Positions 1 through 58,980 of a DNA stretch of 58,980 bases are shown piece by piece. Position 1 is the first letter of the stretch. Each line of letters opens with the position of its first letter. Source of the stretch: Candidatus Bipolaricaulota bacterium (lineage in GTDB: Bacteria > Bipolaricaulota > Bipolaricaulia > UBA7950 > UBA9294). The notes below the pieces were generated by a model. The model saw only the letters and a program-made list of their open reading frames with translations, did no database searches and was not told the DNA's origin. The stretch is from NCBI GenBank assembly GCA_018817505.1, contig JAHITR010000063.1, forward strand, positions 1 through 58,980, in the 5' to 3' direction. The translations under genes were made by a program, and so were the position numbers.

Positions 1-225
1 AACCTGGTGATTCAACTGACTTCGGCGAAGAAGCTGGACTTGGCGATGGACGTGCTGGGGCTGAACATCCACGCCTACCCGCAGTACGCGGATTCATATC
101 TGCGGCTGGCAAGGATCTATCTGCAGAAAGGTGATGACGTGTCTGCAAAGGCGACTCTTCTGAACGCACTGTCCATAGAGCCGGACAACGTCGAGGCCAT
201 CGAATTGCTGAAGATGGTCCAGTAG
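1..225 (+). CDS. C-terminal TPR-containing region of a protein truncated by the window edge
   Basis: Frame open from base 1; TPR-like pattern YPQYADSYLRLARIYLQKGD...ALSIEPDN. Confidence 0.7.
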   Translation, partial: NLVIQLTSAKKLDLAMDVLGLNIHAYPQYADSYLRLARIYLQKGDDVSAKATLLNALSIEPDNVEAIELLKMVQ

Positions 226-405
226 GGCGCACCCTCAAGACTGACTGCCTCTGAAATGTGTGTGTGAGTCTGACTCTTGAGAATGTGCCTTTGCTCTCCT
301 AGTGGACAGGTTCATTAGCGCGCTTGCGATCACGTGCCTGCTGACTGTACGGTGGTGTGGTGCAAGCGAACTTGAAACGCACCCTACCAAGGGGAAGCAG
401 GGAAC

Positions 406-804
406 ATGAAGCAGAGCCAGTCAGAAAATTCCGAGTCTCCAGCTGAACTGATCGACGCTCGAATCAAGGAGCTAGGCGACTGGCGAGGCGAGATGCTCGG
501 ACGGATCCGTGCCTTGGTCAAGCAAGCCGACCCCGACATCGTCGAAGAGTGGAAGTGGAGAGGTGTCCCTGTGTGGTCGCACGATGGGATGGTCTGCACC
601 GGCGAGACCTACAAGGATGTCGTGAAGATGACCTTCGCCAATGGGGCAACGCTGCAGGATCCTTCGGGGCTGTTCAACTCTAGCCTTGACGGAAACACAC
701 GGCGTGCTATCGACTTCCACGAGGGAGAGAAGATCGACGAAGAAGCGTTGAGGTCTCTCGTTCGTGCTGCTGTGGCAGTGAACAAGGCCGCGACCCAAAG
801 CTAG
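406..804 (+). CDS. DUF1801 (YdhG-like) domain protein
   Basis: LGDWRGEML..IR.L...ADPDIVEEWKWRGVPVW...FNSSLDGNTRRAIDF pattern. Confidence 0.85.
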   Translation: MKQSQSENSESPAELIDARIKELGDWRGEMLGRIRALVKQADPDIVEEWKWRGVPVWSHDGMVCTGETYKDVVKMTFANGATLQDPSGLFNSSLDGNTRRAIDFHEGEKIDEEALRSLVRAAVAVNKAATQS

Positions 805-894
805 TCTACAGAATGAGCATGGGCCGCATGACCGACTTCCAGTTTGTTGCTACGCGCATTGGGCAGACAACGCGAGGCGAGAGTTGTCTCACAG

Positions 895-1078
895 CGCGCC
901 TCAACTTCGTGCCAATAGCGGCGGCATTGGAGCCATTTCGCAGGGAGCTGGACATGCACAAGACGACCAAAGGTGTCCGTCAGATCCCTACAGCAAGCCC
1001 CTGCCAGATGACTTGGCTCGCAGAAAGGCTGAGTATTGCCTTCAGGTAGTGCGCGAACGTGAAGTCGACGCGATATAG
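895..1078 (+). pseudogene. 3' fragment of a second DUF1801/YdhG-type gene, frameshifted
   Basis: LNFVPIAAALEPFRRELDMHKTTKGVRQ in one frame continues as PYSKPLPDDLARRKAEY in another; resembles the DUF1801 C-terminus (F.EEL..YKT.KGT.QFPY.KPLP.DL). Confidence 0.6.
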
Positions 1079-1295
1079 TAGCTTCATCCCATCATGACTA
1101 GCGACAGCGGAGATTGGGGACAATGCGCACGACTTCGCCAGATCGGCAATTGGATGCGAGGGCTTGCCGGTCTCTCGCCAATGCGGGTTCAGTATCTCTA
1201 GACAGGCCGGTAACATTCGCTGTCTTGTACGGTTGGCTGTGGTCGGGTGCAGCCGCCGACACGACAATCTTACGTCATAGGAGGAGCCAGCTGGA

Positions 1296-1718
1296 ATGAT
1301 TGAGTACAAACTGGGAGCCGACGTCATTGATTGGGAATCGCTGGTTCAGCTCTATTATGAGGCCGACGGCGTCATCGGTCTTGGCAAGGAGCGGAACTTG
1401 CCGAAAATCAAGGAAGCATTTCACCATAGCTACAAGATTGTGACCGCATGGAATGGAAATCGGATTGTCGGCGCAGGCAGGATGCTGTCTGACGGCGTTT
1501 GCTACGGATGGATCCACGACATGGCTGTTCTTCCAAGTGAGCAGAAGCAGGGGATTGGACGTGGCATTGTCGAGGCATTACTGGATGGGAACGAGAAGCT
1601 TCTCGTTGGCCTAACCTCAGCTTTTGGCGCAGTAGAGTTCTATCGCAAGCTTGGATTTAAGCGACACAAGACTGCCCATGCCAAGTACCCGAGCGAATCG
1701 ACTTATCTGGAAGACTAG
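1296..1718 (+). CDS. GNAT family N-acetyltransferase
   Basis: Motif A DMAVLPSEQKQGIGR; AVEFYRKLGF; upstream AGGAGG. Confidence 0.9.
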   Translation: MIEYKLGADVIDWESLVQLYYEADGVIGLGKERNLPKIKEAFHHSYKIVTAWNGNRIVGAGRMLSDGVCYGWIHDMAVLPSEQKQGIGRGIVEALLDGNEKLLVGLTSAFGAVEFYRKLGFKRHKTAHAKYPSESTYLED

Positions 1719-1798
1719 GATACACCTTCAGTGCATTGAGTTGCGTGATCGGATTGCAGTTCTGCTCTGTCGTTTTATCAAGCGATGCCGATCGCCAA

Positions 1799-2059
1799 GG
1801 CACAGTGGATGACTTGATTCGCCATATCGAGCGCATTGTTGACGTGGCTCGTGTCGATCACGTTGGTTGGGATCTGATTTCCTTGAGCCCCAGCTGATCA
1901 AGCGACGTCTCCGATCACTATGCTCGTGAACTGGAAGATATCACGACCGTTCCGCGCGTTACCGATGCTCTTGTCCGTCGAGGCTACTCCGACGAGGATA
2001 TGCGGAGGATCTTGAGCGAGAATGCTTCGCGCGTGTACAGACAAGTCATGGCGCAGTGA
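1799..2059 (+). pseudogene. C-terminal fragment of a membrane dipeptidase (peptidase M19)
   Basis: GTVDDLIRHIERIVDVARVDHVG, frameshift at the expected GSDF, then ELEDITTVPRVTDALVRRGYSDEDMRRILSENASRVY*; no N-terminal part. Confidence 0.75.
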
Positions 2060-2157
2060 CGACACTCAACAGACGCTTGTGTCATCCGATTGCCACGATT
2101 GAATATGGGGCTGGGCGTATTCGTGTTCGAGAGACAACACGGGACAAGGAGATGTTC

Positions 2158-2631
2158 ATGACATTGCAGAATGCGCCAATCGTGAAGGCGCAGATGCTCA
2201 TTCGAAAACCGATTCATGAGGTATTTGAAGCCTTTGTCGATCCCGCGATTACGACAAAGTTCTGGTTCACTCACAGCAGCGGGAAACTCGAACAGGGGAA
2301 GATCATCACGTGGGACTGGGAGATGTACGGGGCATCCGCGCAGGTGTGCGTCAAGGCCGTTGAGCGCAACTCAAGGATACTCATCGAGTGGGGGACGCCA
2401 CCTCTGCCCGTGGAGTGGCAGTTTGCATCCTATGCCGATGACACGACACTGGTGTGCATATCGTGCCGGGGATTCAGCGGAAGCGATGATCAGATGGTCG
2501 CACAAGCGATCGATTCCATGGGCGGTTTCACGTCAGTGCTCGCTGGGCTCAAGGCGTTGCTTGAATATGGCGTGGTCTTGAATCTTGTTGGCGATCATCA
2601 TCCTGATGCCCACCGGGGAAATAACGCTTGA
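2158..2631 (+). CDS. SRPBCC/AHA1-like (START-fold) protein
   Basis: AQMLIRKPIHEVFEAFVDPAITTKFWFTHSSGKL...DSMGGFTSVLAGLKALLE; SD AAGGAG before ATG 2158. Confidence 0.85.
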   Translation: MTLQNAPIVKAQMLIRKPIHEVFEAFVDPAITTKFWFTHSSGKLEQGKIITWDWEMYGASAQVCVKAVERNSRILIEWGTPPLPVEWQFASYADDTTLVCISCRGFSGSDDQMVAQAIDSMGGFTSVLAGLKALLEYGVVLNLVGDHHPDAHRGNNA

Positions 2632-2757
2632 TCTTGCCTCCGCGAGGCGGGGAATTCCCCGTGTCACGTGTCGCGTGTCGCAAGATGCGCATGCATGAAC
2701 CAGCGTTCAGTACGGAAATGATCAGTTGAGCAGCGTCGGACAGAGCGAGGAGGCGGA

Positions 2758-3642
2758 ATGAGAATCGCCCGAGTATCGGACGACAATACGACTGCGTATG
2801 TAAGCTACTGCCAGCGTTACGGCGCTGAGCATGATGAATCGTTTCTTCCGAACGACGCATTCGTTCCGACAGATGACTATCCGGCCTATCTGTTGTATTC
2901 GGAGGGTCGCGTGGTGGGTGCTGTCGGCTTGATGCGAACGCAGCCCTATGTCGGCAATGGGAAAGTGCGGCTGACGATTCTTCACTCGATCCAGTCAGAA
3001 TCAGAGGCTTACGCGCTCTTGCTGGCGGCGATTCGAGAACACACCGGAGATTCGAACTCTGTGTACGGATTCCTCCCCGAAGCTAAAGCCGAGGCGCGCA
3101 GATACTGGGAGGCCCTTGGCTTTGAAGTGGAGCGGTTCGCCTACTTGTTGGCCTATCGCTCAGAGACGGTTCCAGATTGTTCCGTGCCCGAGGAATACCA
3201 TCTGACGAGACTCAAAAAATCCGACGAAGTAGGAATTTGCGATCTGTGCAACTTGTGGAATCGCAACTACGGACATCAACCTGGATTTGTCGGTGCCGAT
3301 CCAAAGCGTGTGGTGGGCTGGTTTGACGAACCCGAGTACATTCCGGGCGGCGCCTTGCTGTTGCTGCATGATTCGACACCTGTCGGCACGGCTTGGGTCG
3401 GTCGAGATAATGAAGATGCGGATAGCGCCGATGTGTCGATGCTGAGTGTCCATCCCGATTATCGCGGACGGGGCCTGGGACGGTTGCTGCTACGCAAAGC
3501 CGTCGAAGTCGCGCTGAGCAATGATTTGTCTCCCGTGTACTTGTCTGTTGATGCCGCTAACGCATCGGCTGTCGGGCTTTATCTTTCGGAGGGATTCATC
3601 AAGGACAAAGTGATGGTTTGCTACACGCTGGCCATGGCGTGA
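2758..3642 (+). CDS. Tandem-domain GNAT acetyltransferase
   Basis: C-terminal VHPDYRGRGLGR and NASAVGLYLSEGF; degenerate N-terminal GNAT (YWEALGF); SD GAGGAGG. Confidence 0.85.
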   Translation: MRIARVSDDNTTAYVSYCQRYGAEHDESFLPNDAFVPTDDYPAYLLYSEGRVVGAVGLMRTQPYVGNGKVRLTILHSIQSESEAYALLLAAIREHTGDSNSVYGFLPEAKAEARRYWEALGFEVERFAYLLAYRSETVPDCSVPEEYHLTRLKKSDEVGICDLCNLWNRNYGHQPGFVGADPKRVVGWFDEPEYIPGGALLLLHDSTPVGTAWVGRDNEDADSADVSMLSVHPDYRGRGLGRLLLRKAVEVALSNDLSPVYLSVDAANASAVGLYLSEGFIKDKVMVCYTLAMA

Positions 3643-3856
3643 TGTGCTCCTGAATGCCGCAGCTGGCGAGTGAATCCGGGGTAGGACAGAGATGGGTGTG
3701 TTTTACCGTTCTCGGTTCGGCAGGTGCACGTCCCCCCGTAGCAAGGCGGGTTGGCGGAGTTGGCACACTTGACAGGATATAGAGATTCGGTCGAGCCTTC
3801 ATTCGAGAGGCTCGCACAGATTAATGAACCGTCTAGTTGATCCAAAGGAGGCAGGT

Positions 3857-4228
3857 ATGCAATTAGGTGCATTTTCGATGAGCTTGGCCGTGAGGGATCT
3901 CGAAGCATCCAAAGCCTTCTACGAGAAGTTGGGCTTTGTTGTTTTCGCGGGAGACGGTTCCCAGAATTGGCTGATTCTGAAGAATGGCCAGCACGTGATT
4001 GGCCTGTTCCAGGGCATCCTGGAAAAGAATATGCTGACCTTCAATCCGGGATGGGATCAGAGTGGAAACACGCTGGGCAGCTTCACAGACGTGCGCGAGA
4101 TACAGCGACAGTTGAAGGCTACAGGCGTGCAGCTCGTATCCGAGGCCGATGAAGACACGGTGGGGCCTGCCAGCTTCATCGTTATCGACCCGGATGGGAA
4201 CCCGGTTCTTGTCGACCAGCACATCTGA
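3857..4228 (+). CDS. VOC/glyoxalase family protein
   Basis: SLAVRDLEASKAFYEKLGF...DPDGNPVLVDQH; SD AAGGAGG. Confidence 0.9.
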   Translation: MQLGAFSMSLAVRDLEASKAFYEKLGFVVFAGDGSQNWLILKNGQHVIGLFQGILEKNMLTFNPGWDQSGNTLGSFTDVREIQRQLKATGVQLVSEADEDTVGPASFIVIDPDGNPVLVDQHI

Positions 4229-4397
4229 GTGCAATGCGAGAGCAGTCATGTTCATCGCACGCAGTTCAGGATTGACTATTCGTGAGATGTTCGATTGAAT
4301 GAGAATGGCACAATGATGTGACGTCGAGGGGAAATTGCTTGCAGTGCCCGAATGCCAGTAGATTCGCTGATGCCGACCGCTGCGATGGAGGAGCTCC

Positions 4398-4723
4398 ATG
4401 ACCAACGAAGAATTGACCAGTCAGGCTGCGCCCTGCTTTCGACTGAGAACAAGGTCTATCTGGGCGTATGTGCTTCATCGGGATCCAACGCCTTCTGCGC
4501 CGAGCGAAACGCAACAAGCTCGATGATGATTGACGCCGTCTATCGAGTTGCGAAGATCGTGGCCGTCTGAAAGGACGAGGAGGAGGCTGTTCACGCGCTC
4601 TCGCCGTGCGGCAACTGCCGACAGTTGATGCTTGAGATGGATCAAGCGAGTCTGAATACTGAGTTGCTTCTCGATTGTGGCATGGCCGTGACCCTTGAAC
4701 AGCTGCTCCCCCACGCTGCCTAG
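4398..4723 (+). pseudogene. cdd: Cytidine deaminase-like pseudogene
   Basis: Zn motifs FCAERNA and SPCGNCRQ separated by in-frame TGA (4568-4570); SD-led start MTNEEL is in another frame. Confidence 0.75.
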
Positions 4724-4758
4724 CGGAAGAAGCAGTGATGACGAGGATGGAGGAACGC

Positions 4759-6381
4759 ATGACAGCAAGTCGATTCAGCATCGTTGCATCGTGGCTGATA
4801 CTCCTTGTGGCAATGGCCGCGAGCTTGGCTCCGCTCATTCCACGTGTGCCCCCTGCAAGTCCAGATGAAACCGCGTTTTCAATTGACAACGCACTGGTCC
4901 AAATCGACCGGATTGCCCAGGAGCCCCGTCCGATCGGCTCGCCCGGCAACGAGCGAGGGCGCGACGAGATCGCTGCCCAGCTCCGAGCGCTGGGTCTTGA
5001 GCCGGAGTTCCAGGCGTTCAAGGTGCGCAATTACTTCAGCCCCAGAGGCGAGCTCATCGAGCTTATGAACGTTCTCGCCCGCATTCCCGGCACGGCATCA
5101 ACCGGCGCCGTGGCACTGATGGGACATTACGACACGGTTCTCGACACATTGGGGGCAAACGACGATGCTGGGGCAGTGGCCATTTTGTTGGAAGCTGCGC
5201 GGGCCATTCTCGCTGGCCCTCCTTTGCGCAACGACGTCATTCTTTTGTTTACAGACGGAGAGGAGCCTGTGCCGCGCTTCGGCTCATCGGCTTTTGCGGG
5301 TTCACACCCGTGGTTCAGCGACATCGGATTCGTAATCAATCTCGAAGCCATCGGCTCAAGCGGGCCGTCGATTGTGATCGACATGAACGGTCCCGGCAGA
5401 TGGTTGATTGATCAGTACGCTCGGGGGACACCGTACCCGGTAGCGTTCTCGTTCGTCACGGCAATCACCGAGTTGATCGGGGGCTCAAACACCGACTTCT
5501 CCACGTTCCGAGACGACGGCGTCTCTGGCTTCGACCTTGCCTACTTGACGGGGTCGCCCATTTACCACACCATGGCCGATTCCCCTGAGAACGTGGGAGC
5601 TCGCAGCTTGCACCAACAGGGAGCAAACGCACTTGCGCTCGCACGTCACATCGGCAACCTCGACCTTGGCTTGGCCAGAGAAGACGCGGAGGCTGTCTTC
5701 TTCACCATCGGGCGCTATCTGGTGATTCGGTACCCAAGCTCATGGACACTCCCACTAATGCTCCTCACGGCCGGTGTGCTGATCGCGACTGCGTGGCGAC
5801 AACGCGGCTGGCTCCGAATGCTCCTCAGTTTCGGCACCACGATCGCCATAGCCGCCGTCTCTGCTGTCGCGGCCGTCGGGATCTGGACGCTGATTGTGGG
5901 CTGGCGGAGTTCAATGGGTATTTTTGAGGGCTATCTGTATTTGGCAGGATTCGTTGCGTTGAATGCAGGCATTGGAGCCGTCGTTGCCCGGGTGACAAGA
6001 CGGCGCACAGGCACAGGTTCTGATGCCATCGGGTGCGTGACGGTATGGTGGTTGCTCGGATTGTTCTTGGCCATTGCCGTTCCTGGAATGAGCTACTTGT
6101 TTGCCTGGCCAGCACTGGTGGGTGGTTTGGCCCTGCAGGGGCGATCCCCCGAGAAGGCCAGACTCGGGTGGCGGCTTGCGCGTTGGGCATTGGTGTCAGT
6201 GACGGTACTTGTCCTGCTTGTTCCGGCGGTTGACCTCTTTTATCAATTCGCGCAGCCCAGGCCCGGAAACCTCGACTCGCAAATCCTGGCAGTCATCGCG
6301 ATCCCGGCTATGCTGCTCGCGTTGGTGATTGAACTGCTTCGGGCCTTTCGAGTGCGCCCCTTGCGCAATCGGACGCTGTGA
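4759..6381 (+). CDS. M28 family metallopeptidase with multi-pass C-terminal membrane domain (ERMP1/Pff1-like)
   Basis: GHYDT, GANDDAG, DGEE, NLEAIG, YHT motifs followed by several TM helices. Confidence 0.9.
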   Translation: MTASRFSIVASWLILLVAMAASLAPLIPRVPPASPDETAFSIDNALVQIDRIAQEPRPIGSPGNERGRDEIAAQLRALGLEPEFQAFKVRNYFSPRGELIELMNVLARIPGTASTGAVALMGHYDTVLDTLGANDDAGAVAILLEAARAILAGPPLRNDVILLFTDGEEPVPRFGSSAFAGSHPWFSDIGFVINLEAIGSSGPSIVIDMNGPGRWLIDQYARGTPYPVAFSFVTAITELIGGSNTDFSTFRDDGVSGFDLAYLTGSPIYHTMADSPENVGARSLHQQGANALALARHIGNLDLGLAREDAEAVFFTIGRYLVIRYPSSWTLPLMLLTAGVLIATAWRQRGWLRMLLSFGTTIAIAAVSAVAAVGIWTLIVGWRSSMGIFEGYLYLAGFVALNAGIGAVVARVTRRRTGTGSDAIGCVTVWWLLGLFLAIAVPGMSYLFAWPALVGGLALQGRSPEKARLGWRLARWALVSVTVLVLLVPAVDLFYQFAQPRPGNLDSQILAVIAIPAMLLALVIELLRAFRVRPLRNRTL

Positions 6382-6417
6382 CGGTGCAGTTGGTGAAAGG
6401 AGTCTGTAATAAACGAG

Positions 6418-6891
6418 ATGAACGGCCAACAGGACGCGAAACACAAATTCGATCAGCCGATGGACACGCCCATTAGCTATCGGGAGCTTTACGGACTACG
6501 ATTCGCCACGCACTTCATTCCATTCCTCAAGATCTTGGATCGAGCGACTGGCCGCGAACAAGTCATCGAGTGCTTGCGTGAATTGGCCCTCGAGGGAGCC
6601 AGAGAATACGCGGAGGCTGTTGTCGAGAAGGCAGGCAAGAACGACTTGTCCGTTTTTAAAGCTATCTACAGTCCTGACAATCCTGACAATCCTGATTTGT
6701 GCAATCTCCTGACCGTCGAAGTGTTGGAGAGCACCGACGACGTCTATCGGATCAAGGTTACGGAATGTCTGTTGGCGGAGGTCTTTCGCAACGGCGTTGC
6801 TGCCAGTATCGATTCTATGTCAGGCCGTAGGATCGAGAGGGTGTCTCATGCTGCACCTTCGCCTCGCCCCGCAATCGAAGCCTGGATTTAG
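6418..6891 (+). pseudogene. L-2-amino-thiazoline-4-carboxylate hydrolase-like protein, probably 3' truncated
   Basis: KVTECLLAEVFR motif, after which family similarity is lost (second Cys region absent); internal 9-bp duplication CCTGACAAT. Confidence 0.5.
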
Positions 6892-7068
6892 CAACGGCTG
6901 CTCATCGTGGGGACACGAGAAGAACCGGCAACCAAGAAGGCGTTATCCTAGAACTTGCGCTCGTGATGCGTGGCTTGCTGGCGATAAGCCCAGTGAATCT
7001 CGAAGGGATGTCTGAGGCGCAACGTTTCCAGGGGCGGCAAGGTGATTGTTGAGTAAGGGGGGACTCTC

Positions 7069-7506
7069 ATGAGGTTTGAAAAAAAAGATCAGAAGGCATT
7101 GCTTCTCTGGGCTGCTGACTGCGCTGAGCGCGTGCTGCCTGTTTTCGAAGCGAAGTGCGCTGCCGATGATCGACCTTGGGAAGCTCTTGAGGCAGCCCGC
7201 GCTTGGACCCACGGCTTGGTACCCTGTTCCGAAGTGCGCACGGCTGCCTTTGCAGCTCATGCTGCGGCTCGTGAGATCGATGATCCAGCGGCCTGTGCGG
7301 CTGCTCGTGCTGCCGGCCACGCGGCCGCAACGGCGCATGTTGCCAGTCATGCGGTTCATGCCGCTGCCTATGCGGTCAAGGCCGTCAGATCTAGCGCACA
7401 TCCCAATCAAGCCGATCAGAAGGCAGCAGAAGAACGCGAATGGCAAATCCAACACCTTCCAGTGCATCTGCGATCCGTCGTGTTTCCAACCTCGGATGGA
7501 AGCTAG
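7069..7506 (+). CDS. Imm5-like putative immunity protein
   Basis: LWAADCAERVLPVFE...DDRPWEALEAARAW...AARAAGHAAATAHVASHA...EREWQ. Confidence 0.75.
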   Translation: MRFEKKDQKALLLWAADCAERVLPVFEAKCAADDRPWEALEAARAWTHGLVPCSEVRTAAFAAHAAAREIDDPAACAAARAAGHAAATAHVASHAVHAAAYAVKAVRSSAHPNQADQKAAEEREWQIQHLPVHLRSVVFPTSDGS

Positions 7507-7556
7507 CTTTCGGGGAACGTCCCGGACATGCTTGTCGTGCCATGGAACGGGTTGCC

Positions 7557-7810
7557 GACGAGTAGCTAGCCCCGGATGGCTGCCTGAGAAATGCGCTTGG
7601 CAACGGGCAGTGCTCTGGCACTGCCCGTTGCTTTGAAGAAATCGCCAAGCAAACTCCGATTTCTTCGACCGACAGGCTACGATCTGATGGCTGCCTGTAT
7701 GCTGCGCGCAACTCGCAGTAACTGCCTGCGAGTTCCAATGGAGAACGCCGAGCGAAGCCCGGCGTTCTCTGCAGCTCAATTGGCTATCCGCGGATAGCGG
7801 CTACTCATCT
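7557..7810. other. Highly structured intergenic element (multi-hairpin; candidate ncRNA or MITE/REP cluster)
   Basis: Five 8-14 bp inverted repeats enclosed by GAGTAGC(7560-7566)/GCTACTC(7800-7806). Confidence 0.6.
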
Positions 7811-7825
7811 TCGATGACTAGCATG

Positions 7826-7856
7826 GAGAAACCCCAGCGTGTGCTGGGGGTTTCTC
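7826..7856. terminator. Stem-loop, probable terminator downstream of ppdK (possibly bidirectional)
   Basis: GAGAAACCCCAGC-GTGT-GCTGGGGGTTTCTC just past the ppdK stop. Confidence 0.65.
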
Positions 7857-7875
7857 TGATGCAATATGTGAGGGA

Positions 7876-10530
7876 TTAGCCTCTAATGGCGGCTTGAGCT
7901 GCTGCCAAGCGGGCGACGGGCACTCGGTAGGGGCTGCAACTGACGTAGTTGAGGCCCACCTTGTGGCAGAAGGCGATGGAAGAGGGTTCTCCACCGTGTT
8001 CGCCACAGATGCCCAGCTTGATATTGGGTCGGGTCTTGCGTCCCAATTCACAGGCCATGGACACCAGCTTGCCTATGCCAGCCTGATCCAAGACGGCAAA
8101 TGGATCCTTATCGTAGATGCCCATTTCGACATAGTCCTTGAGGAACTTGCCAGCATCATCGCGCGAGAATCCGCATCCCATTTGGGTAAGATCGTTGGTT
8201 CCGAAGCTGAAGAATTCGGCCTCAGTCGCAATCTCATCTGCTGTGACCGCTGCGCGCGGCACTTCGATCATCGTTCCGACGAGGTAGGGGATGTCTGCCT
8301 TGCTCAATCCGTTGGCCGCTAGGACTTCCTCAGCGATCCGAACGGACAATTCCCGCTGAAGCGCCAATTCCTTCACGTGCCCAACGAGTGGAATCATGAT
8401 CTCGGGCTTCACGGACGTGCCCGTTTTGTACACATTGCAGGCAGCTTCCATGATGGCGCGGACCTGCATTTCGGAAATCTCTGGATAGATGATGCCGAGG
8501 CGGCAACCGCGGTGGCCGAGCATGGGGTTGAATTCGTGGAGAGCTTCAACCTTCTCACGGATAGCTTCTGCGGATACGCCCATGACCTTGGCAACGTTTG
8601 CCTGACCTTCGGCGTCATGAGGAAGGAATTCGTGCAAGGGGGGGTCAAGCAGTCGGATGGTGGCTGGCAGTCCCTTCAATGCTTTGAAGATGCCCTCAAA
8701 ATCGCCGCGTTGCATGGGAAGCAATTTGGCCAACGGCTCGCGTCGCCCGGCTTCATCCTTCGCCAAAATCATTTCGCGAACAGCGATAATCCGATCGCCT
8801 TCAAAGAACATATGCTCTGTGCGCGTGAGACCGATGCCCTCGGCACCAAATTTAACCGCGACGCTGGTATCGTGGGGCGTGTCAGCATTGGTGCGAACGC
8901 CGAGGGTTCGGAATTCATCTGCCCACCCAAGCAACGTGCCGAAATTACCCGACACTTCAGGCTCGATGGTCTTCATATCGCCCTTGTAGACAATGCCTGA
9001 CGAACCATTGAGGCTGATCGATTCGCCGACCTTGACGACCTGTCCACCGACTGTGAACTGACCCTTGGCATAGTCGATGTTGAGTTCGCCAGCGCCAGCG
9101 ACACAGCACTTACCCATGCCTCTGGCAACGACCGCAGCATGAGATGTCATTCCGCCGCGGGCTGTCAGAATGCCCTGCGCGGCTACCATTCCGCCGATAT
9201 CTTCGGGGCTGGTCTCGATGCGTACGAGAATGACCTTCTTGCCTGCCGCGGCGGCTGTCTCAGCAGCTTCGGCCGAAAACACGACAGTTCCTGAGGCTCC
9301 GCCTGGGCTGGCTGGCAAACCTTTGGCCAGGATGGGAGCCTTCGCTTCAGCTGCCGGATCGAATGTAGGATGAAGAAGCTGGTCGATTTGCCCCGGTGCG
9401 ACACGCAGCAGGGCCTCCTTCTTGTCAATCATGCCTTCTCCAACCATCTCAACTGCGGTCCGCACGGCTGCAGCTGCCGTCCGCTTACCGTTTCTCGTCT
9501 GCAGCATATAAAGAACACCGTCTTCGATGGTGAATTCGATGTCTTGCATGTCTTTGTAGTGGGACTCGAGTTTGGATCGAATCCCCATCAGTTCAGCGTA
9601 AATGGTGGGCATCTCGTCGTTCAACGTCGAAATGGGTTGTGGCGTACGAATTCCGGCAACGACGTCCTCGCCTTGCGCATTCATCAAATACTCGCCGTAG
9701 AATTCGTTTTGTCCCGTCGCAGGATCGCGAGTGAACGCAACGCCTGTTCCGCAGCCATTGCCCATATTTCCGAAAACCATTGCCTGGACATTGACGGCAG
9801 TTCCGAGCAGTCCCTTGATGTCATTAATCTGTCGATACTTGATCGCGCGAGGGTTGTTCCACGAGCGGAATACGGCTTCGATTGCTCCCCACAGCTGTTC
9901 TGTAGGATCTTGCGGGAACGGGCGACCGGCTCGCTTCTCGATAACGGCTTTGAACCGCGCGACCAGTTCCTTGAGGGCTTCGGCTGAGAGATCGGTGTCG
10001 AGCTTGACGCCCTTCTCTGACTTCACGGCGTCAAGAATCTCTTCAAACGGGTCATGATCGCTCTCAGTTTCTGGTTTGAGATCCATGACAACGTCGCCAT
10101 ACATCTGCAGCAGGCGGCGGTAGGAGTCATAGGCGAATCGCTCATTGCCTGACTTCTTGGCGAGTCCGACTACCGTTTCGTCTGTCAGCCCGAGGTTGAG
10201 GATCGTATCCATCATTCCCGGCATGGACACAAACGCGCCCGATCGAACGGAAACGAGAAGCGGATTCTCCACGCTGCCAAATGCCTTCCCAGTTGCGGCT
10301 TCGAGTTTCTTAAGATTCTTTGCGACTTCCTCGCGTAGGCCTTGAGGATAGGTGCTGCCATGATCTGAGTAGTAGCCGCAGACCTCAGTGGTGATGGTGA
10401 AGCCAGGAGGAACGGGGATTCCCAGCTCAGACATCTCCGCAAGATTGGCCCCCTTGCCACCCAGCAGCTGCTTCATCGTTGCATTTCCGTCAGTTTGATC
10501 CTTGCTGAAGAAGAAAACGTTTTTTCCCAC
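7876..10530 (-). CDS. ppdK: Pyruvate, phosphate dikinase
   Basis: [24 protein letters not shown] (phospho-His), [17 protein letters not shown]; GTG start with AAGGAGG. Confidence 0.97.
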
Positions 10531-10567
10531 TTCGTGCCTCCTTAAATATCCACTCCGTAGATTTCGT

Positions 10568-11479
10568 CTATTCGCTGTCAAAGAGCGCCTCAGCGAATTC
10601 AGCCGCCGAGAACGCGTGTAAGTCTTCTGCTGTTTCACCAACGCCGATGTGGGTGAGCGGAATGTGCAAAGCATCCCAAATGGCAAGGACAACGCCACCC
10701 TTACCTGTGCCATCTACTTTGGTCAGTACGATGCCTGTCAAGTCGATGGCGTCATGAAAATGATGCGCCTGCGAAATCCCATTTTGTCCAGTGGTCGCGT
10801 CGAGAACAAGGAGACGCTCGTCTGAACCTCGTCCCAGTTTCTTGGCCACCGTACGTTCGATCTTCTTCAATTCCTCCATCAGATTGTGTTTCGTTTGCAG
10901 CCTGCCCGCTGTGTCCACGAAAAGAACGCCGCCGGTTCGCATGGCGTGGTCGACGGCATCGTAGACGACGGCTGAGGGATCCGCGCCCGACTGATGGCGA
11001 ATGAAGTCAACGCCAATCCGGTCAGCCCAAATACCCAATTGTTCAATTGCGGCGGCTCGAAATGTGTCCGCGGCTGCGAATGTCATAGGAATACCTGGAT
11101 GGGCGGCGCGAATCTGCGTGGCCAGCTTCGCAATCGTCGTTGTCTTGCCTGCGCCGTTGACGCCGGTCATGGTGATCACCGTAGGCTGGTTGTCGGAGCG
11201 AATGCAGAGGGGCCTCTCGATTCCTGCCAAGCGTTCCTCAATCACCATTCTTAGGACATGCACAGGATCGTTGTCTTTGCGGGATAATGCGGCCTGCAAT
11301 TCCTTTACAAGGGCCATTGCCGTATGCGCACCGACATCTCCGGCAATGAGTGCTTCTTCGAGTCGCTCAACATCGTCTGCCGACAGTTTCTTTGCACCTC
11401 TCAGCACTTGCGAAATCGAGCCGGTGAATCCTGTTCGCGTCTTGGAGAGCCCAACTTTGAGGCGATCAATCCACGCCAT
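10568..11479 (-). CDS. ftsY: Signal recognition particle receptor FtsY (NG-only)
   Basis: [32 protein letters not shown]. Confidence 0.96.
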
Positions 11480-13149
11480 TACATTTCCTCCGGTGCGTCC
11501 ATGCCCAAAATGTCGAGGCATTCGCCGAGCGCACCCTGAATCGCTGCCAGCAAAGCCAACCTAGCTGTCTGCAATGCGGTATCGTCAATCAAGACGCGAT
11601 GCTTGTCGTAATAGGCGTGGAATGCACGTGACAGATTGAGACCGTACTCAGCCAAAGCATGCGGTGCGAAATCGAGGGCGGCATGCGCAACCACCTGTGG
11701 AAACTGGTCAAGCATCTTGATCAGATTCAGTTCCTCCAATTCAGCAAGCAGCGACAAATCCGCCTGATTGAAATCGGAAATTCTGCTGGAATCGGTCTTG
11801 CGGAAGATGGATCGGATGCGCGTGTAGGCATACTGGATGTAGGTCGAGGGATTGTCTGAAGACTCTGCCCGAGCCAAATCAAGGTCGAAGTCTAGATGGG
11901 CCTCCGGCTTGCGCGAGATCATGAAGTAGCGAACCACGTCCTTTCCAAGATCTTGTGTCAAATCATGCAAAGTGACGAACCGGCCAGCGCGCGTGGACAT
12001 TTTCTGAATCTGTCCGCCTTCTTTCAGGCTGACGAACTGATGGACGGCATAGCTCAGCCATCCGTCCGGATATCCAAGCAGTCGTAGCGCCGCTTTGACG
12101 CATGTTTGCTCAGCATGATGATCAGCACCCTGCACATCGAGCACATAGTCGAAGCCACGCTCGTGTTTGTCGATATGATAGGCAATATCGACCATGAGGT
12201 AGGTCGGGCGACCATCTGAACGAATGAGAACAGAATCCTTTGCCCCGCCGTGCGCCTCAGATCTCAGCCAGATGGCACCTTCCTGTTCGTAGACTCCGTC
12301 GTTGGCCGTGAGCAGCTGGAGTGTCTGCTCGATCTTGCCTGCCTTGTGCAGATCAGCCTCTGAAAACCAGCGATCGAAGAATACGCCCAATTCGTGAAGG
12401 TCGCGCTTGATCACGTGGGTCATCCGATCGACCGCTGTCCGGCGGAAAAGAGCCTTTGCATCGTCATCGAACTTCGGAAATGGACGCGCCAGGTTCTGCT
12501 TGAGTTCCTCGGCCACTTCAATCAGGTAATCACCTTGGTATCCGTTTTCAGGAATCTCATGAGCGTCTTGGTACAGCTCTTGGTAACGCACCCACAACGA
12601 TTCGGCGAGCAGATCGATCTGCTGACCTTCATCGTTGAAGTAATACTCGCGCTGAACGTTGTAGCCGATGCGTCCATAGAGCGTGGCGAGAACGTCCCCT
12701 AGAACGGCTTGTCTACCGTGGCCGACGGTGAGCGGGCCTGTGGGGTTGGACGAGACGAATTCAATCTGAATGGATTTTCCCTCGCCCAATGTGGAGCTTC
12801 CGAATGGTTCAGACGTGGCCAAGATCCTCTTGAGGGCGTCTTGAACCGCCGCGGGCTTAAGGAATAGATTGAGAAAGCCTGGTCCCGCCAGTTCGACTCG
12901 GGCAACTGGATGGGACGGATCCGTCTCAATCTGATCCGTCAGGGCGCTATGGAGTCTTCCTCCGATGTCACGCGGAGATGCCCTCAGCTTGGATGCGGCC
13001 AGCATGGCGATATTGGATGTGTAGTCTCCGAATTCGGGCCGATCCGTCGGACGAATCTCCAGAAACGCTGCCGCGGGCTCGTCTCCGAACGCTCTGCAAT
13101 AGGCTGAGCGAATCACTCCCAGAATGAGGGTTTCAAGATGTGTCAACAT
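11479..13149 (-). CDS. argS: Arginine--tRNA ligase
   Basis: FGDYTSN, GPGFLN, EFVSSNPTGPLTVGHGR, KMSTRAG, YIQYAYTR, APEEM terminus. Confidence 0.96.
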   Translation of the reverse strand: MLTHLETLILGVIRSAYCRAFGDEPAAAFLEIRPTDRPEFGDYTSNIAMLAASKLRASPRDIGGRLHSALTDQIETDPSHPVARVELAGPGFLNLFLKPAAVQDALKRILATSEPFGSSTLGEGKSIQIEFVSSNPTGPLTVGHGRQAVLGDVLATLYGRIGYNVQREYYFNDEGQQIDLLAESLWVRYQELYQDAHEIPENGYQGDYLIEVAEELKQNLARPFPKFDDDAKALFRRTAVDRMTHVIKRDLHELGVFFDRWFSEADLHKAGKIEQTLQLLTANDGVYEQEGAIWLRSEAHGGAKDSVLIRSDGRPTYLMVDIAYHIDKHERGFDYVLDVQGADHHAEQTCVKAALRLLGYPDGWLSYAVHQFVSLKEGGQIQKMSTRAGRFVTLHDLTQDLGKDVVRYFMISRKPEAHLDFDLDLARAESSDNPSTYIQYAYTRIRSIFRKTDSSRISDFNQADLSLLAELEELNLIKMLDQFPQVVAHAALDFAPHALAEYGLNLSRAFHAYYDKHRVLIDDTALQTARLALLAAIQGALGECLDILGMDAPEEM

Positions 13150-13173
13150 GCGGTAAGCGTACCCAAATGCGGA

Positions 13174-13431
13174 CTATCTTTCGACGATGAAGCGAATGCC
13201 CGTTTTTTTGCTCGCTGTTGATCGACAGCTCCATGAATCCGGGAATGACTTTGATTGATGCCTCATCATGTTCGACCAGACGACGGGCAATGGAGATGGC
13301 CTTGATCGTTTGATTGACCGCTCCTGCTCCGATGGCATGAATCTCGACCACACCGTGATCTTCAAGGGCACCGGCAATGGCACCTACGCGGCGTTAGGAC
13401 TGGAGCGGGCAACAATCCAAAGTACGACCAT
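13174..13431 (-). pseudogene. spoVS: Stage V sporulation protein S family gene with two compensating frameshifts
   Basis: GGAGG-ATG MVVLWIVARSSPNA* / GAIAGAL..GVVEIHAIGAGAVNQTIKAISIAR...IPGF / KTGIRFIVER*; 258-nt span matches SpoVS size. Confidence 0.8.
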
Positions 13432-13591
13432 AGAGCCTCCTGTGTGGACGGTCCCCATGCGTATTGGTACGATCTTGGAAGTATATCGATCCGGGAACGG
13501 AGGGACAAACCTGTTTACCTAGAGCCAAATGTTTTGTTTCACCCTCCGCGACGAGCCTTCACAACTTCTTCAAATCCGGAGCATACAACTA

Positions 13592-15391
13592 ATGACTATG
13601 GCAACAACCAACGACAAAAGGGATTTTCGCCGCCAGATTTTCTTTTCGCTGGGCGGGATCGTGATTGGACTTGCCGTGGCCGGCCTGCTGGCTTTGCTCA
13701 TTAACAATGTGGTGGAGCCGACCATGCAAGTTGAGACGCAGGATCTTGTTGAGTTTCCTGGAGACGTGTTCTCCATTTGGTATCACACGGAATCCCCAAA
13801 CATGAGCACCAGATCCGCGTTGCTTGATCGCCTTGAGGACAGCTTGAGCGACCTGTTGATTCGACTTGATGTGACGATAGATGACATTCCACTTCCGATC
13901 GATGTGCTCGTTCATGATAGCCCCGAGATGATGCAGCAAACGACGATGCGCAGAAAATCAGGCAGCGCGATGTATTCGTTCTACTCGGTGATCGATCTTC
14001 TTCAAGGCGAGGACCCCTATTCGCGTTTGTCCGAATTGGTGCTTGCGTTTGGATGGGGGCGCTGCAGCTCGCAAGTGCTCTACAGGGGTATGCTGATGAA
14101 TATCTCAGCGGCAAACGAGGATTTCCATGTTCCCGTTGCAGCTGCTCCAGCGCGCCTTCTTTATTCTCTGGAAGACCTGCTCATGCTTGAGAAGATCGAT
14201 GCATTCGAGGACACCTTGTATCAACGATACCAGTCTCCCTTCTCGGCCCGACTCGCGATGGGAACCCTTGAAGGACTCAGCGAGTTTCGCTCCATGTTTA
14301 CCACGGTCGGCGACTCGGCAGAGTACGGGATCGCAGATCTTCAGGCGGCATCGCTTGTTCAGTATCTTATAGGCTGTGCGGGAGGGTTGGAGGCGTTCCG
14401 GGAGGTTTGGGGACCGGGAACGTCTGAAGCACTGATTACACGATTAGCCTGCGGCCCGTGGAGTGACTTGTTTGACGATTGGCTAACCGTTGCTCGATCG
14501 GTAGATCCATCCACGGCAGCGTATCAACGCTACAGAGCGCGATTCCTGTATGAGGCAGGCGATATTGAGGCTGCTGCTCAAATTACTGAAACGTGGCGTC
14601 CCAACGATTTGCCGAGCGCGGATAGCGTGTTGGCGGTTCGTGCCCAGCTTGCGGCAGGCCATTTTGAAGCCGCCTCTCGCTTCGCGAATGCTGCCGAGCC
14701 CGGCATATCCGAGGTTCTCGTGGATTGGGTTGCCGTCTACAATGGTTGGAAGCAAGTGTCTGATGGCACATTGACTGTATTCAGCAGAGGAACAAAGGCT
14801 GAGTTGGATGCACGGCTTCAGGAAGTGAAGGCGGCCTACGTCCGTGCAGCAACCTTCTTCGGATTTTCAGAGAGCGAACTTCCCGAGCATGCGTCCGTTT
14901 TCTATTACGGCTCGGCCAGCACTCGGGATACGGGTGAAGCCATACTTCCTGCAGCGGATATTCACAAAGCGATCTGGCACTTCTGCCCAGAAGACAACAT
15001 GGTCGTTGAGTTCGCTGGATCGATGCCTTCGTTTGTTACCATGAAAAGCTCAGCGTCCACCTTGTTGCGCCGTGGGCTAACGGCAGTGCTCACAGTGGAT
15101 CGAGATGAACTGATCTCGCGCGGATGCGAAATGCTTCGGTTAGCGGAGTGGACGCCTTTGTGGCGCATTGGATTTGGTGGCATGCCGGATCGACCTTTTG
15201 AAACCGAGACGGGACTCATGATTGGATATATCTTGGACACGTTTGGTTCTGACGTCGTGCGTGGTCTCTGGATTGCCACTGCGAGGATTGGAGGCGGTGT
15301 TTCTCTGGATACTGCCATTCAGAGCGCGCTGGGCACGTCACGAACGGAGATCGAGCGAACGCTGGTTGATTCAGTGCTCATCTGTGATTAA
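13592..15391 (+). CDS. Membrane-anchored extracytoplasmic protein with two degenerate peptidase-MA-like domains around a TPR-like region
   Basis: N-terminal TM helix; SLVQYLI..GGLEAFREVW and GYILDTFGSDVVRGLW..LDTAIQSALGTS resemble peptidase MA C-terminal helices; no HEXXH. Confidence 0.55.
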   Translation: MTMATTNDKRDFRRQIFFSLGGIVIGLAVAGLLALLINNVVEPTMQVETQDLVEFPGDVFSIWYHTESPNMSTRSALLDRLEDSLSDLLIRLDVTIDDIPLPIDVLVHDSPEMMQQTTMRRKSGSAMYSFYSVIDLLQGEDPYSRLSELVLAFGWGRCSSQVLYRGMLMNISAANEDFHVPVAAAPARLLYSLEDLLMLEKIDAFEDTLYQRYQSPFSARLAMGTLEGLSEFRSMFTTVGDSAEYGIADLQAASLVQYLIGCAGGLEAFREVWGPGTSEALITRLACGPWSDLFDDWLTVARSVDPSTAAYQRYRARFLYEAGDIEAAAQITETWRPNDLPSADSVLAVRAQLAAGHFEAASRFANAAEPGISEVLVDWVAVYNGWKQVSDGTLTVFSRGTKAELDARLQEVKAAYVRAATFFGFSESELPEHASVFYYGSASTRDTGEAILPAADIHKAIWHFCPEDNMVVEFAGSMPSFVTMKSSASTLLRRGLTAVLTVDRDELISRGCEMLRLAEWTPLWRIGFGGMPDRPFETETGLMIGYILDTFGSDVVRGLWIATARIGGGVSLDTAIQSALGTSRTEIERTLVDSVLICD

Positions 15392-15406
15392 TGAAAACCA
15401 CTAGAA

Positions 15407-15434
15407 TTGACAGCCCAACCAAGATCCGTATAAT
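15407..15434 (+). promoter_or_regulatory. Consensus sigma70 promoter
   Basis: TTGACA-16 nt-TATAAT. Confidence 0.8.
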
Positions 15435-15550
15435 GGAAACTTAAGCGAGCGCGCCTTTCCACAAAGATTTAGCTCTGCCTAGGAGGTGGTTTTCGAAGAA
15501 GTAAGCGAACCCCAGACTTCAATTAGGCAGGAGCACAAGGAGGTTAAACA

Positions 15551-16237
15551 ATGAAGCGTAATGGCCTTCGGGCACTAGGACTAGCTTCTTGCGTGGTTGC
15601 ACTTTTCTCGATTTTTGGTATGGCCGTCAATCTTGACGGTATTGTCGCCAATGAACTGATCGAGGAAATCAGTAACGCAGCCGGCTTGAATTTGGTTGAT
15701 CAATATATCGCCAACTACACCGTGGAAGAGTTGACAGACCTTGCAGCACGCGGTCTGACACCTGGAATCAAGCTTGCGGCCGATCGAGCGCTCTTCAAGA
15801 TTAATGGAGGTATCATTCCTCTTATTGGTCTTGGCGATGATGCGCTCCTCGCACTGGCAGCAGCCGGTGACCAAGACGCAGCTGATGCGTATGTCTTCAC
15901 CAAGAGGGCTGCGAACAAGAATCCTGCAGCCGTCGAAGCTTCGATTGCCGCGGCAACTGCCGACACGGTCAAAATTGCCTTTGGAAAACTATTGGGCGGC
16001 TTCTATGGCCCTGGTTCCCCCACTGGCATGAAGACTGAAGCCGAACTTCTCGTCCTCGTTAAGGGAGAAGACCTTGGCATTCGTGTCGCTGCTGCAACCG
16101 CACTTACAACCTACTGGATCCTTGGTTCAGATCTGACGATTGCTCAGGTCGAGGCCAAGATCCTTGGTGTTACGCTGGCGTTCCCCGAATTGGCAGCCGC
16201 CTATCAGGGTTACCTGGCGTACCTTTATAGCCTCTAG
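15551..16237 (+). CDS. Secreted Ala-rich protein with HEAT-like helical repeats, function unknown
   Basis: Signal peptide; repeated T.EEL..L...G...GI..AA..AL; SD AAGGAGGT. Confidence 0.75.
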   Translation: MKRNGLRALGLASCVVALFSIFGMAVNLDGIVANELIEEISNAAGLNLVDQYIANYTVEELTDLAARGLTPGIKLAADRALFKINGGIIPLIGLGDDALLALAAAGDQDAADAYVFTKRAANKNPAAVEASIAAATADTVKIAFGKLLGGFYGPGSPTGMKTEAELLVLVKGEDLGIRVAAATALTTYWILGSDLTIAQVEAKILGVTLAFPELAAAYQGYLAYLYSL

Positions 16238-16262
16238 CAGGCGATAAGGAGGAGGTTCTCAT

Positions 16263-18089
16263 ATGAAGAACGCGCTAATTTTGGCGGGTCTACTTGTTAT
16301 CACATCACTCGCTGTCTTCGGGCAGGGGTATCCTACCCAGCCGGCAGATGCGTTGGTTTTCCCCGTGGGCGTAGCAGGAACCGTGTATGAAGACATGGAA
16401 CTTGGCGTTCGTGGCGGAACGATCACCATCGCCAATATCGAAGATCCCAAGGGCTGGAATGACATGACTGCTCATGAAACGAGCACGACATACTTCACCC
16501 AGCGACAGCATCGCGGATTGGTCAACCTTGACCACATCTCGGGCGCCATCGTACCTGACCTCGCAAAGAGCTGGGAAATTTCTGATGACAGCTTGGTTAT
16601 CACGTTCCACCTTCGCGAAGGCCTCAAATGGTCTGACGGCGAACCGATTACGGCTGACGACGTTGTCTTTACGTACAACGATCTTCTCCTGAACCTAGAC
16701 GTCGACACGAATGGTCGTGACGGTCAGCTTCTTCCTGACGACACGTACCCCGTGTGCGAAAAGGTCGATACCTACACCGTGAAATTCACGATGAGCGTTA
16801 TCTTCCGTCCCGCGTTGAACTCCCTGTCCTTCTCGATTCTGCCGAAGCACAAGCTTGCTCAGTACGTGCACAAGCTCAATCCTGAAGTGCCAGTCGGAAC
16901 ATTCAATGAAGCCTGGACCCTCGATACGCCTCTTACCGAATTGGTAGGAAACGGTCCTTACATCGTCACGGATTACCAGCCGAACGTCAGCGTCACCATG
17001 ACGCGAAACCCGTACTACTACGGCTATGACCCGGCAGGAACCCAGCTTCCTTATTACGACACGCACATTTCGGCGATCGTAACCAACCAAGACGTCTCGA
17101 TGCTGAAGTTCCGAAACGGCGAGACCGACGTCTATGCCCTTCGACCGGAAGATATCGCAATTCTTCTTCCTGAAGGCGCAAGCAAGGGCTTCCATGTCTT
17201 GATTACCGACCAGCCCGGCTACGGTACGACGTGGTTCTTGATCAACCAGGACGTCGGACTGGCTGAAGGCGTCGATAACGAAAAGCGTGAAGTCTATCGC
17301 AACGTGAAGTTCCGCGAGGCCATGGCTCACTGCATCGACAAAGAAACGATGATCCAGAACGTACTGAACGGACTCGGCGGCCCGCAGTGGAGCCCCGTTT
17401 CCGTACCGTCCCCGTTCTATGCCGGTCGCGATTACTATGGCGGACCCATCACCGAAAACAACGCAGTAATCTTCGAGTATGACCCAGCGAAAGCTGCAGG
17501 CCTGCTTGACGAAATTGGCGTTATTGACGCTGACGGCGACGGCTACCGCGATCTTCCGAGTGGCGCCCCGCTGGCCATGGAGATCAATACCAATGACAAC
17601 ACGACGCGTGTTGCCAGCTGTTTGATCCTCGTGGACGACTGGCAGGCCGTCGGCTTGAACGTGACCTTCCAGGTCGTTGACTTCAATACGTTGGTCGACC
17701 GCCTGTTCGGTTCCTCGGGCGACCTGATTTATCTTGGCCTGACCGGTGGCGACGAGCCCAACAGCGGTGCCAACGTTTACAATTCTTGCGGTTCCCTCCA
17801 CGCCTATCGTTATTCGGCGTGCGATGAGCCGGACGAAATTGACACGCGCGTTGACGAGCTTCTGGGTATCGGCGCGAACACGTTCGATTTGGACGAAGCC
17901 TTTGCGGCATATGTCGAGTATCAGCAGCTTCTTTCTGCCCAGCTCGGCTATATCTACACGGTCGTTCAGTCGTTCCAGTATGCCTACTATGACTACGTCG
18001 GCAACGCCTTCAAGGCAAGCCCGACTTCGACGCCTGGTGGCAACAACGGTCTGCTTATGGAGCTCTGCTTCGACAAGCGACTGCTGTAA
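16263..18089 (+). CDS. oppA: Oligopeptide/nickel ABC transporter substrate-binding protein (family 5)
   Basis: PDLAKSWEIS, LREGLKWSDGEPITADDVVFT, GNGPY, RNPYY; Sec signal without lipobox Cys. Confidence 0.93.
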   Translation: MKNALILAGLLVITSLAVFGQGYPTQPADALVFPVGVAGTVYEDMELGVRGGTITIANIEDPKGWNDMTAHETSTTYFTQRQHRGLVNLDHISGAIVPDLAKSWEISDDSLVITFHLREGLKWSDGEPITADDVVFTYNDLLLNLDVDTNGRDGQLLPDDTYPVCEKVDTYTVKFTMSVIFRPALNSLSFSILPKHKLAQYVHKLNPEVPVGTFNEAWTLDTPLTELVGNGPYIVTDYQPNVSVTMTRNPYYYGYDPAGTQLPYYDTHISAIVTNQDVSMLKFRNGETDVYALRPEDIAILLPEGASKGFHVLITDQPGYGTTWFLINQDVGLAEGVDNEKREVYRNVKFREAMAHCIDKETMIQNVLNGLGGPQWSPVSVPSPFYAGRDYYGGPITENNAVIFEYDPAKAAGLLDEIGVIDADGDGYRDLPSGAPLAMEINTNDNTTRVASCLILVDDWQAVGLNVTFQVVDFNTLVDRLFGSSGDLIYLGLTGGDEPNSGANVYNSCGSLHAYRYSACDEPDEIDTRVDELLGIGANTFDLDEAFAAYVEYQQLLSAQLGYIYTVVQSFQYAYYDYVGNAFKASPTSTPGGNNGLLMELCFDKRLL

Positions 18090-18104
18090 TCTCGAACAAC
18101 TAAG

Positions 18105-18134
18105 GTGGGGTGCGGCACTTGTGCCGCACCCCAC
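18105..18134. repeat. Intercistronic perfect 14-bp inverted repeat (mRNA-stabilising or attenuating stem-loop)
   Basis: GTGGGGTGCGGCAC-TT-GTGCCGCACCCCAC between oppA and oppB. Confidence 0.75.
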
Positions 18135-18160
18135 ACTCTATATCTCATAAGAAGGCTGGC

Positions 18161-19153
18161 ATGCTTACTTATATTTTGCGTAGAACGTTGTATATGTTGC
18201 CGCTTCTTCTTGTTGTGTCGCTGATCTCCTTCACGCTGATCAAGATCATGCCGGGTGACTACCTCACTTCGGCGCGTTTGAATCCTCAGGTCACTGAAGA
18301 GACATTGCAGGCACAGATTGAGCGGTTTGGATTGGATCGAAGCTTCATTGTACAGTACGGGCTTTGGCTGAAGAACATCATTCGATACGGTGATTTTGGT
18401 ACGTCATTCGATACGAAGATGCCCGTTTACAGGGCTCTATTTTTGGGCAACAAGCTTCAGTGGACTGTCTTTATTGCTTTTTCAACGCTTGTGTTATCGT
18501 ACTTATTTGCTATCCCTATTGGCATTTACTCAGCGACCCACCAATACAAACCGAGCGATCATATCGTAACCTTCCTTGGATTCCTCGGCCTTTCTATTCC
18601 CAACTTTTTCTTTGCATTGGTCTTGCTGTGGATTCTCGTGGTCATATTCAAGGTGGGAGATCACGGTTTGACTGTCGGTGGCGTCATGGACCTGCATTTC
18701 TATGGCGAGGCCATGTCGTGGTCCAAGTTCACCAATATTCTCTGGCACTTGTGGCCGGTTTGGGTGGTCATTGGCACCAGCAACATGGCCGGTCTGATCC
18801 GTCTCATGCGTGGGAATCTGCTGGATACACTATCTCTCCCCTACGTGAAGACCGCCCGCGCCAAGGGACTTACTGAGCGCGTCGTCATCTACAAGCATGC
18901 CGTACGCAACGCAGTCAACCCGCTGGTGACGATTCTGGGGCTTACGCTGCCAGGCCTTGTTTCGGGATCGGTCGTTGTGGCGATTGTTCTGAACCTGCCT
19001 ACCGTGGGACGGTCGTATTTTGCTGCGCTGCAACGTCAGGATGAACCGGTCATTATGGCAGGCCTCTTGTTCTTCAGCCTGTTCTTGTTGATTGGCAACG
19101 TTCTTGCTGACTTCTTGCTAGCGTGGGTCGATCCACGCATCCGCTATGACTGA
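18161..19153 (+). CDS. oppB: Oligopeptide ABC transporter permease OppB/DppB
   Basis: YILRR, GDFGTSF, YVKTARAKGL..HAVRNA, DPRIRY. Confidence 0.93.
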   Translation: MLTYILRRTLYMLPLLLVVSLISFTLIKIMPGDYLTSARLNPQVTEETLQAQIERFGLDRSFIVQYGLWLKNIIRYGDFGTSFDTKMPVYRALFLGNKLQWTVFIAFSTLVLSYLFAIPIGIYSATHQYKPSDHIVTFLGFLGLSIPNFFFALVLLWILVVIFKVGDHGLTVGGVMDLHFYGEAMSWSKFTNILWHLWPVWVVIGTSNMAGLIRLMRGNLLDTLSLPYVKTARAKGLTERVVIYKHAVRNAVNPLVTILGLTLPGLVSGSVVVAIVLNLPTVGRSYFAALQRQDEPVIMAGLLFFSLFLLIGNVLADFLLAWVDPRIRYD

Positions 19154-19164
19154 TTCTTGGGGTA

Positions 19165-20337
19165 ATGAGCAAAGGAGTAAACTCGATCATGGCTAGTCGG
19201 AGAAAAAAGAAAGCACAAGCACAGCTAGAGGAGCAAGGCTACGTTAGCCGGTCCCAAGCGCAGATGATCTGGCAGGCTTTTCGTCGGCATCGCGTGGGCA
19301 ACGTGGGGACGGTCATTGTCCTGCTCTTCCTACTGGTCGCGATATTCGCTCAGTACATTGGCCCCATGTCGTTTTCCTATCAATCCCGCAAGCATCCGTT
19401 TGCACCCCCAACGACCGTGCATTGGCGAGATGACGACGGTTCGCTGTCGAGACCGTATGTCTATGCGACGACGCGGGCGATCGATAGAACAACCTACGCG
19501 GCGATATTTACTGAAGACATATCGAAGAAGTACTACATTCGTTTCTTCGTAACTGGAGGCAGTCAGCACAACCTATTCGGGTTCATCCCGACGACCGGTC
19601 ATTTGTTTGCCGCGCGAGCCGACGATGGCACAGAGGCACCTGTGTTCCTTCTAGGGACGGACATGTTGGGACGCGATATGTTTACGCGTTGCCTCGTCGG
19701 TAGTTGGGTTTCCCTGGCTGTAGGTCCGCTCGTCATCCTCATTGCCTTCCCTCTTGGAATCCTTCTTGGAGGGATTTCTGGATACTATGGCGGCGGCGTG
19801 GACATGTTCATTCAACGTGTTTGCGAAGTGTTCCTTGCCATTCCAGGCCTGCCTATTCTGATGGCCATGGGCGCTGCTCTGAGGGGATTCGGGCTGTCGG
19901 CGATGATGGTGTTCTTTGGCGTGATTGTCTCTCTGGCCATTATTAGCTGGGGCGGTTTCGCTCGCGTCATTCGCGGCCAGGTGTTGGCCATTCGCGAAAT
20001 GGATTTCGTGACGGCTGCATCCGCTGCCGGTGCCAGTGACCTGCGAATTATCGTCCGCCATATCACACCGAATATCACTAGCTATCTCATCGTCTCGGCA
20101 ACGCTACAGATCCCTGGAATGATGCTGACTGAAGCGGCGTTGAGCTTCCTGGGTTACGGCATTCAGGAACCAATGACCAGTTGGGGACAGCTGCTCAACG
20201 CGGCCACCAACATTGGCGCGATGGAATTGCATCCATGGATTCTAATTCCAGGAGCGTTCATTGTTGTCGCAGTGCTTGCCTTCAACTTCATGGGCGATGC
20301 ATTGCGTGATGCCGTGGATCCTTACTCCATTCTGTAG
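19165..20337 (+). CDS. oppC: Oligopeptide ABC transporter permease OppC/DppC (alternative start 19189)
   Basis: LLGTDMLGRD, ARVIRGQVL, EAALSFLG, FNFMGDALRDAVDP. Confidence 0.93.
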   Translation: MSKGVNSIMASRRKKKAQAQLEEQGYVSRSQAQMIWQAFRRHRVGNVGTVIVLLFLLVAIFAQYIGPMSFSYQSRKHPFAPPTTVHWRDDDGSLSRPYVYATTRAIDRTTYAAIFTEDISKKYYIRFFVTGGSQHNLFGFIPTTGHLFAARADDGTEAPVFLLGTDMLGRDMFTRCLVGSWVSLAVGPLVILIAFPLGILLGGISGYYGGGVDMFIQRVCEVFLAIPGLPILMAMGAALRGFGLSAMMVFFGVIVSLAIISWGGFARVIRGQVLAIREMDFVTAASAAGASDLRIIVRHITPNITSYLIVSATLQIPGMMLTEAALSFLGYGIQEPMTSWGQLLNAATNIGAMELHPWILIPGAFIVVAVLAFNFMGDALRDAVDPYSIL

Positions 20338-20365
20338 TAGGTGACCACAGGTAACTGCTGATCAG

Positions 20366-20399
20366 GGCCTTGCTGCGACAAGCAGCAAGGCCTTTCTTT
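20366..20399 (+). terminator. Rho-independent terminator of the opp operon
   Basis: GGCCTTGCTGC-GACAA-GCAGCAAGGCC followed by TTTCTTT. Confidence 0.8.
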
Positions 20400-20459
20400 G
20401 TGCCTGGAACATCACGCCAAAAGATTGTTGTGAGAGGAGCCAGGCAAAATGGCGAAACG

Positions 20460-20488
20460 TTGCATCAGAAGAGGGAATCCGTTATTCT
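20460..20488 (+). promoter_or_regulatory. Putative sigma70 promoter of gyrA-tyrS
   Basis: TTGCAT-17 nt-TATTCT about 23 nt before the ATG. Confidence 0.45.
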
Positions 20489-20511
20489 TAGAGGTCTTCT
20501 GAGGGGGGATT

Positions 20512-22914
20512 ATGGATCGCATCGAACGCACGTTCATCGAAGATGAGATGGAGCAGTCGTACATCAACTATGCGATGAGCGTCATCCGTGGGCGCGCCAT
20601 TCCCGATGTCCGAGATGGTCTCAAGCCAGTACAGAGACGCATCCTTTACGGTATGAGGGAATTGGGAGTGACGCCTGGGAAGCCTCATCGGAAATCGGCT
20701 CGAATCGTTGGCGAAGTCATGGGTAAGTTCCATCCGCACGGCGACCAGGCGATTTACGACACCATGGTGAACATGGCGCAGGATTTCTCCCAGCGCTACG
20801 TGCTTGTGGATGGACAAGGCAACTTTGGCTCGATCGACGGTGACCCCGCGGCTGCCACACGATACACAGAGGCTCGTTTGGCGCCTATCGCAGTCGAAAT
20901 GCTCGAGGAATTGGGCGAGAAGACGGTTGACTGGATCCCCAATTTTGATGAGTCGCTCGATGAGCCAGTGGTTCTCCCTTCGAAAGTGCCTAACTTGCTG
21001 ATGAACGGGGCTTGGGGAATTTCCGTGGGAATGACGACCCAAATTCCACCGCACAATCTGGTTGAACTGGTCGATGGAATCATTGCCGTCATGGACAATC
21101 CATTCATTACGGTGAAAGAGTTGATGGCGCACATTCAAGGCCCGGACTTCCCAACTGGCGGCATGATTATGGGGCGTGACGGCATTGACGACATGTATCG
21201 GACAGGCACTGGCAAGGTCACTGTTCGCGCCCAAGCAACCATTGAAGATGATCGAATCATTGTCTCAGAAATCCCCTATCAGGTCCGCAAGTCGACGATT
21301 GTGGAGTCGATTGCCGCCAAGGTTCAATCTGAGCAAATTGATGGCATTTCGGATTTGCGCGATGAGTCAGATCGAGAAGGGCTGCGAATTGTCATTGAGC
21401 TGAAGCGGTCTGCCAATCCCAATGTGGTTCTCAATCAACTGTACAAATTCACATCGATGGAGCGCACGTTCTCTGCCAATTTCCTGGTGATTCTTGACGG
21501 CAACCCGCGAACTTTGTCCCTCAAGGAGATTCTCAATTGCTTCATCGATTTTCGGCGTGAGGTTGTGCGTCGGCGCACAGAACATCGGTTGGACGTCGCG
21601 CAGAAGCGAGCGCACATTCTTGAGGGCTATCGCATTGCGCTTGAGCAGATTGATCGGGTGATCGAAATCATTCGAACCTCCAAGGACACGGAAACGGAAA
21701 CCCGGCTGCTGCAAACTGAAATGGCGTTGTCTGATGAACAGATCGACGCCATCCTCAAAATGCGCCTGTCGCAGCTGCGCACGTTGGAGCGAGAGCGAAT
21801 CGACAATGAATTCGACGAGAAGATTAGGGCGATTGCTGAATACAAGCGTATTCTTGAATCGGACCTGACGCTTGACGAGACGATCAAATCCGAATTGCGA
21901 GAAGTCGCTGAACGGTTCCCTGAAGCCCGCCGAACGGCCATTGCCGATGAAGACGGGAATCTCGATTTCAATGATCTCATTCCTGACTATGATTTGATGG
22001 TCAGTGTCACCAATCGTGGATACGTCAATGCTCCCCGAGCCATCGATTTTAGATCTCAAGGTCGAGGCGGCAAGGGCGTGATTGGGCAACGCACCAAGGA
22101 TGATGATTTCGTTCTGCTGTCGAGCCTCGTCAATGCGAGAGACCAACTGCTGTTCTTCAGTGATCGGCTTCGCGTCTACCGCACGCAGGGGCATCGCCTG
22201 CCATCCATGAGCCGGGACGCACAAGGCAAGAACATTCGCAGCTTCATTCCGTTGGAGCAAGACGAGATGGTTCGCTCGATCTTGCCGCTGCGCAGTTTTG
22301 ATGACGTAGAAGGCATGCTGTGCTTGATGGCGACTGGCAATGGAATCGTCAACAAGAACCTGCTGACAGACTATTCCAACGTCTATGCCAATGGGATCAA
22401 TGCGCTCACCTCTGCAGACGACGACCGGTTGGTTGACGTCGTCTCGAGTGAGGGTGGAGGCGAGTTGATATTGGCGACCAAGAGCGGTCAATCGATCCGC
22501 TTCCGAGAAGAGGAAGTGAGGCTGACCAAGCGTCCGTCCAAGGGCGTCATCGGCATTCGATTGGATGCTGGAGATAGCGTCATCGGCATGGCTTGTCTGG
22601 ATCGCGATATCACCATGGACAAGAAGCTGCTTATGGTCACCGAGCTGGGCTATGGCAAACGCGTGTCGTTGGAAGACTTCCCAATCCAGGGACGAGGCGG
22701 CAAAGGCGTGCAAGGGATTAAGACAGACGACGAGTCAGGGGCGCTCGTGTCCATTGGTATCGTGTCTGATCAAGACGAACTGATCATTACCACCGAGCAG
22801 AAGGTCATTCGAATCATGGCCGGAGACATCAACATTTACAGACGGTATGCGCGTGGCGTACGCCTAATTCAGTTGGATGAAGACGATCGCATTGTGTCTG
22901 TCGTACGAACGTAG
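20512..22914 (+). CDS. gyrA: DNA gyrase subunit A
   Basis: [14 protein letters not shown], catalytic RYTEARL, GyrA-box QGRGGKG, beta-pinwheel CTD. Confidence 0.95.
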
Positions 22915-22922
22915 GGAGCCTC

Positions 22923-24122
22923 ATGAGCGAGCGGATGGCAAGGTTGGTGGACGAACAGCTCAGCGTGGGTGTGGACACACTCGTTCCTCGCGACGAACTT
23001 ATCGCGAAACTTGTGAACTCTGAGAAGAAGGGCGTTCCGCTTCGGATCAAATTGGGAATCGACCCCTCTGCGCCTCACCTCACGCTTGGCCATTCCGTTC
23101 CTCTGCGGAAAATGCGACAATTTCAGGACCTGGGACACACGGGAGTTCTCATCGTTGGCGATTTTACGCGCCGCATCGGCGATCCTACGGGCCGAGCATC
23201 CACGCGCGTGTTGATGTCTGAAGCAGACATCAAGAGGAATATCGAGACCTACCAAGAACAAGCCTACAAAATCCTTGACCCACAGCGAACGGAAATCCGC
23301 TACAACTCGGAGTGGCTTGGCATTCTCAAGCTGGAAGACATCATCAACCTCACTGCGAAATATACGGTTGCGCGCATGTTGGAGCGCGATGATTTCTCCA
23401 AACGCTACGCCGAAGGCCGATCCATCAGCGTGCTGGAATTCTTGTATCCACTGACTCAAGCCTACGACAGCGTGGCCATCCGGGCGGATGTTGAGCTTGG
23501 AGGCGCAGATCAGCTGTTCAACCTGCTGGTCGGCCGCGACATTCAGCGGGAGTACGGCCAAGAATCACAGGTCGTCCTTACCGTCCCCCTGTTGCTTGGT
23601 ATCGACGGAGAACGAGCCATGAGTCAAACCACAGGCAACTACGTGGGGCTCAATGAGTCCGCTTCGGAGATCTACGGCAAGGTGTTGAGCATTCCGGACG
23701 CTCTGATTCAAAGCTACTTCGTCTTCCTGACTGACATTAATCCCGACACGGTGAACGATCTGTCTCCTCGCGATGCCAAGCGAATGCTGGCGAGAGAATT
23801 GGTGACCATGTATCACAGCGCCGACGCTGCCGCAGAAGCGCAAGAGGAATTTGATCGCATTCATATTCGTCATGAACGTCCGACAGAGGTGCCTCAAGTG
23901 AGTCTTGATCGATCTCTGGTCAAAGAGGACGGAGGCGTCTGGATCATTGACCTCCTGCAGGCCTCAGGGCTGGTAGAAAGCCGCTCGCAGGCCAAACGCT
24001 TGATCCAGCAGGGCGGAGTCAAAATCAACGATGAGAAGGCGTCCTCGCCCGAGCTCGATATTCCCTTCCATCCGCCGGTGATGATTCAAGTAGGCAAGCG
24101 AGGATTCACCGAGCTCGTTTAG
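22923..24122 (+). CDS. tyrS: Tyrosine--tRNA ligase with C-terminal S4 domain
   Basis: KLGIDPSAP, IGDPTG, YPLTQAYDS, ELGGADQLFN, SRSQAKRLIQQGGV..QVGKR. Confidence 0.95.
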   Translation: MSERMARLVDEQLSVGVDTLVPRDELIAKLVNSEKKGVPLRIKLGIDPSAPHLTLGHSVPLRKMRQFQDLGHTGVLIVGDFTRRIGDPTGRASTRVLMSEADIKRNIETYQEQAYKILDPQRTEIRYNSEWLGILKLEDIINLTAKYTVARMLERDDFSKRYAEGRSISVLEFLYPLTQAYDSVAIRADVELGGADQLFNLLVGRDIQREYGQESQVVLTVPLLLGIDGERAMSQTTGNYVGLNESASEIYGKVLSIPDALIQSYFVFLTDINPDTVNDLSPRDAKRMLARELVTMYHSADAAAEAQEEFDRIHIRHERPTEVPQVSLDRSLVKEDGGVWIIDLLQASGLVESRSQAKRLIQQGGVKINDEKASSPELDIPFHPPVMIQVGKRGFTELV

Positions 24123-24142
24123 CACGAGACGAAATAGAAATC

Positions 24143-24250
24143 GCCGAGGCGCCGGGGCTCAGTCGAGCCCCGTTTCTCCTTCTTGCCAAAGAAGAAGGGG
24201 AATCACCGAATCTCGGCAATTCCCCCAATTACATCACGCGAAGCGCGAGG
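24143..24250. terminator. Branched hairpin cluster between convergent tyrS and mbhN (likely bidirectional terminator region)
   Basis: CGGGGCTC-AGTC-GAGCCCCG and TCTCCTTCTT/AAGAAGGGGA enclosed by GCCGAG/CTCGGC. Confidence 0.5.
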
Positions 24251-24252
24251 CG

Positions 24253-24645
24253 TCAGTCTACAATCAGATTCTTGGAGAATCGGTCCGTATCCGCTAGCAA
24301 GAATTCGGGTGTTGTTGCCAACGCATCAACAGGACATACATCAACACACTGCGCACAAAACGTGCAGCGGGCAACATACATGCGAATCTTCTTGTTTTCG
24401 GGCAAGAACTGAATGACGCTTGCCGGACACACGCGAATGCAAAGCTGACAGCCGATGCATTTCTCGCGATCATAGGCGATCTTACCCCGCAGGTCCGCAG
24501 GAGCGGGCACTGGAGGATGAATCGACGCCTTGCCTGCAGCCACCTTGTTCAACAGTCCGGTTACCGATTTCGGCATGTAGCGCGCAGGAAACGGATTGGT
24601 CGCTGGCTTGCTGAACAACTGCTTTAACAACGTGCCAAAGATCAT
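24253..24645 (-). CDS. mbhN: Membrane-bound hydrogenase 2x[4Fe-4S] subunit (NuoI-like)
   Basis: CIGCQLCIRVCP and CTFCAQCVDVCP; operon position. Confidence 0.9.
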   Translation of the reverse strand: MIFGTLLKQLFSKPATNPFPARYMPKSVTGLLNKVAAGKASIHPPVPAPADLRGKIAYDREKCIGCQLCIRVCPASVIQFLPENKKIRMYVARCTFCAQCVDVCPVDALATTPEFLLADTDRFSKNLIVD

Positions 24646-24654
24646 GAATGCCTC

Positions 24655-25653
24655 CTACACGATCCGATCGAGCATCAGAAGCACCATCCCCAACAGGGAG
24701 ATGCCAGTAATCGGCAGCCAGAATAGCCGAGCGGCTTGTCCGATCTTTAGACGCGCGAACGCAACACGAACCACGATGACTGCGAAGAAGATCACCACGA
24801 ACACCTTCACAAGATAGAAGGCGACATCGATGACGCTTCCCCAGATTCCTCCAGTCACGCCCAACAATCCCGACAGCCCGTAGGGGAAGAACAGGGCCAC
24901 AGTGAGCGACCCCATGACCACCATTTTGATGGCATCCGCCAAATAGAACATGGCCATGTTGCGGCCCGAGTATTCAGCCAGGATTCCGCCTGCGATTTCG
25001 GTTTCCGCTTCAGGGATATCAAACGGTATCTTTGTCAATTCTGCTGGTGTCACGATCATCAACGCGCAGAACAGAAGCAACAGCCCAATGAATCCCAGCG
25101 GACCGACCAGACCCCAGAGAGGATTGGATGCCAGCACAGTCAAGGAAAACACCTGTGCGCCGGGCATGACTGAAGACAAGTACCAGCCCAGCGACAAAAG
25201 TGTGATAGCCAGCGGGAACTCATAGGCCATCATCATGACCAGTTCACGCTGTGCGCCGACGGTGGCAAAGGGGGACCCAGCAGCGAAGCCGCCAAGAACC
25301 ATAGCCAGAGACGGAACCGCGAGTAAGTACAGGATCAGGATGAGGTCCCCGAATCCACCGAGCAGCGGCTCGAATCCGCCCAAGGGCAGGTAGAACAACA
25401 ACGTGCCCACAGCCGCCAATGAGACCAGCGGCATGAGATTGAACAGCCAGGCCACGGCGTGATCGGGAACGACGTTTTCCTTCACCATCAACTTAACGAC
25501 ATCGAAGAATGGCTGACGTAGTGGCGGACCGATGCGGCCCTGCATCTGAGCAGCCAGCTTGCGGTCGAGCCCTTTGTAGATCATCCCCAGGAACGTACCT
25601 CCTACGAGGATGATGAGTCCCTGCCAGACGGCATTGAGAAGTGTGGCGCTCAT
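24655..25653 (-). CDS. mbhM: Membrane-bound hydrogenase NuoH-like membrane subunit
   Basis: RKLAAQMQGRIGPP, PFDIPEAETEI, EYSG. Confidence 0.92.
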   Translation of the reverse strand: MSATLLNAVWQGLIILVGGTFLGMIYKGLDRKLAAQMQGRIGPPLRQPFFDVVKLMVKENVVPDHAVAWLFNLMPLVSLAAVGTLLFYLPLGGFEPLLGGFGDLILILYLLAVPSLAMVLGGFAAGSPFATVGAQRELVMMMAYEFPLAITLLSLGWYLSSVMPGAQVFSLTVLASNPLWGLVGPLGFIGLLLLFCALMIVTPAELTKIPFDIPEAETEIAGGILAEYSGRNMAMFYLADAIKMVVMGSLTVALFFPYGLSGLLGVTGGIWGSVIDVAFYLVKVFVVIFFAVIVVRVAFARLKIGQAARLFWLPITGISLLGMVLLMLDRIV

Positions 25654-26909
25654 CCGCAGATCCTCCTTGTCTTTTCACGCGACAGTCGTACGAGTTCTTC
25701 CTTCATCCGAGTCGTCTTGTTCCCAGCAGCATCGGCAAGATGCACACGATCCATGCAGCACATGCACGGGTCAATGGACGCAGCGATGATGGGAACGTCA
25801 GCGATTTCGTCTCCCAGGAATTTGGGCACCCACGCCATCAGATTGGAGTAGGTGGGAGCCTTAACCTTCCATACAGCCAGCTCTTCCACGCCTTCCGCAA
25901 GTCTGACATAGTGGATGACCTCGCCTCGCGGGGCCTCATGCCGCCCGATTCCTTCGCCCGAGGCCTTCTTCAACGCAGCCAAGAGAGCGGGAACTTTGGG
26001 AATAGACATGAGCTCACCTGACGGCAAGTTCTCCAGACAGTACTCAATGATCCCGATGGACTGCTGCACTTCGAGCAATCGCACGATGATGTTATCGTAA
26101 ACGTCTCCGCGAGGTTCTGTACCGAAATCTGCAGGCGTGATCGCCCTAATATCCATGTCCGCATAAGCTAGATACGGCATATCTTGACGAACGTCCTTCT
26201 TAACGCCTGACGCGCGGGCAGTGGGACCGACGGCACAGAGTTCGATGGCTTGATCGTATGTCAGCGCGCCGACATCGCGTGTTCTCATCTCCACGGACTT
26301 GTCATGCAAGAAGGCGTCAATCATCTGCTGGAGAAGGCTCTTGTAGTAGTCGAGCGCCTCGTAGGCAAGATGCGCCTTCTCTGCGGGAACGTCGCGGCGG
26401 ACACCGCTGAAGATCGGGATTGCATAATCGACGCGATTCCCCGTGAGTTCTTCCAGCAGATCCATCGATTTCTCTCGGACATTCCACGTGAGGTGCAGCA
26501 GCGTATCGAATCCGAGTTCGTGCGCGCCGACGCCTGCCCACAGCAAGTGCGAGTGTACGCGTTCCAGCTCACCGATAATCGTTCGAATGTACTGAGCCCG
26601 CGGCGGCACTTCAATTCCTGCGGCATTTTCCACGGCTTGCGTGAAGGCCAACGGATGCGAGATGGAACAAATACCGCAAATGCGTTCAGACAGATAGAGG
26701 GCCTGAATCAAATTGCGTTTCATGCCCATATACTCGATGCCTCGGTGGGCAAAACCAGGCTTGATATCCACGCCGACGATTCGTTCGCCATCCAGATCGA
26801 AACTGAATCGGATGGGTTCCTTCAGCGCCGGATGAACGGGGCCAACGGGGACGGTATACGTGGTGGCGGCGCATTGTCCCACTTTTAGATTGATGGAGTC
26901 GTTATTCAT
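25650..26909 (-). CDS. mbhL: Group 4 [NiFe] hydrogenase large catalytic subunit
   Basis: GPVHPALKEP, L1 ERICGICS, EAPRGE, L2 DPCMCCMDR plus C-terminal extension. Confidence 0.93.
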   Translation of the reverse strand: MNNDSINLKVGQCAATTYTVPVGPVHPALKEPIRFSFDLDGERIVGVDIKPGFAHRGIEYMGMKRNLIQALYLSERICGICSISHPLAFTQAVENAAGIEVPPRAQYIRTIIGELERVHSHLLWAGVGAHELGFDTLLHLTWNVREKSMDLLEELTGNRVDYAIPIFSGVRRDVPAEKAHLAYEALDYYKSLLQQMIDAFLHDKSVEMRTRDVGALTYDQAIELCAVGPTARASGVKKDVRQDMPYLAYADMDIRAITPADFGTEPRGDVYDNIIVRLLEVQQSIGIIEYCLENLPSGELMSIPKVPALLAALKKASGEGIGRHEAPRGEVIHYVRLAEGVEELAVWKVKAPTYSNLMAWVPKFLGDEIADVPIIAASIDPCMCCMDRVHLADAAGNKTTRMKEELVRLSREKTRRICG

Positions 26910-27429
26910 TGCGCCCCTCCCATTTCACCATTCGCTTGACTTCCTTGGCCGTCTCTTCTTCAAGATCCTTGCGCCATGGGTGAATCGTGGCGCCCTCGGG
27001 CAAGAAGAGGTTGCGACTGTCAGGAATGCCGACGACGTCGATTCCATAGAACTCGATTTTTTCACGTTCCGACGTCTGAGCACCCGCCAGCAAGTCTGTG
27101 ATGGTCGGAATCGACAAATCGGACTTGGGAAGCATCGTTCGAATGGTGAACGTTGCCTCTCCGTAGCGCTCGCCCCAACCCACAGTGAAGTGGTAGTTCA
27201 GTGCCACGTTTTCGCCCAGATCGTCTCCTGAAATCACCGAAAGGTGAGGCGTGTACTCGGTGCACAGATGGGCCACTGCATTGTGGAACGAATCGCGCTC
27301 GACGGTGATCCACAGATCATAGACCTTGCCAGGATCGATCGTCCCCACCGTACGTTCGATGGTACGATCGCCGAGATAGGCTCCTCCGAGCGCATGCTTG
27401 AACGAAGCAAAGAGATTCTCTACGTTCAT
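26902..27429 (-). CDS. mbhK: Membrane-bound hydrogenase NuoC-like subunit
   Basis: PTITDL...ERE..EFYGI...GIPD...FLPE...HPWRKD. Confidence 0.88.
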   Translation of the reverse strand: MNVENLFASFKHALGGAYLGDRTIERTVGTIDPGKVYDLWITVERDSFHNAVAHLCTEYTPHLSVISGDDLGENVALNYHFTVGWGERYGEATFTIRTMLPKSDLSIPTITDLLAGAQTSEREKIEFYGIDVVGIPDSRNLFLPEGATIHPWRKDLEEETAKEVKRMVKWEGRNE

Positions 27430-27875
27430 TCGCCCCCCCTCGATTTTTCTAACGTCTCCAACTTGGCAACCGCCTTGACCACGCCATCGATGATTGCTTC
27501 AGGACGCGAAGGGCATCCTGGCACATAGACGTCGACAGGGATCACTTCGTCGATTGGTCCGACCACGTTGTACGACTCATAAAAGACGCCGGACGTCGAG
27601 CCGCAACCGCCAACGACGACGACTGCTTTTGGATCTGGAGTTTGCTCATAGATGCGCTTGAGTCGTGGCAGCATCGGCTTGGTCACCGGACCGGTGATCA
27701 GCAAGACGTCCGCGTGACGGGGCGTACCCGTAAGCATAATCCCGAATCTTTCCACATCGTACCGTGGCGTCAATGCAGCCACGATCTCGATATCACAACC
27801 ATTACATGACCCTGTGGCTACGTGGAACACCCACAGCGCCCGCTTAAAAGAACGAGGTAGTGCCATGTCGCTCAC
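27426..27875 (-). CDS. mbhJ: Membrane-bound hydrogenase small subunit (NuoB-like)
   Basis: GSCNGCDIE, PRHADVL, GGC, DVYVPGCP. Confidence 0.92.
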   Translation of the reverse strand: MSDMALPRSFKRALWVFHVATGSCNGCDIEIVAALTPRYDVERFGIMLTGTPRHADVLLITGPVTKPMLPRLKRIYEQTPDPKAVVVVGGCGSTSGVFYESYNVVGPIDEVIPVDVYVPGCPSRPEAIIDGVVKAVAKLETLEKSRGGE

Positions 27876-28213
27876 CTAGCCAATACGAGAATAACGAACA
27901 CCAATCCGAGCACTCCGACGAACCATGCTGCATAGTCCGAGAGAATGCCGGTATGCCATGCCTTCACACGTCGGTAATAGGCGGATAGCCCATCGATCAT
28001 TCCCCAATACAGGTGATCCCCACGAACGTGGAGTCCATTGGAGGTTTCAGGCTCGTCGTTACCAGACAGGAAGACCTTCGTCTGCCCGGTTCCGCGTTTG
28101 TAGCCTTTGTTCCCAAACGAACGCACGATGAAGGACACCACGAGGATGCCGACGAAAAGCAAGGCCCAGGCAATGGGATTCCATACGCCGAAGCCGGAGC
28201 TTAGTCCACTCAT
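27872..28213 (-). CDS. mbhI: Membrane-bound hydrogenase subunit I
   Basis: Two TMs with QTKVFLSGN...LYWG...HTGILSDY; position between mbhH and mbhJ. Confidence 0.8.
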   Translation of the reverse strand: MSGLSSGFGVWNPIAWALLFVGILVVSFIVRSFGNKGYKRGTGQTKVFLSGNDEPETSNGLHVRGDHLYWGMIDGLSAYYRRVKAWHTGILSDYAAWFVGVLGLVFVILVLAR

Positions 28214-28215
28214 TG

Positions 28216-29775
28216 CTAGCCTCCCAGTACCGCGTTGATGTACGCATCACGTCCGAGCCAAAGGGCCTTGGCTGCCGGCGTCACGATGTGATCGACAAAG
28301 AATCCGGGGAACAACCCGAACACAATGACCACCAACACCAATGCCGCCATCGGCAGCATCATGCCTAGCGATGGATCGGAAACGTGGGCCGATGTATTCG
28401 ATCGAGGTCCCAAGAATGCTGCTTGGAACGCCTTCACGAAGACAGCCAATAACATAATGCTCGACAGAACAGCCAATACGGCCAGGAATGGATTCAGCTT
28501 GAACGCCGCTTCATAGATGAGGAACTTGGAGGCGAAGCCGTTGAACGGCGGTACGCCAGCAAGGGCGACTGCGCCGATGGCGAAGAAGATGCTTGTCCAT
28601 TTCATTCGATGACCGAGACCGCCCATTTGATTGAGATCTCGCGTTCCGGCTGCTCGTATCACAACGCCAGAAGCGAAGAACAGCAGCCCAACGCAGGCGG
28701 CATCGTTGATCATGTGGAAGATGCCTCCCTGCATGGCGACCAACCCATATTCTGGCCTAGTCGCTATCACTGCCATACCTACGCCGACGCCCAACAGCAT
28801 GTAACCAATCTGGGACACGGCACCGAAGGCGACCAATCGCTTGAGATCGCTTTGAATGAGTGCCATCGTCACGCCGACGAAGATCGTCAGAAGAGCAAGA
28901 ACGATGAGGATCCACCCCACGGTCCCTGTGCTGATGCTCGCCCCAAACAGCGTGAACAAGATGCGAAACAACCCGTACAGGCTGGCTTGGGAATTGACCA
29001 CGAGAACCGCGGACATCGGAGCTGGAGACTCACCATACGCGTCAGGCGCCCACATGTGCATGGGTACAGCGCCAGCTTTCATAGCCAATCCCGTCAATAA
29101 GAGCCCGAGGGCAACCATGTCGGTCAGGCTTCCCTGAATGCTCCGTGCGAGGACAGCGATGTTGAGGTGTCCATATTGTCCGTACAGCAAGCCGATGGCT
29201 AGCAGGACAAACAGTCCGGACAGTGTGTACATGGCCATGACCTTGAAGCCAGCTTCCTGAGATTGTTTGAGCCAGACGCGGAACCCGACCATGCTGGCAG
29301 CAGCTATGGATGTGATTTCAAGGAACACGAAAAAGTTGAACATGTCCCCTGTCAGCACCATGCCAAAAACGCCTGCAATCAGCATCAGGAACAGACTGAA
29401 ATAAAGGTTGCCGCCTGAGCGTTCCTTCCAGTACGAGAAGCTGAAGAACGCGCCCGTGAGAGCGATGAGGGCCGTAATCAAGCCCATGAACGCGCTCATG
29501 CCGTCGACCTCGAACAGGATCCGTACAGGCACTTGGCCGCCAGAAAGCGGGAACGTGAACGTTCCGCCGCCCAGCTCGTACACGGTTGGGATGCCGCCCG
29601 ATCCAAAGACATCAATGGCGAGCATCGCAGCCAGTCCTGCCACAGCGAGGACGATGAGTCCAATGAGAGTGTTGCGTGCTCCTTTGCCGAGCTTGCCCAC
29701 AAGAGGCGTTGCAAACGCGCCGAGTAGCGGCAGCGCGACAAGGAGAATCGGTGCATGCAGAGTCAATGCGGTCAT
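28216..29775 (-). CDS. mbhH: MrpD/NuoM-like antiporter subunit
   Basis: DMFNFFVFLEI, KAGAVPMHMWAPDAY, DLKRLVAF, GVPPFNGFASK. Confidence 0.92.
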   Translation of the reverse strand: MTALTLHAPILLVALPLLGAFATPLVGKLGKGARNTLIGLIVLAVAGLAAMLAIDVFGSGGIPTVYELGGGTFTFPLSGGQVPVRILFEVDGMSAFMGLITALIALTGAFFSFSYWKERSGGNLYFSLFLMLIAGVFGMVLTGDMFNFFVFLEITSIAAASMVGFRVWLKQSQEAGFKVMAMYTLSGLFVLLAIGLLYGQYGHLNIAVLARSIQGSLTDMVALGLLLTGLAMKAGAVPMHMWAPDAYGESPAPMSAVLVVNSQASLYGLFRILFTLFGASISTGTVGWILIVLALLTIFVGVTMALIQSDLKRLVAFGAVSQIGYMLLGVGVGMAVIATRPEYGLVAMQGGIFHMINDAACVGLLFFASGVVIRAAGTRDLNQMGGLGHRMKWTSIFFAIGAVALAGVPPFNGFASKFLIYEAAFKLNPFLAVLAVLSSIMLLAVFVKAFQAAFLGPRSNTSAHVSDPSLGMMLPMAALVLVVIVFGLFPGFFVDHIVTPAAKALWLGRDAYINAVLGG

Positions 29776-30122
29776 CCCTTCAGCTCCTTCACTTTTCGAA
29801 CATCGAGGGTGCCGTAATGACGATGGACGAATACGGCAAAGGAAAGAAGCAAAGCCGTGGTCGCCAATCCGATGACGATGCTTGTCAGTGTGAGCGCCTG
29901 TGGTGTAGGTAGAACCATCTGTTGCGCTTCGGGTGCGAACGTATAGATCGGCGAGATTCCGCCGGTTCGATATCCGAGTGTGACCAAGAACAGGTTGACG
30001 CCCGTCTCGATCAGCGTGATTCCGATCACGAGCTTGATCAGATTGCGCTTGAATAGGAACGTGTACAGGCCCAGCACAACCAGCAGTGCGGCAACGATAA
30101 ACGGGAGGTTTCCAATATTCAT
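29772..30122 (-). CDS. mbhG: MrpC/MnhC-like subunit
   Basis: RNLIKLVIG, PTPQALTLTSIVIG. Confidence 0.92.
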   Translation of the reverse strand: MNIGNLPFIVAALLVVLGLYTFLFKRNLIKLVIGITLIETGVNLFLVTLGYRTGGISPIYTFAPEAQQMVLPTPQALTLTSIVIGLATTALLLSFAVFVHRHYGTLDVRKVKELKG

Positions 30123-30595
30123 TCGGTCTCCTCCTTATGAGATCCAACGAGCATGACGATCACGACGGCGGCGATGCCGGTCATGACCTTCAATCCCACG
30201 GCCCAGTTCATGAGTGGAACCAGCCCGCCTGCGGTGAGAACGCCTGCGTTCGAGCCTGTCGGCACAGAAGCTCCAAACAAGAAGCCACCTGAGTTGGCGA
30301 ACAGGTTGTAGAAGAAGGCCGTTCCAATACCCAGGAATGCAAGTCCCAGGAATGCAAGGGCTCCGAATTCTTCAATGCTCTGAAGCCAGTGTAGATTCAG
30401 CTGCCCCTTCAAGCCCGCAGATCCAAAAGCGACCAGTAGCAGTGCGAAGGCACTGGCGACTACTGCGCCTCCTTGGAATCCGCCGCCTGGCGTGAGGTGT
30501 CCGTGCATGATCACATAGAAGCCAAACAGGATGATGAGCCCGTACATGAACCGAGTGACTGTGCGAACGATGACTGACATGGAATTGTTGTTCAT
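30119..30595 (-). CDS. mbhF: MrpB/MnhB-like subunit
   Basis: HGHLTPGGGFQGG. Confidence 0.9.
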   Translation of the reverse strand: MNNNSMSVIVRTVTRFMYGLIILFGFYVIMHGHLTPGGGFQGGAVVASAFALLLVAFGSAGLKGQLNLHWLQSIEEFGALAFLGLAFLGIGTAFFYNLFANSGGFLFGASVPTGSNAGVLTAGGLVPLMNWAVGLKVMTGIAAVVIVMLVGSHKEETE

Positions 30596-30867
30596 CGTTC
30601 ATCCTCCCGGAGCTTGCGAAACAGGCCCAAAACACCAACGACAGCTGCGAACAGAACCGTCGCTTCGCCCAACGTGTCAAAACCACGGTAGTCAAACACC
30701 ACGGCGGTTACGGCGTTGTTCACAGCGACTTCTGGCTGTGCATTCTGGATGTAGTAGTCATCCATGACCGCCATCTGAGGCTCACCAAATGGTCGCATGT
30801 CGGCTACTCCGAGAAGAAGGAATGCGCCGACAAACAAGAACGCGACGAAGAGAATGGCTTTTCTCAT
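30592..30867 (-). CDS. mbhE: MbhE (MrpA C-terminal-like) subunit
   Basis: NAVTAVVFDYRGFDTLGEATVLF. Confidence 0.9.
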   Translation of the reverse strand: MRKAILFVAFLFVGAFLLLGVADMRPFGEPQMAVMDDYYIQNAQPEVAVNNAVTAVVFDYRGFDTLGEATVLFAAVVGVLGLFRKLREDER

Positions 30868-31115
30868 TCTTCCTCCTTTCGAGCAGTACGGCGGATGGCA
30901 ATCACATAGATGGCCGTTGTGAGTGCGGCGCCAATAGCGGCTTCGGCAATGGCCACATCGGGTGCTTGCAGCATATAAAACTCAAGTGAAACCAATAGGC
31001 TTGCTGCAGCAAGAGCTAGAACCGATGAGAGCAGATCCTTGAACCAAACTGCCAGAGCAGCTCCGATGACGATGAGCACGAGGACGACGACATGAAGGAT
31101 GCTTTGTACAATCAT
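30864..31115 (-). CDS. mbhD: MbhD (DUF4040) subunit
   Basis: LQAPDVAIAEAAIGA; ATG overlaps the mbhC stop. Confidence 0.88.
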   Translation of the reverse strand: MIVQSILHVVVLVLIVIGAALAVWFKDLLSSVLALAAASLLVSLEFYMLQAPDVAIAEAAIGAALTTAIYVIAIRRTARKEEE

Positions 31116-31447
31116 GATCGATCCTCCAGTTTGTCTACGACAGCACCCTTCGGCTTGACTCCACTGCGATACGCCGCGCGGGCGATGGCGTGAGATCCTG
31201 TGGGGTTGGTTACCAACAGCGCGATCAGGGCGATAATGACGTGAATAGCCAACGTATTGTACTGGGCGCCGCCACGGGCAAATCCGTACACAATGACTCC
31301 CAAGGCAGTGAACAGTGAGCCGAACGTTGTGCACTTGGTCGCTCCGTGAAGCCTCGTGTAGACGTCGGGGAAGCGAACCAGGGCAATGGCGCCCAAGCCG
31401 TTGAACAGAACCCCGATCCCAAGTAGGACATATAGGAGTATGCTCAA
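31112..31447 (-). CDS. mbhC: MrpG/MnhG-like subunit
   Basis: RFPDVYTRLHGATK, NPTGSHAIARAAY. Confidence 0.92.
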   Translation of the reverse strand: MSILLYVLLGIGVLFNGLGAIALVRFPDVYTRLHGATKCTTFGSLFTALGVIVYGFARGGAQYNTLAIHVIIALIALLVTNPTGSHAIARAAYRSGVKPKGAVVDKLEDRS

Positions 31448-31713
31448 TTCAATCCCCCTTCTAGGTAGCGAGCGATATACAGTGTTCCAACGAATGACAA
31501 CAGTGCGTAGATGATGGCCACATCAATGAACACGACCTGATCAAAGGCCGCACCCAGGACGATCATCGACGCAACAACCAGCGTATTGAGTGTGTCAAGT
31601 CCGACGACGCGGTCGCCGACTGTCGGCCCCAGCCCGATTCGTAACAGACTAAACATCACGAAGAACGCGAAGCAGGCCGCGACGATGAAGAACACCAGGG
31701 GTTCAATGATCAT
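31444..31713 (-). CDS. mbhB: MrpF/MnhF-like subunit
   Basis: GPTVGDRVVGLD, DVAIIYALLSF, ARYLEG. Confidence 0.92.
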   Translation of the reverse strand: MIIEPLVFFIVAACFAFFVMFSLLRIGLGPTVGDRVVGLDTLNTLVVASMIVLGAAFDQVVFIDVAIIYALLSFVGTLYIARYLEGGLN

Positions 31714-32240
31714 TCCGCGATCCTCCTTGCCCAGTCAACGAACGATCCGCACACCGCTTCCGCGGACGGATCCGTGTCTCTCACGTTGATCCAATGCACG
31801 AATAGATCTCCACTCTCCTCATCCACATCGACGGTCAGCGTTCCCGGAGTCAGCGTAATCGAGTTGGCCAACAAGGTGGTTCCGAAATCAGTGCTCAGCC
31901 CGGGGCTGAGACGTACGATTCCAGGACGGATCTTGCCAGTGATGACCCGATAGGCAACATCGAGATTGGCTTTGGCCATCGCCCACAGGAACGGCCCAAT
32001 CAGATAGACAAGAAACAACAGCCAACGAAGAGGATTCAGCATTCGCAGCGAACTCTTTCGGCCTTCTTTCTTGCGATTGAATGCAACGCGCCCAGCGATA
32101 GCTCCGACGATGAGGGAAAGGACTGCGCCCGAAATCCATTCTTCGAGGCTCCATGCAACGATCGTTCCGCTGCCAAATGTCAGCAGAAGATAGAAGAAGA
32201 AAGCTCCGATGGCAGTGACAAAGAATGCAAGCATTCTCAC
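31710..32240 (-). CDS. mbhA: MrpE/MnhE-like subunit
   Basis: ANLDVAYRV, LANSITLTPGTLTVD, LFVHWI. Confidence 0.92.
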   Translation of the reverse strand: MRMLAFFVTAIGAFFFYLLLTFGSGTIVAWSLEEWISGAVLSLIVGAIAGRVAFNRKKEGRKSSLRMLNPLRWLLFLVYLIGPFLWAMAKANLDVAYRVITGKIRPGIVRLSPGLSTDFGTTLLANSITLTPGTLTVDVDEESGDLFVHWINVRDTDPSAEAVCGSFVDWARRIAE

Positions 32241-32306
32241 CCTCCCGATACAACGATTCTCGACGGAAGGTGCGATAGCGCACGGATTTTTCCGCCGAGC
32301 CAGCGA

Positions 32307-32336
32307 ATTCTACCCGAGGATTCGAGGAAGATTCAA
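32307..32336 (-). promoter_or_regulatory. Putative sigma70 promoter of the mbh operon
   Basis: Minus strand TTGAAT-18 nt-TAGAAT. Confidence 0.4.
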
Positions 32337-32383
32337 GGATGAAATGCAATTCCCTTGCTTGCTAGAGAGCGATCCGGAGAGGG

Positions 32384-35300
32384 CTACTCAACCTGAATAG
32401 GAATGCTCAGGGTGTCTGATGCCCCGGAGTTGTCTGTCACAGTGAGTGAGACGGTGGTCGTGCCAGATGCGGGGAAAATGTGCTCAGCGAACGCCGTTTC
32501 AGCATCGATCGTTCCATCGTGATTGAAATCCCAAGCATAGGCAACGATTTCGCCATCGAAGTCCCAGGACAGCGTCCCATTGAACAGGACCAATTCTCCG
32601 GCAGACGGGCGACTGGGCATGTAGGAGAAGTCAGCGACTGGAGGCTGGAACGAAGACGGCGGAGATGGCGGCGCGGATGATGCGACATTGACGAACACCG
32701 CTTGAGTGTAGGCATCTGTATTTCCTGAGTCGTCGGTAACTGTCAAGGTAACATTGAATGTTCCTGCAGTCGGGAAGACGGTTTGAGCAAAGCCATCCGT
32801 AGAATCAACGATGCCATCATCATTAAAATCCCAGGCATAGGCGACGATATCTCCATCGATGTCAGATGACAGGAGACCGTTAAACAGCACCTGCGACCCT
32901 GCTGCAGGTACGGTCGGTGAGTATTCAAAGTCCGAGAGCGGAGGCAGTGAGGGCTCCGACTGCGTCGGCGATGTATTTGCCGCGATTGGTATCTGTCGCG
33001 TTAACGAATCAGTGCCTCCTGAGTCATCCGTGACTGTGAGAGTGACACGAGCGTCGCCAATGATTGCGAACGCGTATTCGGAAATGGCTGCCAACGAGTC
33101 CACCACTCCATCTTGATTAAAGTCCCAAGCGTAGACTGAAATCTGACCGTCTGAATCTGTAGATAGTGTCCCGTTGAACACAACGACGCTTCCCGATTGC
33201 GGCTCAGACGGTGAGTAGTCGAAGTCAGCGATCGGGGGGAGTAGGGTGATTGGCGCTGTCGTTGTTTCAGGGGCGCCCGCTCCGACAGTCACTTGCAAGG
33301 TGAGCGTGTCCGTGGCACCGGAGTTGTCAGTGACTGTGAGTGAGACATCATAAACCCCATCTTCAATGAAACGGTAGTCGACGATGGCTGCCGAGGAATC
33401 GGTTTGACCGTCAGCGTTGAAATCCCAAGCAAATGCCACGATTTGGCCGCCAGCATCTGTAGACAGGGTCGCGTTGAACAGGACAACGGCACCGGCCTCT
33501 GGTTTGGTAGGCAAGTAGGCAAACGCAGCGACAGGTGGGGTTCCGCTGGTCGGTGTCGGGGCTGGCGAAATGACCTCAACGGTCAGTGTGATGCTATCGG
33601 AATTGCCATCGTCATCGGTCACCGTCAATGTCACTTCATGGAGCCCAGCCGTTGCGAACGCATACTCTGCAAAGGGTGCAGTTGAGTCCGTTATCCCATC
33701 TGCATTGAAGTCCCACGCAAACGTCTCGATCAACCCGTCCAGGTCCAGAGAAGGCGTGCCGTTGAACCTGATGATTTCTCCAGGAGACGGAGCCGTTGGC
33801 GAAATCTGGAAACTGGCGATCGGCGGCTGAGCCGCAATCGGAGCGTCCGCTGGGGGCTCGACAGGTGTTTCATCTGCAGTGTTTGCTGGCGTGTCCATGA
33901 TGACGGGGGTCCGCGCGGAGTCGGTGATGACCACGGCGTAGGTTACGGTATCGGAATTGCCGCCATTGTCCGTGACGGTCAGAGAGATGTCGTAAGTGCC
34001 TGCCATCAAGAAGACCTTGGACGTAATCGCTTCATGGGAATCCGAGACGCCATCTCCATCAAGATCCCAAGCATAGGCCGACAAGACACCATCAAAATCC
34101 GACGAGGAGGTGCCATTGAATTGGACGATCTCGCCCGTCTGTGGCTGTGCAGGCACATAGGTGAAGTCAGCCACTGGGGGCTGGAACGAAGCGCTCGAAG
34201 GAGCCGCGGAACCTTCGCCTACGGTAACCGGATAGATGACTGTGTCTTCGTTTCCCGTATCGTCAAGGACTGTCAATGCGATATCAAACGTACCCGCCGA
34301 CTGAAACGCATGAACAACCACGGGTTCCGTCGAATCGACAACGCCATCGGCATTGAAGTCCCATGCGAAGGCGACGATGGTTCCGTCGAAGTCGAATGAG
34401 TAGGTTCCGTCGAACGTGACAGGAACACCTGCGATCACTGTTTCGGGCTCGTAGAAGAAGTCGGCCGTGGGCGGCTGGAACGTGATCACGACCTCGCGTT
34501 CTCGTATGTAGCCACCGAATGAGATCGGCAGCGCGGCCTGCGCTCCAACGACCAACTCAACCTGCTGTTGAGTGGTGAATACGAATCGTTCGGGGAGCGA
34601 GGTCTCATCGACGGATAGCGTATAGGTTCCGGGAAGAATATCGGCGATGGTGAAACGGCCAGCTAGATCGGTGAATGCATCGGAGAATCCGCCGTCAGTC
34701 GTCGACTCCAAAACGAGGCGTACTTGCGCCAATCCGCCCTCGTCTCCGGCTCTTGAGCCGTCCTTGTCCACATCCTCAAACACGTCGCCGGTGATCACGA
34801 CGACCGGGAGAAGGGGAATGTCCACCCAAAGCGTCTCTCCAGCGATAACCGTGACCGTCACAGGTTCGCCAACAGCCGCATTGACGGGGAGTTGATCGGG
34901 AGCAAGCGTGTAGTCGCCGGGATAAACGGGGGTGAACCGGAAGTATCCGTCGGCATTGGTGGAGACTTGCGTACGCCCTGCTCCCACCACGATGGTTCCC
35001 GCAGGCTCGTCATTCAGCCCGTATAAACCATCGCCATCACGATCAATGAATGCGCGGCCTTCGATGCGCCCTTTGGTCACCAGGAATGGAAGAGGAATGT
35101 TCACGTTGGCATTGAAGGAGATTCCCCATCCGAAGCTAATATCGTTGGCATCATGGCGATCCCACGAAATCGAGCCGTCAAACACGACATCCAAGTCATC
35201 CGTGAAATGAATGAAGAAGGATGCAGAGAGATCGAAATCATCTCGTGTGTTCCCAAATGTAATCGATGCTTCGTGAAGCGCAGTTTCAGGCTGGAAACGG

Positions 35301-37153
35301 ATGGATAGATCGGAAGATGAAGACAATGGTGTGTCCGCGATGACATCGAAGCTCTGGGACTCCGTCAGCTGGAAATAGAGGTAGAACGCCTCGATGGCCA
35401 AGCCAGCGCCTTGTGAATAGGTGGTCGTTCGTACGTGTGAATTCAGCACCAAATCCTGTTGCTCCAGCACCTTCCCTGTCAGGGAATAGGGGAACACGCC
35501 CGCTGTCTCTGTGAGGCTGACGGCCACCAGCGTGTCGACGTCGTTCTTGACGGACAAGTCGGCATATCGGTCCCACGAGAAATCGAGGGTCGAAGCCAAT
35601 GTGGGCCCGTTCTCCAGGGGTGTGGCCGTGAGATTGAACCCCAAGTCATCTTGAATGCGCGTCGGAAGAAGCGGATCACGATTGACGTTGTCCCACTCAT
35701 GGGACAGAGAGCTACTCAGAGATATGGCTGTCAGCCGAAGCCGCTGGGATACCTCGATTCCGGCTGAATCGGCTCGTTGTCCGGGAAAGAATGTGCCGAC
35801 AGAGTAGGCGCTTCCGCTGAAGAAATATCCTGATGAATCAATGGTCGTGTTGAAGAAAAGTGCGCGACTCGTAAGCGGGCCGTCCAGGCCGAGGCTACCT
35901 TCGATGTCCAGTGTCCAATCATCAAGTGGCGCTGCATGGGCAGTGGCCGTCCACAGGGATTTCGAAACCGATACCGCATCGCGAATCCCCAAGTAGCCGA
36001 TGCCTATGTTGGCCACATCTGGTCCAAGAGCAAGATACCCGGCAAATCGGGTTTCATTGTTGCTCCCGCCGCCGATCACAGACAGATCGACATACTCCGC
36101 ATCGATCTTCAACGATCCGCCCGTGCACGATAGGCGAACGAGATCTGTGAGAGACTGCGAAACACTGCCAATGGAGAACGTGCTGGGGGCTAGACGATAA
36201 AGCATCGAGAATGAGCTGATCCTGGCCTTCGTTGGCCCAAAGGGATCGAGAAGACTGAAAAAGGACGAGAAATACCCGCCAAGGATTTGTCCAGAAGTAG
36301 AGAATGTCAGCTGGCTGTCGAACGCATTGGTCATTACGTTCTTGTCAATCGAGATTCGAATTCGTGCAGGCAGCTCTTCCATGACGGTTCCCCCCACTGC
36401 ATCGGGAGCTGGGGGAAGAACGGACGTAAAGACAACGGCATCGGAGTTGACGCCTTCATAGATTGCAGATTCCGCCACGACAGTTAGCACATCTCGTCCA
36501 GGTTCCGTACCCATGGGGATAGTGATCTGAACGGTAAACGGCAGCCGTTCTTGAGGAGCCAGGTTTGCTGAGTCATGTGACAGTGCAATGGACAGTCCGC
36601 GAGATGAACTGGCCGTGAGAACCAACGAATCCTGAACATTACCTCGATTGATGAGAACGAATTCGTAAGTCATTGAATGTCCGGGGGCAATACTTGCTCC
36701 CGTAGGGGCAACGAGTTCAATTTGCGTCATGGGCGTAACCAGCACGGTCCCCATGGCTGTCCCATAGTTCAACGCGTCGGATTGTGCCGTGGCCGTGAAT
36801 GCCAAGACGTATTCGCCTGCGACGGCCCCAGCCGGGATGGTGGCGGTGACGAACAGCGTGCCTTCCTCATTTGGCTGCAGTGCAATGGAACTGGGAGCAC
36901 CGAGAAGCCCCCAGCCAGCAGGAGCGACAAACGATAGCGAGAAGGTCTCAGGATTCGGGGAATCGTTGATGAGTCCAAAAACATGCGTGACGAATGATCC
37001 TGGCGCTCCATCTTTCGGAGTGGAAAGGAGGCTGACCTCAACGGACATTCCGCCAAGGCTCACAAGGATCACCAGCAATAGGGCGATCAGCGTTCCCTTC
37101 TGTAACCTCTGGTTGCACGCCAACATGACGATTAACCGTATGTGATGTGGCAC
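32384..37153 (-). CDS. Large secreted/outer-membrane protein: 2x NEW3-like Ig + predicted beta-barrel + 2x SdrD-B-like + 7x PKD (start may be 37126)
   Basis: Signal peptide; PAGW/NRGN NEW3 motifs; ~430 aa of amphipathic beta strands; GRAFIDRDGDG and GDVFEDVDKDG; seven PP.A.F...WD(F/L)..DG repeats. Confidence 0.8.
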   Translation of the reverse strand: MPHHIRLIVMLACNQRLQKGTLIALLLVILVSLGGMSVEVSLLSTPKDGAPGSFVTHVFGLINDSPNPETFSLSFVAPAGWGLLGAPSSIALQPNEEGTLFVTATIPAGAVAGEYVLAFTATAQSDALNYGTAMGTVLVTPMTQIELVAPTGASIAPGHSMTYEFVLINRGNVQDSLVLTASSSRGLSIALSHDSANLAPQERLPFTVQITIPMGTEPGRDVLTVVAESAIYEGVNSDAVVFTSVLPPAPDAVGGTVMEELPARIRISIDKNVMTNAFDSQLTFSTSGQILGGYFSSFFSLLDPFGPTKARISSFSMLYRLAPSTFSIGSVSQSLTDLVRLSCTGGSLKIDAEYVDLSVIGGGSNNETRFAGYLALGPDVANIGIGYLGIRDAVSVSKSLWTATAHAAPLDDWTLDIEGSLGLDGPLTSRALFFNTTIDSSGYFFSGSAYSVGTFFPGQRADSAGIEVSQRLRLTAISLSSSLSHEWDNVNRDPLLPTRIQDDLGFNLTATPLENGPTLASTLDFSWDRYADLSVKNDVDTLVAVSLTETAGVFPYSLTGKVLEQQDLVLNSHVRTTTYSQGAGLAIEAFYLYFQLTESQSFDVIADTPLSSSSDLSIRFQPETALHEASITFGNTRDDFDLSASFFIHFTDDLDVVFDGSISWDRHDANDISFGWGISFNANVNIPLPFLVTKGRIEGRAFIDRDGDGLYGLNDEPAGTIVVGAGRTQVSTNADGYFRFTPVYPGDYTLAPDQLPVNAAVGEPVTVTVIAGETLWVDIPLLPVVVITGDVFEDVDKDGSRAGDEGGLAQVRLVLESTTDGGFSDAFTDLAGRFTIADILPGTYTLSVDETSLPERFVFTTQQQVELVVGAQAALPISFGGYIREREVVITFQPPTADFFYEPETVIAGVPVTFDGTYSFDFDGTIVAFAWDFNADGVVDSTEPVVVHAFQSAGTFDIALTVLDDTGNEDTVIYPVTVGEGSAAPSSASFQPPVADFTYVPAQPQTGEIVQFNGTSSSDFDGVLSAYAWDLDGDGVSDSHEAITSKVFLMAGTYDISLTVTDNGGNSDTVTYAVVITDSARTPVIMDTPANTADETPVEPPADAPIAAQPPIASFQISPTAPSPGEIIRFNGTPSLDLDGLIETFAWDFNADGITDSTAPFAEYAFATAGLHEVTLTVTDDDGNSDSITLTVEVISPAPTPTSGTPPVAAFAYLPTKPEAGAVVLFNATLSTDAGGQIVAFAWDFNADGQTDSSAAIVDYRFIEDGVYDVSLTVTDNSGATDTLTLQVTVGAGAPETTTAPITLLPPIADFDYSPSEPQSGSVVVFNGTLSTDSDGQISVYAWDFNQDGVVDSLAAISEYAFAIIGDARVTLTVTDDSGGTDSLTRQIPIAANTSPTQSEPSLPPLSDFEYSPTVPAAGSQVLFNGLLSSDIDGDIVAYAWDFNDDGIVDSTDGFAQTVFPTAGTFNVTLTVTDDSGNTDAYTQAVFVNVASSAPPSPPSSFQPPVADFSYMPSRPSAGELVLFNGTLSWDFDGEIVAYAWDFNHDGTIDAETAFAEHIFPASGTTTVSLTVTDNSGASDTLSIPIQVE
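32387..34480 (-). repeat. Seven tandem PKD-domain coding repeats with Pro/Ser/Thr linkers
   Basis: Repeat units start QPPTADF, QPPVADF, QPPIASF, TPPVAAF, LPPIADF, LPPLSDF, QPPVADF; each has WDFNxDG/WDLDGDG and LTV(T/L)D. Confidence 0.85.
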
Positions 37154-37319
37154 ACATCCGAAAGGACCGGACCACAGTGGGAAAGGGACATTGGTACGTT
37201 GTTCAAGTGACCGGATTCAATCCCCCAGCGCGAATCGCCAAATGTCCCGAGCCGACGGGGCAATCGCCGGAAAGCGGAGTACGCAACTCGCTATGGTTGG
37301 GCGAAGCCAAGAGGTTGAC

Positions 37320-37724
37320 ATGATGGATGCACGAATACAACAAGAGATCGTATTGCGCTCTGAGGATCGCGTCGGCGTTCTGGCAGACATCACCCGCATT
37401 CTCAGCGACATGGGGATCAATCTGTTGTCCGTTCGGCTTGAATCCGTTGAAGGTGATTCGATCGTGCATCTGTTGACCAGCTCTCAATCATATGCCTTTG
37501 AGGCATTGCGCGATGCAGGATTTCACATCACGGAACGGGACGTGGTGTTATTGTCGTTGCCCCATCATCCCGGATTTCTACGGCGAATGAGCGAAGCATT
37601 AGCGCGCAAGGGAATCTCGATCAACGACCTTCATGTTTCGGTCCCTGATGAGGCAAAGGTGGGCGTCGTAGTGCTGACCTGCACCAACAACGCCCACGCA
37701 ATTCAAATCCTACGCGGCTACTAG
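37320..37724 (+). CDS. Tandem ACT-domain protein
   Basis: EDRVGVLADITRILSDMGINL and HHPGFLRRMSEALARKGISI. Confidence 0.85.
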   Translation: MMDARIQQEIVLRSEDRVGVLADITRILSDMGINLLSVRLESVEGDSIVHLLTSSQSYAFEALRDAGFHITERDVVLLSLPHHPGFLRRMSEALARKGISINDLHVSVPDEAKVGVVVLTCTNNAHAIQILRGY

Positions 37725-37728
37725 GTTC

Positions 37729-40700
37729 TCATTCACCTGCTGGCTCGATCAGCAGAGTTCTTCCGTCCGAACGTCCGAATACTTCAGGGAAGTAGAACTC
37801 CTGGGCCAGCGTGGGCAATACGCCGAATTCTCCTGGGACCACGGCACGAAGGCTATATTGGAACGTGTAGGTCCCTGATGGGAGATAGTCGGCAAACAAC
37901 ACGGCCTTCTCATCGCGGAATTCAGAACGGGAGTACCAACGCCACCACCACCAATAGAACCAGTTGGAGCCACTCGATGAGTCTCGGAACAATCCCGGTT
38001 CGGTCGCAGCGCGACTTGTGGTTGCCAGTGAAGGATCGATGGCTTCGCAGCCGGCTGGGAATGGATCCTCGACGACGACGTAATAGAGGTCATTCGGAGC
38101 AATGATCGTGAGACGAACTTGGATTTCCTCGCCGACAGAGATCGTGTCGATTTCAGGGCAGGGCTCGCCGATCGCACAGGATGCGGCGACATACTGTCTC
38201 TGAACGATAATGCCCCGCTGCAGCGCACCGACCTCCTCCACAGGGATGTAAGACGTAAGGTGGGCTGTGTAGTACAGCCGTCCCGTGCCCTCACCTCGTG
38301 CAACAGTCAATGTGTTGCTCGTCCCCGGCAAGAGATCATGAGCGCCAACCGAGAATTCAATCGGCTCAGTCTGCGCTGTGCCATCAGTCTGTCCCTCGAA
38401 TAGCTGAACGCCGTTGATGGCTGCCTCGAAACTGTAGGTCGGATTCAACTCGCCAGTCGCGACCATCCAATCGGTTAGTGAGATCAGAGCCCATGCGGTT
38501 TCTTGCGTCGTCTCCCAAATTCCGCCCGATCGTGCGACCATCAGCCAGCGAACGACATTGGGCAGCATCGGCTGATCGGGGTTCAGTCGAACCAAGGCAT
38601 CGAGGATGATGGCTGTCGATCGCGTGTCCGTGTTCATCGCCCACCAATCGTAAGTCGACTCCTCCCAGTGGATTCCCGTTGCGGAAATGATGGCCTGCGA
38701 ATAGAGATCCGAGAGAAGGGTGTCCACTGAAGAAGAACTGCCGTTGGAGAGCTGCAGAGTCAACGCCAGCCATGCGCGTGCATAATGGCTGAGCTTGCTT
38801 CGTACAGTGAACAGCTCACTGGCAGCATTGAGTGCATCAGTGTGCCGGTTTCCTTCAGAAAGCACATAGGCAATCCAGGCTTGGCGGTTGGCAATCACCG
38901 TTGATGTGAGGTTCTTGGGCGCGACCAACGAATTGGCGAGGAAGTCGAGGCCATTCTTGAGCGCATCTCGTTGAATCCCAAAATCAGCTTTCTGCGCCTG
39001 CAGCAAGGCATAAACAGCGTATGCAGACAGATAAGGATTCGATCTGTCGCCGTCCCACCATCCCCAGCCGCCATCGGCGTTCTGCCTTGCATAGAGCTTG
39101 TCAATTCCCTCAGTGACCAGGCTGGGAAGCTTGTCTGCCAACGCCTGGTTCTCGATGCCCAGTTCAACCAGGGCACGATAGGTGAGGACGTTGGGGAGGA
39201 ATCGACTGATCACCTGCTCGGTGCACTCGTACTCGAAGTGCTCGAGATAGTCGAGTCCCTGCTGCATAGCTGCAGCAAGAGACGTTTCCAAGCGAATCAA
39301 CAACTCGGAACGGTCCATATCAAGGCCAGGCAACAAGCCGATGATCTCCGTCCGGTTCCCAAAGCCATCCAGTTGACCGGCTGTCCCCACGATCTCAGGG
39401 GACGTGTACCTATAGACAAGCAACGTTCCATCTGGGCCTGTTGTCAATCGCGGACGTGCGGCATCGGACAAGTCCCCAGATTCGACGCTGAACGCGATGT
39501 CCACTGCATCGACATCTTGGACTGTTCCCCACCATACGACAGCCATCTCCCCTCGAGCGGGCACGGTCACTGTTTGGACGGCCCCTGTTTCAAGCGACAA
39601 ACCGGTTTGCGCAAGGGTGACTTCGGCGCTCAGGTCCTCATCCGTTTGGTTGGACACGTTGGCCAGAAGCTGCAATCGGTCACCGACCACGAAGAAACGC
39701 GGTGTGACGGGGCGGATGAGCAGCGGCTTGGTTACCAGCAGTTCTGAAGTGGATTCACCAACGTCCGTCTGGGTCGAGATCCCGACAGCACGGGCAACCC
39801 AGGTCGTCAGATTGTCGGGCAATTGGATGATCAGTCGAGCATAGCCCAGACTGTCCGTGGTCACAGAGCCGTCCCAAAATGCAGTATCCTCGAAATCTTC
39901 GCGAAGCGTGATGCCTTCGGGTAGTTGCGCTGCCGCACTTCGCATGACGGGATCGTGATCGGCGGCTCCAGCTTCTTCTGCCAGGGCAGTGGGCGCGAAC
40001 ACGGCGCCAACGCTCGTGTCATCTTGCTGTGCCTTGACGGCATCGAGCGTTTCGAGTTCTTCAAGCTGCTCAATGACCAAGCGATTGATGGAGAGAGTTA
40101 ATCCACTCGATGTGGACACACCTAGGCCGCGTCTTCCATAGAACGCATCAAGAATGGCGTTGGGCGTCCGCGGGCGAAGCGACAATACGGCAGCATCCAC
40201 CAAATCGAACGCAAGAGAACTGGGTAGCGGAAGGCCGTCGGCATCTGTGACCCATAGGTCATAGGCGATCTCAGTGCCGGGTAGCGATTGCTCGCTGGAT
40301 GGCACCATTTCGATGTGCAATGACTTGGGATCTCTTGACACAGTCAACGCTGCGTACCCGATCTTGGTTTCGGCAGCAGCGGTTGCACCATCGGCTGCCA
40401 ACGTGGCCGCCTCCAATCCCTGGAACAGCACAACACTGACGTAAATGTTGGGGATGTGCTCCAGCGTGATGGGGACCTCAATGACGGTACTGTTGGATTC
40501 CAGCAATCGGACATCACGGTAAAGGATGCCCCCTCGCTCAATGGTTAACAGTGCCCAGTGCGGCCCGGAATAGGGACTGGGCACAAGGATCTGCGCTGTC
40601 TCTCCAACTTCGTACTCGGTCTTGTCAGGAATCAATGTGATGCGATCATCATTGCTGCGTTGCCAAGAGACGCTTTCTGGGCCGCTTGCCCACAGAAACA

Positions 40701-43700
40701 GACTGGTGCGCGTTTCGTTCCCAGCGGCATCTGTTCCGATGGCAAGCACTTTGTAGGTTCCGCCCTCGGGCGGGGAGAATGAGAAGACGCCGACACCCTT
40801 TTCATCCGTTCGTAGCGTACCCGTCTCGACTTCGGTGTCATAGGTCTTCCAAGTCCAACGGCCACCCCCGGCTGCGTCCTGTTCGAAGGTGTTTTCCCAT
40901 TCCCTGTGGATGACTTGATATGTAAGATCCTGTGAGCCGATCCGCTCGCCAGCCCAATCGACGGTCACGACATCGATCGCCGTGTCGTCACCAGCCCGGG
41001 CGATCGATCGAGCCGTTGCCAGTCCGGCGTAGAAGGATGCTGCATGGACGATGATCGTGGATCTTCCAGAAATGACTTGGCCATCAGCCCCTCGCGTCGT
41101 GGCCTCAATCGTCAATGTCTGACTCCCGGATTGGACGTCCTTGACGCCGAAGACAAGGTTCGCGGGAAATTCAATCAGGAGGTTGCCATCGACATCTGTC
41201 GTACCTGAACCTTCCAGAACAGGCACGGAAGGTGTGGACGGCATCCACCAGCAGCTCCAGCAATCCCAGGGATCGTCCCGGTCTGAGAACGTATATCGAC
41301 TGAGGTGAGAAGGCGAGAAGTTGTAGGCTTCGGAGTAAATGCTCCATTCGACAGATTGTTGAGATACGGGCGCACCGAAGAAGTACTCGACTTGCACGTT
41401 TGTTCGTACAGTATCTCCTGCAACGTGTTGATCCTCATCTGGGGTGACCACGACCTGAAATTCGGGAGCGCGATAGGCAGCAACATCGAATGTGTCGGTG
41501 TGGTAGGAACGAGTGGTTTCAATTTCGATGCGATAGGTGCCAATGGCTGCATCGGTTTCTAGCTCAAACTGACCAGAGAACGTGCCGAATGCGTCGACGG
41601 CAAGCCGCCCCTCATAGATCAATGACCAATCTGAGTCTCTGACCGTCACCCCGACGGATTCGTCGCTTGGCAACGAGTAGAGGACATCTTGCTCATCTCG
41701 AAGGACGCCGCGGAAAGATACCGTTTGTCCGGGTCTGTAAATGGGACGATCGGTGTCGAGGAAGAGTCGCTCTTCAGAGCTTCCACCAGAGGAATAGCCG
41801 AAATTCCAAATAGATATTCCCGTCGTCCATTGCGAATTTCCCAGCGAGAACGGGACTGCGCTTGCTACAGTGATCCCTCGCCAATCATAGGCATCCGTGC
41901 CCGCGAAGATGGCGATACCATTTCCGTCTGTGACTGTTGCTTCCAGGGCATCTCCATCTGAATCATACGTTCGTAGAATTAGGCCGGGAATCGGGTCTCC
42001 CGTCAATAGATCGCAGGCCCACACAAGGGTTTCGGTGTCCGATGTCTTCATCGTGAGATTCAGCGGGCTGGCGATGAGCAGATGCCGATGCTGCCAACGA
42101 TTCCAGCTGACTCCTTGTGCATTTATGTCGATGAGATAAATGCCGGGCTCGAGTGACGCGCTATCAGTTAGTAGGTCGATGGGGGCATAACTCACTTTGT
42201 TGAGTTCGCCTGACAGGGACACTGTCCACTTGCGTACGAGAGCGTTCTTGGAGGGGGTGTAGTTGTACCAATCGTTGGTGGCCTTGAAGTACTCATCTAG
42301 GGAGAGGCGTGACAGCGTGAGCGCCACTGAATCAGTATTTCGGTAGGCAATGAATAGCTTGGCGGGCTCATAGGCATTGAAGGTGCCTGTTTGACCAGGA
42401 ACATGCAGCCAGGCCGTTGGATCAAGAGCGGCGGTTTGGAACCTAATTGTCATGGTTTGGTTCGTATGATTCCCGTATGGATCGGCAATATTGGGACCGA
42501 TCCGTACTTCGTAGGTCTGGCTCGGTCCTGAGTCGAACCAAAGCGCATAGGAATTGTCCCAAGAGCGGAAATATCCTGAGACTGTTCCAGGTTCAGGCTT
42601 AGGAAGGATGGTAAGGTTATCTAGAACCGTGTCTGGATCGATAGGGGTATTGAAGGTGATCTCAAGCGACGTATAGGGATAGACATCAGATGCACCGTTC
42701 CTTGGACTCACGGAAATGATCCTTGGAAGAGGGACTGTCTCGAAGCGAGACATGATGGCGTTTTCCATGCCCAAGCCCCCACTAGCACCGGTGACGCCGG
42801 GTTCTAGGGTGATGACATAGGTTCGTGAAAAATCCAATGGATCCCGAGGAGTGAAGGTGACGACGGCCTCGTTGATCGAGAACTCTCCGGGAATCGCCTC
42901 AGAAAACAGGCTGCCGAACAGGCCAGTTGTTCGAAGAACGAATCGCTCCCTGACGCTTTCCAAGGAAACAGGCATGTTGAATGCGAGAACAATGGACGTA
43001 TCAATTGGGACGAGGTCGGCGCTGGTTCGCGGGGACACCCAGACGATGTCAGGTCTCAGCGTCGAGAATCGCCAAACCACGTCTTCTGCGAGCAATCCAC
43101 CGGTAGTGTCTGTGAGTCCGCGTGGCACTGTGACCGTGTATTCGGTGCCGCCTCTGAGGGGGACGGTCGGTGTGAACACGTACATGGACGTGTTCACCCA
43201 CTCTCCGACGCCTGACACTGCGGGCTCGATGATGAGCGGCTGGGGGAGGTTGCTCCGATTGGGATCCGTCAATGTAAGGAGAGGAATCACCGGCCGATTG
43301 AACATGACAAAAATATCGCTATCGACGGCGATCTCTTCGGAATGGTTGACTGGCAGAATCTGAGAAACGTTCAGGAAGCCGACGGTTCGGAATTGAAACG
43401 CAAAGCCCTCTTCAAGAGGTTCCTGCAATGAGGAGGCGGCTTGCTGGGACAACGAAACGGTGTAGACCGTATCACGGACCCATTCGGAATGGGCCACGAA
43501 TCGTAGTGTGCGCTCAGTTGGCCATTCAAAGGAACCCTCGATATCAGGAGTGATTCCCCAGGCCGCTTCAACAGACACCTGATCCATGGCACGGTCGAAG
43601 AGAATCTCCACGACACCGTCGACCAGGAGATCTTCGCCCCTTGTCGGCGAGTGCTGGAGGATGCTCGGGCCACCGAGTGCTCCGGCGGAAATCGCCATGA

Positions 43701-43764
43701 AGACAGAAAATACGAGAGCAATTCCGTACCAACGTCTAGTAGTGCCGCAATTGACTTGACTCAT
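37729..43764 (-). CDS. Bacterial alpha-2-macroglobulin family protein with N-terminal SbsA/Big_5 Ig-like domains
   Basis: TDRPIYRPGQTV, LPDNLTTW, thioester YECTEQ, QNADGGWGWW, WETTQE, FYFPEVFGRS. Confidence 0.93.
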   Translation of the reverse strand: MSQVNCGTTRRWYGIALVFSVFMAISAGALGGPSILQHSPTRGEDLLVDGVVEILFDRAMDQVSVEAAWGITPDIEGSFEWPTERTLRFVAHSEWVRDTVYTVSLSQQAASSLQEPLEEGFAFQFRTVGFLNVSQILPVNHSEEIAVDSDIFVMFNRPVIPLLTLTDPNRSNLPQPLIIEPAVSGVGEWVNTSMYVFTPTVPLRGGTEYTVTVPRGLTDTTGGLLAEDVVWRFSTLRPDIVWVSPRTSADLVPIDTSIVLAFNMPVSLESVRERFVLRTTGLFGSLFSEAIPGEFSINEAVVTFTPRDPLDFSRTYVITLEPGVTGASGGLGMENAIMSRFETVPLPRIISVSPRNGASDVYPYTSLEITFNTPIDPDTVLDNLTILPKPEPGTVSGYFRSWDNSYALWFDSGPSQTYEVRIGPNIADPYGNHTNQTMTIRFQTAALDPTAWLHVPGQTGTFNAYEPAKLFIAYRNTDSVALTLSRLSLDEYFKATNDWYNYTPSKNALVRKWTVSLSGELNKVSYAPIDLLTDSASLEPGIYLIDINAQGVSWNRWQHRHLLIASPLNLTMKTSDTETLVWACDLLTGDPIPGLILRTYDSDGDALEATVTDGNGIAIFAGTDAYDWRGITVASAVPFSLGNSQWTTGISIWNFGYSSGGSSEERLFLDTDRPIYRPGQTVSFRGVLRDEQDVLYSLPSDESVGVTVRDSDWSLIYEGRLAVDAFGTFSGQFELETDAAIGTYRIEIETTRSYHTDTFDVAAYRAPEFQVVVTPDEDQHVAGDTVRTNVQVEYFFGAPVSQQSVEWSIYSEAYNFSPSHLSRYTFSDRDDPWDCWSCWWMPSTPSVPVLEGSGTTDVDGNLLIEFPANLVFGVKDVQSGSQTLTIEATTRGADGQVISGRSTIIVHAASFYAGLATARSIARAGDDTAIDVVTVDWAGERIGSQDLTYQVIHREWENTFEQDAAGGGRWTWKTYDTEVETGTLRTDEKGVGVFSFSPPEGGTYKVLAIGTDAAGNETRTSLFLWASGPESVSWQRSNDDRITLIPDKTEYEVGETAQILVPSPYSGPHWALLTIERGGILYRDVRLLESNSTVIEVPITLEHIPNIYVSVVLFQGLEAATLAADGATAAAETKIGYAALTVSRDPKSLHIEMVPSSEQSLPGTEIAYDLWVTDADGLPLPSSLAFDLVDAAVLSLRPRTPNAILDAFYGRRGLGVSTSSGLTLSINRLVIEQLEELETLDAVKAQQDDTSVGAVFAPTALAEEAGAADHDPVMRSAAAQLPEGITLREDFEDTAFWDGSVTTDSLGYARLIIQLPDNLTTWVARAVGISTQTDVGESTSELLVTKPLLIRPVTPRFFVVGDRLQLLANVSNQTDEDLSAEVTLAQTGLSLETGAVQTVTVPARGEMAVVWWGTVQDVDAVDIAFSVESGDLSDAARPRLTTGPDGTLLVYRYTSPEIVGTAGQLDGFGNRTEIIGLLPGLDMDRSELLIRLETSLAAAMQQGLDYLEHFEYECTEQVISRFLPNVLTYRALVELGIENQALADKLPSLVTEGIDKLYARQNADGGWGWWDGDRSNPYLSAYAVYALLQAQKADFGIQRDALKNGLDFLANSLVAPKNLTSTVIANRQAWIAYVLSEGNRHTDALNAASELFTVRSKLSHYARAWLALTLQLSNGSSSSVDTLLSDLYSQAIISATGIHWEESTYDWWAMNTDTRSTAIILDALVRLNPDQPMLPNVVRWLMVARSGGIWETTQETAWALISLTDWMVATGELNPTYSFEAAINGVQLFEGQTDGTAQTEPIEFSVGAHDLLPGTSNTLTVARGEGTGRLYYTAHLTSYIPVEEVGALQRGIIVQRQYVAASCAIGEPCPEIDTISVGEEIQVRLTIIAPNDLYYVVVEDPFPAGCEAIDPSLATTSRAATEPGLFRDSSSGSNWFYWWWWRWYSRSEFRDEKAVLFADYLPSGTYTFQYSLRAVVPGEFGVLPTLAQEFYFPEVFGRSDGRTLLIEPAGE

Positions 43765-44136
43765 GATGATCCTCCCCAGAATCGAACCTCAAGCACATGT
43801 CCCACACTGATAGGTGGAACTGTCGGTAAATGCAAATCGAACGAGTCCCCCAATCAAACACCTGGACAAGCAGTGAGTTTCACCCAGTGGCTCACATCGT
43901 GCGAGAGGGATTCGTGAGCAAAATCAATTCTAGGGGGATTTTCGAGCGATCTGAAGGTGGCTCATGCGAGATGTCTAGACTGCGAAGAAAGGTGGAACAA
44001 TTAGTTCGTAGGTCATTGACAAGTGAACCGAGGTGAAACGGAGGCAGCGCCCTCAAACGGGGCAGCTTCCGACCACAAGATGGATTTAAAGATTGCGGTG
44101 GACGGTCCATCGCATGGTTTCAATTCCTCAGAGAAG

Positions 44137-44354
44137 GTATCTACTAAAGGCAAACCGATCGAAAGGTCGGGACGCAAAGCTACGGACCTTAAAGACCAGA
44201 GCTCATCGTCTGAGTTCTCATGCAAGGGCAAACCCGGGGTGACCCGGGGACGCAAAGCTACGGATCTTTCGAGCGCATTGCGCTCGCGAATGCGAAGCAT
44301 TCGATAGACAGCCGAGTTGCCGCAGCGTCTGATGGTGGCCGAGTCGCTAGATGC
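44137..44354 (+). ncRNA. c-di-GMP-I (GEMM) riboswitch, outer aptamer whose P3 loop encloses a second aptamer
   Basis: GGCAAA-CCGATC-GAAA-GGTCGG-GACGCAAAGCTACGGACC ... ATGGTGGCCGAGTCGC; P1 GTATCTA(44137-43)/TAGATGC(44348-54). Confidence 0.8.
44221..44325 (+). ncRNA. c-di-GMP-I (GEMM) riboswitch, inner aptamer
   Basis: GGGCAAA-CCCGGG-GTGA-CCCGGG-GACGCAAAGCTACGGATCT ... AGACAGCCGAGTTGCCG. Confidence 0.85.
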
Positions 44355-44383
44355 ACTCAACAACCACTTCAGGAGGTGCTTTC

Positions 44384-44857
44384 ATGAGGACGCTTAAAGG
44401 TTTCGGTATTGTGATGTTGGTGGCAGTTTTGGTCGTAGGGATTGCGGTCATGGTTTCTGCGAAAAACGGCACAGAAGCAGCGGTTTCAGTTAATGCTTCG
44501 TTCTCGATTCCGTCTTGGATCTCCTTGTCGGCTGTTGGGAATGGCAACGTCAGCTTCTCAGATATTGCTGGTCCCGGATCCTATGCCGCTTCCAATGGAA
44601 CGCGGCTTCAGGTTCTCAGCACAACGAGCTGGACGATCTCCGGCGAGATTCTTTGGTCTGAATCGAAAATGCCTGAAGGCGCAAGTCAGCAGACGATCGA
44701 CAATGCGCTTGAGCGCTCCTATGACAAGACGTCGGGTAGCTGGGGAATCCACACGGTGAACGTTTCGTATCAGTTCAACGTTGAAGTCGACGACATGGCC
44801 AATATGCCTGAAGGCGACTACAGCCTGGTCATCCAGTACACGGCAACCACGGACTAG
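44384..44857 (+). CDS. Small secreted beta-rich protein, fimbrial/pilin-subunit-like
   Basis: SD AGGAGG; Sec signal; N-terminal alternating strand AAVSVNASFSIP; C-terminal GDYSLVIQYTAT. Confidence 0.65.
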   Translation: MRTLKGFGIVMLVAVLVVGIAVMVSAKNGTEAAVSVNASFSIPSWISLSAVGNGNVSFSDIAGPGSYAASNGTRLQVLSTTSWTISGEILWSESKMPEGASQQTIDNALERSYDKTSGSWGIHTVNVSYQFNVEVDDMANMPEGDYSLVIQYTATTD

Positions 44858-44889
44858 CAATAACTCACGAATCTACCGGTGTAGCTATG

Positions 44890-44913
44890 GTGGGGGCGAT
44901 TTATCGCCCCCAC
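44890..44913 (+). terminator. Stem-loop after the pilin-like gene
   Basis: GTGGGGGCGAT-TT-ATCGCCCCCAC; weak U tract. Confidence 0.55.
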
Positions 44914-45096
44914 GCCCATTATCCTCGGTTCATGCCATAACGGCTCCAGGAACTCTGGAGTCCTTTTTGTTTGCCTTCTTGGCAGTCGATTCTTCGTTTG
45001 CATGCGTTCTCTGTTCCCCGTGTGCTCGCGGGAATTTCAGTAGGCCTGTTGTGAAGGCATCGAGTCTTCACGAAAAAAACACATCTGACGGGTTCC

Positions 45097-45420
45097 ATGG
45101 CTTCGACCATGAATACACTCAGGCCTGAACCGAAGAAATCTACTCTAGGACAGTTTCGGCCTGAAAAACCGATGCGCGGTCCATGGATCGGCTATCTGGC
45201 GATGAGCTGCGTGATTGGATCGTTCATCCTGAACAGCCTATTGGGCTGGGTCGCCGGAGTGCTTGTCGCAGGATGCGCTGTGATTTTGGGAAAGATGGGA
45301 TTGGACTCGAAGGGGCGAGGCTTGTCGGTGATTGCCATGCTTCTTGGCGTGGTTCTCATTGGTGTTTTGCTGACGGTTCTTCTCATCGGACAGGAGAACA
45401 TCGGAATGAGTCCAACGTAG
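45097..45420 (+). CDS. Small membrane protein (DUF4190-like)
   Basis: Three hydrophobic segments; AVILGKMGL..KGRGLSVIAMLLG. Confidence 0.6.
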   Translation: MASTMNTLRPEPKKSTLGQFRPEKPMRGPWIGYLAMSCVIGSFILNSLLGWVAGVLVAGCAVILGKMGLDSKGRGLSVIAMLLGVVLIGVLLTVLLIGQENIGMSPT

Positions 45421-45718
45421 TCTCGTACGCTGTTCTAGCGATGAGCGAACGGCCAAGCCGATGTCGACAAGTCTGCATTATTGTCTGGAGTTAGCGGTAC
45501 AGAATCAGGCTCGCAAGATTCACATGCGCTCTTCACAAATCCAACACATCTGCGGATTATCGTCTTTTTACTGCGAGCTCATAACCTCGCACCCCCGATA
45601 CCAGCCCTCCGGGGAGAGGGGCAATCCCCCTCTCCCTTGGCCTCTTGTACGGACAGGTTTCCAAGACCCAGTTCTCTCGAATCGAGTACAATACGTCCTT
45701 AAGCATGATCGAGGGGGA

Positions 45719-47011
45719 ATGATGATTCGAGTACGCTTTGCACCCAGCCCAACCGGGTATCTTCATGTCGGCGGAGCCCGCACGGCGCTGTTCAATTGGC
45801 TGTTTGCACGCCATAACCACGGAACCTTCATCCTACGGATTGAAGACACGGACAAGGAACGTTCCACAGATGAATCGATCGAAGAAATTCTTGAATCGAT
45901 GCGGTGGCTTGGATTGGATTGGGATGAATACTATCGGCAGACGGATCGAACAGATGCTCATTTGCTTGCGGCGCAAGACTTGATGGACCGAGGCCTCGTC
46001 TATGAATCGGATGGCGCTTGGTGGTTTCGAGTTCCCACAGAAGGCAATACGATCGTGCATGATGACCTGCTTGGCGACGTCACATTCCCCAATGATTTGC
46101 TGAAGGATTTCGTCATTCGCCGGTCTGATGGCAGTTTCATTTATCACTTCGTGGTTGTCGTTGATGACGCAGACATGGAAGTCACGCACGTGATTCGTGG
46201 TGATGATCACTTGAACAATACACCCAAACACGTGTTGCTGTTTGAGGCGCTTGGGCGAACCGTGCCACGGTTTGTTCATCTACCCATGATCCTCGGTTCA
46301 GACCGTACAAGACTATCCAAGCGACATGGCGACACAGCAACGCTAGAGTATCGTGATCGAGGGTTCCTCCCTGAGGCGATGGTAAATTTCCTGGCTCGTT
46401 TGGGATGGTCTCACGGCGATGCTGAGGTGTTCGATCGAGCATCGCTGGTCGAACTGTTCTCAATTGATGAGGTGAACAAGTCGGGCGCCATTTTTGAGGA
46501 CACCAAACTCATGTGGCTCAATCAACAACATATGAAGCTGGCTGACTTGGATCGTTTGCTTGGCCTCGTTCGGCCGATGGTTCTTGAATTGAATCGAGTG
46601 ACAGCTCAGATGTGGGATGCCGTCGATCCAGGCCATCTACGGACGGGAGCACATCTATTCCGCGATCGCTGCAAAACGCTACGCGATCTTGCCTCAGCCA
46701 TGGAATTGCTGTTCCCTGTCCCCTTGATTCCCGAGGACGAGTTCCGGGTGAACGCGACGCAGGCTCCACTGATGATGTCTGTGGCCAACGCGCTCGCATT
46801 GACAAAGCCGTTCACACCTGAAGACATCGAGCAGGATGTACGTGCTGCCTTGGAAGCGAATCAAGCCACGCTCAAAGATGTCGCGTTGGTGTCTCGATTG
46901 GCAGTCACTGGGCGCAAGGCAGGACCCGGTCTGTTTGAGAGTTTTGCCTGCGTGGGGCGCGAGCTGGTCGTTGAGCGTCTGCGTGATGCGGCTCAGAGCG
47001 TTCTCGAATGA
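45719..47011 (+). CDS. gltX: Glutamate--tRNA ligase (short form)
   Basis: RVRFAPSPTGYLHVGG, LRIEDTD, THVIRGDDH, RLSKRHG; SD GAGGGG. Confidence 0.95.
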   Translation: MMIRVRFAPSPTGYLHVGGARTALFNWLFARHNHGTFILRIEDTDKERSTDESIEEILESMRWLGLDWDEYYRQTDRTDAHLLAAQDLMDRGLVYESDGAWWFRVPTEGNTIVHDDLLGDVTFPNDLLKDFVIRRSDGSFIYHFVVVVDDADMEVTHVIRGDDHLNNTPKHVLLFEALGRTVPRFVHLPMILGSDRTRLSKRHGDTATLEYRDRGFLPEAMVNFLARLGWSHGDAEVFDRASLVELFSIDEVNKSGAIFEDTKLMWLNQQHMKLADLDRLLGLVRPMVLELNRVTAQMWDAVDPGHLRTGAHLFRDRCKTLRDLASAMELLFPVPLIPEDEFRVNATQAPLMMSVANALALTKPFTPEDIEQDVRAALEANQATLKDVALVSRLAVTGRKAGPGLFESFACVGRELVVERLRDAAQSVLE

Positions 47012-48162
47012 GCGTCCGGGTCTTCATTGGGTTGGTGTCCTTGATTGGCGTGATCTCACTTTCTGGGGCATGTGCGGAAACGAGCCTTGTCCATTTCACA
47101 AACAGCACGGACTTGACGCCTGGTTGTTTTCCACAGGGCCTGAAGCTGGAATCCGAACCGATCGAGGGCATTGAATGGCCGCCATTCCATGAGGAAGCTC
47201 TTTTCGGGCAAGTTCGATTGGGCGAGGGGACCCATCCGGTGATGATCGACCGCCATGATGAGGGATTCGATCTCTATGTCGATCATGACCGTACAGGTGT
47301 TCTGCAATCGGTTACGTGGGATCGCGTTCTTGTGGATGGCACATCTTTGGCCAGCGTTCCGTTTATCGTGCAGTATCGCGATCAGCAAACGGCTTCCTAT
47401 CAGGCCTTTCTTATGTGGAATGGCTTCACGCCCACTGTGCTAACGCTGTGTCGCGATTCCTATCGCGCTGGCAAAATTCAATTGGGCGAATCGACCTACA
47501 CGTTAGTCCTGTTTGACGAGGACACAGACGCGCGCTATGACGATCTAGCAGATGGCACCTTGGTTATCGACTCAGATGGGGACGGCTACCTGCTCGTGAC
47601 GTCGGATTCGCATGAAGTGTTCTTCCTCGATGAGCCGTTCAATCTAGGCGGCTTGGTGTATGAAGTAGCTGCTGTCGCGGAGGACGGATCGTGGATCGAG
47701 ATTGTAGAGTCAGATGCACAGGTGGCACCGAGGTATCCGCTGCTGGATGGGTTCCCTGCACCGGAATTTGAGGGGATCGATGCCTCGGGAGATCCCTTGT
47801 CGTCTGGCTCACTGCGAGGGAGCCTTCTTGTGCTTGACTTCTGGGCCAGCTGGTGTACTCCCTGCATTGCTGAGTTGCCAACGCTGGAAAGCATTGCTGC
47901 CCAATTTGCTGATCAAGGCGTCCGCGTCCTAGGGATCAACCTCGACCGCTCCGAGAGCGCATTCCGATCAGCCTTGGAGACACATGAAATCAGCTACGAT
48001 CAAATTTATGATTCAGATCGCGGGCCGATTGGCGACCTCTATCGAATTGAAGGCATTCCGATGATCTATATCATTGACCGTGAAGGGATCATTGCCGCAC
48101 GTGGTCTTCGAGGCGAAGCCTTGATGGGGGCGATTCGAGAACTCATTGACCGTGAGGAGTAG
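47008..48162 (+). CDS. Exported TlpA-family thiol-disulfide oxidoreductase with N-terminal extension
   Basis: Signal peptide; LDFWASWCTPC; GIP cis-Pro loop. Confidence 0.88.
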   Translation: MSVRVFIGLVSLIGVISLSGACAETSLVHFTNSTDLTPGCFPQGLKLESEPIEGIEWPPFHEEALFGQVRLGEGTHPVMIDRHDEGFDLYVDHDRTGVLQSVTWDRVLVDGTSLASVPFIVQYRDQQTASYQAFLMWNGFTPTVLTLCRDSYRAGKIQLGESTYTLVLFDEDTDARYDDLADGTLVIDSDGDGYLLVTSDSHEVFFLDEPFNLGGLVYEVAAVAEDGSWIEIVESDAQVAPRYPLLDGFPAPEFEGIDASGDPLSSGSLRGSLLVLDFWASWCTPCIAELPTLESIAAQFADQGVRVLGINLDRSESAFRSALETHEISYDQIYDSDRGPIGDLYRIEGIPMIYIIDREGIIAARGLRGEALMGAIRELIDREE

Positions 48163-48170
48163 AACAAACG

Positions 48171-49208
48171 ATGAAATGGGCAGAGGCATGTAGATGGTGT
48201 GCGGGAGTTGTCTGGTTCCTCCTGGCAATTCTCGTGGCGGCATTCAGTGGATCCGCGCAGAGTTCCATTCTTGAATTCTCGTTCGACAGCGAGTCGCTGG
48301 CCATCCCACTCAACGGCGCGGCGTCTGTCTGGCTGCGAATAGACAATGCTTCTGTGTACGAAGCTGATGCCATTGAAATCGCGTGGCTGGACGGTCCCGT
48401 TCTTCTGAATCCAGTTGAGCCGATTGAGGTTCTCGATGCGTTCTCGGACGGGAGCATACCCATTATTTTGTCGGCGGGTAGTGATGCAGCGCTCGGGGAA
48501 AGCGAGGCTGTATTCGAAGTCTCCTATACCTACTGCATCAATGACCTTTGTTTCCAAATCATCGAACAGATGGCGCTTCGCCTTGAATTCATTCCCGCTG
48601 TTGTTGACCCTTTGGACGTCCAGATTGTAGATCCCGTTCTCATTCCACCCGAGGCTGAACCGTCTGCGTTTCCACCGCTGTTTGCAGTCATTCTGGGTTC
48701 TTGCCTGGCTGGTCTGCTGGTCGTTGGGAACATGTCGGGACGGCGCTGGTGGGTGACGCTTCTTCTCGTGGTCGTGATTGGCGTGGGATTGGGCTACGGG
48801 ATTCTGCTGAAGCAGGATCAGCAAGCACAGAGTATCGGAGCCGTATTGTGCACATCATGCGTCGGGATCGAAGAGACGCCGCACGAGCCCCCCGATCTCT
48901 CGGATAACGCGCGCGCCAGAGTTCAAGCGCTGACAGACAACACCGAGCTGCTTCTATTCACAGCCGTATGGTGTCACGCTTGTCCCTATGCGAAAGCCAT
49001 GGTGCAGCAAGTGGTTGCCGTCAATCCCCTGGTGACTGTTCAGCTCATTGACGTGGATGAATCCCAGAATGCAGCCAGCCAGTATGGCATCGTTCAATCA
49101 GGGAGAACGATTGTCCCTGCCATCCTGCGAGTGGACACAGGGGAAGTTATCTTTGGTATTGAGGATCTCGAAGCCCGGTTGATGTCCTTGTTGGAGGGAT
49201 CGCCATGA
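48171..49208 (+). CDS. Membrane thioredoxin-family protein (DsbD-N-like Cys pair, CXXC-G motif, Trx domain)
   Basis: YTYCINDLC; two TMs then LCTSCVGI; WCHACP...TIVPA. Confidence 0.75.
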   Translation: MKWAEACRWCAGVVWFLLAILVAAFSGSAQSSILEFSFDSESLAIPLNGAASVWLRIDNASVYEADAIEIAWLDGPVLLNPVEPIEVLDAFSDGSIPIILSAGSDAALGESEAVFEVSYTYCINDLCFQIIEQMALRLEFIPAVVDPLDVQIVDPVLIPPEAEPSAFPPLFAVILGSCLAGLLVVGNMSGRRWWVTLLLVVVIGVGLGYGILLKQDQQAQSIGAVLCTSCVGIEETPHEPPDLSDNARARVQALTDNTELLLFTAVWCHACPYAKAMVQQVVAVNPLVTVQLIDVDESQNAASQYGIVQSGRTIVPAILRVDTGEVIFGIEDLEARLMSLLEGSP

Positions 49209-49972
49209 AGATTGCGCGGGCACGTCGCGTTGGCCAGTCGCTGGGGTTGCTGTTGGGATTCTTCGGCATTACCGGCATTGGGATGACGCATCTGATCTTC
49301 CCCGGCCTTCACTGCTATGCCTGTCCTTGGGCGATCACGGTCTGCCCCATTGGATTGGCGCAGAACCTGGTGATCTTCGGAACGCCTCCCTACTTTTGGA
49401 TGGGGATGATCGTCGCCTATGGCTTGGCAGCAGGGCGCGGATTCTGCGGATGGTTTTGTCCGTTTGGCACGTTGAATGATCTGCTTTCTTTCCGCAAGGT
49501 CAAGATTGGGGACGCTTTGTCCTACTCCAAATTCGTTGTCCTGGCAGGAACGATTCTCGCGGCCTGGATCTTTGCCGACACGATGTTCTGCAAGCTCTGT
49601 CCAGCAGCTTCGATTGAGGCTTCGATACCCTACTTGATCATGGGGGTGGCAAAGGTCAATCGCCCATTTCTTGTTCACATGGGGACACTGGCCGCGACGT
49701 TGGCGGGTATGGTGCTGATCGCTCGTTTTTGGTGCCGCTACCTTTGTCCGATGGGCGCGCTGCTCGCATTGTTCAATCGGGTGAGCTTCCTCAAGCTCAA
49801 GTTGGACAAGCATCGGTGCAGCGGATGCGCGGTTTGTACCACAGTATGCCCGATGGGGATTGAACCTCACGAACAGTATGACAACCACAATTGCATCAAG
49901 TGCGGACGCTGCGTTGACACGTGCCATCTCGGGGCGCTGTCCTTGGGATTCGGCGTGAAGGACGACAAATGA
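49205..49972 (+). CDS. NapH/MauN-like membrane 4Fe-4S binding protein
   Basis: CYACP..CPIG, CGWFCPFG, WCRYLCPMG, CSGCAVCTTVCP, CIKCGRCVDTC. Confidence 0.88.
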   Translation: MKIARARRVGQSLGLLLGFFGITGIGMTHLIFPGLHCYACPWAITVCPIGLAQNLVIFGTPPYFWMGMIVAYGLAAGRGFCGWFCPFGTLNDLLSFRKVKIGDALSYSKFVVLAGTILAAWIFADTMFCKLCPAASIEASIPYLIMGVAKVNRPFLVHMGTLAATLAGMVLIARFWCRYLCPMGALLALFNRVSFLKLKLDKHRCSGCAVCTTVCPMGIEPHEQYDNHNCIKCGRCVDTCHLGALSLGFGVKDDK

Positions 49973-50748
49973 TCCGCTACATGCTGCTGGGGCTCGTACA
50001 AGGATTTACGGAATTCCTTCCCGTATCGAGTTCAGGGCATCTTGTGCTGGCCGAGCATCTTCTCAATCTTGATCCTCCTGGCGTGCTGCTTGAGACGATG
50101 TTGCATTGGGGAACCCTAGCAGCGGTGCTCATTGTCTTCCGTCAAGACATCGTGTCCTTGTTGAAATCCCTGCGAGGCAAGGGGCGCGTCGAACAGCGCA
50201 AGGAAGTCGGATTTCTCATTGTTGGCACGGTTCCGGTTGTTGCCGTCGGCTTGTTGTTGCGGGAGACGATTCAATCGGCCTTCTCGTCGTTGATCGGAGT
50301 GGGCATCGGGCTGCTCATCACAGCGACACTGCTTGCTGTCAGCTACTTGGCGCGGCGACGTGCCCGACGTGCTGTGATCCACTTCCCCGACGCAGTGGCT
50401 ATCGGGCTGGCGCAGGCCATCGCGGTCTTCCCTGGCATCTCTCGTAGCGGTACAACCATTTCCGTCGGAACGCTCACGGGCTTGACTGCTGCCCAAGCAG
50501 CCCGGTTCTCATTCCTATTGGCCATTCCTGCATTGTTTGGAGCCGGGCTTCTTCATTTGCCAGAAGCGGTGCAGTCGCTGGGAACGCAGAATGGGGCAGG
50601 CATCCTCCTCGGAGCAGCGTGTGCTTTTGGCAGCGGATGGCTCGCGCTCCGCTCTGCGCTTGCGCTCATTGCACGGGGCCGCTTCTGGATTTTTGCCGTG
50701 TACTGCGCTCTTGTGGGCGGCGCGACGATTGTCTGGTCAGTCCTCTAG
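49969..50748 (+). CDS. uppP: Undecaprenyl-diphosphate phosphatase
   Basis: QGFTEFLPVSSSGH, PGISRSG, ARFSFLL. Confidence 0.95.
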   Translation: MIRYMLLGLVQGFTEFLPVSSSGHLVLAEHLLNLDPPGVLLETMLHWGTLAAVLIVFRQDIVSLLKSLRGKGRVEQRKEVGFLIVGTVPVVAVGLLLRETIQSAFSSLIGVGIGLLITATLLAVSYLARRRARRAVIHFPDAVAIGLAQAIAVFPGISRSGTTISVGTLTGLTAAQAARFSFLLAIPALFGAGLLHLPEAVQSLGTQNGAGILLGAACAFGSGWLALRSALALIARGRFWIFAVYCALVGGATIVWSVL

Positions 50749-50783
50749 CACAAAATGCAGCCCGAGTTGGGAGATAGAGGGGC

Positions 50784-51980
50784 CTACTCCAGACCCTCTC
50801 CCAGTACAGAGATGAACGTGACGACGGCGATCGCAGCCACAAGAAGGATGCCTACAATGGCCGCGCCCACGGAAGAAACTGTTTTCGCAGGGACGACCTC
50901 ATACGAAATCGTCTGCCGCCCCAGTTTCGTGCCCGGTTCGTCTGCTCGCTCCACCCAAATTTCCCACGTCCATCGTCCGATGTCAGATTCTGTGGCCGCT
51001 TTGTTGAACCACATCCACTCTGAATTGAGAGGGCGAGGCTCGCTCACCAGGCTTTTTCGGGAAGCCACATAACGTGGCGTCCCCGACGTCGCCCCGTCAA
51101 GCGTGGCATAGACCACTTGCCCTGTAGGCTTTGTGACGCGGGCATAGGGAACGAGTGCGTACGATGTTCCTGGGGCGGTCATTGTCAGAACAATGCGATT
51201 TCCCACCTGATAGCTTGCGCCGTCGTTTGCTGTGCCAATCTTCAAAGCGATGTCGCTGGCTGATTTGCCAGCGACAACGACGAAGCGATCGATGATGTAG
51301 TTGCCGTGGACGCCTGCCTCAAGCGTCGTTCGAACACCGAACGGGCTGGCTGGGTCAGGGTTGAATGGATCGACAATGGTGTATACACCATCTCGCTTGC
51401 CCGTCAGAATCACCCAGTGACAATCCTCACTCTGAGTGGAGCCACCGTTGCAGAAGGCTCCCCAGTGGACGCCAGCGACCACCAAATAGCCTTGCCGTAG
51501 CGCGTGGTCAATGACCACCGCAGACACAGGATTAATCCCGACCTCGCTTCGGTTCACGTGTGTACTGATCTCCAGCTCCGCAGGCAGCTGTCCCCAGATG
51601 AGGCAGCAATTGCCTTGCAGATCTTGAGAGCATTGGCCGTAGCCTCCAGTCTCACGCAGCCAATCATTGAAGATACCGGGATCCATGCCTGTACGAGCTT
51701 CTCCTGAGCAGGAGCGACTCGCTGAAACGGAGACGGCGATGTCGTAATAGGCGAGAACGGACGAGAATGCAGTCACCAAGCACCCCGTCGTGCAGATTTC
51801 ATCAGGACAGCCTCCGGTTCCCAATATGCAATTGCCCCAGGCATCTTCACCCTCCGTGTAGGCCTGATTGAAGGCAGGCACGACTCGAGGCAACTGGATG
51901 TCTTGGCCGAAAGAAAGAAGACCCATACTGACGACAAAGAACAGGCTCATGCACCATGCTTGCCGCCTTGGTTTCTTCAT
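50784..51980 (-). CDS. Secreted C39-like (papain-fold) cysteine peptidase with C-terminal membrane anchor
   Basis: FNQ...W, GCLVTA (Cys), HWVIL (His), IVDP (Asp); C-terminal TM. Confidence 0.7.
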   Translation of the reverse strand: MKKPRRQAWCMSLFFVVSMGLLSFGQDIQLPRVVPAFNQAYTEGEDAWGNCILGTGGCPDEICTTGCLVTAFSSVLAYYDIAVSVSASRSCSGEARTGMDPGIFNDWLRETGGYGQCSQDLQGNCCLIWGQLPAELEISTHVNRSEVGINPVSAVVIDHALRQGYLVVAGVHWGAFCNGGSTQSEDCHWVILTGKRDGVYTIVDPFNPDPASPFGVRTTLEAGVHGNYIIDRFVVVAGKSASDIALKIGTANDGASYQVGNRIVLTMTAPGTSYALVPYARVTKPTGQVVYATLDGATSGTPRYVASRKSLVSEPRPLNSEWMWFNKAATESDIGRWTWEIWVERADEPGTKLGRQTISYEVVPAKTVSSVGAAIVGILLVAAIAVVTFISVLGEGLE

Positions 51981-52663
51981 AGGAGAACCTCTCGGAGCCG
52001 TGTTGTTTGAGACGTGACGATTGTGGGTTGAATGGTAGGGATCACACGATCTTCATCGTGCTTGATCCAAGCGGTATACATACCTGCGTTGTGGGCACCC
52101 ACGATGTCTGCATCATAATTGTCTCCCACGAACAGTGAATGTTTCGCTGGCACATCCAATTCATTCAGCAACAACCGAAATGCTTGCGGATCCGGCTTGT
52201 AGACGCCAACGTCGCCAGCGACGATGATGGCATCGAACAGGGTGTCGAATCCGAGTGCCTTGAGCTTGTCCCACTGAAGAAACGTCGGGCCATTGGTAAA
52301 CAATCCGAGTCGATAGGTTGATCTGAGATCAGCCAGAAACCCATCGATGCCCGGATAGGCGAGAACTCCAGATTCACGGCGTATGTCATCATAGGCTTGT
52401 GATACCTTGAGGATTGTCGACGCATCGGAGAATCCCTGATCCTCGAACAGCGTGGTCATGATTTGAAGGCGTATTGTGTCGATTGACTCCGCGGTTCGTT
52501 CCAACTCAAGCCAACGAGTGTTGTAGCGATCAGCGGCTGTCGTCAGGTCTCCCAAACAATCGAGCGGACATGAGGCGCGACTCAGCGCCTGCTCCAAAGC
52601 CTGCTGTGTGGAAAGGGGATAATAGCTCAGCGTCCAGTCCAAATCGAAGCAAACCGCCTGCAA
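51977..52663 (-). CDS. HAD-superfamily hydrolase (subfamily IA); start uncertain
   Basis: FDLDWTL, TNG, KPDP, VGDNYDADIVGA. Confidence 0.88.
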   Translation of the reverse strand: MQAVCFDLDWTLSYYPLSTQQALEQALSRASCPLDCLGDLTTAADRYNTRWLELERTAESIDTIRLQIMTTLFEDQGFSDASTILKVSQAYDDIRRESGVLAYPGIDGFLADLRSTYRLGLFTNGPTFLQWDKLKALGFDTLFDAIIVAGDVGVYKPDPQAFRLLLNELDVPAKHSLFVGDNYDADIVGAHNAGMYTAWIKHDEDRVIPTIQPTIVTSQTTRLREVLL

Positions 52664-52772
52664 TTTCTCCGCGAATGGTTGAATGATAGGGCGCCCCTCT
52701 CTTATGCTTAGTTGAAGCCGCGAACGCAAACGATCATAGCAACGCGGATTCAAAGCTGCAAGGGGGCGCATT

Positions 52773-53375
52773 GTGCGCATCATCAGTGGAAGTCGCAAAG
52801 GGCGCAAGCTCGTGGAATGGGAGCAAGAAGGCATTCGCCCAATGCGCGATTTCGTGCGCAGCGCCCTGTTCAGTATTCTCAATGACTTCGTGCCTGATGC
52901 CGCATTCCTCGATCTGTGCTGTGGAACAGGCAGCGTCGGTCTTGAGGCCCTGTCGCGAGGAGCCTCTTCTTGCCTGTTCGTTGATCTTTCTCCGGATTCC
53001 TGTGGCATTGTGCGGCGCAATCTTGAAGCGCTCGATTTCCTGACCGAAGGACGTGTCATCGAAGGGGATGCCGTCGCTGTGATCGGCGAGCTCGGACGTC
53101 GAGCTAGACGATTTGACGTCATTTTCATTGGCCCTCCCTACTATCAGGAGCTGGTACCTGCCATCCTGAGCGCGTTGGCCGATGGTCGGCTCCTGGCCGA
53201 GGATTTTGTGGTCGTCGCTGAGATTCATCACAAGGAGACTGCGGCCGATGCCTATGGCGTCCTCGAACGAGTCGACACTCGACGCTATGGCGACAATCAA
53301 CTGTTGTTCTATCGTCGTGCAGACGGCCAGCCGATAAGTAAACCACAGGAGGAATCAGCATGGCGGAACGAATGA
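52773..53375 (+). CDS. rsmD: 16S rRNA m2G966 methyltransferase
   Basis: MRIISG..KGRKL, RP, LDLCCGTGSVGLEALSRGA, GPPY, RRYG. Confidence 0.93.
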   Translation: MRIISGSRKGRKLVEWEQEGIRPMRDFVRSALFSILNDFVPDAAFLDLCCGTGSVGLEALSRGASSCLFVDLSPDSCGIVRRNLEALDFLTEGRVIEGDAVAVIGELGRRARRFDVIFIGPPYYQELVPAILSALADGRLLAEDFVVVAEIHHKETAADAYGVLERVDTRRYGDNQLLFYRRADGQPISKPQEESAWRNE

Positions 53376-54157
53376 TCCTGATCACCAATGATGACGGTGT
53401 GAATGCACCCGGCCTGCTGGCGCTCAAGAAGGCGCTAGATGGCGTTGCTCGTGTCGAAGTCTATGCTCCGGATCGAAACTGGTCTGCAGCCAGCCGCACG
53501 CGAACGTTCCACAAGCCGTTGCGCGTTGACGAAGTGCGGCTGCTCGATGGAAGTCGCGGCTTCGCGACCAGCGGAACGCCCTCAGACTGTGTGTCGCTCG
53601 CTCTGCTCGGCTTGCTGGATCGGTTGCCCGACTTGATCGTGTCTGGGATCAATGATGGACTGAATCTGGGGCGCGATGTGTCCTATTCGGGCACCGTGGC
53701 TGCGGCCATGGAAGGAGTCCGCTCAGGCGTTCCTGCTGTGGCAATCTCGTTCGATACCAGTGGGGATCGCTCCGAAATGCCGAACTACACCATGACCGCT
53801 GAGTACGCTGCCCGATTTGCCGCCTTCTTGTTGGATCAGCAGGAGCTTCCAACGAACATCGTGCTCAATGTCAACGTTCCCTATGCGCCGATGGGAAGAA
53901 AACTGGAAACGCGTATCACGCGACTGGGTGGAGACGCTTACAGCAACTACCTCGTCACTGGCAAGGATCCACAGGGGCGCAATTACTACTGGATCAGCGG
54001 GGATCCACTTACCAAGGGATCCAAAGAGGCCGAAAGCACGGACATCGGGGCCATTTCCGCTGGCTACGTCTCAGTGACACCCATTCATCTGGACATGACT
54101 GAACATGAGCTTCTGGCACCGTTGGCTGAGTGGCTGCCGAGCCTCAACGCGGTCTAG
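53360..54157 (+). CDS. surE: 5'/3'-nucleotidase SurE
   Basis: LITNDDG, GTPSDCV, SGINDG.NLG, YSGTVAAAMEG, VSVTPI. Confidence 0.95.
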   Translation: MAERMILITNDDGVNAPGLLALKKALDGVARVEVYAPDRNWSAASRTRTFHKPLRVDEVRLLDGSRGFATSGTPSDCVSLALLGLLDRLPDLIVSGINDGLNLGRDVSYSGTVAAAMEGVRSGVPAVAISFDTSGDRSEMPNYTMTAEYAARFAAFLLDQQELPTNIVLNVNVPYAPMGRKLETRITRLGGDAYSNYLVTGKDPQGRNYYWISGDPLTKGSKEAESTDIGAISAGYVSVTPIHLDMTEHELLAPLAEWLPSLNAV

Positions 54158-54426
54158 GCCTTCCAGATTGTCCACGCGCCAACGATGAGGAACAGACCGC
54201 CTGCAACATAGTGCAACACCCGCGTGCTTGATTCTGGCAGCAAGCGGGGCAATGTGCAGCCGAGAACAACGGCCAGCACTGTGGATGCAAGCAACGCAGT
54301 TCCAGCTCCGATGAGGACAGCCCACGGATTGTTGCGACTGGCCATTGCCAGCACTGCCAGTTGCGTTTTGTCCCCCAACTCTGCGAGAAAGATCAAGGCA
54401 AAAGTGGCCAATATCGTTCGGATCAT
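54154..54426 (-). CDS. TMEM165/GDT1 (UPF0016) family half-size Mn2+/Ca2+ transporter
   Basis: LAELGDKTQ motif; three TMs; SD AAGGAG. Confidence 0.88.
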   Translation of the reverse strand: MIRTILATFALIFLAELGDKTQLAVLAMASRNNPWAVLIGAGTALLASTVLAVVLGCTLPRLLPESSTRVLHYVAGGLFLIVGAWTIWKA

Positions 54427-54538
54427 AGCTCTCCTTGGCAAATCAGAGCGAATTGTATTCGACGAAGCAACCGCTGTAAACGTGGTTTGTGAGCAAGCGG
54501 ACTCCTCACTACACTACTCACAGGATTCGGAGGATGAC

Positions 54539-55054
54539 ATGTTTCGACGAGTTGTGTATCAGTACTACACGAATGTGAACTACCTCACCTGTGAACAGTG
54601 CCTGGCTTTGCACGGCCTGATTCGCAGGAAACCGGAAGCATTCCCGCGGATCGATCACGATTGTGCGTCTTCGATTCTGCCCATCCTGAGGAAAGAATTG
54701 CGCCAGTCCCGTGAAAAATCGCGACGGATGCGCCTTCGAGCACAGGGAGAACTGGCGCGCCGATCGCTGTTTGAGCGAGCGCTGAGTATTCTGCCCATTG
54801 AACCTGACGAGTCGCTGGAACTGCTTGCTCGGGCGGCTAGCATTGACCTATACATCCCCGACATCGAACGGCTGGTCCAAACACACGACGGCTTTCTGCG
54901 GTCACACCCCGATCTGCGGGATCGATTGCGACGCCAATGGCTGAAGGCCTACTCTGACAAATTCGGTTGGCGACGATATGAGCTGTTGCCCGAAGTGATG
55001 CGACTGCAACGGGAAAAGGCGGGCTTAGCTCGCATCCAGGAGTTGCTCGGATGA
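54539..55054 (+). CDS. Hypothetical protein with Cys/His motif reminiscent of phage Mu F/SPP1 gp7 domain
   Basis: SD GGAGG; TCEQCLALHG...P..HDC; helical C-terminus; ATGA overlap with comEA. Confidence 0.6.
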   Translation: MFRRVVYQYYTNVNYLTCEQCLALHGLIRRKPEAFPRIDHDCASSILPILRKELRQSREKSRRMRLRAQGELARRSLFERALSILPIEPDESLELLARAASIDLYIPDIERLVQTHDGFLRSHPDLRDRLRRQWLKAYSDKFGWRRYELLPEVMRLQREKAGLARIQELLG

Positions 55055-55434
55055 AGAAACAAGCTGTGGTCATTCAAGAGCGTGGTCTGATGCTCCTGAT
55101 CGGCGTGGCCGTATTGACCTCGGGTTTGCTTCTATTCACCGATCAAGTGACCACCAGCCACGTGTCGTTCCCGGCGATGATTCATCTGCAGCATGTTCAA
55201 GTACTGCTACCGGACTTCGTCGAACGGATGCCTGTCAATATCAATAGTGCAACGAGTGATGAATTGATCACACTTCCTGGGATAGGCCCTGCATTGGCGC
55301 AACGAATCATCGAGGAACGCCGTGAGAACGGGCCATTCGGAACGGTCGAGGACCTGGTGCGAGTTAGCGGGATCGGGCCCAAGACGGTCGAGGGACTGGT
55401 CGATTGTGCTGTTGCCAGCCCAACCGACATATAG
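55051..55434 (+). CDS. comEA: ComEA-family helix-hairpin-helix DNA-binding protein
   Basis: N-terminal TM; VNINSAT, LPGIGPALAQRI, VSGIGPKT. Confidence 0.88.
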   Translation: MKKQAVVIQERGLMLLIGVAVLTSGLLLFTDQVTTSHVSFPAMIHLQHVQVLLPDFVERMPVNINSATSDELITLPGIGPALAQRIIEERRENGPFGTVEDLVRVSGIGPKTVEGLVDCAVASPTDI

Positions 55435-55443
55435 CCTGATCTC

Positions 55444-56415
55444 CTAGTAGAAAACCGTGCGTGTTCGATGTCTCTTGCTTTGCGCTTTGTATCGCGGATT
55501 CTGGCCCTGATGCCACAGCATCTGATCCACATCGCGAGCGGTCCAACGGTATCCAGCATTCGCGGCTGCTTCGATGATTAATTCGACGGCATGAACGCTG
55601 CATGCGCGAATCTCGATCTCCTCGTCAGACCCTTCAGGTATCAGGCGCTCCGCCTCGATGTCGGCAATCAACTTCGGCGTGTACTCGAGAATTCCTTCGA
55701 CACGAAGCACATGAGGAACGAGGTTGTCTGCGAAGATCGTCAGCTCGTCAAGATCGTCGAATTGGCCCAGGCCATGCTCTCGCAATGCAAGGGAGAGGTC
55801 GGATGCCAACAGCTGTGAGCGTTTGTAGAAAGGCACTTCAGCGCCGTGATAGAGACTAACATCGCGGAACAACGGTTGCTCGGAGAGGAGACTCACCAAG
55901 TGCGATGCTTGATGATCGGCTGCCTCAATGCACCTTGTGAAACTACCATTGAAGCGAGAGACTAAATCCTCACCGAGATCGTTCCACGACGTGGCAAACC
56001 GGTCCATGAGCTCGGCCATGGCGGCGTTTTGAGTATCTTGCTGGAATAGTGCTGCGCAATCTGATGCCGAGATGCCAGCAAGTTGTTGGGCAGTGAACGG
56101 GCCGTTCGATGCAAACCGCTCTGTCAATGCGGTGGCGATGGTGTAGTAGCCAGACATGCCCGAACGCTTGTGCAGATGAGGGAAGTAGCCCGAACCAAAA
56201 TTGACGGCTGCGAGGGTCATGAAGAACCCAATCGTATCCTCTGTCTCACCGACAAAGTGAGAGTTCGTATCCAGCGCAGGAATGACCGGAGATTCAGCTA
56301 GCAGAGGAGTGATGGTGACCGGGATGTGCTCAACGATGATGTGGACGTGGCGTGATTGCTCAGCCACCCAGCGGCATTGATCGCGGATGTCATCAAACAC
56401 GCTCGTCCCTTCCAT
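55444..56415 (-). CDS. qng1: Queuosine 5'-phosphate N-glycosylase/hydrolase (DUF2419, Qng1 family)
   Basis: NFGSG, FYKRSQL, LTIFADNLVPHVLR, EIEIRA, HRTRTVFY terminus. Confidence 0.85.
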   Translation of the reverse strand: MEGTSVFDDIRDQCRWVAEQSRHVHIIVEHIPVTITPLLAESPVIPALDTNSHFVGETEDTIGFFMTLAAVNFGSGYFPHLHKRSGMSGYYTIATALTERFASNGPFTAQQLAGISASDCAALFQQDTQNAAMAELMDRFATSWNDLGEDLVSRFNGSFTRCIEAADHQASHLVSLLSEQPLFRDVSLYHGAEVPFYKRSQLLASDLSLALREHGLGQFDDLDELTIFADNLVPHVLRVEGILEYTPKLIADIEAERLIPEGSDEEIEIRACSVHAVELIIEAAANAGYRWTARDVDQMLWHQGQNPRYKAQSKRHRTRTVFY

Positions 56416-56517
56416 CGCATACTCCTAAGCTCTTGGGTCCAGATAATTGTAGCCTAAGGGTGTGGAGGGTTGCTGCCGAGGCCCGCTGCAATTCGCGACA
56501 GAAGGAAAGGGGTAGCA

Positions 56518-56558
56518 TTCCGCCGTTTGGAGAGCATGTGGTCCCCCAAACGGCGGAA
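56518..56558 (-). terminator. Stem-loop downstream of the ECF operon
   Basis: TTCCGCCGTTTGG / CCAAACGGCGGAA 13-bp inverted repeat. Confidence 0.55.
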
Positions 56559-56580
56559 AGCAAGAGCGATCCGATCCCTG

Positions 56581-57168
56581 TTACGCTTCAGTCTCGTGTG
56601 GATCAAATTCCTCTGTTCGTCTTGGTTGAACTGAGGGCATCGGGCGGGGGGCGGGTGCGGGACGCCCGGAGCGTGCTGGGGACGCTGGTCTCGGGGGTCG
56701 AAATCCGTGCCCGGTCACCATGCTATTCATTTGCGTCGCCTGAATCATGGTCAGATCAATGGCTAGATTCTTGTCCATGCCCGCATCGACGAGTGTCCGA
56801 TAGTAGGTGGCGAGAGATGTGGCGATATTGGCCATCGATTCAGGCGTGTAAACTGCATCATTGATTCCCCGCATCAGCACGGGGATTCGCTCGGACATCA
56901 CATCGAGCAGCTCTTTGACGGACTCAGTATCCTCAAGCTCCTCTTCTGTGTCCTCAAGCTCGTCCTCCATATCCTCCAACTGATCCTCAAGTTCGTCCAG
57001 TTTGTCGGCGCGAGCATCGAGTTCATCGCGCAGCTTCTCAAGCTGTGCGCGCTCGTTCTCCAATTTCTCGCGCTCGCGGTCCAATCGAAGGCGATCACGT
57101 TCCATCTCTTGTTGGATCTTTTCCTTGGCTTGTTCCATGGCTTCGTCTCGATTCTTAGAGAACATCAT
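56581..57168 (-). CDS. Acidic coiled-coil protein with Pro/Arg-rich tail, function unknown
   Basis: SD AAAGGAG; heptad E/D/L-rich segment; YYRTLVDAGMD..LAIDLT. Confidence 0.7.
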   Translation of the reverse strand: MMFSKNRDEAMEQAKEKIQQEMERDRLRLDREREKLENERAQLEKLRDELDARADKLDELEDQLEDMEDELEDTEEELEDTESVKELLDVMSERIPVLMRGINDAVYTPESMANIATSLATYYRTLVDAGMDKNLAIDLTMIQATQMNSMVTGHGFRPPRPASPARSGRPAPAPRPMPSVQPRRTEEFDPHETEA

Positions 57169-57539
57169 GCTCCTTTCTTGCGTCTTCCTATGATTTGAAC
57201 CTTGTGGCCTAATACCTTGAGGTTCCCCTGAACAGGCATTCTTTGGTTGTCTGCAGCAATCGCGAAATGGACGCCAATGAGGAACGATCCGACATCGATG
57301 CGTGCTTTCTTGGGTGCATCGAGGGTCGGAGAGAGCACATCCCACACGCGATCGATCGGTACGGGCGTTGCATCGACCGCCAATGCGAACTGGTGGCGCA
57401 GCTGAATGACGTGGGCCAGCTCCTTCTGACATGCTTCGCAGGAATCGATATGGCGAGCGAGCCTCCCCATTTTTGTCGCTTCCAGATGCCCAGACACGTA
57501 CCAGGGCATCCAATCTTGTACGGTTTGGCAAATGCTCAT
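57165..57539 (-). CDS. zf-HC2 (ZAS) anti-sigma factor
   Basis: C...MPWYVSGHL...HIDSCEAC (HxxxCxxC); coupled to ECF sigma. Confidence 0.85.
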   Translation of the reverse strand: MSICQTVQDWMPWYVSGHLEATKMGRLARHIDSCEACQKELAHVIQLRHQFALAVDATPVPIDRVWDVLSPTLDAPKKARIDVGSFLIGVHFAIAADNQRMPVQGNLKVLGHKVQIIGRRKKGA

Positions 57540-58048
57540 GTCAGCTCCTTGGCCATTGCTTGCCTTGCGTGGTGCATTCTCGACTTGACTGTGCCTTCAG
57601 GGATGCCCAGCATGTCTGCGATCTCGCGCATGCTGAGGTTTTCGTAAAACACCAAGTGCATGACCTCTCGATGCATCGGCGAAAGCGTCTCCAACGCCTC
57701 TTGTACGCACAAATCGACGTGAAGATTTCGCGTTGGATCGCGCGTTTCTGCAGATGAATCGGTCTCAGGCAATCGCTGTCCCTTCGCTTCTTTGCGTATC
57801 AGGCTGTGAGCCTGGTTCCTGGCGATGCCGAGGATCCACGTCAGGGCCTTGGATCGTCCCTTGAAATGCCTCGCACCCTTCCAGACTGCCATCATTGTCT
57901 CCTGGAGGACTTCTTCTGCCAGATGGGGTTTCCGAAGAATCGACAGGGCATATCGATAAACCGCATTGGCATACTGGTCGTAGAGAAGGTGAAACGCGCC
58001 TCGATCCTGAGTGGCTACGAGTGCGAGCAATCTTCCTTCACCTGTCAA
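57536..58048 (-). CDS. ECF (sigma-70 family) RNA polymerase sigma factor
   Basis: AEEVLQET, TWILGIARN, REIADMLGIPEGTVKSRMHHAR. Confidence 0.93.
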   Translation of the reverse strand: MTGEGRLLALVATQDRGAFHLLYDQYANAVYRYALSILRKPHLAEEVLQETMMAVWKGARHFKGRSKALTWILGIARNQAHSLIRKEAKGQRLPETDSSAETRDPTRNLHVDLCVQEALETLSPMHREVMHLVFYENLSMREIADMLGIPEGTVKSRMHHARQAMAKELT

Positions 58049-58237
58049 CGATTTCTCCTCATCCCTTGCTTCACTCCGTCAAGCACGGTATGCGATCAGT
58101 TTGCCCTACCATGAATGAGTGGTCCATTGCAGTCGTTTAGGTTCACTCGTCGAGAACCAGGGAAGAAATGGGTATAGCGAGCCTGACCCATGAGGCAAAG
58201 AATCCATCAAGGAAGATGCATTTCTGAAGCTGCGTAG

Positions 58238-58980
58238 CTAGTACCCGGCATGCAGATCGACGCGGTGCGGGACCGATTCTCCACGGGCGATGGCATTGAG
58301 GGTCTGAGCCAAGTCAGCCATGCGCCGCTGTTCAAGTTCCTCAAGCTGGAAAGCGCCGCCTCGGTGCGGGCTCATCACCACGTTGTCGAGCTCGTGAAAT
58401 GGGAAACGTGACGGTGGCGTGTTGGAGCGCGATTCGGGAGCGGGTGGGTAGTTGTACCAGACGTCGATCCCGGCGGCCGCGATCCGCCTCTCTCTGAGAG
58501 CAAGGTACAATGCCCCTTCATCGATGATGCCCCCCCGCGCGATATTGACCAGCACGCACGAGGGTGGCAGCATCTTCAACTCGGCTGCTCCAATCAGACC
58601 CTCTGTCTCGGGCGTCAGGGGCAGCGCAACGATCAGAACATCCGCGAGTGGCAGGAGATCGAAAAGCACCTCAGGGCTATGCGTCTGAACTGGCTTCGTA
58701 TTGGCTTCATCGACACGTCGCCGAATGGCGTGAACGTTCATGCCAAGGGCATGGCACGCACGAGCGATCCGCGATCCAATTGCTCCAAATCCGAGAATGA
58801 CTGCCGTCTTGCCGTCCAGCAACAGGGTAGGCGCCCCGTCGTAGCGGCTGCGCCAATCATGCATTCGAAACGTCTGATCCACCGGGATAAGCGATTTAGC
58901 GGCAGCAAGCAACAGCGCAATTGCCAGTTCCGAAGCCGAAGATGCATTGTGATGAAGGTTGTAGACAGCCAGATCGGTCC
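58238..58980 (-). CDS. D-isomer-specific 2-hydroxyacid dehydrogenase (5' end outside window)
   Basis: GFGAIG, LPLTPET, NIARG, IDVW, SPHRGG. Confidence 0.9.
   Translation of the reverse strand, partial: TDLAVYNLHHNASSASELAIALLLAAAKSLIPVDQTFRMHDWRSRYDGAPTLLLDGKTAVILGFGAIGSRIARACHALGMNVHAIRRRVDEANTKPVQTHSPEVLFDLLPLADVLIVALPLTPETEGLIGAAELKMLPPSCVLVNIARGGIIDEGALYLALRERRIAAAGIDVWYNYPPAPESRSNTPPSRFPFHELDNVVMSPHRGGAFQLEELEQRRMADLAQTLNAIARGESVPHRVDLHAGY

Follow-up and report, generated by a model that had tools for sequence, protein, structure and literature searches.

In a window of 58,980 nucleotides, the whole stretch of DNA from a Candidatus Bipolaricaulota bacterium that was analyzed here, the gene at 44384-44857 on the forward (+) strand encodes a small protein, P0001, that we predict to be the major subunit of a chaperone-assisted donor-strand exchange (DSE) fibre, with a supply gated by c-di-GMP and an assembly resembling that of the WxL/Elr pilus. 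We put the probability of this reading at about 0.55. The initial annotation had described a pilin-like subunit. Riboswitch control, secretion, an Ig-like fold, a conserved free N-terminal strand and a gene set with chaperone-like and adhesin-like members were supported; an usher, a PapD-type chaperone and a sequence match to known pilins were not.

The gene and its tandem riboswitch leader

The reading frame, stop codon included, translates into 157 residues with no internal stop and no cysteine. The original characterization of the product as secreted, beta-rich and cysteine-free is upheld. Residues 1-26 (44384-44461, + strand) form a predicted signal peptide that starts with MRTLK and continues through a hydrophobic core to VSA followed by K; judging from the sequence, this export signal would be cleaved after residue 26. 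The strong SD sequence noted previously was readily located as AGGAGG at 44371-44376, 7 nt 5' of the ATG.

The double riboswitch proposed ahead of the gene consists of two adjacent c-di-GMP-I (GEMM-I) aptamers that both exceed the Rfam gathering scores, in agreement with a scan of the whole genome. Aptamer 1 (44139-44216, + strand) reaches 41.4 bits with RF01051, for which the gathering score is 35, and aptamer 2 (44218-44325, + strand), a GGC variant, reaches 60.1 bits with RF03167 (gathering score 59) and 61.3 bits with RF01051. The adjoining expression platform (44326-44383, + strand), which includes the AGGAGG motif, is near-invariant in ten aligned leaders, and start codon, ribosome-binding site and leader are conserved in all ten. 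No U-tract terminator was found in this platform, and from folding of the leader no persuasive scheme of an on-switch or an off-switch could be built. In related loci that retain upstream sequence, aptamer 2 directly precedes the subunit gene in 10 of 10 cases, and a first aptamer, making two in all, is present in 9 of 10. The genes for the chaperone-like partner and the long (tip) form introduced below are free of riboswitches in both loci scanned (L002 and L014).

The gene stands alone in its own genome. A consensus scan of the + strand upstream of the leader returned no sigma-70-like promoter, and a terminator-like hairpin running into a T-run, CTTTTTGTTT, is recognizable from the sequence 3' of the gene at 44942-44971 (+ strand). 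Leader and reading frame are covered by RNA-library contigs in all four runs examined, each with an identity of 99% or more in the gene, and a single contig of 785 nt (44046-44830) extends unbroken across both. Contigs for the gene come from many small metatranscriptomes of environmental origin. Note that contig cover is missing at 43800-44003 and 44922-45300; being contigs, they are uninformative on transcript ends.

Structure of the predicted subunit

The AlphaFold2 model of P0001, with a mean pLDDT of 78.9, is made up of seven strands plus two short helices. Confidence is low over residues 1-44, which include the predicted signal peptide, and pLDDT values are 82-93 across residues 41-157. 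As modelled, residues 45-157 (44516-44854, + strand) constitute an Ig-like beta-sandwich that ends in the invariant C-terminal strand QYTATTD. The two sequence elements pointed out in the initial annotation, an alternating strand at the N-terminus and a C-terminal strand of the type G-x-Y-x-x-x-I-x-Y-T, are both present and conserved, as V34-S-V-N-A-S-F-S-I42 and G144-D-Y-S-L-V-I-Q-Y-T153, respectively.

The first of these elements is part of a donor-strand-like segment of residues 34-48 (VSVNASFSIPSWISL; 44483-44527, + strand) that stands out by conservation among 98 homologues. Of all 15-residue stretches in the mature protein, it lies in the one with the highest conservation, the top-ranked windows of that length beginning at residues 34 and 35, and the mean frequency of the top residue is 0.93 in this stretch versus 0.72 for residues 49-157. 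In the monomer model residues 34-44 show no secondary structure and a low pLDDT. The long paralogues of P0001 lack this strand, and their match to the subunit begins only at residue 40-46.

The best match of P0001 in VIA is the PapD-like/ASH domain of CEP192 with a Z score of 7.9, and donor-strand fibre subunits follow at Z 5.5-7.4. The latter include TLP-1a (Z 7.4) and TLP-1b (Z 7.3) with 127 aligned residues, CsuA/B (Z 7.2), the pilin domain of PapG (Z 7.0), FimG (Z 6.6) and the TasA fibre 8aur (Z 6.0), of which the aligned chain has 233 residues; CfaB and Pyrobaculum bundling pili were also among the weak matches. Beta-sandwiches of any kind usually reach VIA Z scores below 8, and the model is matched by self-complete domains of the PapD-like/MSP type as well as by pilins. 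As all of the best Z values remain below 8, the subunit matches are not decisive. A Foldseek search against the PDB yielded nothing at an E value of 0.001 or better, and the WxL chain of 9i25 was not among the best 50 matches listed in three fold searches with P0001.

An orphan family

Sequence searches place P0001 in a small orphan family that is found so far in Bipolaricaulota-type genomes. It comprises 101 homologues of 44-93% identity, none of which carries a Pfam domain, and a search of 1.84 billion proteins gave 50 representatives. P0001 itself matched no Pfam family at E values up to 0.1, 33 family members gave chance-level matches only at E up to 1 (for instance HSL_N, E 0.013), a search of NCBIfam returned only LipL45, whose 12.6 bits are far below the cut-off of 350, and a profile of the subunit had no match among PDB chain sequences at E up to 10. 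The proposed likeness to CS1, Csu and spore-coat (SCPU) subunits found no counterpart at the sequence level, where P0001 matches none of the CS1, Csu, SCPU, TasA, DUF4402 and WxL families. The WxL domain (PF13731) had no match in P0001 (E up to 0.1), in the 33 family members or 20 more distant ones (E up to 1) or in the genome itself (E up to 10), and of 184 genomes from the phylum none exceeded its cut-off. The Peptidase_M73 domain (PF12389) was found neither in P0001 nor in any of the 33 family members scanned (E up to 1).

The 20 distant relatives contributed just two suggestive matches, both below threshold and to be taken as leads: Peptidase_M73 in P0139 (E 0.0065, 16.8 bits, under the cut-off of 22.5) and DUF4402 in P0123 (E 0.045). 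The nearest named clusters to the subunit in the ESM Atlas, SCPU (39% of members) and WxL (37%), both at 0.91, are likewise no more than leads, and the N-terminal domain of the long form was not associated with any named family in that resource. In weighing a DSE fibre, we counted the fold matches below Z 8 and the missing WxL sequence match against it.

A long paralogue and a WxLIP-like partner

Relatives have the domain at their C-terminus, preceded by Big_9/cadherin or DUF7507 payloads. The long paralogue combines a variable N-terminal domain with a C-terminal domain that is the same as the subunit and lacks its N-terminal strand. In the genome under study, its gene adjoins that of a protein of about 385 residues on contig C121, and P0001 is encoded on C136; this separation of subunit and chaperone-like gene was also counted against a joint fibre system. 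A more compact arrangement occurs in locus L014, where a riboswitch with a small paralogue, the long form, a 392-residue protein, a tandem riboswitch and the small subunit follow each other in this order. Across the 184 genomes of the phylum that were scanned, the long form abuts the gene for the ~385-residue protein in 16, and in six this pair has a small subunit no more than about 2.5 kb away. With 10 kb on one replicon as the yardstick for chaperone and pilin genes of an Elr-type system, the picture is thus divided between these six relatives and the two separate contigs of the genome under study. Of the 19 genomes in which the small subunit is strongly matched, 17 also encode a full-length orthologue of the partner, and a fragment of it at a contig edge is present in one more. 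Conversely, 18 genomes have a full-length chaperone-like orthologue but no subunit match at an E value of 1e-5, an observation that we also held against the fibre. The C-terminal half of the chaperone-like profile is present in 145 of the 184 genomes and is thus a common module in the phylum, which counts against the fibre as well.

The partner was modelled with a pLDDT of 90.6, and its best Foldseek matches were to E. faecium WxLIP, with E values of 2.7e-10 for 9i25_C and 3.5e-10 for 9i1y, followed by CfaA, FimC, EcpB, CupB2 and YadV. In 9i25_C, WxLIP is in complex with a long WxL protein. In VIA it aligned with the partner over 232 of 251 residues at Z 16.8, 3.7 Z above the next group, the chaperones of chaperone-usher systems (CfaA 13.1, YadV 12.8, Caf1M 12.3, FimC 12.3, CsuC 11.7). 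The ~385-residue protein, as modelled, has the two-domain chaperone fold of WxLIP. At the sequence level, PF06030 (WxLIP_PGBD/DUF916) was detected at an E value of 0.01 or better in 9 of 33 members of its family, the best at 7.2e-7. The protein from this genome stays under the cut-off for PF06030 with 17.2 bits versus 27.3 (E 0.23 in the genome scan), PF11797 was not among the families listed for the 33 relatives, and the family profile found only chance-level matches among PDB sequences (best E 0.015, designed Ig proteins). No C-terminal transmembrane helix is present; protein and family consensus both end in a beta-strand (...VVGVRGFRIR), and the N-terminal signal segment (residues 2-17) provides the sole helix that is longer than three residues.

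Proposed assembly and alternative readings

In favor of a DSE fibre we count the tandem riboswitches with their conserved leader, the gene clustering and co-occurrence, the fold of the partner, the conserved N-terminal strand, the modular architecture of relatives, the precedent of the Elr pilus, the weak fold matches to DSE subunits and the RNA-library contigs. The components may act in the following sequence, in which signal-peptide cleavage, chaperone binding, DSE polymerisation, the role of the long form at the tip and the sign of regulation are all inferred. Cutting of the signal peptide on export would leave a free amphipathic N-terminal strand, V34-x-V36-x-A38-x-F40-x-I42, ahead of the compact Ig-like domain. 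The soluble, secreted WxLIP-like protein, encoded next to the long paralogue, could then hold P0001 until the N-terminal strand of each arriving subunit completes the fold of the preceding one, and the long paralogue would sit at the tip of the fibre as adhesin or nucleator. Elongation of the fibre would be licensed by the level of c-di-GMP, since two aptamers are found on the mRNA of the subunit and none on the genes for chaperone and tip (L002, L014). In its boldest form, a fibre that combines a WxLIP-type chaperone in soluble form with a minimal pilin domain of a new kind and whose growth is licensed directly by c-di-GMP through two riboswitches on the major-subunit mRNA alone, the proposal is a tentative one that we would not yet favor.

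A different use of the same parts would be a surface or periplasmic protein that does not polymerise, with its Ig-like domain docking one-to-one on the envelope or on the ~385-residue partner. The short form would then serve as adaptor or decoy, with the long forms presenting their payloads, much as in the older, static WxL/WxLIP platform, which was the published view in 2023 as far as the accessible text goes (PMC10599100). Gene clustering, co-occurrence and a WxLIP-like partner also fit this arrangement, and the fold matches of the subunit fail to separate pilins from self-complete Ig domains. One-to-one docking, however, needs no free strand, yet conservation in P0001 peaks at this strand, which is unfolded in the monomer and missing in the long forms. 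Moreover, the platform model has itself been revised to a DSE pilus on the basis of cryo-EM and pull-down data, according to the available part of a preprint (bioRxiv 10.64898/2026.10.17.759780), and the occurrence of the contigs in many small environmental metatranscriptomes is loosely in line with an abundant structural product. We consider docking unlikely on these grounds.

Still less probable is a matrix fibre akin to TasA/CalY or to archaeal bundling pili. The presence of the TasA fibre, TLP-1a/b and the Pyrobaculum pili among the weak fold matches, the sub-threshold Peptidase_M73 match of P0139 and the solitary position of the gene in its genome would all suit such a matrix protein, but the domain was not found in P0001 and the 33 family members scanned, the mature protein with its approximately 131 residues falls well short of the aligned TasA chain at a Z score of only 6.0, and the adjacency of long-form and chaperone-like genes together with the whole-chain match of the partner to WxLIP and the chaperones of chaperone-usher systems argues for a chaperone role.

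The initial annotation had further proposed the product of 32384-37153 as usher-like. This 1589-residue protein has seven PKD domains in addition to CarboxypepD_reg, SdrD_B-like and choice-of-anchor T matches and gave no usher match; from its sequence it is a PKD-repeat surface protein, and its domain content already contradicts the role of an usher. In this genome, which is 92% complete, the best match to the usher family PF00577 was on another contig with 10.6 bits (E 0.29, cut-off 27.1), the suggested search for a PapD-like chaperone ended with no match to PF00345 (PapD_N) at E up to 1, and the same held for sortase (PF04203, E up to 1). An atypical chaperone-usher system formed by P0001 and this protein is hardly conceivable, as its proximity of about 7 kb, the one point in its favor, is set against the PKD repeats, the lack of usher and PapD_N matches in the genome and an intervening gene for a 2011-residue alpha-2-macroglobulin. 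A BamA-like Omp85 protein is encoded, and the host is therefore probably diderm; its presence in a genome without a detected usher was entered against a DSE fibre as well.

Implications

If P0001 does build a DSE fibre, chaperone-guided donor-strand exchange extends beyond the usher systems of the Proteobacteria type and the WxL pili of Bacillota, and the WxLIP-type chaperone pathway reaches a deep-branching, uncultured phylum, which would make this chaperone older or more mobile than a first survey suggests. The fibre would occupy a structural place between Gram-positive WxL pili and Gram-negative chaperone-usher pili. Its pilin domain, compact with about 113 residues plus a 15-residue strand and devoid of detectable sequence relatives, would provide a new entry point to such fibres in uncultured lineages. 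The control logic would be simple, with a double c-di-GMP switch on the major subunit and riboswitch-free chaperone and tip genes where these were scanned, and the question would arise how a fibre leaves a cell that has a BamA-like protein and no usher. In the literature searched, nothing linked donor-strand fibres or c-di-GMP riboswitches to Bipolaricaulota; the terms "Bipolaricaulota" and "c-di-GMP" appeared together in just one item there, a general biofilm essay.

Comparison with known fibre systems

The closest parallel is the Elr system of Enterococcus faecalis, for which the accessible sections of a preprint of October 2026 describe ElrD as the pilin, ElrE (WxLIP, DUF916/DUF3324) as a chaperone that primes donor-strand exchange polymerisation of the small WxL pilin, and ElrA as the tip adhesin, with tip adhesins of this type built from a payload and a C-terminal pilin domain (bioRxiv 10.64898/2026.10.17.759780). 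The same three-part set is found here, a small subunit of domain and N-terminal strand, a long form with payload and a partner with WxLIP fold, and neither system has an usher. The N-terminal strands are alike as well: that of Elr follows the reported consensus [S/T]-x-[G/A]-x-[V/I]-x-F, and that of P0001 alternates small and hydrophobic residues and ends in an invariant Phe. The differences are considerable, as P0001 is not a Pfam WxL domain and has about 113 residues versus a model of 214 positions. In the portions available, the preprint gives a C-terminal membrane helix for 96.7% of WxL chaperones and reports the system as confined to Bacillota; the Bipolaricaulota partner lacks this helix and is longer by about 130 residues, the genome gave no match to the sortase on which an LPxTG anchor subunit of the Elr type would depend, the host has a BamA-like protein and is probably diderm, and the major subunit is under a tandem c-di-GMP riboswitch.

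With chaperone-usher pili, both archaic (Csu, CupE) and class 5 (CFA/I, CS17), the system shares a partner that aligns with nearly whole chaperones (196 of 211 residues of CfaA), weak matches of P0001 to CsuA/B, the PapG pilin domain, FimG and CfaB, and a fixed C-terminal strand at the very end of the protein. It differs in that usher and PapD_N families were not found in the genome and P0001 has no sequence similarity to pilins. TasA of Bacillus subtilis and the environmental TLP-1a/b (8aur, 9ikj, 9ikk) are secreted Ig-like subunits that donate an N-terminal strand, as is predicted for P0001, and the N-terminal strand of TLP-1 is likewise predicted to be disordered in a monomer model, as stated in the accessible text of PMC11494351. 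Those subunits are larger, with 233-237 residues, and P0001 lacks the Peptidase_M73 signature. We know of no dedicated fold-completing chaperone for TasA or TLP-1 fibres.

A GEMM-I aptamer in the leader of a surface-structure gene is a feature that P0001 shares with riboswitch-controlled adhesins and pilins, of which examples from Clostridioides difficile and Bacillus thuringiensis are given in the available text of PMC6200980 and PMC7423583. In contrast to these, P0001 carries tandem aptamers whose control would be restricted to the major subunit of the putative fibre, and it originates from an uncultured phylum in which this fibre is putatively dependent on a chaperone.

A small secreted, putative fibre subunit with a conserved N-terminal strand

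We read P0001, the protein encoded at 44384-44857(+), as the major subunit, gated by riboswitches, of a fibre that forms by donor-strand exchange with the help of a chaperone; its chaperone-like and tip-like components would be encoded on contig C121 of the same assembly. We assign this reading a probability of roughly 0.55. Both the association of the three genes and the resemblance of the partner protein's fold to chaperones are well supported; conservation, architecture and analogy suggest polymerisation by the N-terminal strand.

The open frame of 157 codons follows an AGGAGG ribosome-binding site (44371-44376(+)) 7 nt 5' of the ATG, and this site and the sequence ATGAGGA are kept in 10 of 10 aligned leaders. 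An alternative in-frame ATG at 44351, which would add 11 residues, is disfavoured, as homologues begin M-R-[TM]-L-K. P0001 is devoid of cysteine, and a typical signal sequence can be read from it (MRTLK, a hydrophobic core of 18 residues, then VSA-K). In the AlphaFold2 model (pLDDT 78.9, alignment of 33 sequences) the protein is beta-rich, with a confident seven-strand sandwich at residues 45-157 and no structure in residues 1-44. The cysteine-free, beta-rich, signal-bearing product of 157 aa and the strong Shine-Dalgarno sequence of the initial annotation are thus borne out. A hairpin followed by CTTTTTGTTT (44942-44971(+)), 3' of the frame, resembles a terminator; between it and a glutamyl-tRNA synthetase-like gene, an ORF for 107 aa (45097-45420(+)) encodes two or three hydrophobic helices and has no Pfam match.

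Conservation along the mature protein, scored in 15-residue windows over 98 of the 101 homologues (140-180 aa; three were left out for length), peaks at residues 34-48 (VSVNASFSIPSWISL), the windows that begin at positions 34 and 35 being ranked highest. The mean frequency of the top residue is 0.93 in this strand, versus 0.72 in residues 49-157 and 0.42 in residues 27-33; A38, S44, W45 and L48 never vary, and F40 is retained in 97 of 98. The alternating strand noted earlier is present, with the side chains of V34, V36, A38, F40 and I42 alternating with S, N, S and S ahead of Pro43. Conservation is thus highest precisely where the monomer model fails to place the chain. The CryoSeek paper describes the donor strand of the TLP-1 fibril as likewise unplaced in a monomer model (PMC11494351). 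Long paralogues align to P0001 only from residue 40-46 on, and the N-terminal strand is absent from them.

The 101 homologues, from a collection of 5.8 billion proteins, are 44-93% identical to P0001 and nearly all 137-178 aa long; none contains a Pfam domain, and a Candidatus Bipolaricaulota MAG is the only source named for them. When 1.84 billion representatives were scanned exhaustively with HMMER, only 50 proteins reached E <= 0.001, some of them 258-427 aa long with the subunit domain at the very C-terminus, behind either a conserved domain of ~130 residues of unknown family or Big_9/cadherin or DUF7507 modules. Note that the metagenomic relative P0134 (288 aa) contains the subunit domain twice in tandem, with a donor-strand-like segment (…VTARVYFDLTETLSLEI…) in the linker, and may represent a natural fusion that complements itself.

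The subunit finds no match in Pfam, NCBIfam or the PDB sequences, and its structural matches are middling (best Foldseek E 3.9e-3, best VIA Z 7.9). Many of them are donor-strand subunits, including TLP-1a/b (Z 7.4/7.3), CsuA/B (7.2), the PapG pilin domain (7.0), FimG (6.6) and TasA (6.0). The comparison with CsuA/B and TasA envisaged in the initial annotation thus did return both, but self-complete PapD-like/MSP domains reach equal scores, so that the fold alone decides nothing. P0001 might, with such a fold, be a non-polymerising docking module, a reading that we consider unlikely; its small homologues share the conserved strand that the long paralogues lack.

Control by c-di-GMP riboswitches

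The double riboswitch reported ahead of the gene was recovered as two c-di-GMP-I aptamers, at 44139-44216(+) and back to back with it at 44218-44325(+), both over the Rfam gathering score. An aptamer directly precedes the small-subunit gene in all ten related loci with upstream sequence, nine of which have two; three other loci have less than 80 nt upstream. Locus L011 carries a further aptamer (764-859(+)) just downstream of its small-subunit gene.

In the leader alignment UCCUC (44125-44129), immediately 5' of aptamer 1, is invariant, and aptamer 2 is separated from the ribosome-binding site by a block of ~40 nt (44326-44365) that hardly varies and contains a repeated GCCGAG; both probably belong to an expression platform enclosing the two aptamers. 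As this block is conserved and the leader contains no U-tract terminator, we infer from the sequence that control would be translational, with either an on or an off switch possible. RNA libraries from sediment and groundwater (20 runs, 16 studies) contain part of this stretch, 14 of them at least half of its words. Contigs at >= 99% identity cover the P0001 gene in four of four runs compared, and a single contig of 785 nt spans leader and ORF (44046-44830). Since DNA may be present in such libraries, this is consistent with transcription, although no proof of it.

The genome holds 11 c-di-GMP-I matches, ten of them over cut-off. The nine outside the P0001 leader are at C209:23019-23104, C122:3310-3393, C90:4491-4575, C222:9531-9620, C222:10054-10169, C218:55615-55707, C217:127-201, C113:1611-1693 and C187:17610-17742. 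Among the genes preceded by these aptamers are those of an adhesin-like protein of 2839 aa with cadherin-like repeats (C218:46953-55472), a secreted Ala/Asp-rich protein of 285 aa (C122), beta-rich proteins of 418 aa (C113) and 481 aa (C187) that could reside in the outer membrane, and a permease (C209). These matches suggest that c-di-GMP riboswitches govern a sizeable regulon of surface proteins.

A chaperone-like partner and a long paralogue

Paralogues and a PapD-like chaperone had both been suggested as targets for a genome search. One clear paralogue exists, a long form of 257 aa on C121 (locus L002, 603-1376) that shares 30% identity with P0001 46-157 over its C-terminal 110 residues (E 2e-13). 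A scan of the whole genome returned no PapD_N (PF00345) protein. The gene of a secreted 385-aa protein (L002 1404-2561) starts 27 nt after the long form. The related locus L014 unites all components, with a riboswitch ahead of a second small paralogue (together 2523-3125(-)), the long form (3456-4301), a 392-aa protein (4339-5517), a tandem riboswitch (5770-5943) and the small subunit (5992-6456). No aptamer was found in L002 or ahead of the long-form/chaperone pair in L014. Some relatives have two or three small-subunit paralogues with extra aptamers beside them.

The partner model is confident (pLDDT 90.6), and its best PDB matches are two entries for WxLIP of E. faecium: 9i25_C, from a complex with a long WxL protein, and 9i1y (Foldseek E 2.7e-10 and 3.5e-10; VIA Z 16.8 and 16.4, 232 residues aligned). 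Chaperones of chaperone-usher systems follow, each with almost its full chain aligned: CfaA (Z 13.1), YadV (12.8), Caf1M (12.3), FimC (12.3), CupB2 (12.2), SfaE (12.0), SafB (11.9) and CsuC (11.7). PF06030 (WxLIP_PGBD, formerly DUF916) is matched by 9 of 33 members of the partner family (best E 7.2e-7), with the own-genome protein below cut-off. Unlike WxLIP, the partner has no C-terminal membrane helix, and it contains ~130 extra residues.

Among 184 genomes of the phylum, which, where related, are not independent samples, the subunit profile matches 33 and full-length partner orthologues occur in 39 (profile positions ~3-386, E < 1e-75). The small subunit is strongly matched in 19 genomes, and 17 of these also have a full-length partner; of the two exceptions, G144 has a partner fragment at a contig edge and G119 is 67% complete. 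The long form adjoins the partner gene in 16 genomes, and in six (G128, G132, G137, G146, G161, G177) the small subunit lies within ~2.5 kb of this pair. Against a tight association, 18 genomes have the partner and no subunit match at E 1e-5, and the C-terminal half of the partner profile matches in 145 of 184; WxLIP-like modules thus seem to be a common, unannotated building block of surface proteins in this phylum. That P0001 builds a chaperone-independent, TasA-like fibre appears improbable.

The C-terminal region of the partner profile (positions ~204-386, two Ig-like domains) matches proteins of ~270-390 aa, often several per genome. A second, distant chaperone-like/small-protein pair lies in the same genome (L021 997-9661, on C218:55400-67414): a 363-aa protein matching the C-terminal half of the profile (E 1.9e-24) and ending in a dockerin, then a 166-aa protein with a weak subunit-HMM match (E 1.7e-3) and a Mycobact_memb (MmpS) match of 24.7 bits. 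Its flanks encode a PAS-GGDEF-EAL protein, a NosD/beta-helix protein, a Cache-HAMP-GGDEF protein and a subtilase.

Genes flanking P0001

The usher-based system of the initial annotation is highly improbable, as the best match to Usher (PF00577) in the whole genome scores only 10.6 bits and the supposed usher-like protein (32384-37153(-)) is a secreted 1589-aa protein with seven PKD domains, CarboxypepD_reg, an SdrD_B-like domain and a weak match to choice-of-anchor T; it is probably a large cell-surface adhesin. Genes for Mrp/Mnh-type Na+/H+ antiporter subunits (MNHE, MbhD; 30864-32240(-)) adjoin it. Between it and P0001, a 2011-aa bacterial alpha-2-macroglobulin (37729-43764(-); MG2, bait region, A2M, TED, bMG10 and four Big_5 domains) is transcribed divergently from the riboswitch leader. 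In 6-8 related loci, synteny with the small-subunit gene extends to pieces of the macroglobulin gene and to the gltX block downstream.

Comparison with WxL/Elr and chaperone-usher systems

DUF916-DUF3324 proteins were named WxLIP in 2023 in a paper that predicts insertion of a hairpin strand into the WxL domain (PMC10599100). A preprint dated 17 October 2026 (10.64898/2026.10.17.759780) describes a pilus built by donor-strand exchange from the small WxL protein ElrD (cryo-EM, 3.5 Å), priming of this polymerisation by the WxLIP chaperone ElrE, Foldseek matches of ElrE to CsuC, CfaA, Caf1M and EcpB, tip adhesins with variable payloads ahead of a C-terminal WxL domain, and the donor-strand consensus [S/T]-x-[G/A]-x-[V/I]-x-F; it presents the system as restricted to Bacillota. 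Each part of this scheme has its counterpart in the Bipolaricaulota gene set, except that the subunit domain is a different one and far smaller. Pfam WxL exceeds cut-off in 0 of the 184 genomes and is without any match in the own genome (2.66 Mb, 241 contigs, 92% complete), where no sortase was found either. This genome encodes a BamA-like Omp85 (772 aa, 66.3 bits), and a soluble chaperone fits a periplasm. Although the gene set lacks the Pfam WxL domain, chaperone membrane anchor and sortase of WxL/Elr systems as well as the usher and PapD family of chaperone-usher systems, we propose, by analogy, that it would work like both.
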